Virus record (IMG/VR): IMGVR_UViG_3300037067_004563
Coordinates: 1-24,780 of that record
Length of the DNA stretch: 24,780 nt
Strand: one strand, 5' to 3'
From: a virus
In this document: piece by piece, positions 1 through 24,780 of the stretch
Layout: each line of letters begins with the position of its first letter
Position numbering within the stretch: position 1 is the stretch's first letter
Program-made: the position numbers and the translations under genes
Notes under the pieces: generated by a model
Seen by the model: the letters and a program-made list of their open reading frames with translations, nothing else
Databases searched by the model: none
What the model was told of the DNA's origin: nothing

Positions 1-326
1 CTATCATAAACCAACTTAGACCCCCACAAGAATTTATGAATACAACCAATAAACAAGGAGCTTGGTTCATGACAGTGAATTACATTTGCATTATAGCACA
101 GACTACTTGCAAGAGCCATGGCACAGTTAGGTATATGATCTTTCATAGATATTTTCCCATCAAAGCCCCTTATTAACACGCCGTTATTATCTACATCCCC
201 ACAATTGCAAGATTTATCTATTGCTATAACTGTTACATTATGCTCTTTTGATAGTGTAACAGCCTCTTTATAATAAATCCTATGATCATGCACACCGTGC
301 ACGGTAGATAACATTAACACTCTCAT
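1..326 (-). CDS. GT4-family glycosyltransferase, N-terminal domain (truncated by window edge; not in ORF track)
   Basis: Manual translation: MRVLMLSTVHGVHDHRIYYKEAVTLSKEHNVTVIA...ANVIHCHEPSSLFIG...GSKLVYD. Shows GT-B N-terminal motifs (D-x-RI..KEA..L, VIHCHEP, KLVYD). ATG overlaps the TGA of the upstream gene (ATGA). Confidence 0.8.
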   Translation of the reverse strand, partial: MRVLMLSTVHGVHDHRIYYKEAVTLSKEHNVTVIAIDKSCNCGDVDNNGVLIRGFDGKISMKDHIPNCAMALASSLCYNANVIHCHEPSSLFIGCIHKFLWGSKLVYD

Positions 327-649
327 AATTTAGCCTCCAGATCATCTAATCTTTTATTCAACCTCTCAAACTCCGTTTTTATAGGACTGTTATGTTTCCA
401 TGCCTGCTTATTCGAGTATTGAGACAGTGAAGGGTATATTATAGAATAGTAAGCAGTCCACCATGCAAGGGCACAACATACAACTATACACATTCCAAGA
501 TAAAAGGGGATGATCCCTCTTAAAAACCTATCATAGAGCAGCGTCCAAACACCAATAAAATTAAAAATATTAACGATAAACATAGACTGTGTTATCACCT
601 GGATAACTCCACCTATCTGCCCTTTATCAATATGAATTTGTTTTATCAT
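323..649 (-). CDS. Small membrane protein (2 TM helices plus C-terminal coiled coil)
   Basis: Two hydrophobic segments, tail TEFERLNKRLDDLEAKL; GGTGGTATAAG upstream at 654-662. Confidence 0.75.
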   Translation of the reverse strand: MIKQIHIDKGQIGGVIQVITQSMFIVNIFNFIGVWTLLYDRFLRGIIPFYLGMCIVVCCALAWWTAYYSIIYPSLSQYSNKQAWKHNSPIKTEFERLNKRLDDLEAKL

Positions 650-773
650 TTCTTATACCACCTAATAACCTTATTATATATGTTCTTAATAGTATTTAAA
701 ACATGCTAAAAAAGCGTATTTTGAAAACGTATATATGGATACAAGTAATAGTATAGTTTGGAGATGAAAACAA

Positions 774-1043
774 ATGGTAGGAGAAACAACAGCTAGAAAG
801 AATCCTCAGAGCATGAGAGAACTCGAAGAAGAATTTCACAAGAGACTGCTGGAAGCAAAACAGAAGAAAGTAGACCTTGGAAAACAAATGCTTGAGCTTG
901 AGAAAATGTACTCTGCTGCTGAGGCAGAAGAAGACACATGGGATTCTGCTCTTTATTCGCTTCAAAATGTTGGCGTGTCCTCTGGACCTAAAAGCAGAAG
1001 AAGAAACGGTAAGAGTAATGAAGAAGAGGAAGGAGAGGATTAA
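774..1043 (+). CDS. Hypothetical coiled-coil protein with acidic/basic tail
   Basis: 89 aa, helical charged composition, GGAGATG SD-like site upstream. It is the only plus-strand gene in the left arm and is convergent with 1053..1199. Confidence 0.65.
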   Translation: MVGETTARKNPQSMRELEEEFHKRLLEAKQKKVDLGKQMLELEKMYSAAEAEEDTWDSALYSLQNVGVSSGPKSRRRNGKSNEEEEGED

Positions 1044-1052
1044 ACCTCTCTA

Positions 1053-1199
1053 TTACTTTCTTGTTTTAACTTTCCTGTTTGCAGCCTCAAAAGCTGCTTC
1101 TCTTTCTGCAATATCTTCTGCAGGAGGAATGTAAACATATCTTTTTGCTGTATGACTGTACGAATAATATTCTAATCCTGTTCTTGTTTCAGTTTCCAT
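1053..1199 (-). CDS. Hypothetical 48-aa protein (not in ORF track)
   Basis: METETRTGLEYYSYSHTAKRYVYIPPAEDIAEREAAFEAANRKVKTRK; AGGTGGTATAAATG initiation motif. Confidence 0.65.
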   Translation of the reverse strand: METETRTGLEYYSYSHTAKRYVYIPPAEDIAEREAAFEAANRKVKTRK

Positions 1200-1208
1200 T
1201 TATACCAC

Positions 1209-1571
1209 CTATTCTTTGAAATTTGGACATTTGGCTATCTTTATCTTTGAGAGCTTCGACAATGTAAAAACACACGTAGAGGTTATGACTGCTGTAGATA
1301 CTCCAACACCTACTAAAATTAGTGTATTATAAGTAGTAGGTTCAGAATCCAAGATAGTAGGCAACTCAAAAATTAATTCAACTGCAATACACGTTATAAT
1401 ACCTAGTATCATTGCACAAGTAGTAGATATACACAAAAAGCACACTATAGCAAGTATACCACAAGCTAATAGAGCAATTCCTGTTATTAAGTCAGTTGCT
1501 AAGACTCTGCACACATCTCCTAGTGTAATCTCTTTCTTATGCACAAACTTACATAGAAATTTATCTAGCAT
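1209..1571 (-). CDS. Membrane protein (about 3 TM)
   Basis: Long hydrophobic stretches; GGTGGTATAAATG start. Confidence 0.75.
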   Translation of the reverse strand: MLDKFLCKFVHKKEITLGDVCRVLATDLITGIALLACGILAIVCFLCISTTCAMILGIITCIAVELIFELPTILDSEPTTYNTLILVGVGVSTAVITSTCVFTLSKLSKIKIAKCPNFKE

Positions 1572-1590
1572 TTATACCACCAAACTTTAA

Positions 1591-1725
1591 TTATAAAAAA
1601 ATCGCTCCCATGATTAAACCGATTATAAAACACTCAGCATAATTAAAGAAGATATTTTTATAATCTTTAAACGACAGTAAAGAGCCATTCTTTGTGGGCA
1701 TTACTCCCAAATCGTTTGTTTCCAT
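1591..1725 (-). CDS. Hypothetical 44-aa protein with C-terminal hydrophobic helix (not in ORF track)
   Basis: METNDLGVMPTKNGSLLSFKDYKNIFFNYAECFIIGLIMGAIFL; AGGTGGTATAAATG start. Confidence 0.65.
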   Translation of the reverse strand: METNDLGVMPTKNGSLLSFKDYKNIFFNYAECFIIGLIMGAIFL

Positions 1726-1735
1726 TTATACCACC

Positions 1736-2053
1736 TTATACAGTTACTTTTATTAATGAGTTGTCAAACATTGCTGGAGCCCTGTGCAATTCTTTGTGGC
1801 ACTCTACACAGACAGGTATTATGTTTGCAATGTCGTTATTATGGAATATTCCTATTGGCTCTATATGGTGTAGAGTAAGTGAAACGTCTTTTCTTGACTG
1901 ACCACAAACAGCACAGCAATCACCATGAGCAGCATAAACAAGATCCCTGTGGGTCATAAAACCATTAAAAGCACCCTTACGACCTTGGGATTTTTTGCCC
2001 ATTGGCAACTTATCATTAGCAGGACGGTTATTAATGTAATTTATGTAGTGCAT
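1736..2053 (-). CDS. HNH endonuclease (start uncertain, may extend to 2134)
   Basis: CAVCG...LTLHHIEP...NNDIANIIPVCVECHKELH matches the zinc-binding HNH signature. Confidence 0.85.
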   Translation of the reverse strand: MHYINYINNRPANDKLPMGKKSQGRKGAFNGFMTHRDLVYAAHGDCCAVCGQSRKDVSLTLHHIEPIGIFHNNDIANIIPVCVECHKELHRAPAMFDNSLIKVTV

Positions 2054-2227
2054 ATGAACTTTATTTTTGCTCTTTCCTGCGTTCCATGCTTTTAGGAAAG
2101 CTTTAGATTCTTGCCAGGTTATTTGTTGTGTCGTTTCTTAATCCCCCTCATTTCCTATACAAAGTAATTCTTTTCAATGTATATAAAATCTTCGGAGGTA
2201 GAAAGAAAAGGTGTGTTTCCACACCTA

Positions 2228-2755
2228 TTAAATATTACAAATCTCACCCTCTGCGTAACCCTCGCAAGACTCATAATACTCATAATACTCATTTTTCTTT
2301 TCTTCTTCTGTCATAAGTGCTACTACAAATTCTTTCAATTTATCATCGTTTTCATCCCACCCTATAAGTTCCTGTAAATCCCAGTTTGAAAGATCAGACC
2401 AACTAAAATCTTCACCCTCAAAATACTTAGATATAGCCCTTTCAGTAGTTATTTTCTGTATGTAACTTCTTACTTTACTTACTCTCTCAGCTTCAAAAAT
2501 ATCTAGTATATCAAATGCATCTAAACCTCGCATAGCATTTGCTACTGAGCATGCTTCACAGCCATAATCAACTTCTACATCTCTAATAGCTGAGTCTAAA
2601 GATTTATAGCACATGCACATAACGACTTTTCCACAGTCACTACAAATAAACCTGTGCCTAAATACATTTTTGCATGTATCCCAATAAATTTTTGAATCTT
2701 CTATGTCTGTAAGCTCCCCATCTTCGTCATAATACTTTTTAACTTTCTGTAACAT
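2228..2755 (-). CDS. Hypothetical protein with Cys motifs (CSDCG, CMC, CEAC) and acidic C-terminus
   Basis: 175-aa ORF, AGGTGGTG SD, co-oriented in operon. Confidence 0.7.
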   Translation of the reverse strand: MLQKVKKYYDEDGELTDIEDSKIYWDTCKNVFRHRFICSDCGKVVMCMCYKSLDSAIRDVEVDYGCEACSVANAMRGLDAFDILDIFEAERVSKVRSYIQKITTERAISKYFEGEDFSWSDLSNWDLQELIGWDENDDKLKEFVVALMTEEEKKNEYYEYYESCEGYAEGEICNI

Positions 2756-2772
2756 GTTTTCACCACCTATAA

Positions 2773-3027
2773 TTAAACGCTTACCATCTCAAGCACTTTG
2801 TTTTCAAGAAGTTCAGTACTCTTAAAAATCTGCTCAACTGTATAGAAACAGTCATCCACCTGAAGCACAGGAGCGTTATTCGTGAAGACCTGGTTAAACC
2901 TGAGCTCTGCAAGATTTTCAGCTTCCTGCATGTCAAGAGATTCAAATGCTATACCATGAGCTTTGAAAAACTTTTTAAGTTTATTGCACTTCGGGCAAAC
3001 TTCTGTAGAATATACATTTACTATCAT
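2773..3027 (-). CDS. nrdH: NrdH/glutaredoxin-like redoxin (Methanosarcina NrdH type)
   Basis: VYST..CPKC active site, LAELRFNQVFTNNAPVLQVDD (cis-Pro loop), thioredoxin-fold size of 84 aa; a class III RNR is encoded in the same arm. Confidence 0.8.
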   Translation of the reverse strand: MIVNVYSTEVCPKCNKLKKFFKAHGIAFESLDMQEAENLAELRFNQVFTNNAPVLQVDDCFYTVEQIFKSTELLENKVLEMVSV

Positions 3028-3162
3028 TTAATCCACCTCACCAGTGTAAATAGCTTCTTCTAGCTTATAAAACACATAATCAATATCAGACTCAAACTCT
3101 AAGTAAGCTTTTGCAGCAGCTATAAGATTTTCCCACGCAGTATTTTTGTTCTCGTTTATCAT
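3028..3162 (-). CDS. Hypothetical 44-aa protein (not in ORF track)
   Basis: MINENKNTAWENLIAAAKAYLEFESDIDYVFYKLEEAIYTGEVD; GAGGTG SD; TAA directly abuts the nrdH ATG. Confidence 0.65.
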   Translation of the reverse strand: MINENKNTAWENLIAAAKAYLEFESDIDYVFYKLEEAIYTGEVD

Positions 3163-3175
3163 TTCAAACACCTCT

Positions 3176-3337
3176 TTACTCGTCATACCCCTGTATAATC
3201 AATAATCCAATATCCCTATCAACATTGCCGCTTGAGGCAACCTCAGCCGACATAACACCATTAACAGACATGCAGGTAAATCCTGCAGTCGTTTCAAATT
3301 GCAATAGATCACCGTAAGGACTTACCTGCTGTATCAC
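3176..3337 (-). CDS. Hypothetical 53-aa protein, GTG start (not in ORF track)
   Basis: MIQQVSPYGDLLQFETTAGFTCMSVNGVMSAEVASSGNVDRDIGLLIIQGYDE; AGGTGAT SD; fills the operon gap. Confidence 0.55.
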   Translation of the reverse strand: MIQQVSPYGDLLQFETTAGFTCMSVNGVMSAEVASSGNVDRDIGLLIIQGYDE

Positions 3338-3339
3338 TT

Positions 3340-3522
3340 TTAATCACCTTTTCTATAACTACTGTAAGTAATAGTCACTTCACTTTCGAACGCGAATACC
3401 TTTTCACAGTGGTGACATTGAAACTCATCATCACTCTCACCACATTCCCAACTGTCTAAATGTTCATATCCACAGTATGGGCAAACAATAACCATTGTGT
3501 TTTTACAGTCAATTCTAGACAT
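3340..3522 (-). CDS. Small zinc-ribbon protein
   Basis: CPYCG...CHHC pair; TAAATG coupling to the upstream ORF. Confidence 0.75.
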   Translation of the reverse strand: MSRIDCKNTMVIVCPYCGYEHLDSWECGESDDEFQCHHCEKVFAFESEVTITYSSYRKGD

Positions 3523-3696
3523 TTATTCCAACCTCCTGATAGCGTCTTCAAGTTCACTTATCTCCTTTTCCCACCTTTCAACACAAGATTTGTCATCATC
3601 TTTGTAGCACCTTTCAGATTCAGAATCTGCAACCCACTCAACATTTGATTTAAGAAGATCAAGCTCCTCTCTAAGAATTTTTATAGCATATGACAT
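3523..3696 (-). CDS. Hypothetical 57-aa helical protein (not in ORF track)
   Basis: MSYAIKILREELDLLKSNVEWVADSESERCYKDDDKSCVERWEKEISELEDAIRRLE; TAAATG junctions at both ends. Confidence 0.65.
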   Translation of the reverse strand: MSYAIKILREELDLLKSNVEWVADSESERCYKDDDKSCVERWEKEISELEDAIRRLE

Positions 3697-3816
3697 TTAA
3701 TCCTTCCTGAAAACTTCTTCTTTAATTTTATCTGCTCCGTTAACGTTCCCATTCATAAGCTGTTCATAATACCCTGTGAGTGACAGGCTAAAAATTTTCT
3801 CATCCATCATTGCCAT
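3697..3816 (-). CDS. Hypothetical 39-aa protein (not in ORF track)
   Basis: MAMMDEKIFSLSLTGYYEQLMNGNVNGADKIKEEVFRKD; GGTGGTATAA upstream at 3821-3829. Confidence 0.6.
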   Translation of the reverse strand: MAMMDEKIFSLSLTGYYEQLMNGNVNGADKIKEEVFRKD

Positions 3817-3874
3817 TGTTTATACCACCGTCTTAATTTCTATACTCTACCTACAACTTAATACTATTTAACAG

Positions 3875-4033
3875 TTATGCTATACAAAGTAATTTAATCC
3901 GTTTCCCACATCTCACACAGTAAGCACAAGTGCCTCTATAGTTCCTAAAAACGTCAATACGCCTGTTAAAGCGTGTGAGTGTAAATTCAGTACACCCACA
4001 ATTACATACAATAGGTTTATGCTCTGCCTTCAC
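3875..4033 (-). CDS. Small Cys-rich zinc-ribbon protein, GTG start (not in ORF track)
   Basis: MKAEHKPIVCNCGCTEF...CAYCVRCGKRIKLLCIA; GTGA overlap with the helicase stop. Confidence 0.65.
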   Translation of the reverse strand: MKAEHKPIVCNCGCTEFTLTRFNRRIDVFRNYRGTCAYCVRCGKRIKLLCIA

Positions 4034-5640
4034 ACAATCGCCTCAATAAACCAACTTCTAAAATACTCTCTGTGTTTTCTGTAAAACGCTGTCCATTCCG
4101 GTTCTGTGATTATCGTATTTGTTATTTTTTTATCGTTTCGGTTTACTCTTCCATACTGCTGCATTACCTCATTAGCAGCTTCTACATATTCCCATTCTTT
4201 ACCCTGATACTTCCATTTTGCACGGGTTAAGTGGTCTGTAGGATTCTGCCGCTTAACATATGTAATTACATTATTTAGTATGTCAGCTTCGGGTAAATCA
4301 ATACCGCGCCCCATATTCACAGCAATAAGTATCTGTGTTTTATTCCTTGCTCTTTTAAATCTGTCTATTGCGTCACCGCGTAATACTGCACCCTCAATAC
4401 TTGCCATAGTACTTTCTCTCGATTGCACAATAGGCTTTATCTTGCCGTGACTTACTCTATATATTTCAGATCCTAGTCTTTCAGCAATTGAGTAAGAGGG
4501 CACATGCACAATAGTCTTGCCTGGCAGAAGAGTATCTGAAGGTTCACTAAGCATTTTTGCTAGTTTAGGTATTGTCTCATCTCTGTTTTTCATTGTTAAG
4601 GACCCCACAGGAACAAACTTAAAAGGTCTTACTTCCTTTGGAAACGGACTTTTAACCTCTATGAACTCCCACCCTTCAAGCTTTTGAGGGGTTGCGCTCA
4701 TTAATACTACTATTCTGTTTTCTGTGTCAAGTGCTTCATCAAGGAACCTTTCAATTGAAACAGGCTCAAAAGGTGTTGTTTTGCCGTTATCATCTGACAC
4801 AATATATTTATTTCCTTCTTTTATATCGGTAAGTAATCTTTCTATTCTATCAATCTTATCGGTAAGTCCTCTTCTATGTCTTATGTTTTCAAGTGTTTTA
4901 TCAAGACTTTCAAGCTCATAGGTATAAGCTTCTTTTTTATCCTGCAGGCACATTTCATAATCTGCAAAGTTATCAAAATGCCAGTAGTCGTCTATCACAA
5001 GTTTCCTGAACATTCTAATAAATGGTTCCATGTAGTCGCACTCGTCCACAATAACCACTTCAGGAGAGTTTGTTACACCCATTTGCAATAAAGTGAAATT
5101 ACTGTTACCTATCATGTTTTTCTTGAAAGCTCCAAACGCTTGTTTATAACTGCAATACTTACAAGGACAGGCTTCAGCGTCAGGTCTACTGCAATTATCA
5201 CATTCGCGTTCGTCAAACATTTTTAATTTGCTTCTTGAATCCATTGCCTCTTTATAACTCATTGTGCATATGCCTGCTGCACAAAAGCCACTATCACAAG
5301 AAACCTTTTCACCTTTTATACTTCTCATTGCAGCACACTCATAATGCTTTTTTCCAGTGAGAGATAAAAGAGGAAATTTATGGTCTCCTTCAAACTCTTT
5401 GTACTGATCCACAAGAGTATTGAGAGGCGATGTTATCAAAGTAGGCAACCCTTTTGAGGCTGCCAGGTTAGCGATACCTTTTGCAATACCGGACTTTCCG
5501 GCACCAGTGGGAGCACAAATAATAAATTTACGCTTTCCCTCAGACAACTTTTGCTCAAACCATTCTAAAACCTCGATCTGTTGAGGTCTTGGAGTGTTTA
5601 TTTTTGCTGTCTGTGGGAAATAGTTTAAGATAGTCATCAT
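4030..5640 (-). CDS. SF2 helicase, DinG/XPD (Rad3)-like with Cys-rich insert
   Basis: Q-motif PRPQQ, Walker A APTGAGKS, DECD, MSATP, VHVPSY, GRGIDLP, QQYGRVNR; Cys cluster after motif Ia as in Fe-S helicases. Confidence 0.85.
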   Translation of the reverse strand: MMTILNYFPQTAKINTPRPQQIEVLEWFEQKLSEGKRKFIICAPTGAGKSGIAKGIANLAASKGLPTLITSPLNTLVDQYKEFEGDHKFPLLSLTGKKHYECAAMRSIKGEKVSCDSGFCAAGICTMSYKEAMDSRSKLKMFDERECDNCSRPDAEACPCKYCSYKQAFGAFKKNMIGNSNFTLLQMGVTNSPEVVIVDECDYMEPFIRMFRKLVIDDYWHFDNFADYEMCLQDKKEAYTYELESLDKTLENIRHRRGLTDKIDRIERLLTDIKEGNKYIVSDDNGKTTPFEPVSIERFLDEALDTENRIVVLMSATPQKLEGWEFIEVKSPFPKEVRPFKFVPVGSLTMKNRDETIPKLAKMLSEPSDTLLPGKTIVHVPSYSIAERLGSEIYRVSHGKIKPIVQSRESTMASIEGAVLRGDAIDRFKRARNKTQILIAVNMGRGIDLPEADILNNVITYVKRQNPTDHLTRAKWKYQGKEWEYVEAANEVMQQYGRVNRNDKKITNTIITEPEWTAFYRKHREYFRSWFIEAIV

Positions 5641-5819
5641 CGCATCTCGGAGAATAGTTCCTCATACTTTTTGTACTCTTCAGTCATACGCTCTAAATCA
5701 TTTTTAGCATCAAATAGTGCATTTTTATCTTTCTGTGTGCAAAAGCCTCTGCACTTTTCCTCAAGTGCAAAGATAGCTTTTTCCTTCTGTCTAATATCTC
5801 TCTGTCTAACAAAGCCCAT
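5637..5819 (-). CDS. Hypothetical 60-aa charged protein
   Basis: GGTGGTATAAATG start; ATGA overlap with the helicase. Confidence 0.7.
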   Translation of the reverse strand: MGFVRQRDIRQKEKAIFALEEKCRGFCTQKDKNALFDAKNDLERMTEEYKKYEELFSEMR

Positions 5820-6026
5820 TTATACCACCAGTTCATAATGTTTTATAACATAAATTAAGAATAATAGATTAGTTACAGTGATTGAGTAAGTTATACTTAT
5901 TAATAATAATGTTTGAAGTGTGTATCCGTTCATTAGAACGCTTATTAGTGCGTAAACTTCTATAGGAAATTCAAATAAAACTATCAAATAAAAAGATAGT
6001 TTTACACACGCTTCTACAATTGTCAT
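5820..6026 (-). CDS. Small membrane protein (2 TM)
   Basis: Hydrophobic; GGTGGTATTATG start; ends GTG GTA TAA in the next gene's SD. Confidence 0.7.
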   Translation of the reverse strand: MTIVEACVKLSFYLIVLFEFPIEVYALISVLMNGYTLQTLLLISITYSITVTNLLFLIYVIKHYELVV

Positions 6027-6038
6027 AATACCACCAAC

Positions 6039-6371
6039 TCACACTTCATCAATCTTAAGCCATTTTGCAAGATTTTCAAACACATTTATTTTTTTTAATA
6101 AAATCCATACTATTCCAATTAATGTATAGATTGCCCATATGTAGAATCTAGTATGGTCAACAAAATCTACACCGCCATATATAAACTGTGTATTGAACAT
6201 TGTTAACATAAATATACCACAGTAAAACAACATAGGTACTAGAATATCAGCTACATGGTAAACAAAATAACCTACATACCTAAGCACTCTAATAATACCT
6301 CTGCCAACAAGGTTATCAATTTCGGCATCTGATACTTTAACACTTGTAATTATACTTTCTTCCGTTTCCAT
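6039..6371 (-). CDS. Membrane protein (2 TM)
   Basis: Two hydrophobic helices; GGTGGTATAAATG start. Confidence 0.75.
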   Translation of the reverse strand: METEESIITSVKVSDAEIDNLVGRGIIRVLRYVGYFVYHVADILVPMLFYCGIFMLTMFNTQFIYGGVDFVDHTRFYIWAIYTLIGIVWILLKKINVFENLAKWLKIDEV

Positions 6372-6389
6372 TTATACCACCACCAAAAT

Positions 6390-6626
6390 TTAATAATCAC
6401 ATGTAACAAAATCGAAATCGTCTTCTTCATCTGCAACTTTCAGCATACAAGGCTCAGGAAGTTCTTTATACTGCTTGACCAGCCATGCTACAGGAATTAA
6501 TGTTACCAGTGCAAGAATTACAGGCATGTTGCATAGGTATAGTACTGTTTCAACTGCAATACCAACAAGCGTAACACCTATAATTATATTAGGAATATTT
6601 TCTCTAGTCAGTTTATCGTTTATCAT
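6390..6626 (-). CDS. Small membrane protein (2 TM, acidic tail); start revised to ATG 6626
   Basis: MINDKLTRENIPNIIIGVTLVGIAV...; the track's GTG at 6671 lies inside the upstream Cys-rich ORF. Confidence 0.65.
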   Translation of the reverse strand: MINDKLTRENIPNIIIGVTLVGIAVETVLYLCNMPVILALVTLIPVAWLVKQYKELPEPCMLKVADEEDDFDFVTCDY

Positions 6627-6630
6627 ACTC

Positions 6631-6756
6631 TTACCGTTTATCATACTCTCCACACTCCTTATACTTTCCACTTACAATAGATCCATATCCGTGTATTTCA
6701 CAAGTACAAACACTTCTATCATACTTCTTACATGTTGAACAGTCTTTCCAGGTCAT
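6631..6756 (-). CDS. 41-aa Cys-rich protein (not in ORF track)
   Basis: MTWKDCSTCKKYDRSVCTCEIHGYGSIVSGKYKECGEYDKR; ATGA overlap with the MazG stop. Confidence 0.65.
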   Translation of the reverse strand: MTWKDCSTCKKYDRSVCTCEIHGYGSIVSGKYKECGEYDKR

Positions 6757-7025
6757 TCTTCCTCCTCATAACCAACTAATTCAGCTAGTCTATCAAGCTT
6801 AAAAGCTCTCCAGCCTTCTACTCTTTCACCCTTATTAAAAAGCAGCTTCATCTGCTCAAGCATTATTTCACAGTCTGCTATTTCCTCACACACATTATTC
6901 GGCTTGCCTCTTTTGTACTTGCAGAGTGCCTGGATAAGTTCAGAGCACTCTTCAATACACATGTCAATTTGACTTTCTGCCCCGTTTACACGTAGGACTT
7001 CTTTATACAGGTCTTGATCTGCCAT
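6753..7025 (-). CDS. mazG: MazG-like nucleoside-triphosphate pyrophosphohydrolase
   Basis: EECSELIQA...EEIADCEIML matches the EExxE...EExxD all-alpha NTP-PPase signature. Confidence 0.85.
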   Translation of the reverse strand: MADQDLYKEVLRVNGAESQIDMCIEECSELIQALCKYKRGKPNNVCEEIADCEIMLEQMKLLFNKGERVEGWRAFKLDRLAELVGYEEEE

Positions 7026-7026
7026 T

Positions 7027-7164
7027 TTATCCCTGCTTACCTACACTGCAGGTATTAGTGTATAATACCCTTTTGTTAAAAAACTCAGACTTTGCCTCTC
7101 TGCATACGAAAACAACACCTTCAGAACACCTAAAAGCTTTTCTACAATTTGCGCATGTACACAT
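7027..7164 (-). CDS. 45-aa Cys-rich protein (not in ORF track)
   Basis: MCTCANCRKAFRCSEGVVFVCREAKSEFFNKRVLYTNTCSVGKQG; GAGGTGGTATAAAATG start. Confidence 0.6.
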   Translation of the reverse strand: MCTCANCRKAFRCSEGVVFVCREAKSEFFNKRVLYTNTCSVGKQG

Positions 7165-7255
7165 TTTATACCACCTCAAATCTTTTCTGTACTTAAATTC
7201 CTGGCATTTCAGTCCTACATTTCTTGCATTTTATGTCAATTCTCATAAGAAATAA

Positions 7256-7429
7256 TTAATTTTTTATAACAATGTTGTCAAGCTTGGTTAAAAACTCTAC
7301 TAAGAAAGTATAATCCGTGTTGGTGTCTGGAGTTTCTATGTAAGTCTTTCTTAGTGTTCTTCTCAATTTTGCCATGTCACTCTCTGTAAGTCCACTGATA
7401 CAGTAAGTTTTAATTTTAGTAAAGTCCAT
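7256..7429 (-). CDS. Hypothetical 57-aa protein (not in ORF track)
   Basis: MDFTKIKTYCISGLTESDMAKLRRTLRK...; perfect AGGTGATATAAATG SD, first gene after a TATA box. Confidence 0.7.
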   Translation of the reverse strand: MDFTKIKTYCISGLTESDMAKLRRTLRKTYIETPDTNTDYTFLVEFLTKLDNIVIKN

Positions 7430-7479
7430 TTATATCACCTCATTTAGCTTAACTTACATTCTTACCTATGTGTTGTATC

Positions 7480-7493
7480 TATATAAACTTTTT
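7480..7493 (-). promoter_or_regulatory. Archaeal BRE/TATA promoter (AAAAAG TTTATATA)
   Basis: Consensus TTTATATA with A-rich BRE about 50 nt upstream of the 7429 start. A second TTTATATA lies at 7553-7560. Confidence 0.65.
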
Positions 7494-7505
7494 GTCTGAG
7501 ACTTA

Positions 7506-7534
7506 AACAGACTAAAAATTTATTTTAGTCTGTT
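7506..7534. repeat. 12-bp perfect inverted repeat AACAGACTAAAA-N5-TTTTAGTCTGTT (operator or terminator)
   Basis: Read directly; lies between the nrdD stop and the next promoter. Confidence 0.8.
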
Positions 7535-7587
7535 ATTCATAATGAAAGGGTCTATATAAAGAACCGTTCATTACAAACGAAGGCTAT

Positions 7588-9810
7588 TTAAATCTCTACT
7601 CTTTTCCTGTCCTTAAGCTCCTGGCGTTTGCCAGCGTTCCAACCTTCTACAGCCTGGAGATAACCAGTAATCCTTGACAAGTGCTGCACTTTATCAGACC
7701 CACACTTAGGACATTTGTCATGCAACCCGTTGCTTACATACCCGCCATTTGTGCAAACTGTCATGTCTCTAGTGAAGGCAAAGTACCCAACCTGAGTATT
7801 CTTAGCCAGTTGCATGGCGAAATCCATCAGTCCTTCAGGTCTTGAGCTGCCCTCACCTAACCAGATATGCAGAATATTCCCACCATCTACCACAGGGAAG
7901 AAGGTATGCTCATAGCTTATTCTCTCAGGCAGCGTTATATTTGCGTTTACTGCCGTGTGTGTTCCGTTTGTGTAATAAATTGGTAGGTCCTTTGTCTGAT
8001 CTATCTGTTGTAAGGCTGCCTCAAGATCCCCTTTTATCACAGTTGCCGCTTTGTCTCTGTACTCTGTGTGTAAGAGGTCACTGACAGCAAACCTTTGTGC
8101 TGTTGTCTCTGCAGGTGTGCGCGCAAGAGCAATAGTTATACCATTTTCTTTTGAGAGCTCCTGAGCGTACAACTTCATCTCAAACATTGCCCTAATTGCC
8201 AATTTGTAAGCTTCCTTACTTTCATGGATTTGTTTGCCTGTGTGATACTGGACCATCTCATTAATTCCTATTACTCCAATAGTGTACACAAGACTATCAA
8301 AATCTACTGCCATGGAACCTATTTCTCCAGTGTTAGGGTCTCTAGGATGCTGTGAGGCGAAAGGAATCCTACCCTTTACAATTAGGTTATCCATCCATTT
8401 TCGTTTAACCTTGAAGATCTCAATGGCGTTATCCATAAGAGTTCTCAACCCTTTGAATAATTTTTCATCGTTGTGTTCTGCTTCATATGCTACCCTGGGG
8501 CAGTTTAAAGACATTACCATCCATGATCCCATAGAGAAATGAACACCGTTTCTGAAGTACATTTTATCATCGAAATGTTCATCATCTGCTGGATTTGCTG
8601 AAAACGAGTACGCGCAACACTGGTAGCAGCTCACCCCGTTACCCGCACCTCTATATTCAGGAATCTGATTATCAAAGTAAGGAGTACCAAACTTTGCAGC
8701 CAGTTCAAAGGATTTTAGATAAAGTTCATGGTATGTAGGTAATTCAGGATGTGCTTTATTAAACTCTTCTCTTTCATTCATAAAGTCTGGCTCAACTGAT
8801 ATTTCAGGCTTTGGGAAACTAAAAGGCTTTCCTACTGCGTCACCTTCAAGCATAACATTCATAAGAGCTTTAAAGCCGAGTCTTACCTCTCTTTCAAATT
8901 CTCCGTAAGTCCTTAAGGGTGCCTGAACACCATTACATACTTTACCACGATACACCACAGGTTTATCTTTCCAGAGTGTTGGAACACCTGGCGAAAGTTG
9001 CACAGAGCTGAAGACAGTTTGTCCACCCCTCGAAGCTAGCATCTGTGTCATTTCGTAAACAAACAACTGCATAAGCTGTTCTATTTCCTTCTCTGTTTTC
9101 CCTTCCCAATAAGGTGCCATGAATGTAAGGAAATTATAGAAACCCTGCCCGCCTGCAAAATTACTCTGTGCAGATCCCAAGATTTTAGTGGCGTGAAGCA
9201 TCGCAACCTCAGCGTTCTTTGCAGGTTTTGCTATACTTGTTTGCATACCTATGCCATCTGCAATGAAACCATAATAGAAGAAAAACCTTAAATCGTGGTC
9301 CATACAGAAAGAGCGTGTGCCGAAATATTCGAGATCGTGAACGTGACACATACCATCTAAATGCGAGTTCGCTAGCTTTTCAGGTAATAGCAGTAAATTC
9401 TGCTCTTTGCTCATTTTGTCGGCTTTTCTTTTGTGGGATGTCTCCGCATTACTTATTTGATTAGCGTTATCATTTGCCTCAAAACCATACCCTGAGTCAA
9501 TCTCGTAAGCGTCATACACAGAGGCACCTACCCTGGTCATAATGTTACGCCATTCTGCCTTACCTTCTTCCAGCAGTACAGAGTTTACAACTTCTCTGAT
9601 AAGTGGACCTGAAACCTGCTTAATATTCAATTTTAAAATTAAACCCTCTGCTTTCTGTGCAACTGCCTGAGCTTCTTCTATAGTTGCAGCAGGTTTGTTA
9701 TAAAATATCTCACTCAGTTTAGTTTCTTTTACTATCTGATTTACAATTGTTTGTCTGTCCCATGGCATTATAAACCCGTCTGTGTTTTTCACAGTAATAT
9801 TATTTATCAT
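7588..9810 (-). CDS. nrdD: Anaerobic (class III) ribonucleoside-triphosphate reductase, archaeal type with ATP cone; start revised to ATG 9810
   Basis: N-terminal ATP cone, HVHDLEYF..RSFC, YQCCAY, TPAETTAQRFA, C-terminal CPKCG and glycyl-radical loop SRITGYLQ..GWN.GK..E..DR. AGGTGGT SD and TAATG overlap support the ATG at 9810. Confidence 0.95.
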   Translation of the reverse strand: MINNITVKNTDGFIMPWDRQTIVNQIVKETKLSEIFYNKPAATIEEAQAVAQKAEGLILKLNIKQVSGPLIREVVNSVLLEEGKAEWRNIMTRVGASVYDAYEIDSGYGFEANDNANQISNAETSHKRKADKMSKEQNLLLLPEKLANSHLDGMCHVHDLEYFGTRSFCMDHDLRFFFYYGFIADGIGMQTSIAKPAKNAEVAMLHATKILGSAQSNFAGGQGFYNFLTFMAPYWEGKTEKEIEQLMQLFVYEMTQMLASRGGQTVFSSVQLSPGVPTLWKDKPVVYRGKVCNGVQAPLRTYGEFEREVRLGFKALMNVMLEGDAVGKPFSFPKPEISVEPDFMNEREEFNKAHPELPTYHELYLKSFELAAKFGTPYFDNQIPEYRGAGNGVSCYQCCAYSFSANPADDEHFDDKMYFRNGVHFSMGSWMVMSLNCPRVAYEAEHNDEKLFKGLRTLMDNAIEIFKVKRKWMDNLIVKGRIPFASQHPRDPNTGEIGSMAVDFDSLVYTIGVIGINEMVQYHTGKQIHESKEAYKLAIRAMFEMKLYAQELSKENGITIALARTPAETTAQRFAVSDLLHTEYRDKAATVIKGDLEAALQQIDQTKDLPIYYTNGTHTAVNANITLPERISYEHTFFPVVDGGNILHIWLGEGSSRPEGLMDFAMQLAKNTQVGYFAFTRDMTVCTNGGYVSNGLHDKCPKCGSDKVQHLSRITGYLQAVEGWNAGKRQELKDRKRVEI

Positions 9811-10019
9811 TATAACCACCTGTAGCCTGTTCCACCGTTAGAGTCTCTAACCTCTTCTATCAACCCTGCACTAAGCGCATCACTATACAACTTATCGTTA
9901 TGTGAGCACTTCCAAGCACACCCACCAATTGAACACGCCTCACAATTATTTGCGTGCATCATAGATTCACATTCTCTTAATGTCTCAGGATAATTTTTGT
10001 TTACCTGTACTTGTTTCAT
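9810..10019 (-). CDS. Hypothetical Cys-rich protein
   Basis: CEACSIGGCAWKC; TGGTGAG SD; its stop overlaps the nrdD start. Confidence 0.65.
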   Translation of the reverse strand: MKQVQVNKNYPETLRECESMMHANNCEACSIGGCAWKCSHNDKLYSDALSAGLIEEVRDSNGGTGYRWL

Positions 10020-10023
10020 TTTC

Positions 10024-10269
10024 TCACCATTCTATATAATTAATAAAATGTCTTGAATATGCTTCTCCTTGATCGTCAATTACACTAGTAGACAACCCTT
10101 GTACATCTGCACTCTTTGCCCACTTAACACGAACATTAAACCAGTTTTGATATACGCAAAAGCTTTTAGCCCACTCAACTGCAACTTTCTTTGCTTCCTT
10201 TACGTTATTGGCAACAACTGAAATACGCCAGCAATCAAACTCTTCCACATTATAGCCTTTTAGTACCAT
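10024..10269 (-). CDS. Hypothetical protein
   Basis: 81 aa, TAAATG coupling to the TS homologue. Confidence 0.7.
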   Translation of the reverse strand: MVLKGYNVEEFDCWRISVVANNVKEAKKVAVEWAKSFCVYQNWFNVRVKWAKSADVQGLSTSVIDDQGEAYSRHFINYIEW

Positions 10270-10890
10270 TTACACCCTCTCCCATGCGTTAAATTTGTCT
10301 GAATCACCTATTTTAAGGTGTGCGTTAATTACATACCTGCAATACTTTCCTATACCTCTGCCAAGCCTGAAAGCAAAGTATCTCTGCAACTGCCTAAATC
10401 CAAAGTCATCTGAAGGACTCGCCTGCCCACAGTCATTACTTCTGAAGATAGTAGTCATGCAGACTAAGCCGTCTATAATTTCAATCTGCAATCCTACACA
10501 ACATGGCACTTCTTTTGTGGACCCTACGTGTTCAGGACGGAATAAAGGAATATAGGCTCTTCTTGTGTTAGGATTCTGTCGAAGGATTTTAATAGTTTTT
10601 TCTATGAGTCCTTCCAGCCACATTAACCACCCATAACCATAATCAAAGCCAAGCCCCCTAAGCCTAGCATGAGAAGGATAAATAAGACCTGCTGCAAAGT
10701 CATTATCTAGTCTTTCTGTAGTGCTGCCCATTGGTACATGAGCCATATCCTGTGAGTCACAAATAAAGTGTATATTATGGCAAAATATGCATGAATCGCC
10801 ATTCTGATCTTTAGTAAGCTCTCCGTTTTCTCTTATGTGTTTCACGCCTGAAGAGTGAATACCCGCTAAGGTTTTTTCTACTATTTCCAT
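10270..10890 (-). CDS. Thymidylate-synthase superfamily protein, archaeal ThyA-like, with Asp at the pyrimidine-specificity position (candidate dCMP methyl/hydroxymethylase)
   Basis: FDYGYG, NPNTRRA, EVPC130C, FR150SND, P-S-D161, NAH. Spacing C130-R150-D161 equals E. coli C146-R166-N177 and T4 gp42 C148...D179. Confidence 0.85.
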   Translation of the reverse strand: MEIVEKTLAGIHSSGVKHIRENGELTKDQNGDSCIFCHNIHFICDSQDMAHVPMGSTTERLDNDFAAGLIYPSHARLRGLGFDYGYGWLMWLEGLIEKTIKILRQNPNTRRAYIPLFRPEHVGSTKEVPCCVGLQIEIIDGLVCMTTIFRSNDCGQASPSDDFGFRQLQRYFAFRLGRGIGKYCRYVINAHLKIGDSDKFNAWERV

Positions 10891-10894
10891 GTTA

Positions 10895-11176
10895 TCAGTC
10901 CAGAAGATCCTTGAAGCTTAACCAGCCTTTTCTAATGCAAATTAGCACTAGATAACCAAGCAGGTCCACAACATCATTCTTTCTTAACTCTTCACTGTTC
11001 TTTATTCTGCTTAGTTTATCATCTATCCTGGCATAAAGCAAGTCTTCAGACTCACTCTTAGAAAATACATTCATAGGTTCTAATGCAGAATTACCATACT
11101 TTTCATTCTTCTTTTCTAGGAAATACGATAAGTTTTCACACACTAACATAATTTTCTCTGCTGTTTCCTCAGTCAT
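10895..11176 (-). CDS. DUF1599-like nucleotide-modification-associated, all-alpha (MazG-like) protein
   Basis: KKNEKYGNS...RIDDKLSRIKN...DVVDLLGYLVL pattern; 4 nt upstream of the TS homologue. Confidence 0.7.
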   Translation of the reverse strand: MTEETAEKIMLVCENLSYFLEKKNEKYGNSALEPMNVFSKSESEDLLYARIDDKLSRIKNSEELRKNDVVDLLGYLVLICIRKGWLSFKDLLD

Positions 11177-11177
11177 T

Positions 11178-11291
11178 TTACCACCTCAGTATAAATTTAA
11201 CATTACAGAAAGGGCATTTGATAAATAACCCTCCTATAGCTGTTTTCCTGAACTCACCACCACAGGACGGACAGGTTATAAGCTTGTAAAT
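11178..11291 (-). CDS. 37-aa zinc-ribbon protein with apparent ATT start (not in ORF track)
   Basis: (I)YKLITCPSCGGEFRKTAIGGLFIKCPFCNVKFILRW; GGTGATAAA then ATT; its stop sits in the next gene's GAGGTGGTAAAATG. Confidence 0.55.
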   Translation of the reverse strand: MYKLITCPSCGGEFRKTAIGGLFIKCPFCNVKFILRW

Positions 11292-11320
11292 TTTATCACC
11301 AAGACTAATAGACAGTAAAA

Positions 11321-11335
11321 GTATATAACATTTTT
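11321..11335 (-). promoter_or_regulatory. Archaeal BRE/TATA promoter (AAAAATG TTATATAC) for the Zn-ribbon/DUF1599/TS/nrdD operon
   Basis: TATA-like box about 30 nt upstream of the 11291 start. Confidence 0.5.
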
Positions 11336-11360
11336 GCTTCTGTTCAGGACAGTTTAAAAA

Positions 11361-11582
11361 TTAAAGTTTAGAGGGTTTTGATAGAGCATATCTTAGCAGC
11401 CCTACAACTGCAATGCATTCATACACAGAGAACAGTATAGCTGTGTCAATATCACCTAATACATATGCATGGTACAGCATCATAATATTCCCAAATACCC
11501 AAAGGACATTAGCTGTTACTGAGTGCCCGAAAGACACACAGAGCGCACCTGAAATACCTAGTATAACACCTAATGATAACAT
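11361..11582 (-). CDS. Small 3-TM membrane protein (possibly PnuC/SemiSWEET-like half-transporter)
   Basis: Three hydrophobic helices with G..C...G....N.LW..GN pattern; GGTGGTATAAATG start, TATA box at about 11614-11621. Transporter assignment is weak. Confidence 0.6.
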   Translation of the reverse strand: MLSLGVILGISGALCVSFGHSVTANVLWVFGNIMMLYHAYVLGDIDTAILFSVYECIAVVGLLRYALSKPSKL

Positions 11583-11622
11583 TTATACCACCATATAATA
11601 AGTACTCTAAAAATATATAAAG

Positions 11623-12474
11623 TTATTGTGAGTGTTCACCACTCTTTAAACTCTCAACTTTAGAGGGTTTATAATCCACATCATGCAGCACCCTCCACAA
11701 CATTTCCCCTGTCTTTTTCCCTATCTTTCCTTTCATCCACTTAAGATCATACCCTAACAACTCTGCAAAGGTCATATCAGGATTACCGCTTAACAATTTA
11801 TTCACAGTGTATAACTTAATCCCAGGCACTTGCATAAGCATTTTAAGCGTTAAATCTGCTGCACAAGGTTCTTTATACTCAAATGACTTATGCCCTGACT
11901 TAGCACAGTAATCTATCAAATTTTCTAAATTGATAGGAAAGTGTGCAAGTTTCTCAAATGTCCTGACGTGTACGCCTTGAGCTTCCCAGGTTGCAAGCCG
12001 TGACTGCATTAGGTCATATCTAAGTACGCTTTCACCTGCCCAGTTTTTGACATAATAGAAATTACCACTCTGTTCTATATCAATCCGTCCTTCCACAAAG
12101 AGCGCAACATCTTGAAACAGCTCTGCAGATTCCCATAACTTCCATGGGAGATCAGCGTGACTGCCAGCAAAATCATTTATGTGCTTATACTCTACTCCAA
12201 TATTCACAGGAAAGCCTCTATGCTCACCTGAAATTTGATAATCGCACCTGTCAAGTTTCCCTATTGCAACCTCCGCGCCTTTTTGTGAGAAGTGTTCATA
12301 AACACTATAAATCCGAGGTCTTTTCTTTGCAAGTTCTCTCTTCTCTTCGGCTGAATAGTCAGATATAAAGTAGGTGTCTTTTTTAATAGCTGTCTCAGTT
12401 TTATGATTGAGTTTTAATGCGCTCTGCTCTCTTGTGTCGCAAGTGATAAAGACACCTGGATACTCATTTGACAT
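11623..12474 (-). CDS. ERCC4/XPF-family structure-specific endonuclease with C-terminal HhH
   Basis: TCDTREQ, KLDRCDYQI, VEYKHINDF (ERKxxxD-like), LFVEG, QVPGIK HhH. Confidence 0.8.
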   Translation of the reverse strand: MSNEYPGVFITCDTREQSALKLNHKTETAIKKDTYFISDYSAEEKRELAKKRPRIYSVYEHFSQKGAEVAIGKLDRCDYQISGEHRGFPVNIGVEYKHINDFAGSHADLPWKLWESAELFQDVALFVEGRIDIEQSGNFYYVKNWAGESVLRYDLMQSRLATWEAQGVHVRTFEKLAHFPINLENLIDYCAKSGHKSFEYKEPCAADLTLKMLMQVPGIKLYTVNKLLSGNPDMTFAELLGYDLKWMKGKIGKKTGEMLWRVLHDVDYKPSKVESLKSGEHSQ

Positions 12475-12479
12475 TTATA

Positions 12480-12644
12480 TCACCATATAGCTACTATCTG
12501 TCCAATTTTATTATAAATCTCTTTAAAATAAAAAAGCTGTCTATCTGACAGCTCTACTTTCTCCATAGGAGTTCTACCAAACTTGCTATCTTCAAGTTCA
12601 TTTACTTTTAATAGAAGCCTATTTATTTCGTGAAGATCACACAT
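12480..12644 (-). CDS. Hypothetical 54-aa protein (not in ORF track)
   Basis: MCDLHEINRLLLKVNELEDSKFGRTPMEKVELSDRQLFYFKEIYNKIGQIVAIW; GAGGTGGTTTAAATG start. Confidence 0.65.
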   Translation of the reverse strand: MCDLHEINRLLLKVNELEDSKFGRTPMEKVELSDRQLFYFKEIYNKIGQIVAIW

Positions 12645-12654
12645 TTAAACCACC

Positions 12655-13440
12655 TCACATAATTACTTCCTCAACACTAACACCATATTCTCTAGGATTA
12701 AGCTTAACCTTAAGATACCCTATTTTCAAAGGTCTATACCCTGCCTGCTCTGGATAAGATACACCGCTTCCCTCTACGATCCCCTTTAAAAAGCTTCCTG
12801 TGTTACAAAAATACTGCGTCTTAAGTCCAAGGTGTCCGAATTTAGTCTGAAACATTCTCTGCTGGCTTGTATAGAATAAATCGTGTGAATGTCCTGCTGC
12901 GGCAATGTCGAAATCTATGTGTGATGCAAGTCCTTCAAGTGAATTAACTTTTCCACCTCTGAGCCTGCCTGCTGCATGCCCGTGAGTTGAATAAAGATTA
13001 TATGAAAACTTCTTTCCTCTTTTGCAGTATGACAGCCTGGAAAGTGCTGTATATTCTGAATAAGTTGTTTCAAGGTTCTCACAAAGATCTTTTACCATGT
13101 CTATGTGGCAGTATTTTGTAACTGACTGGTCATGGTTCCCTGAGTGAATCATAAGAATCTGGTCTGCAATGGGTTTAAGCAGTTTTTCTACACTCTTATA
13201 CTGCCTGCCTATCATATTGTCGCCTAAAAATTCAGGTGCAACAGTTCCCATGTCAAACCTTTTGTCTCTAGATGAAATACACTCGCACAGGTCACCAAGT
13301 ACAATTAAATTATACCCATTTTTTCTAACGTCTGAAACCATCTTTTTAAGTGCTACCATATCAGTATTTTTGTTGCCAACGTGAAAGTCAGAAGCAAGTA
13401 CAGTTGTCTCAGATTCAAGGTTAAACTCATTGCATATCAT
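12655..13440 (-). CDS. Calcineurin-like metallophosphoesterase
   Basis: SDFHVG, GDLCE, GNHD, THGH, GHSH: all five motifs present. Confidence 0.9.
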   Translation of the reverse strand: MICNEFNLESETTVLASDFHVGNKNTDMVALKKMVSDVRKNGYNLIVLGDLCECISSRDKRFDMGTVAPEFLGDNMIGRQYKSVEKLLKPIADQILMIHSGNHDQSVTKYCHIDMVKDLCENLETTYSEYTALSRLSYCKRGKKFSYNLYSTHGHAAGRLRGGKVNSLEGLASHIDFDIAAAGHSHDLFYTSQQRMFQTKFGHLGLKTQYFCNTGSFLKGIVEGSGVSYPEQAGYRPLKIGYLKVKLNPREYGVSVEEVIM

Positions 13441-13472
13441 TTATACCACCCACCTAAAATTTAAGAGCTGTA

Positions 13473-13922
13473 TTACAGCCCTTCCACCCCTGCAAGTTTC
13501 CACACATAAAAAGTAACTTCTCTAGGCTGCATTGTTTCAGCATCCAACTCTTTAGGATCAGGGATAAACGTTTTAGTCTCTACATTGAACGAGCACTCTT
13601 TTCCGCACAAATCTGGAGTGGTTGCAACCTCTGTGTAATCTGTGTTAAACTTCACTGCAACCTTAAATTTTTTAAATGACTCAAGGAACCTGGACATAGT
13701 ACTAAACTTTTTAGGCTCAAGAACACCCTTATTCTCCACCCACTTATCAAGCTTCATATCAAGTCTTAAAGATGGTTCCTCACCCTCAAAATTAATAACA
13801 AGATCTGTTCTAGTTCCACCACCGTATTTAGGAGCATCCTCAAGTATTATTTCAGATACTACCGCCTTGAAACTTTCTGTTCTCTTAAAAAACTTGTTCT
13901 GGAGAGGAACAACCTTTACCAT
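13473..13922 (-). CDS. Hypothetical beta-rich protein (possible viral SSB/OB fold); start revised to ATG 13922
   Basis: GAGGTGGTATAAGATG start; beta-strand pattern with aromatic residues. The SSB call is inference only. Confidence 0.6.
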   Translation of the reverse strand: MVKVVPLQNKFFKRTESFKAVVSEIILEDAPKYGGGTRTDLVINFEGEEPSLRLDMKLDKWVENKGVLEPKKFSTMSRFLESFKKFKVAVKFNTDYTEVATTPDLCGKECSFNVETKTFIPDPKELDAETMQPREVTFYVWKLAGVEGL

Positions 13923-13923
13923 C

Positions 13924-14070
13924 TTATACCACCTCAATATTAAGCATCTTTAAAGTTCTTACACAAACTCTTTCTGTCTGTTCATCAACGTTCATCTCGC
14001 CACACACAACACGGACTAAGACTTTCATGAGTGCTGCGCTTTCTTCATAAGTAAGGGAGAGTTGCAGCAT
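13924..14070 (-). CDS. Hypothetical 48-aa protein (not in ORF track)
   Basis: MLQLSLTYEESAALMKVLVRVVCGEMNVDEQTERVCVRTLKMLNIEVV; TAATG overlap upstream, ends GAG GTG GTA TAA. Confidence 0.65.
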   Translation of the reverse strand: MLQLSLTYEESAALMKVLVRVVCGEMNVDEQTERVCVRTLKMLNIEVV

Positions 14071-14465
14071 TACTGCATCTCCGGCTTACCCTTGTTAAGA
14101 TTCTTCTTCATATCTGCAATAACTGCCTTAACCTGTCCTGACAGCTCAAAAAAGTCCTGCCCGACCATGTCATAAACTTCTAATGAATCACCCTCACATT
14201 CCATGTGCCTGGTGATCCTTACCTTTGCATAAGGCTTAACTTCTCCTTTTGCGCCTGTGTCTGCCCCTACTTCCGTTTCAATGGTTACAGGCTGTCTGAT
14301 AGTTGAAACTGTCTCAATTACCTGGTCAGGTGAGTTTTCTTCTTCTTCGTCAAATTCCTCTTCTTCTTCGTCTTCTCCTTCCATAATATCTGCAAGTTCT
14401 TCTTCTGTCAGGTCTTCATTTGAGTTAATTTCATCTGCAATCTGCTTTGCTTCTTCTGGTGTCAT
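14070..14465 (-). CDS. Hypothetical protein with highly acidic N-terminal half
   Basis: EGEDEEEEEFDEEEENS tract; AGGTAG SD; CTTATAAA TATA-like box at about 14507-14514. Confidence 0.75.
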   Translation of the reverse strand: MTPEEAKQIADEINSNEDLTEEELADIMEGEDEEEEEFDEEEENSPDQVIETVSTIRQPVTIETEVGADTGAKGEVKPYAKVRITRHMECEGDSLEVYDMVGQDFFELSGQVKAVIADMKKNLNKGKPEMQ

Positions 14466-14521
14466 TTTCTACCTCTTATGATCTTTCATGTTAGATTTAG
14501 TTTATTTTATAAGTTTGCTCA

Positions 14522-14731
14522 TTACTGTTTTACTGTCAGGCTTCTTACACAGTCGATAAGAGCCTTATAATTATCATACTGTGCCAGGGCAGTATTTACT
14601 GCTGAAATATCCCCCAATTTAGAATATTTCACAATATCCTTAAGTTTATCTCCAGCTCTAACATGTAATTCAGCTAGAGATTCAGCAACAGAGAGCTTGT
14701 CTCCCATTTCACAAAGTTCTATTATATCCAT
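14522..14731 (-). CDS. Hypothetical helical protein, first gene of the leftward arm
   Basis: 69 aa, AGGTGGTATAGAATG start. Confidence 0.7.
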   Translation of the reverse strand: MDIIELCEMGDKLSVAESLAELHVRAGDKLKDIVKYSKLGDISAVNTALAQYDNYKALIDCVRSLTVKQ

Positions 14732-15054
14732 TCTATACCACCTTTCAAATTGTCATTTTAGTCTGTCGCTTTAGACTTGCTTACTCCCGCAATTCTAAGC
14801 AACACTTACTAGGATACGATAGTATAAAAGCTTTTCGTATGTAGATGGAATCCTTACCTAGCTTATATACCAAACTTAGATTTTAGCAGATTTTCAGCCT
14901 TACATTATACTGCCTTAGAGCCAGTTACGTAAACGTTATATACTACCTGTGTGCATACTTTACAGAAACGGAAAAGAAAAATTAAAGCTATAAAATCTAC
15001 AGAATAAAAAATTAAATTATCGTGATAGAATCTGAAAGTTTAGGCGGTTTAAAC
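14732..15054. promoter_or_regulatory. Divergent promoter region separating the two transcription arms
   Basis: Strand switch of gene orientation. Minus-strand CGAAAAGC TTTTATAC at about 14822-14837, plus-strand AAACG TTATATAC at about 14932-14944. Confidence 0.65.
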
Positions 15055-15219
15055 ATGATGCACACAATGAACATGTCAAAATACGTTGTCAAGAATGGAC
15101 CAATAAGCAACCTGCAGAGCACGCTTAATGACCTGGATGAACAGGGTTATAGTTTTATGAGCCTACACCAGTTTTTGACTGCAGACGGGCTGAAATTCTC
15201 TCTTGTTATGTGCAGGTGA
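15055..15219 (+). CDS. Small hypothetical protein (DUF1737/DUF4177-like pattern); start revised to ATG 15055
   Basis: AGGCGG SD; Y.VV.....L...LN.....GY pattern. Confidence 0.55.
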   Translation: MMHTMNMSKYVVKNGPISNLQSTLNDLDEQGYSFMSLHQFLTADGLKFSLVMCR

Positions 15220-15223
15220 TTTT

Positions 15224-15610
15224 GTGACCAGATCGAGAAAAATAGAAAAGGCAATTAAAGAGGATTACAATTTTAGAGCAATTGGTGAAGACTACACAGA
15301 CAAGGACCCTGCAGAGTACACTAATATTGATGCAGTAGGCTTCTGTCCACACATAGACAACAGTAGGCTCCAGAAAATTATTCTGTCAAAGAAAGGTGAA
15401 GGTATTATTCACAGAAAATGTGTTGCCTCGAATGGTACTGACAGGTTTTACCACTATGTGCAGTTGCAAGATTTCAAGCCTGTACAGTTTTGCAAATTGC
15501 AGCGAGATCCTGAAGCAGATATTGAGAAATGCGAGAAGAACTTTTTAAAGTGCCCTGCGTACCTTGCAGAAATGGCAGAAGAAAAGAAAGCTAAAAAGAG
15601 GGTGGTTTAA
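15224..15610 (+). CDS. Hypothetical Cys-containing protein; start revised to GTG 15224
   Basis: AGGTGAT SD 4 nt before GTG; CPH, C, C...C...C motifs. Confidence 0.7.
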   Translation: MTRSRKIEKAIKEDYNFRAIGEDYTDKDPAEYTNIDAVGFCPHIDNSRLQKIILSKKGEGIIHRKCVASNGTDRFYHYVQLQDFKPVQFCKLQRDPEADIEKCEKNFLKCPAYLAEMAEEKKAKKRVV

Positions 15611-15949
15611 ATGGCAGAGAAAATTTACATGGATGAAACAATGAAAACCTACAGCTTTATAGAGTGTCCTGATGCAGTGATTACAGATATACTCAAAGAA
15701 GACCTGACAACAGTAGAGCTTGAGCTTTACAAAGTTGTGTATAAAAAGTTGGCAACTGTTTATATTGTGTCTAGGAAAGAGCATGACTGTGGGGAAACAT
15801 TCGAGTACAAAACTAAAAAATCAGCACAGAAAAAGTATGATGCTCTTCTTGAGGCAGAGCTCCTAGCAGTGGCTGAGTGGGATGCTGAGGAATGGAACAG
15901 CTTCAGAGAAGTTGCAAAAAAGGATTATCAGAAATGGGGGAGCTGCTGA
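15611..15949 (+). CDS. Hypothetical protein
   Basis: GGGTGGTTTAAATG stop/start coupling. Confidence 0.75.
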   Translation: MAEKIYMDETMKTYSFIECPDAVITDILKEDLTTVELELYKVVYKKLATVYIVSRKEHDCGETFEYKTKKSAQKKYDALLEAELLAVAEWDAEEWNSFREVAKKDYQKWGSC

Positions 15950-15958
15950 GGTGTAAGC

Positions 15959-16177
15959 ATGAAAATTAAACCAGCTATACTCACAATTATGGCACTTTCG
16001 CCTTTCCCTGTGGGTATGTATGTTGAATATGCGTACGGTGAGAGCACCAGCTTAATTTTTGCAATCGGTATGCTTTACGGAGCTGTTGCAATGTTGATAC
16101 TAAACCCAAGAGAAAGTATACAAAATGAAATAAATGGTGTGCTTGAAGAGGAAAGAGAGTGGTTAAAAAACAACTAG
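15959..16177 (+). CDS. Small membrane protein (2 TM)
   Basis: Two hydrophobic helices; GAGGTG SD. Confidence 0.7.
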   Translation: MKIKPAILTIMALSPFPVGMYVEYAYGESTSLIFAIGMLYGAVAMLILNPRESIQNEINGVLEEEREWLKNN

Positions 16178-16314
16178 AAAAGAAGTGGTGGTATAGAGGG
16201 AGATTAAACCTCCCTCTGGTGGTATAAATGAACAACGATTCTTAAAAAAGATTTGTTGTACAAATACTATATACGCAGGTATTATATTTAAATCTATCTA
16301 TAGGAGTGGTATAA

Positions 16315-16461
16315 ATGTTCAAATGCGATTACAGAAAGAAGTGTGAAGGGTTTACAAACGAATCTAGGTACTGTACTAGCTGGTGGGAGTGTCAAAACTG
16401 TGGAATCTGGAAGCGTTTTGATAGAGGAGAAATAAAACAATACAAGAAAGTGATAGATTGA
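16315..16461 (+). CDS. 48-aa Cys-rich protein, paralogue A (not in ORF track)
   Basis: MFKCDYRKKCEGFTNESRYCTSWWECQNCGIWKRFDRGEIKQYKKVID; GGAGTGGTATAAATG start. Confidence 0.7.
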   Translation: MFKCDYRKKCEGFTNESRYCTSWWECQNCGIWKRFDRGEIKQYKKVID

Positions 16462-16613
16462 GCACGCTTTACAAAAATTATTGTGAGTACACTAATATTT
16501 GTGAGGCATTTTCTGAACATTCTTTTATTTGCCGTAGTTGCAGAGAAGAGTGCAGTATAAGAGAAAAGTTTGTGAGTGGCGAAATTAAAGAGTTTAAGTT
16601 AAAACTGAGTTAA
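16458..16613 (+). CDS. 51-aa Cys-rich protein, paralogue B, TTG start (not in ORF track)
   Basis: MSTLYKNYCEYTNICEAFSEHSFICRSCREECSIREKFVSGEIKEFKLKLS; TTGA overlap; aligns with paralogue A. Confidence 0.65.
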   Translation: MSTLYKNYCEYTNICEAFSEHSFICRSCREECSIREKFVSGEIKEFKLKLS

Positions 16614-16654
16614 TATACACACAAAGTATTAAATAGAAATACAACATATAACTG

Positions 16655-16692
16655 TATCCTTTTAGTAGGAATGTTTGCTTACTAAAAGGATA
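16655..16692. repeat. 13-bp perfect inverted repeat TATCCTTTTAGTA-N12-TACTAAAAGGATA
   Basis: Read directly, in the leader of the primase gene. Confidence 0.8.
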
Positions 16693-16709
16693 TATAACGT
16701 GGTGGTAAA

Positions 16710-16745
16710 ATGGTAAAGAAACAGATTATTATCAGGAGCGAGTAA
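16710..16745 (+). CDS. 11-aa micro-ORF (possible leader peptide) MVKKQIIIRSE
   Basis: Own GTGGTGGTAAAATG initiation motif; stop 1 nt before the primase ATG. Confidence 0.4.
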   Translation: MVKKQIIIRSE

Positions 16746-16746
16746 C

Positions 16747-19695
16747 ATGGAGAACGACAAAAAGCCTTCAAAGGCGTTTAGTGAAAAAGTCAAAGCGTCT
16801 ATTGATTTAGTTTCACTTATTGGAAAGTCTGTTTCTCTACATAAGGAAGGAAACGAATGGTACATGGGCGCAACCTCTGCAGCAAGTGTAAGTGGCAAGT
16901 CTTTGAAGGTAAATTGCAGAGAGCAGTATTATAAGAACTTTGCAACGAATGATAAGGGAGATGCTTTCAACTGGATTGCATATGCTCAGAGCCTCGACAT
17001 TACTAAAGATTTTCCAGAAATTCTTAAAATTGCAGCAGATGAAGCAGGTATACCTTTCGAAGGAGTAACAGAAAAAGATATTGCAGACTCTGCAGAGGCA
17101 CATAAGGTACACGATGCCTTAACACAGGCAGCAGAAATTTATCATGCTAACCTTACTCCTGAGCACAGGGCATATGTTAAGGGCAAGTGGGGAATCACAG
17201 ATGATACAATTGATTCTCTGAAAATTGGATATGCAAAGCCAGGAAACGGGAGCAACTTAATTAATGTGATTGATGATGATACACTGCTTAAAACAGGGCT
17301 TATAAATATTGTCTACTCTAATGATGGGACAGGCACCAATGTAGTAACAGAAATATTCCAGGGAAGAATAGTATTCCCGTACTGGAATTGTGGCAAAGTT
17401 GTAAATTTTGCAGCAAGAGGATCTGAGAAAGATAAAGAAGGGAAAGTAAAGAATCCTGAAGAAGATAAACTTCTTAAAACTCCGAACACACCTTATGAGA
17501 GTGCGAAGTATAAGAAACTGCTAGTACACAGCGAAAAAAGACCGTACATTAACAAAGCAATCAATAACAGGTACCTCTTTGGCGAAGACTCTATTCGAGG
17601 AAAGGATTACTGTATTATTACAGAGGGTATTGCAGATGCTATAATGCTTATGCAGAATGGTATTCCAGTGCTGTCTCCTGTTACTGTTCAGTTTGCAGAG
17701 AACGACCATGATAAGCTTGTTCATGCTGCAAGGAGATTGAAAACTGTTTACATATGCAATGATAACGAGCTCTCAGGTGCCGGAGAACACGGAGCGATTA
17801 AGACAGCTCTCCTATTGAAGAATGAAGGAGTAGACGTTAAAATAATTCTGCTGCCGAAAGAGAACCTGTCTAAAATGGACGTTGCAGAGTATTTCTTAAG
17901 GCATACAAAAGAAGAGTTCGAGAAAGTAAAGGACCAGAGCAAGGATATTCTGGTTCACCTGCTTAACAAAGTTCAGCCTAGCACTTGCGCAGATGCGACA
18001 ATTGCAAAGACTGAGAACTTTAAGAAAGCTATAGAATTTACGGAAACAGTTTTAAAGAACGTGACTAATGAAGATGAAGTAAATTTATTCATAAGAAACA
18101 ACATAAAAAATTACTTTAATAAGTTTACTACAGAAGATATAAGATCAATAGCTAAAGCGTACAAAAATACAGTTGCAGAAAACAACAGTAAGAATCCTGA
18201 CCAGGAACATAAAATGGTTTTTGATTTGGATTCTGAGTCTGGCAGGAGTACCATGATTCAGGTGCTTGCTAGAGAGATCATGCAGGAAAAGCACATGAAA
18301 TATGTAGCAGGTATGTTAAGGATTTATGATAATGGTGTATATCCTGACGATCAAACAGCAATAACCAGACTTAAGAGAGATATTCTAATGCTGGCAGGCA
18401 AGGAGCATAAAACACCTATTGTAGAAAAGCACGCCAACAATGTAATAAAAGTCCTTGAGATTTTAAATTCTGTATGTGAAGCAGAATATAACTATGATCC
18501 AGATGATTTGGCAGTTGGAAATGGAGTATTAAACCTTAAGACATTTGAACTGCAGGAGTTTACGCCTGATAAAGTATTTTTCAATAAAATACCTATAAGC
18601 TATGATCCAGCAGCTCCAGAACCTAAACTATTTCTGGACCTTATGGATAAAGTGTTTAAAGGAAATGAAGAACAGAGAGTACTAATGCAGGAGATATTTG
18701 GCTTCTGCCTGCTAAATAACTACAAGTACCAGTCAATAATTTATTTGTTGGGTGATGGTGGTAACGGAAAAGGGACAGTAATAAAAATTTTAACTTACTT
18801 ACTTGGAAATGAGGCAACTTCTTCAGCCACACTTAACCAACTGACAGACCATAACAATGTTGACTATTACCTGGCTAAACTCCATGGTAAGCGTGCAAAT
18901 ATTTGCGGTGACATTGGAGCAAAGAAAATAGAGAATACTGAAAATATTAAAAAACTGTCTTCAAACACTGATAAAATTAGTGCAAGGTTGCCTTATGGAG
19001 TGCCTTTTGATTTTATCAATAATGCAAAATTGATATTTGCATTGAACAAGATGCCTAAGAAGGACGCTTTCACTACTGGAGATAAAAGAAGAGATGTAAT
19101 TATATCTTTCAATAATCCAATATCGGATACAAAAGACGATATAAAAGGATTTGCAGAGCTAATAAAAGACTCTGGAGAAATGTCTGGAGTGCTCAAATGG
19201 GCTTTAGAAGGACTAAAAAGATTAGAGAGAAATCAGAGATTTACTGATAAGAGGACAGTTGCACAAAAAGGACTCGAATATGATATGAAAAGTAATCCTA
19301 TGAAATATTTTGTTGACGATTGCATAGACCAGGACCCACTAGGCGGAGTTATACCAAATGTAACAGTCTATGAAGCATACAACAAATATAGGAAAATACA
19401 TGGTATGCCTGAGCTGTCAGAGCAAGAAATTAAAAACGGTTTGAAATATTGGTGTGGACAGATAGGCATAACAGTAACAGAAAAAAGAGAACGTATGAAA
19501 AAACTGTGTGGATTTGTAACACCTGAAATTAAATCTATCCTTGGAGATTCTAAGCAGGTTAGAGTTTTCACAGGAATAAAACTAATGGAAAATGAAGAAG
19601 GAGACGAAAAAGGATTAAATACCTTTGCAAATGCAACACACGTAGAAGAAAAGACTTCTGTGCTAGACGATTTTAAAAATGCTCTGTGTGATTGA
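16747..19695 (+). CDS. DnaG/TOPRIM-type primase fused to a D5/P4-like SF3 helicase
   Basis: DnaG-like N-terminal domain, GRIVFP..N..G.VVNFAAR, TOPRIM ITEGIAD...ICNDNE..G..G...DVAEY; D5_N-like VGNGVLNLKT; Walker A GDGGNGKG, ANICGD, motif C IFALN. Confidence 0.9.
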   Translation: MENDKKPSKAFSEKVKASIDLVSLIGKSVSLHKEGNEWYMGATSAASVSGKSLKVNCREQYYKNFATNDKGDAFNWIAYAQSLDITKDFPEILKIAADEAGIPFEGVTEKDIADSAEAHKVHDALTQAAEIYHANLTPEHRAYVKGKWGITDDTIDSLKIGYAKPGNGSNLINVIDDDTLLKTGLINIVYSNDGTGTNVVTEIFQGRIVFPYWNCGKVVNFAARGSEKDKEGKVKNPEEDKLLKTPNTPYESAKYKKLLVHSEKRPYINKAINNRYLFGEDSIRGKDYCIITEGIADAIMLMQNGIPVLSPVTVQFAENDHDKLVHAARRLKTVYICNDNELSGAGEHGAIKTALLLKNEGVDVKIILLPKENLSKMDVAEYFLRHTKEEFEKVKDQSKDILVHLLNKVQPSTCADATIAKTENFKKAIEFTETVLKNVTNEDEVNLFIRNNIKNYFNKFTTEDIRSIAKAYKNTVAENNSKNPDQEHKMVFDLDSESGRSTMIQVLAREIMQEKHMKYVAGMLRIYDNGVYPDDQTAITRLKRDILMLAGKEHKTPIVEKHANNVIKVLEILNSVCEAEYNYDPDDLAVGNGVLNLKTFELQEFTPDKVFFNKIPISYDPAAPEPKLFLDLMDKVFKGNEEQRVLMQEIFGFCLLNNYKYQSIIYLLGDGGNGKGTVIKILTYLLGNEATSSATLNQLTDHNNVDYYLAKLHGKRANICGDIGAKKIENTENIKKLSSNTDKISARLPYGVPFDFINNAKLIFALNKMPKKDAFTTGDKRRDVIISFNNPISDTKDDIKGFAELIKDSGEMSGVLKWALEGLKRLERNQRFTDKRTVAQKGLEYDMKSNPMKYFVDDCIDQDPLGGVIPNVTVYEAYNKYRKIHGMPELSEQEIKNGLKYWCGQIGITVTEKRERMKKLCGFVTPEIKSILGDSKQVRVFTGIKLMENEEGDEKGLNTFANATHVEEKTSVLDDFKNALCD

Positions 19696-19719
19696 ACACA
19701 CAAGCAATTTTTTTTTAAT

Positions 19720-20160
19720 TCTAGAAAAGTATCTTTAGAGCAACATTTGAGTAATTTCTTTAGAATTTTTGAGAATTTTCTGAAAATTTCTCTAAAATCT
19801 GCTAAAATTCACTAAAATTTTTCTGTGCCACCAAAAAATTGCTTTGTGTCATGGCATGTGCCAATACCTTGTGTCGGCTAAAAACAGTAAGAGTGCCAAG
19901 TGTGCCGAGTAAAAGTAGGTAAAACAATATTTAATTATAAAATAATATTACAGAATAAATGCTCATATGTAAACATACGTGTAAACATACTAGAGTCTCC
20001 TATGTAAAAAAAAGTCGGCACAAATACGGATTTTCCGTTATGCAGTGGCTTAAGTTATGGTCGGCACATATGTCCGCTTCTCGATTGTATACTACTGATA
20101 GTGTTTTTGGTCGGCACAAGCAAAAAGGTCGGCACACTTTTTGTTTAGAAAAGTATTCTA
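19720..20160. repeat. Iteron-rich non-coding region, candidate replication origin
   Basis: Four GTCGGCACA copies (20014, 20060, 20110, 20128) face inverted TGTGCC(A/G) copies (19824, 19857, 19901, plus variants) across an AT-rich core (19917-19960) and tandem TGTAAACATAC (19968, 19980). Confidence 0.7.
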
Positions 20161-20449
20161 AAAGCAGTTTTGAGCTTTTGAGCATTTGCACAGGAAATTA
20201 ACAGGCAAAAATAAAATATTCCGTTTATCTAAATTTATGCTCATTTGATCCTCTGAGAAGTTCAGACATACAAACATACCAACTTTAATTATTTTCTTTA
20301 CTATGGGCTTCTCCGTAAGCCTCATGCAACTTTAGAGAGGTAAATCTTTACTATGATCTTTGACAGGCTAAAAGTTTTACTTTAAACTGTCTCATACAGG
20401 TTTCATAATATTAGATAGTTATTTATACTTTCGGGTACTATTAGGTACT

Positions 20450-20860
20450 ATGGGAGAAATAATAAAATGCGGAGAACGCACGGTACAGACAAAATGCAGA
20501 GTAACGATTAACGACATTGCAGAGAAGCACGGCATATGCCCTGGCGATACTGTGAATGTAATTATTCAGAAAGTTGAAGAACACACAGAGGAGTTAAGCA
20601 GTGTAGATTCTACAATTGAAAAGCTTACTGATCTGCTTAACTATACAATGGTTATTAGAGGGGATCTTAAAATCCTTGAAGATCCTGAAACAAGTGCACA
20701 GTACAGAGGTTTCTTGTTTAGAAATATAGAATTTAGTACAAATTACCTTGAGCGCGAAGTTAGATCAGCTATTAATATGCTTGGTGGCTGTGTTGGTAGT
20801 GAATGTGTGAATGATGTTGCAGGTGAATTACCTTGGCACGGTGATGCGCTCTTGAAATAA
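20450..20860 (+). CDS. AbrB/MazE(SpoVT)-type DNA-binding protein
   Basis: N-terminal RTVQTKCRVTI.D.AEKHGICPGDTVNV swapped-hairpin pattern; TTTATACT about 21 nt before ATG suggests a leaderless mRNA. Confidence 0.7.
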   Translation: MGEIIKCGERTVQTKCRVTINDIAEKHGICPGDTVNVIIQKVEEHTEELSSVDSTIEKLTDLLNYTMVIRGDLKILEDPETSAQYRGFLFRNIEFSTNYLEREVRSAINMLGGCVGSECVNDVAGELPWHGDALLK

Positions 20861-20907
20861 TTTACTTACTTTTCTTTTCTTTTCTTTCCTCCTTCCTTTC
20901 TCTTTTT
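20861..20907 (+). terminator. Oligo-T/pyrimidine tract, archaeal-type terminator
   Basis: 39 consecutive pyrimidines (20869-20907) directly after the stop codon. Confidence 0.65.
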
Positions 20908-21046
20908 GTGTTTAATTTGACAGGCTAAAATAATATTTTCAGGTTGTAACAGTAGTAAGTAACAATGTTTAAATACAAGAACAGCCTATTATTCTGTGTA
21001 AGGTGGTATAACAGTAAAACAGACAGAATAAGTTAAGGTGGTATAA

Positions 21047-22603
21047 ATGATAGAACTGAAAATAGATAATGAGTTAAGAGATTTGATTCCTCCGCTTACA
21101 GAGGAAGAATACAAAGGACTTGAAGATAATCTTTTATCTGAAGGTTATGATGAGACACTGCCTATTATTGTTTGGAAAGGGCATGAAACCATAGTTGATG
21201 GGCATAATCGCTATAGCATCTGTCAGAAACATAATATTCCTTTTGTGACTGTTGAGCGTGAATTTAACACTAAGGAAGATGTTAAAAGGTGGATGTGTGA
21301 TATTCAGCTAAGCCGCAGGAGCCCGAACAAGAAAAAGAGGACTTACATTATTGGTAGACGGTATTTGATAGAAAAGTTAGAACGCGGTGTAAATAGATAT
21401 ACAAATAAGACTCATCAAAATGATGAGTCTAAAGATACTAGGTTCAAGCTTGCTGAACAACTTAGTATTGGTGCAGCAACAGTAGAACGCGCAGCCAACT
21501 TTACAACAGCAGTAGACAGAATCGTAATCGTCACAGGCTGTAAGGTAAATGATCTTCTGGATGATTATATCAAAGGAACCATGGAAGAAATTAACAAACT
21601 TGCAGAACTTGACGAAGAAACACAGAAAAGAATAATAGCATACGCAATCACAGGAAAAGAAAATATTGAGCTTGCAGCCACAAGAGTAAGCAGAGAAAAC
21701 AGGGATATACTTCTTAAAGAAGCTGAAGAAAAAAGGCATGCAATGGAAGCACAACTTAAAAAAGAACGTGAAGAAAAAGAAGAGTATGAACGTAAAAAGC
21801 TTGAGATTGAGCGTGAAGAACGTTTAAAACTGGAAAAAGAGCGCATTGCAAAAGAGAAAGAAGACAGAGAGAATGAACGCCTTGCAGAAATTGTAGAGCA
21901 GGTACTTTCAGCCGAAAAAGAAGATGAAGAGGAAGAAGAGATATTAGAAGATGGTGAAGCTATTGCAAAAGAAAAAGAAGCAATTGAAAAAGCAAAGCTG
22001 GAAGCTGAAATTAAACACATGCAGGAAGTTCAGAGGAAGAAACTTGAGAATATAATGCTTGAACAAAAGCGAGTAGATGAAGAGATTTTAAGAAAAGCAA
22101 CATTAGAACGTGAACGCCACGATAGAGAGAGAGTTGAAAAGGCTGTAAAAGCTGCAAAAGCTGCAATTCCAGTAACTCCCTATGACCCATATATAAAATG
22201 TGCAAAAGTAATTATGGGTGAAATTACGCTTACTGCTTGCAAGTCAAAGAATAGTCTATACATAATTGATTCACATAATGAGTACGAAGACCCACAAACA
22301 CTTAATAAAAATTGGTCTGGTAAAGTGTGGTTGGATTTGTTGTCTCCAGAGGGTGAACCTAAAAAGTACATTGAAAAGTTAGTGTCAAGGTATCTTGACG
22401 GTGGAGTAGTGGAAGCCATTGCAATTGTAAGAAATGATACAAGTGCAGAATGGTTTAAGTTATGTGCTCAAAATGCAAATGCAGTGGTATTCCCTCTTAA
22501 GGGGGAACTAAAGAATCACGCTTTAATTTATTTTGGAAAGAACACAGAAACGTTTATGAGTGAGTGTTTAAAATTCGGGTGGGGAATAACTCTTAAAAAT
22601 TAA
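21047..22603 (+). CDS. ParB/Srx-domain protein with HTH, coiled coil and degenerate phage-Dam-like C-terminal domain
   Basis: LIPPLTEEEY..LE..L..EG...PIIVW....IVDGHNRY..C (ParB N-domain), QLSRR, HTH KLAEQLSIGAATVERA, C-terminal WSGKVWL....; W..LC...NAVVF; YFG....F...G. Confidence 0.8.
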   Translation: MIELKIDNELRDLIPPLTEEEYKGLEDNLLSEGYDETLPIIVWKGHETIVDGHNRYSICQKHNIPFVTVEREFNTKEDVKRWMCDIQLSRRSPNKKKRTYIIGRRYLIEKLERGVNRYTNKTHQNDESKDTRFKLAEQLSIGAATVERAANFTTAVDRIVIVTGCKVNDLLDDYIKGTMEEINKLAELDEETQKRIIAYAITGKENIELAATRVSRENRDILLKEAEEKRHAMEAQLKKEREEKEEYERKKLEIEREERLKLEKERIAKEKEDRENERLAEIVEQVLSAEKEDEEEEEILEDGEAIAKEKEAIEKAKLEAEIKHMQEVQRKKLENIMLEQKRVDEEILRKATLERERHDRERVEKAVKAAKAAIPVTPYDPYIKCAKVIMGEITLTACKSKNSLYIIDSHNEYEDPQTLNKNWSGKVWLDLLSPEGEPKKYIEKLVSRYLDGGVVEAIAIVRNDTSAEWFKLCAQNANAVVFPLKGELKNHALIYFGKNTETFMSECLKFGWGITLKN

Positions 22604-22620
22604 AAAGGTTGGTGGTATAA

Positions 22621-23733
22621 ATGACAAATGAGATTAGAAAACACATGGCAAAACTTACTGAGCTTAATGAAAAGCACGAATGTACTGTAATAACTATTGG
22701 AAATCACAAAGGTGGCTGTCAAAAGACAACTACCTGTTTTAATCTTGCAAACTATTTGTTTGAAGAAAACAATAGAGTATTGCTTGTTGATACTGATCCA
22801 CAGGGAAGTCTTGGAAAGTGCTTTAATGTAAATGGCAACGAGCCATCATACAGAGAAAACACACTTTCAAATGTGTATACAGAACTTAAAAACATGCACG
22901 GAAATGCAATAAATGTGCCTATACATGTAAGAGGAGACATAAAACAGCCAGACGGTGCTTCAATATCTTTAATACCTGGCAGCAATGGTTTAATACCTAC
23001 AGTTAAATTTGTTGAAGAAACTCAGGGAGGGGAAGACAAGACATGGAAGCGATTTGTTAATTTAATTGAAACTTACAAGCAGTATTTTGACTATATCATA
23101 TTTGACACTACTCCAATTATTGAGAACAATAAAAGTTGCAGGCACGCATTAAGTGTTTCTGACTGTGTAGTTATTCCTGTTGATGCAATTGAGGCAATAG
23201 AAGAAATTGACTGGACTGTAGAAATGATAACAACCTACGGGAAAAAGAATCCAAATGTACTTTTTGCATTTACTAAGTATCAGGTTGATGATAAGGATCT
23301 TGTAGAAATGTTTGAAAGTCAGTGTTCAGTTAAGCACCTGCCTATGTGTCTTGATCCTGTGAGTGTAAAGGGCAATGGAAAAATCAAAGGTTATGACGAG
23401 CGCAGAAACACTTCTTACAGATTTATGCTTAAGGTATTTCCTTATAATATTTGTGTAACCGGAATACCTGAGCAGCAGAGACTAAACAACAACACTTATA
23501 TGAATGTTGACAAAAAGTATAAAACTATAATTAATAGTCTTTGTCTGGAAATCAAAAGAAAAGCAAAAAGTAATGCAGTGGAAAACCTTTGTGATGAAAA
23601 TCTTTGGAGTGTCAAAAGAGATTTGTTGAATAAATATGTCGGAATTGTAAGACATTATAAAATGAAAAACACTAACATTAAGGTAAATAAAGTAGTCTTT
23701 GAGGACATAGAAGAATCAACTGTTAGTATCTGA
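22621..23733 (+). CDS. parA: ParA/Soj-family ATPase
   Basis: NHKGGCQKTT deviant Walker A, VLLVDTDPQGSL, DYIIFDTTP Walker B, ALSVSDCVVIPV. Confidence 0.88.
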   Translation: MTNEIRKHMAKLTELNEKHECTVITIGNHKGGCQKTTTCFNLANYLFEENNRVLLVDTDPQGSLGKCFNVNGNEPSYRENTLSNVYTELKNMHGNAINVPIHVRGDIKQPDGASISLIPGSNGLIPTVKFVEETQGGEDKTWKRFVNLIETYKQYFDYIIFDTTPIIENNKSCRHALSVSDCVVIPVDAIEAIEEIDWTVEMITTYGKKNPNVLFAFTKYQVDDKDLVEMFESQCSVKHLPMCLDPVSVKGNGKIKGYDERRNTSYRFMLKVFPYNICVTGIPEQQRLNNNTYMNVDKKYKTIINSLCLEIKRKAKSNAVENLCDENLWSVKRDLLNKYVGIVRHYKMKNTNIKVNKVVFEDIEESTVSI

Positions 23734-23767
23734 GTATAGATAACTATATAACCAATAACTCCAATTA

Positions 23768-23795
23768 TAACAGGCTCACATTAACGAGCCTGTTA
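23768..23795. repeat. 10-bp perfect inverted repeat TAACAGGCTC-N8-GAGCCTGTTA between parA and polA
   Basis: Read directly. Confidence 0.75.
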
Positions 23796-23813
23796 AATAA
23801 AATGGTGGTATAA

Positions 23814-24780
23814 GTGGACAAGGATTACTTTACAACTCAAAACCTAGTGTACCTAGACATTGAAACAGACGATTCTGCTGACTGTGGTACAGATCCTTAC
23901 AGATCAAAAATAGTAACTGTGCAGGTGATGCTTGCAGATGGTTTTAAGGCTATCAAATGTAATGACGAAATAAAGCCTGAGAAATTTAAATTCCTTGAAA
24001 AAGCAGTAGTAGTAGGACATAACCTACTCTTTGAGTGCAAATTTATCAAGCACCATTTAAACATAACTCTAAAAAATGTCTATGATACCATGATTGCAGA
24101 GCATGTAATAACAGGTGGTGTCAGTGGTAGAACTTCACTTAATGAACTCACAGAGAAATACTGTGGAATCACATTAGATAAAACCCTGCAGCGAAGTTTT
24201 GTCTATGGCAAAGAGCCTTCACCTGCGCAAGTAGAATATGCTTATCAGGATATTGTGCATTTGGAAACAATAATGAAAAAGCAGCTTGCAGAAGTTGCAC
24301 GCCTCAACCTATGGAATACATTAGAAATAGAGATGAACTGTGTTCCTGCAGTTGCCTGGATGGAGCTCTCTGGTGCAAATGTTGACATACCAACACTGAA
24401 AGAAATAGAGGCGACAGTCAGGGCACAAAAAGATTCTGTGGAAGATACTTTAAAAGCTGAACTAACTTATGAGCAGTCAGACGCAAAAGGAAAGCAAATG
24501 ACGCTTTTTGGTGGAGTGACTCAGATAACACCTGATCTTACAAGCCCTAAACAGCTTCTTGAGGCTTTGCACAGGAAAGGATTAAAGAACATGGCAGGCA
24601 CAGGAAAGCAGGAAATGTCTAAGTATCAAGGCAACCCAATAATAACAGATCTCAAAATATGGAAGGGTAATGAAAAGCTTCTTTCAGGGTTTATTAATCC
24701 ATTGCTAGGATATGATAGGAAAACTAAGCAGTATGGAGAGTCTAAGTTTATTAATCCTGTAACTGGCAGGGTCCACCCAA
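23814..24780 (+). CDS. polA: Family A DNA polymerase (3'-5' exonuclease plus start of polymerase domain), GTG start, truncated by window edge (not in ORF track)
   Basis: Open frame of 322 codons: ExoI YLDIETD, ExoII VGHNLLFE, YDTMIAE, ExoIII EYAYQD, LEIEMNCVPAVAWMELSGANVD, LTSPKQL, INPVTGRVHP; GGTGGTATAAGTG start. Confidence 0.9.
   Translation, partial: MDKDYFTTQNLVYLDIETDDSADCGTDPYRSKIVTVQVMLADGFKAIKCNDEIKPEKFKFLEKAVVVGHNLLFECKFIKHHLNITLKNVYDTMIAEHVITGGVSGRTSLNELTEKYCGITLDKTLQRSFVYGKEPSPAQVEYAYQDIVHLETIMKKQLAEVARLNLWNTLEIEMNCVPAVAWMELSGANVDIPTLKEIEATVRAQKDSVEDTLKAELTYEQSDAKGKQMTLFGGVTQITPDLTSPKQLLEALHRKGLKNMAGTGKQEMSKYQGNPIITDLKIWKGNEKLLSGFINPLLGYDRKTKQYGESKFINPVTGRVHP

Follow-up and report, generated by a model that had tools for sequence, protein, structure and literature searches.

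Pre-replicative modification of cytosine by thymidylate synthase (TS) homologues is well known in bacteriophages. In T4, the TS homologue gp42 is accompanied by the gp1 dNMP kinase, the gp56 dCTPase and a polymerase, while the alpha- and beta-glucosyltransferases of this phage belong to families other than the GT4-like ones. A short TS homologue acting on dCMP is also part of the 5-hydroxycytosine arabinosylation of RB69 and DLP3, as is the case for AfhB of HY126 (PMC13326640; structures 9iqc and 9iqu), and MilA of Streptomyces rimofaciens is a CMP 5-hydroxymethylase of an antibiotic pathway (5jnh, 5b6d). Our literature search found no report of pre-replicative cytosine modification by a TS homologue in a methanogen virus. 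Here we analysed a viral contig of 24,780 nucleotides (24.8 kb), hereafter the window, which is the entire record and is about 42% complete. Our main reading, to which we assign a probability of about 0.5, is that a viral branch of TS modifies dCMP at C5 and feeds modified cytosine into the pathway, any replacement of cytosine being probably partial or nuclease-permissive.

The sequence-only reading had taken this DNA for that of an archaeal virus, and the NrdD protein bore this out. The host is almost certainly Methanosarcina, because the viral NrdD was 75-76% identical to cellular Methanosarcina NrdD; its identity to NrdD of other genomes of that phylum was 68% at most. The GC content of the virus was 0.38 as compared to 0.41-0.44 for host-like genomes. 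No near-identical or cultured relative emerged when the entire window was compared with GenBank phages by megablast, and tblastn of the primase-helicase returned distant bacterial phage matches only. The window comprises that part of a ~59-kb dsDNA Methanosarcina virus genome which serves replication and nucleotide metabolism. Its minus-strand arm (positions 1-14731) carries every listed pathway gene except PolA, as expected from the co-oriented arm described earlier. The relevant features are as follows:

3..326, minus strand: putative GT-B (GT4-like) glycosyltransferase N-terminus, 108 aa, cut by the contig end
2773..3027, minus strand: glutaredoxin/NrdH-like redoxin (PF00462, 29.1 bits)
6753..7025, minus strand: MazG-like NTP pyrophosphohydrolase, 90 aa (PHROG_2245, E 2.4e-26)
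7588..9819, minus strand: NrdD, class III anaerobic ribonucleoside-triphosphate reductase (PF13597, 517.8 bits; TIGR02487, 581 bits)
10270..10890, minus strand: TS homologue, 206 aa (Pfam Thymidylat_synt, 32.4 bits)
10895..11176, minus strand: three-helix protein of 93 aa (PHROG_1485, E 1.6e-11), directly upstream of the TS gene
23814..24779, plus strand: family A DNA polymerase N-terminus with 3'-5' exonuclease domain (PF01612, 50.1 bits), cut by the contig end

Like T4 gp42, the viral protein has the TS fold with a catalytic Cys, carries Asp and an acidic residue at the positions of N177 and L143, respectively, and shows the deoxyribose-type Arg/Ser pair. As in the T4 system, the locus also encodes an NTP pyrophosphatase and a viral polymerase, and the sister viruses add a kinase of the dNMP type. 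Differences from T4 are the viral scaffold, which is a short (~206-aa) methanogen-type ThyA where T4 has the bacterial type; the cofactor, which is probably methanopterin and not folate; and the kinase of the Methanosarcina viruses, which is, unlike gp1, of the Tmk family and missing from the window. Short methanogen-type ThyA in these hosts is thought to use methanopterin, not folate. Besides a short dCMP-acting TS homologue, the RB69/DLP3 systems have in common with the viruses described here a Tmk-like or dNMP kinase, a MazG-like dCTPase and GT4-like GT-B DNA glycosyltransferases; unlike them and AfhB, however, the viral protein keeps Asp153, and chemistry that relies on flavin and O2 is implausible where the host is an anaerobe. 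MilA carries Asp at both the N177 and the L143 positions but has Lys133/Ala176 for ribose in place of the viral Arg110/Ser151, and is longer by 100+ residues.

The TS homologue and its active-site signature

The family model scoring best for the TS homologue was TIGR03283, the methanogen-type TS, at 78.6 bits over positions 5-194 of 201. This lies below the curated cut-off of 174.55 bits, and Asp161 stands in place of Asn, so that the protein falls outside TIGR03283 as curated. The AF2 model of the protein had a pLDDT of 95.4. Foldseek placed MilA (E 7e-16, TM 0.84) and HY126 AfhB at the top, the matches to MilA and TS ranging from E 1e-13 to 7e-16 and TM 0.7-0.85; MilA was also the top phmmer match (E 3e-13), whereas a family profile run against solved structures over the full length matched AfhB best (9iqc/9iqu, E 9e-30). 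The gene is under purifying selection, with dN/dS of 0.08-0.12.

Residue numbering was mapped through alignments to solved TS and to MilA. C130 takes the position of the catalytic C146 of E. coli TS, and D161 that of N177, which governs cytosine specificity. E127 occupies the L143 position, where MilA has Asp and TS has Leu, and D153, within the RSND motif, keeps the Asp of the D169 position. R110 stands at the position of MilA K133 and S151 at that of MilA A176, so that both deoxyribose-type determinants, Arg126' and Ser167, are present. The phosphate-binding R110, R111 and R150 (Arg166) align along with C130 and are conserved in viral as well as cellular groups; the equivalent of R21, the first phosphate-binding Arg of the family consensus, is Asn in the clade of the window. 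By published rules, N177D stands for dCMP as substrate, with L143D/E accompanying hydroxymethyl products and D169N marking the 5-hydroxy-dCMP synthases (PMC13326640), while Arg plus Ser mark deoxyribose specificity (PMC5175136). The characterised natural Asp-type enzymes cited in these two papers all act on cytosine nucleotides. The TS homologue carries the complete set of signature residues of a C5-modifying enzyme specific for dCMP, in line with the Asp-type TS proposed earlier, and the protein is predicted from its sequence to be a 5-hydroxymethyl- (or 5-methyl-) dCMP synthase and not one of the flavin-dependent 5-hydroxy-dCMP type.

Comparison with cellular archaeal ThyA, represented by the 23 sequences above the TIGR03283 cut-off, revealed that the N177 position is Asp in all 26 viral-type relatives and Asn in all 23 cellular proteins. 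Both groups share the short architecture as well as the motifs RSND, PC and RR, but the viral protein has Asp for the invariant Asn, and 12 further columns, including Tyr209 changed to K/R/I, co-vary with the switch. One branch (SH-aLRT 99) parts the viral-type clade from cellular ThyA. When contigs of cellular genomes were scanned with a narrow alignment, no close relative of the TS homologue was found, the best matches being archaeal ThyA at 26-34% identity. Judged from the alignment and the tree, methanogen-type ThyA has a branch confined to viruses, to which the TS homologue belongs and in which the base-reading Asn has turned to Asp. The L143 position is also D/E/N in cellular archaeal ThyA, so that in this lineage the L143 rule does not tell hydroxymethyl from methyl products. 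If confirmed, the main reading would extend modified-base warfare to archaeal viruses, reveal a second cofactor chemistry by which DNA bases are hydroxymethylated, and offer for study a clean natural Asn to Asp specificity switch (26 versus 23 sequences).

In the proposed reaction, the TS homologue would bind dCMP and Cys130 would attack C6, after which a one-carbon unit would pass to C5 from a methylene-pterin, probably the methylene-tetrahydromethanopterin or -sarcinapterin of the host and not folate. Addition of water would then give 5-hydroxymethyl-dCMP; hydride transfer, giving 5-methyl-dCMP, is the less likely route. Hydroxylation dependent on O2 is implausible because the virus relies on the anaerobic NrdD.

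Nucleotide supply, kinase and glycosyltransferase genes

Both members of the NrdD/NrdH supply system named in the sequence-only reading were present on the minus strand. The redoxin gene is conserved in three relatives (L003, L044 and L045), and its product is likely the reductant of NrdD; the two proteins would together make dCTP. The MazG pyrophosphatase was equally found where it had been placed, on the strength of PHROG_2245 and of its catalytic motifs, the metal-binding EExxE and ExxD being readable in the translation. Its Pfam MazG score was 17.2 bits, under the cut-off of 22, and phmmer against the PDB gave no match. Homologues occur in L002, L004 and L003, with dN/dS of 0.17-0.19. This protein is a candidate for the dCTP to dCMP step, and could thereby return dCTP to the substrate of the TS homologue.

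The 93-aa neighbour of the TS gene had been described as DUF1599-like. It is a real and conserved gene, with dN/dS of 0.07, an AF2 model of pLDDT 87.4 and 526 homologues, without Pfam domain; the label itself, however, rests on ESM Atlas neighbours. There was no match to PF07659/DUF1599 when the protein (E<=10), 45 family members (E<=1) or a six-frame translation of the window was searched. The ESM Atlas neighbours included one cluster with PF07659 on 33% of its members and another cluster named 'nucleotide modification associated domain' (TM 0.83). Fold matches in the PDB to MazG-like all-alpha NTP-PPases were weak (Z 5.7-6.2), no meaningful match came from searching solved structures with a profile, Foldseek against the PDB gave no match at E<=0.001, and the top rows of VIA-align were generic helical hairpins. 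In cultured phages, the homologues occur without a nearby TS gene. The protein is possibly nucleotide-binding and MazG-like.

The claim that the virus encodes its own polymerase was upheld by the PolA N-terminus at 23814-24779 on the plus strand, and in a sister virus a 561-aa exo+PolA protein is followed by a MazG-like gene. A PolA assignment at 4030-5640 was rejected, as that gene encodes an XPD/DinG-like helicase. The viral PolA would incorporate the modified nucleotide, once the TS product had been phosphorylated by an enzyme of the thymidylate kinase family, which sister viruses encode beside TS and which the window does not encode. The absence of a dNMP kinase had been recorded as a gap in the pathway. 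This gap is filled in the sister viruses, where TS has a Thymidylate_kin gene as its direct neighbour in L049/L003 and in L045, and one at a distance of two genes in a distant member (39% identity). The gap stands for the window itself, which had no match to Thymidylate_kin; nor was any dNMP kinase found in the sister record G001 (57% complete) or in 20-kb stretches of the sister contig that shares the gene arrangement of the window. In L074, a complete virus, a 202-aa gene lies upstream of that for the TS homologue; it was considered and proved to be no recognisable kinase.

The glycosyltransferase claim was upheld in part. Pfam gave no match on the 108-aa fragment itself, and the only match to it among viral contigs was a weak one in a giant virus. 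In the corresponding place, the sister virus L045/L046 has a 353-aa protein with Glyco_trans_1_4/Gtf3_C (PF13692/PF26337), to residues 1-110 of which the fragment is 42% identical, and the ESM Atlas neighbours of the fragment carry Glyco_transf_4. The fragment thus resembles the N-terminus of a GT-B protein. In the sister viruses it belongs to a cassette of GT, acetyltransferase and SAM methyltransferase genes, which lies within the replication arm, flanked by the redoxin/HNH genes on one side and DNA ligase on the other, with no recognisable structural genes around it. The sister contig is 59.7 kb in size. The 296-aa and 141-aa partners in the cassette had no Pfam or PHROG match, and no NDP-sugar synthesis genes were recognised. 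The GT gene is limited to the window and L045/L046, and is present in two of about six sister viruses; L044 lacks the GT but has retained the 296-aa, Hexapep and methyltransferase genes next to it, and no GT match was obtained in L049, G001 or G002. The proposed co-occurrence of Asp-type TS and GT4 failed in a complete 77.6-kb virus with Asp-type TS, which had no match to Glyco_trans_1_4 or to Thymidylate_kin. The GT fragment is best described as part of a sugar-tailoring cassette that varies among these viruses and is not co-inherited with TS, and this distribution, with the acetyltransferase and methyltransferase alongside, speaks against the role given to GT4 in the modification pathway.

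Restriction-site avoidance and competing explanations

GGCC was absent from the window, where 31.7 ± 5.6 sites were expected, and from 109 kb of the window and its relatives combined, where about 111 were expected; synonymous sites across these GGCC-free relatives are near saturation. Among palindromes, an observed/expected ratio below 0.8 was found for 21 of the 42 containing C or G, as against none of the 12 made of A and T only. Coliphages with dCMP hydroxymethylase show no such site avoidance (Rusinov 2018, PMC6286503), so in this respect the Methanosarcina virus is unlike the T4-like hmC phages. The GGCC purge and the depletion of many C/G palindromes therefore indicate that any cytosine replacement is probably partial or does not block host type II enzymes, and argue against fully shielded cytosines. 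No match to NgoPII-/HaeIII-type GGCC endonucleases was found in five Methanosarcina-like genomes, a search that had no positive control and is thus uninformative. A cytosine-modifying enzyme and extreme site avoidance were not expected together, and their combination bears on whether these are alternative or combined strategies.

These data weigh most directly on a full T-even-style system, in which MazG or the 93-aa protein would remove dCTP, all cytosine would be replaced by 5-hydroxymethylcytosine, and the GT4-like enzyme would glycosylate DNA and so shield the genome. All part types are present, a set of TS homologue, Tmk-like kinase, MazG-like dCTPase and GT4-like GT-B is that of the proven cytosine glycosylation in RB69 and DLP3 (PMC13326640), and the sister-virus cassette lies in the replication arm. 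Yet the site depletion is the opposite of what shielded genomes show, no dedicated dNMP kinase was found in the window, the GT is patchy and missing from the complete Asp-type TS virus, and its acetyltransferase and SAM methyltransferase partners are typical of glycan tailoring. We consider such a system unlikely, and glycosylated full replacement of cytosine with T4-style protection is unsupported. It is likewise doubtful that cytosine is replaced by a C5-substituted base through a methanopterin-dependent ThyA offshoot and then decorated with sugar through the GT4-like cassette in some lineages, including that of the window. Were this true, archaeal viruses would have their first cytosine hypermodification pathway, and one-carbon modification of DNA bases its first folate-independent case; the GGCC purge would then suggest a host nuclease able to act in spite of the modification.

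Restriction-site avoidance would also fit unmodified DNA and an ordinary module for dNTP supply, in which NrdD, the redoxin, the TS homologue, MazG and, in relatives, Tmk would only enlarge or clean the nucleotide pool. The TS homologue would then still make dTMP, or its product would be a C5-substituted dCMP without accumulation in DNA. Modules of TS, Tmk and RNR are common among viruses, DUF1599 with ThyX and dUTPase in Asgard viruses has been read as thymidylate supply, and extra dTTP would be useful to a virus of lower GC content than host-like genomes. However, every member of the viral clade has Asp at the N177 position and none of the 23 cellular archaeal ThyA does, the natural Asp-type enzymes cited above are all cytosine-acting, and no deaminase converting 5-methyl-dCMP to dTMP was seen in the window or its relatives; we hold this explanation to be a minority possibility. 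A flavin-dependent 5-hydroxy-dCMP synthase of the HY126 AfhB/RB69 gp48 type, with 5-hydroxycytosine as the anchor for glycosylation, would agree with AfhB as the best full-length solved profile match and with the presence of a GT-B transferase. It was rejected as very improbable, since the D169 residue is kept (RSND with Asp153 in the window, RSQN in AfhB) and the reaction needs O2 (PMC13326640), whereas a virus of a strict anaerobe relies on NrdD. C5 modification of cytosine by the viral TS branch is likely.

Gene content and host of the virus

The 24,780-base window makes up a whole IMG/VR record, which is linear, with an estimated completeness of 42%. Its first 14.7 kb or so carry minus-strand genes, the part beyond about 15 kb carries plus-strand genes, and the sign of the GC skew flips where the gene orientation switches.

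Features of the window (positions, strand, identity)
3-326, minus: fragment of a putative GT-B, GT4-like glycosyltransferase (GT), cut by the contig end
2773-3027, minus: glutaredoxin/NrdH-like protein
4030-5640, minus: XPD/DinG-like helicase, 536 aa
6753-7025, minus: MazG-like protein (PHROG_2245, E 2.4e-26; EExxE and ExxD motifs present; Pfam score under the cut-off)
7588-9819, minus: NrdD (517.8 bits)
10270-10890, minus: thymidylate synthase (TS) homologue, 206 aa
10895-11176, minus: 93-aa protein of PHROG_1485
plus arm, plus: DnaG-type primase fused to D5/DUF5906 helicase
plus arm, plus: ParB-like protein
plus arm, plus: ParA
23814-24779, plus: family A polymerase N-terminus with the PolA exonuclease domain

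The sequence-only reading had listed an NrdD/NrdH system for dNTP supply, a MazG pyrophosphatase and a polymerase of the virus's own, and the matches above bear out all three. The 536-aa ORF encodes a helicase rather than a polymerase. That the virus is archaeal was supported by the chromosomal NrdD proteins of Methanosarcina acetivorans, M. mazei and M. barkeri, which are 75-76% identical to the viral one. When NrdD was compared across 201 genomes of Methanosarcina's phylum, five large genomes gave 74-76% and all remaining ones 68% or less; judged by this similarity to Methanosarcina-type NrdD, the host is almost certainly Methanosarcina. Two proteins that carry the label 'Clostridia bacterium' in NCBI MAGs (P0168 and P0290) show identities of 95% to the 93-aa protein and 84% to NrdD, and probably represent viral contigs misbinned into a bacterial MAG.

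The window's NrdD (743 aa) is free of inteins, while several sister viruses carry inteins in theirs (906-1154 aa; 10718-13447 in sister stretch L045 and 10761-13481 in L049, compared with 7588-9819 here), some of the insertions with homing-endonuclease domains. In L045 the XPD/DinG-like helicase (14174-16024, 616 aa) has a DnaJ domain fused to its N-terminus, and L049 encodes a 305-aa presenilin/signal-peptide-peptidase homologue (PF06550; 14591-15508) between NrdD and the helicase.

Family and residues of the TS homologue

The TS homologue scores above the Pfam TS threshold, and its best full-length family model is TIGR03283, the methanogen-type ThyA, although its 78.6 bits fall well short of the 174.55 cut-off. 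Exhaustive search returned only a small family of full-length relatives of 205-230 aa. The AF2 model was confident (pLDDT 95.4), and its top structural matches were the CMP hydroxymethylase MilA and the dCMP hydroxylase AfhB of phage HY126, with true thymidylate synthases ranking behind. Residues were mapped by alignment to solved enzymes, in E. coli TS numbering: C130 corresponds to C146, E127 to L143, D153 to D169 and D161 to N177, and R110 and S151 occupy the positions of Lys133 and Ala176 in the ribose-preferring MilA. The N177D change leads to dCMP specificity, an acidic residue at L143 accompanies hydroxymethyl products and D169N is the mark of flavin-dependent 5-hydroxy-dCMP synthases (PMC13326640), while Arg together with Ser marks deoxyribose specificity (PMC5175136). 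By these published rules the viral protein would read as a 5-hydroxymethyl-dCMP synthase. The 5-hydroxy-dCMP hydroxylase type was rejected, as D153 is retained where D169N is its marker; that type is moreover implausible here because its reaction needs O2 and the virus relies on an anaerobic reductase.

Housekeeping ThyA proteins from 23 archaeal genomes, each above the TIGR03283 cut-off, served as the comparison set. The N177 position was Asn in 23/23 of these but Asp in 26/26 viral-type members, so the earlier designation as an Asp-type homologue held. A quick maximum-likelihood tree split the two groups by one branch (SH-aLRT 99), and twelve further columns, the Tyr209 equivalent among them, switched together with Asn/Asp. 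The catalytic core (R110, R111, P129, C130, R150, S151, N152 and H191) is common to both groups, and the dN/dS of 0.08-0.12 indicates purifying selection on the TS gene. D, E or N at the L143 position also occurs in cellular archaeal ThyA, so this residue does not tell a hydroxymethyl from a methyl product in the lineage. Methanogens use methanopterin instead of folate, and from this and the lineage of the enzyme we infer a methanopterin as its cofactor. The reading of the protein as a TS homologue specific for cytosine, encoded by an archaeal virus, is well supported, and we consider modification of dCMP at C5 likely (probability about 0.75). Residue 30, probably equivalent by position to the phosphate-binding arginine R21 of E. 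coli, is Asn (DQNG) in the window's clade and Arg (DQRG) in the wider family.

Neighbours of the TS gene and the glycosyltransferase cassette

The NrdD-TS block is common to six sister viruses, with TS proteins 72-98% identical. Immediately upstream of the TS gene, the window (10895-11176) and the sister stretches L002, L004 and L044 carry the 93-aa gene, whereas L049/L003 (9043-10008 in L049) and L045 (8792-9770) carry at this place genes for a DUF4406 protein (nucleoside 2-deoxyribosyltransferase-like) and a Thymidylate_kin protein (9403-10008 in L049); among the sister viruses seen, the two contents never occurred together. Another Thymidylate_kin gene lies two genes from TS in a distant Asp-type member (39% identical). 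A Tmk-family kinase thus accompanies the TS homologue in these relatives, though not in the window. The sequence-only reading was correct that the window has no visible dNMP kinase, no thymidylate-kinase-family gene being found there. Its proposal to look for one elsewhere was answered in part: the kinase gene lies beside TS in the sisters named, but none was recognised in the stretches read of the sister contig that shares the window's gene arrangement.

The 93-aa neighbour had been called DUF1599-like. It is a real gene adjoining TS (dN/dS 0.07), but the DUF1599 assignment found no support by HMM: the PF07659 model matched 0 of 45 members of its family and nothing in the window. The protein is one of a large family whose members are about 90 aa long and devoid of any Pfam domain. 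Its only pointer toward 'nucleotide modification associated domain' clusters came from ESM Atlas neighbours, and its three-helix model showed weak likeness to MazG-like proteins. The closest cultured-phage homologues, from Cellulophaga phi10:1 (51% identity) and Microbacterium phages, sit among early genes with no TS gene nearby. The true DUF1599 proteins that have been discussed for archaeal viruses lie with ThyX and dUTPase and have been interpreted as serving thymidylate supply.

ORF 3-326 has no family match of its own. A sister virus encodes, at the corresponding map position, a 353-aa Glyco_trans_1_4/Gtf3_C protein whose first 110 residues share 42% identity with it, and by this likeness it is, as proposed, a predicted GT-B, GT4-like enzyme truncated at the contig end. 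Behind the full-length GT of L046 (10001-11062) come genes for a 296-aa protein, a hexapeptide-repeat acetyltransferase, a 141-aa protein and a SAM methyltransferase. Of these, L044 retains the first, second and fourth without the GT, no GT match was found in L049 or the sister records G001 and G002, and a complete virus of 77.6 kb, whose Asp-type TS homologue is 42% identical, gave no Glyco_trans_1_4 or Thymidylate_kin match. Therefore, the cassette is a variable accessory module and no fixed partner of the TS homologue. It lies in the replication arm, between redoxin/HNH genes and DNA ligase; a place in a structural-protein module, which would count against a role on DNA, was not what we found, as it is not among recognisable structural genes. 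Since arabinosylation of DNA by GT4-like enzymes is proven for phages RB69 and DLP3, such a role would be possible, though it is unsupported here.

Avoidance of GGCC and the fate of the proposed modified nucleotide

GGCC is absent from the window, where dinucleotide-preserving shuffles gave 31.7±5.6, and from 109 kb comprising the window and four sister stretches (L049, L046, L081 and L082), against 111 expected. Synonymous sites differ strongly between these viruses, up to saturation, so that the lack of GGCC is actively maintained. Avoidance of GGCC is only mild in Methanosarcina-like chromosomes (376 vs 608 in 240 kb). Of the 42 palindromes containing C/G, 21 had observed/expected ratios below 0.8 in the pooled viral sequence, but none of the 12 AT-only ones did. 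Among coliphages, those that encode a dCMP hydroxymethylase were found to avoid 2.4% of host sites and their relatives without one 55.8% (Rusinov et al., PMC6286503); the window's virus group behaves like the latter, unprotected kind.

The explanation we prefer is that the TS homologue makes 5-hydroxymethyl-dCMP (or 5-methyl-dCMP), that a Tmk-family kinase phosphorylates the product and that the viral PolA incorporates the modified nucleotide into viral DNA; this pathway as a whole we put at even odds. The GGCC purge could be reconciled with the TS homologue by partial cytosine replacement, by a modification which the relevant nucleases ignore, by a virus-encoded GGCC nuclease or by a non-shielding role of the enzyme, each of which is possible. 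Full, glycosylated replacement of cytosine as in T-even phages, the scheme first proposed, has in its favour a parts list that proved largely right, the cytosine-specific TS included; its glycosylated hypermodification found no support, and we regard it as improbable.

GGATCC, ACTAGT, GCATGC, GAGCTC and GATATC are also strongly depleted in the virus group, and the Trp-Pro dipeptide is absent from the 5611 residues of the window ORFs. The complete 77.6-kb virus, which has direct terminal repeats and its TS homologue next to an ERCC4 nuclease, showed no palindrome avoidance in 20.6 kb (GGCC 15 vs 13.4 expected). When the viral protein was compared with GenBank phages, its C-terminal half had one of its best matches in the TS homologue of Enterococcus phage 9183 (40% identical), which lies with a thymidylate kinase, a dUTPase and NDP-sugar pyrophosphorylase-like and nucleotide-sugar synthetase-like proteins (28004-34535 of that record) in what looks like a pyrimidine hypermodification cluster.

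Follow-up and report, generated by a model that had tools for sequence, protein, structure and literature searches.

A short thymidylate synthase homologue with aspartate at the base-specificity position: a candidate dCMP-modifying enzyme in a virus with a probable archaeal host

Base replacement at the nucleotide level by homologues of thymidylate synthase (TS) is well known in bacteriophages. The deoxycytidylate hydroxymethylase gp42 of T4 works with the dCTPase gp56 and the dNMP kinase gp1, Xanthomonas phage XP12 has a dCMP methylase activity and the DNA of halovirus phiN is fully substituted with 5-methylcytosine. The residue at position 177 (E. coli ThyA numbering) is the one linked to base specificity: the N177D replacement leads to cytosine or dCMP specificity (PMC13326640; PMC8670742; PMC5175136), and the Asp forms described in these three papers, whether natural or engineered, all prefer cytosine nucleotides. 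As cited in PMC8670742, a single Asn-to-Asp change (N229D in L. casei TS or N177D in E. coli TS) turns a thymidylate synthase into a dCMP methylase. Other positions are also informative. Ribose preference in MilA and BcmA is conferred by Lys133 and Ala176, whereas Arg and Ser at these sites confer preference for a deoxyribo substrate (PMC5175136); the 5-hydroxy-dCMP synthases, which depend on flavin and O2, are recognised by D169N, and the hydroxymethylases by an acidic residue at L143 (PMC13326640). The archaeal tailed viruses covered in PMC8651126 are listed only with a ThyX-type thymidylate synthase, and our search of the literature found no paper describing nucleotide-level base replacement by a TS homologue in archaeal viruses.

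The gene described here lies in IMG/VR virus record IMGVR_UViG_3300037067_004563, a linear sequence of 24,780 bases that is about 42% complete and the whole of which is referred to below as the window. It is a single frame of 206 amino acids on the minus strand, with its ATG at 10890, within a long array of minus-strand genes running in the same direction. The positions of the gene, of its key codons and of its neighbours are listed in Table 1. In our view, the protein is probably a dCMP-specific C5 one-carbon transferase which would feed modified dCTP to the viral polymerase, and we assign this reading a probability of roughly 0.68. It is based on the fold, the motifs, an aspartate found throughout the clade, an asparagine in the cellular relatives, the genomic context and the purifying selection on the gene.

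Table 1. Positions of the ThyA-like gene, its diagnostic codons and neighbouring genes in the window.
Feature	Position	Strand	Basis
Short-form ThyA homologue, Asp type, candidate dCMP C5 one-carbon transferase	10270..10890	(-)	ORF/translation, 206 aa; PF00303 and TIGR03283
Phe65 codon, second perfectly clade-discriminating position	10696..10698	(-)	Clade column comparison; invariant in family alignment
Glu127 codon, E. coli L143 position	10510..10512	(-)	Same-column alignment with E. coli ThyA
Cys130 codon, catalytic nucleophile (E. coli C146), motif E127-V-P-C	10501..10503	(-)	Alignment with E. coli ThyA, T4 gp42 and RB69 gp48; invariant in family alignment
R150-S151-N152-D153 (E. coli R166-S167-C168-D169), phosphate-binding Arg/Ser and pterin-contacting Asp	10432..10443	(-)	Alignment
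Asp161 GAT codon, base-specificity position (E. coli N177, T4 D179)	10408..10410	(-)	Translation and alignment
H191-L-K193, replaces the H-x-Y that contacts the sugar 3'-OH	10312..10320	(-)	Alignment
93-aa gene with its end 4 nt from the ThyA-like start, DUF1599-like lead	10895..11176	(-)	phrog_1485 1.6e-11, function unknown
81-aa gene abutting the ThyA-like stop codon	10024..10269	(-)	ORF; no Pfam/PHROG match
Class III anaerobic ribonucleotide reductase NrdD (dNTP supply)	7588..9819	(-)	PF13597 5e-155
90-aa MazG-type NTP pyrophosphohydrolase, candidate dCTPase	6753..7025	(-)	phrog_2245 2.4e-26 and 1.2e-28
Glutaredoxin/NrdH-like redoxin, possible NrdD reductant	2773..3027	(-)	PF00462 1.2e-06

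The match to the TS family lies well beyond chance. The protein scores 32.4 bits against Pfam PF00303, above the cut-off of 24.3 bits. Its best NCBIfam model is TIGR03283 (thy_syn_methano), which it matches over its full length at 78.6 bits; this falls short of the equivalog cut-off of 174.55 bits, and cellular members score 190-300 bits. An AlphaFold2 model built from a 68-row alignment has a pLDDT of 95.5 and the TS alpha/beta fold, with a Foldseek probability of 1.00 to many TS-family structures. Compared with three relatives, the gene has a dN/dS of 0.09-0.12. We conclude that it is a genuine gene with a folded product and that purifying selection acts on it.

Residue equivalences were taken from a MAFFT alignment with the annotated-record sequences of E. 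coli ThyA, T4 gp42 and RB69 gp48. Counted from the ATG, the translation contains P129-C130-C131, R150-S151-N152-D153, P159-S160-D161-D162 and H191-L192-K193, and the residues named in an earlier reading of this DNA from sequence alone (Cys130, R150-S-N-D153, P159-S-D161 with its GAT codon, and H191-L-K193) are all where that reading had placed them. Cys130 is equivalent to E. coli C146 and T4 C148, Asp161 to N177 and D179, and Asp153, Glu127, Cys131 and Lys193 to E. coli D169, L143, H147 and Y209, respectively. The nucleophile and the specificity residue are 31 residues apart, as are C146/N177 in E. coli ThyA and C148/D179 in T4 gp42. The catalytic residues of TS are present, namely P129-C130, R110/R111, R150/S151, D153, Y86 (E. 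coli Y94) and H191 (E. coli His207). The assignment as a ThyA homologue with aspartate at the N177 site is borne out by PF00303, TIGR03283, the TS fold and the alignment with E. coli ThyA and T4 gp42. The helix that carries Glu58 in canonical TS (E-L-L-W-F-L) falls in MAFFT gaps in all of the short forms, both viral and cellular. With low confidence, hhalign places Leu69 opposite the catalytic Glu58, and the cellular short ThyAs likewise have no clear Glu counterpart. This unalignable helix counts against action on dCMP.

The cellular short ThyAs provide the natural comparison, and are presumed to be true thymidylate synthases. When one genome of each prokaryote species was scanned with a 10-row family alignment, only Asn forms were returned (Altiarchaeota, Hodarchaeota, Wukongarchaeota, Aenigmatarchaeota, a Methanomicrobiaceae MAG and cyanobacteria). 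A search with TIGR03283 matched 234 of 301 Halobacteriota genomes, and 46 of the matched genes, spanning all score classes, were read; with those from the earlier scan this gives 52 cellular short archaeal ThyAs, every one of which has Asn together with H-x-Y. The case made by the sequence-only reading had depended on aspartate not being common among cellular archaeal ThyAs, and it is not. The top-scoring cellular class reads RSHDFGGAYPANLYG, in which the Methanosarcina motif given in that reading (FRSHD..YPANLYG) can be seen. Glu or Asp at the L143-equivalent position and the absence of the C-terminal lid are also features of the cellular Asn-type short ThyAs. Since cyanobacteria and non-methanogen lineages have short Asn forms too, the short scaffold is not tied to methanopterin. 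Second ThyA-like copies in two cellular genomes contain an in-frame TGA; selenocysteine was considered at this codon and rejected, the TGA being a plain stop codon.

The closest relatives of the viral protein are of a different kind. A word-indexed search recovered 13 close relatives, all of them metagenomic. HMMER, run exhaustively against 1.84 billion representatives, gave 1565 hits, 38 of them with E <= 1e-10, and the nearest make up a group, with lengths of about 205-230 residues, in which Asp161 is invariant. Aspartate occupies the 161-equivalent position in 25 of the 25 aligned members of this short clade, which consists of homologues found only in metagenomes. We found no close relative among the cultured phages and archaeal viruses in INPHARED, where the best matches over the full length, at 25% identity, are dUMP hydroxymethylases of the Asn type from Pseudomonas phages. 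The 151 genomes of the family to which genome G143 belongs contain one Asp-type gene, on a 46.7 kb contig of MAG G385. Around it lie a dUTPase-family gene and genes for a class II RNR, a LAGLIDADG endonuclease, an RNA ligase and an archaeo-eukaryotic primase, a gene content by which we identify the contig as a virus-like element. Our literature search on the solved relatives of the clade, on methanogen viruses and on hydroxymethylases and thymidylate synthase found no description of it. The enzyme lineage and its probable host domain were thus not found described in the searchable literature, while the principle of dCMP modification is already known from phages.

The Asp clade differs from the cellular forms at more than one position. 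We compared 25 Asp-clade rows with 23 cellular Asn rows column by column. Two columns separate the sets perfectly: 161, which is Asp or Asn, and 65, which is Phe in 25/25 of the former and Tyr in 23/23 of the latter. Column 68 is mostly Gly in the Asp clade and mostly Gln in the Asn forms, while column 193 is Lys, Arg or Ile as opposed to Tyr; these two, like 65, co-vary with residue 161. The sequence-only reading had taken H-L-K in place of H-x-Y as a sign of divergence, which is real and extends across the clade as H-x-K, H-x-R or H-x-I, with the Tyr present in all Asn forms. At the position of Asp153 the viral protein keeps Asp, and some relatives have Glu. In a profile-profile alignment Phe65 and Gly68 fall in the canonical Glu58-bearing helix. 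As judged from the sequences, the co-varying positions indicate a pocket that is probably remodelled around both base and sugar, and the joint changes argue for what would be a settled substrate change and not a tolerated polymorphism. The retention of Asp161 in 25/25 members, with Asn in 52/52 cellular forms, counts in favour of dCMP as the substrate, as do the co-varying Phe65, Gly68 and Lys/Arg/Ile193, by which the change at 161 is not isolated. The viral protein has Arg110 and Ser151 at the positions of MilA Lys133 and Ala176, which fits a deoxyribo substrate.

Such positions say less about the product. The acidic-residue rule at L143 was rejected as proof of a hydroxymethyl product because the cellular Asn forms share the residue, and since the missing C-terminal lid is also common to them, the product cannot be called from the sequence. 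The engineered dCMP methylases obtained by Asn-to-Asp replacement show that an Asp form which descends from a true TS could realistically yield the methyl product.

In a tree of 82 sequences built by maximum likelihood (LG+C20+F+G4), we find the short Asp clade (25 rows, SH-aLRT 92) as sister to the cellular short Asn clade (24 rows, SH-aLRT 92), with a support of 91 for the joint node. RB69 gp48 diverges immediately outside the two short clades, as does one other Asp form, and T4 gp42 and a MilA-like protein fall in a separate long-form Asp clade (support 95). Constraining the short Asp clade to the T4/MilA-type clade changes lnL by -55.5 (p-AU 0.0045), in a test for which the group was chosen post hoc, after the tree had been seen, and in which the branch of T4 gp42 is long. 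The tree requires a minimum of five Asn/Asp changes. Most lineages neighbouring the short clades carry Asp in this sample, which is biased by the hits; we rejected the use of the tree to say which way Asn and Asp changed, because the sample is biased to Asp forms and the root is not fixed. The proposal that the protein resembles the archaeal short ThyAs rather than T4 gp42 agrees with the TIGR03283 best hit, the sister placement and the AU test. The further proposal that the gene is host-derived fails if a recent capture is meant: identity to the host-type ThyA is 28%, compared with about 75% for the nearby NrdD in the same genomes, and the Asp clade is sister to the entire cellular clade and not nested within it. 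The independent conversion that was proposed along with it would need a direction of change which this tree does not supply. Having ordinary cellular thymidylate synthases as its nearest relatives in the tree counts against the dCMP assignment.

The best solved relatives, by sequence and by fold, all act on cytosine nucleotides. The best single-sequence match in the PDB is the CMP hydroxymethylase MilA (2.7e-13). A family-profile search of the PDB has 9iqc/9iqu at the top, matched over the full length at 1e-27, and Foldseek identifies 9iqu as the dCMP hydroxylase AfhB of phage HY126; the highest of the ordinary TS entries in the profile search is the L. casei N229D mutant. The Foldseek TMq values are 0.85 for MilA, 0.84 for HY126 AfhB (TMt 0.75-0.78) and 0.67-0.75 for ordinary TS. 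The rank of MilA, best by single sequence and by fold, would suit an enzyme that acts instead on CMP, a ribonucleotide or some other pyrimidine nucleotide, or one with a role away from virion DNA, for example in a small-molecule or RNA pathway as for MilA, and the replacement of the sugar-contacting Tyr of H-x-Y by Lys is in keeping with sugar recognition that differs from that of the characterised family members. We regard this as very improbable, given that Lys133 and Ala176 of MilA/BcmA correspond to Arg110 and Ser151 in this protein, a pair shared with deoxy-specific enzymes, that the gene lies within a viral DNA-replication and dNTP module and that the AU test rejects a grouping with the T4 gp42/MilA-type clade. 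For a deoxycytidylate one-carbon transferase, which we prefer, the cytosine enzymes among the solved relatives are favourable evidence.

The genomic context bears on the nucleotide pathway. The window encodes an ERCC4-type nuclease, a helicase, a DnaG-D5 primase-helicase, ParA and a family A polymerase in addition to the genes in Table 1. The MazG-type gene, the Pfam MazG score of which is weak (17.2 bits), is conserved in the related contigs L093, L095 and L002/L094, and in a distant member (P0014, 41% identical) a MazG gene lies two genes upstream of the ThyA-like gene. The 81-residue gene is conserved in L095. The 93-residue gene is conserved in L093 and L095 and is replaced by genes for a thymidylate kinase (Tmk) and a DUF4406 protein in L002/L094. 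In L002, a relative with 90% identity, the Tmk gene, at 9403-10008 of that contig, overlaps the ThyA-like start by 8 nt and follows a deoxyribosyltransferase-like gene; such an overlap with the ThyA-like start is also present in a member with 37% identity (L108), on a distant branch. In Enterococcus phage 9183 the annotation pairs a kinase with a TS in the same way, and such a pairing also lies near RB69 gp48. The MazG-type gene, the Tmk overlap in the relatives and the adjacent dUTPase gene in the further member on the G385 contig count in favour of dCMP as the substrate.

Other parts of the context are less specific. The ThyA-like gene is the sole TS homologue in each of four related virus records, in which Pfam MazG (PF03819), dCMP deaminase (PF00383) and ThyX (PF02511) were not found; thymidylate kinase (PF02223) was searched for in three of these records and was not found in any of them. 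A complete relative (G306) gave no match to thymidylate kinase or MazG with the models used, which counts against the dCMP assignment. No dNMP kinase, dCMP deaminase, proven DNA glycosyltransferase or small P-loop kinase was found in the window, a 42%-complete fragment, and this weighs in the same direction. Two candidates for a modification pathway were set aside. Neither the 93-residue gene nor the ORF at the left end of the window has a Pfam hit. For the former, the only lead is DUF1599, from an Atlas cluster with a score of 0.92 in which the name applies to 33% of members; for the latter, it is GT4, from Atlas N-terminal fragments (0.92-0.93, about 140 shared features). Neither was counted towards a modification pathway.

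A nucleotide-supply module of NrdD and, in relatives, Tmk would suit a plain dTMP synthase just as well, and this counts against the dCMP assignment. An ordinary thymidylate synthase, converting dUMP to dTMP and boosting the thymidine supply, with aspartate as a tolerated peculiarity of the lineage, would be consistent with the sister relationship to the cellular short ThyAs, with a gene that is the only TS homologue in four related virus records that have no ThyX, and with its place in company with NrdD and, in relatives, beside a thymidylate kinase, which is the classic dTTP-supply set. Such a role would leave unexplained why Asp is invariant in the viral clade and present in 0/52 cellular relatives and why three more pocket positions co-vary with residue 161; furthermore, the best solved relatives are cytosine enzymes and the described Asp forms all prefer cytosine nucleotides (PMC13326640; PMC8670742; PMC5175136). 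We consider it rather improbable and retain dCMP as the likely substrate.

The nearby NrdD bears on the host. It is 74-76% identical over its whole length to NrdD from 12 Halobacteriota genomes of 2.9-4.2 Mb, the next genomes being at 66-68%. At least 11 of these 12 rank at the top of the TIGR03283 list, among the matches listed, and the ThyA motif of the NrdD-matching genomes fits Methanosarcina. Taken together, these sequence comparisons point to strict anaerobiosis and to a host, or failing that a donor of genes, that is probably Methanosarcina-like. An anaerobic host argues against an O2-dependent hydroxylase. A flavin-dependent dCMP C5-hydroxylase of the HY126 AfhB/RB69 gp48 type, or some other chemistry on dCMP that does not transfer one carbon, would nevertheless agree with several results: AfhB (9iqc/9iqu) is the best full-length profile match among solved structures and one of the top fold matches, it is short and lacks the H-x-Y Tyr, and RB69 gp48 branches beside the short clades. 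The D169N signature is absent, with Asp153 here and Glu in some relatives, and the 5-hydroxy-dCMP synthase reaction uses O2 (PMC13326640), whereas this virus has an oxygen-sensitive class III RNR and an apparently strictly anaerobic host. A reaction of either kind is hardly probable at all, and one-carbon transfer to dCMP remains our preferred chemistry.

From this evidence we infer the dCMP substrate, the product, the cofactor and the incorporation into DNA, and the mechanism that we propose follows TS and T4 dCMP hydroxymethylase by analogy. A dimeric enzyme of the TS fold would act on dCMP rather than dUMP. Cys130 would add to C6 of dCMP, Asp161 would read and protonate the N3/N4 face of the cytosine, C5 would attack the methylene of a CH2-tetrahydropterin and Tyr86 would take the C5 proton. 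The exocyclic methylene might then be hydrated to give 5-hydroxymethyl-dCMP or be reduced by the pterin to give 5-methyl-dCMP; we lean slightly towards the former (roughly 55:45), as the sequence does not settle which. The modified dCMP would then be phosphorylated, in relatives perhaps by the thymidylate kinase and here by a kinase of the host or the product of a gene that we do not see, and the family A polymerase of the virus would insert the modified nucleotide into viral DNA. The MazG-type pyrophosphatase could turn dCTP into dCMP, both feeding the dCMP pool and depleting dCTP, with NrdD supplying dNTPs. The likely purpose is the protection of viral DNA from host nucleases.

A wider proposal is that the short Asp clade is a virus-specific archaeal lineage of the TS fold which takes its one-carbon unit from the methanogen's methylene-H4MPT or -sarcinapterin instead of folate and replaces all viral cytosine with 5-hydroxymethyl- or 5-methylcytosine in viruses of Methanosarcina-like archaea. 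We put this forward tentatively and think it unlikely to hold in full. If true, an archaeal virus would for the first time be shown to replace DNA bases through a nucleotide-level pathway, and a pterin-swapped TS-family member would for the first time have a known substrate. The dCMP reading by itself would already carry the phage strategy over to methanogen viruses, by way of a separate TS branch with far shorter enzymes. A natural pair of Asn and Asp sister clades with three or four co-varying pocket positions also offers a clean system for the choice between uracil and cytosine, and the question of the C1 carrier used by the short archaeal ThyA type becomes experimentally approachable. If the viral DNA is modified, then restriction, CRISPR and sequencing-based detection in methanogenic communities would be affected.

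Comparison with T4 gp42 indicates that the two proteins share the TS fold, a Cys followed 31 residues later by Asp (C148/D179 in gp42, C130/D161 here), the lack of a C-terminal lid and an acidic residue three positions before the Cys (Glu127 here). The logic of the pathway is also alike, comprising an NTP pyrophosphatase and a dedicated kinase, the latter being found in the viral relatives. However, the viral protein belongs to a different clade and is 40 residues shorter, its counterpart of the Glu60 helix cannot be aligned and it has H-x-K where gp42 has H-x-Y; in addition, the host is probably archaeal and anaerobic, and a glucosyltransferase is not proven. The short archaeal ThyAs of TIGR03283 are of the same length class, match over the full length and form the sister clade, with Glu or Asp before P-C and a missing C-terminal segment common to both. 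Identity between the viral protein and the Methanosarcina-like enzyme is only 28%, and the viral clade has Asp for Asn, Phe65 for Tyr, and Lys, Arg or Ile for the Tyr of H-x-Y; the Asp type is found on virus-like contigs and is not a cellular housekeeping gene.

MilA from Streptomyces rimofaciens (PDB entries 5b6d and 5jnh) likewise reads Asp at the specificity site and is acidic at the position of L143, but it carries a large extra C-terminal helical domain and has Lys133 and Ala176 in place of Arg110 and Ser151. HY126 AfhB and RB69 gp48 (234-238 residues) are also short TS homologues with Asp at the specificity site which have lost the H-x-Y Tyr, and the known examples act on dCMP; they differ in having D169N (Asn186 of RB69, in the same column), flavin and O2, as opposed to Asp153 in the virus of an anaerobe. 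The engineered L. casei N229D and E. coli N177D enzymes, which have the same replacement at the specificity site, are canonical long TS with a C-terminal lid.

An Asp-type short ThyA-like gene, encoding aspartate at the position of E. coli N177 (Asp161 in the window protein), is also found at L114, a locus on a 46.7 kb contig of genome G385 which was binned with a MAG from the family of genome G143. The genes around it on this contig encode a class II RNR that includes a TSCPD domain, a LAGLIDADG endonuclease, an RNA ligase, a dUTPase-family protein and an AEP primase. L114 probably represents a second type of virus or provirus that shares the window's Asp-type enzyme, and the binning probably ties this element to a Methanosarcinaceae-like host.

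An acidic residue at the position of E. coli L143, which is Glu127 in the window protein, has been described as a mark of hydroxymethylases (PMC13326640). The cellular short archaeal ThyAs are at odds with this rule: of those examined (L005-L013, L047-L092), almost every one has E-V-P-C or D-D-C-P at this site. Either the rule holds only within certain lineages, or these cellular short 'thymidylate synthases' call for a renewed study of their chemistry.

The Asn-type short ThyA domain also occurs C-terminal to an N-terminal domain of ~250-300 aa, giving fused proteins of ~420-520 aa (L011, L013, L014, L017, L033, L088-L091) in Aenigmatarchaeota, Saccharibacteria, many cyanobacteria (Microcystis, Anabaena, Richelia) and some Halobacteriota. 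Some Halobacteriota genomes contain a second, divergent Asn-type short paralogue (L080 in G090 and L081 in G161) scoring ~140 bits with TIGR03283, the short archaeal thymidylate synthase model; the in-frame TGA flagged in these paralogues is merely the stop codon.

Coordinates of features in the window and at related or compared loci
Feature	Location	Strand	Remarks
Truncated gene, N-terminal 108 aa	window 3-326	-	runs off left end; starts MRVLMLS
184-nt gap upstream of 93-aa gene	window 11177-11360	-	
NrdD with intein (PF14890), 906 aa	L002 10761-13481		
Asp-type short ThyA-like gene	L114 (G385:C12:21000-40900) 9298-10038	-	FRSND..FPSD, H-I-R

The truncated product at the left end of the window resembles the N-terminal domains of GT4 glycosyltransferases by Atlas feature search only (0.92-0.93, ~140 shared features); Pfam and PHROG gave no match for these residues, and no homologue was found in the compared parts of the relatives.

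The slot directly upstream of the ThyA-like gene differs among the related contigs (window 10895-11176 versus L002 9043-10008). L002 is a relative whose ThyA-like protein shares 90% identity with that of the window. It holds a 93-aa DUF1599-like gene in the window, L093 and L095, a deoxyribosyltransferase-like gene (DUF4406) together with a thymidylate kinase gene in L002/L094, and an unrelated 202-aa gene without any family match in the complete relative L096. The gap upstream of the 93-aa gene includes a TTATATA box-like element and a short ORF whose translation shows two CxxC pairs (..CPSCGG..CPFCN..). This ORF stops just ahead of the GAGGTGGT ribosome-binding site and may encode a zinc-ribbon micro-protein. 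L002 and the window also differ in NrdD: the window protein (743 aa) is without an intein, and that of L002 (906 aa) contains one of the PF14890 family.
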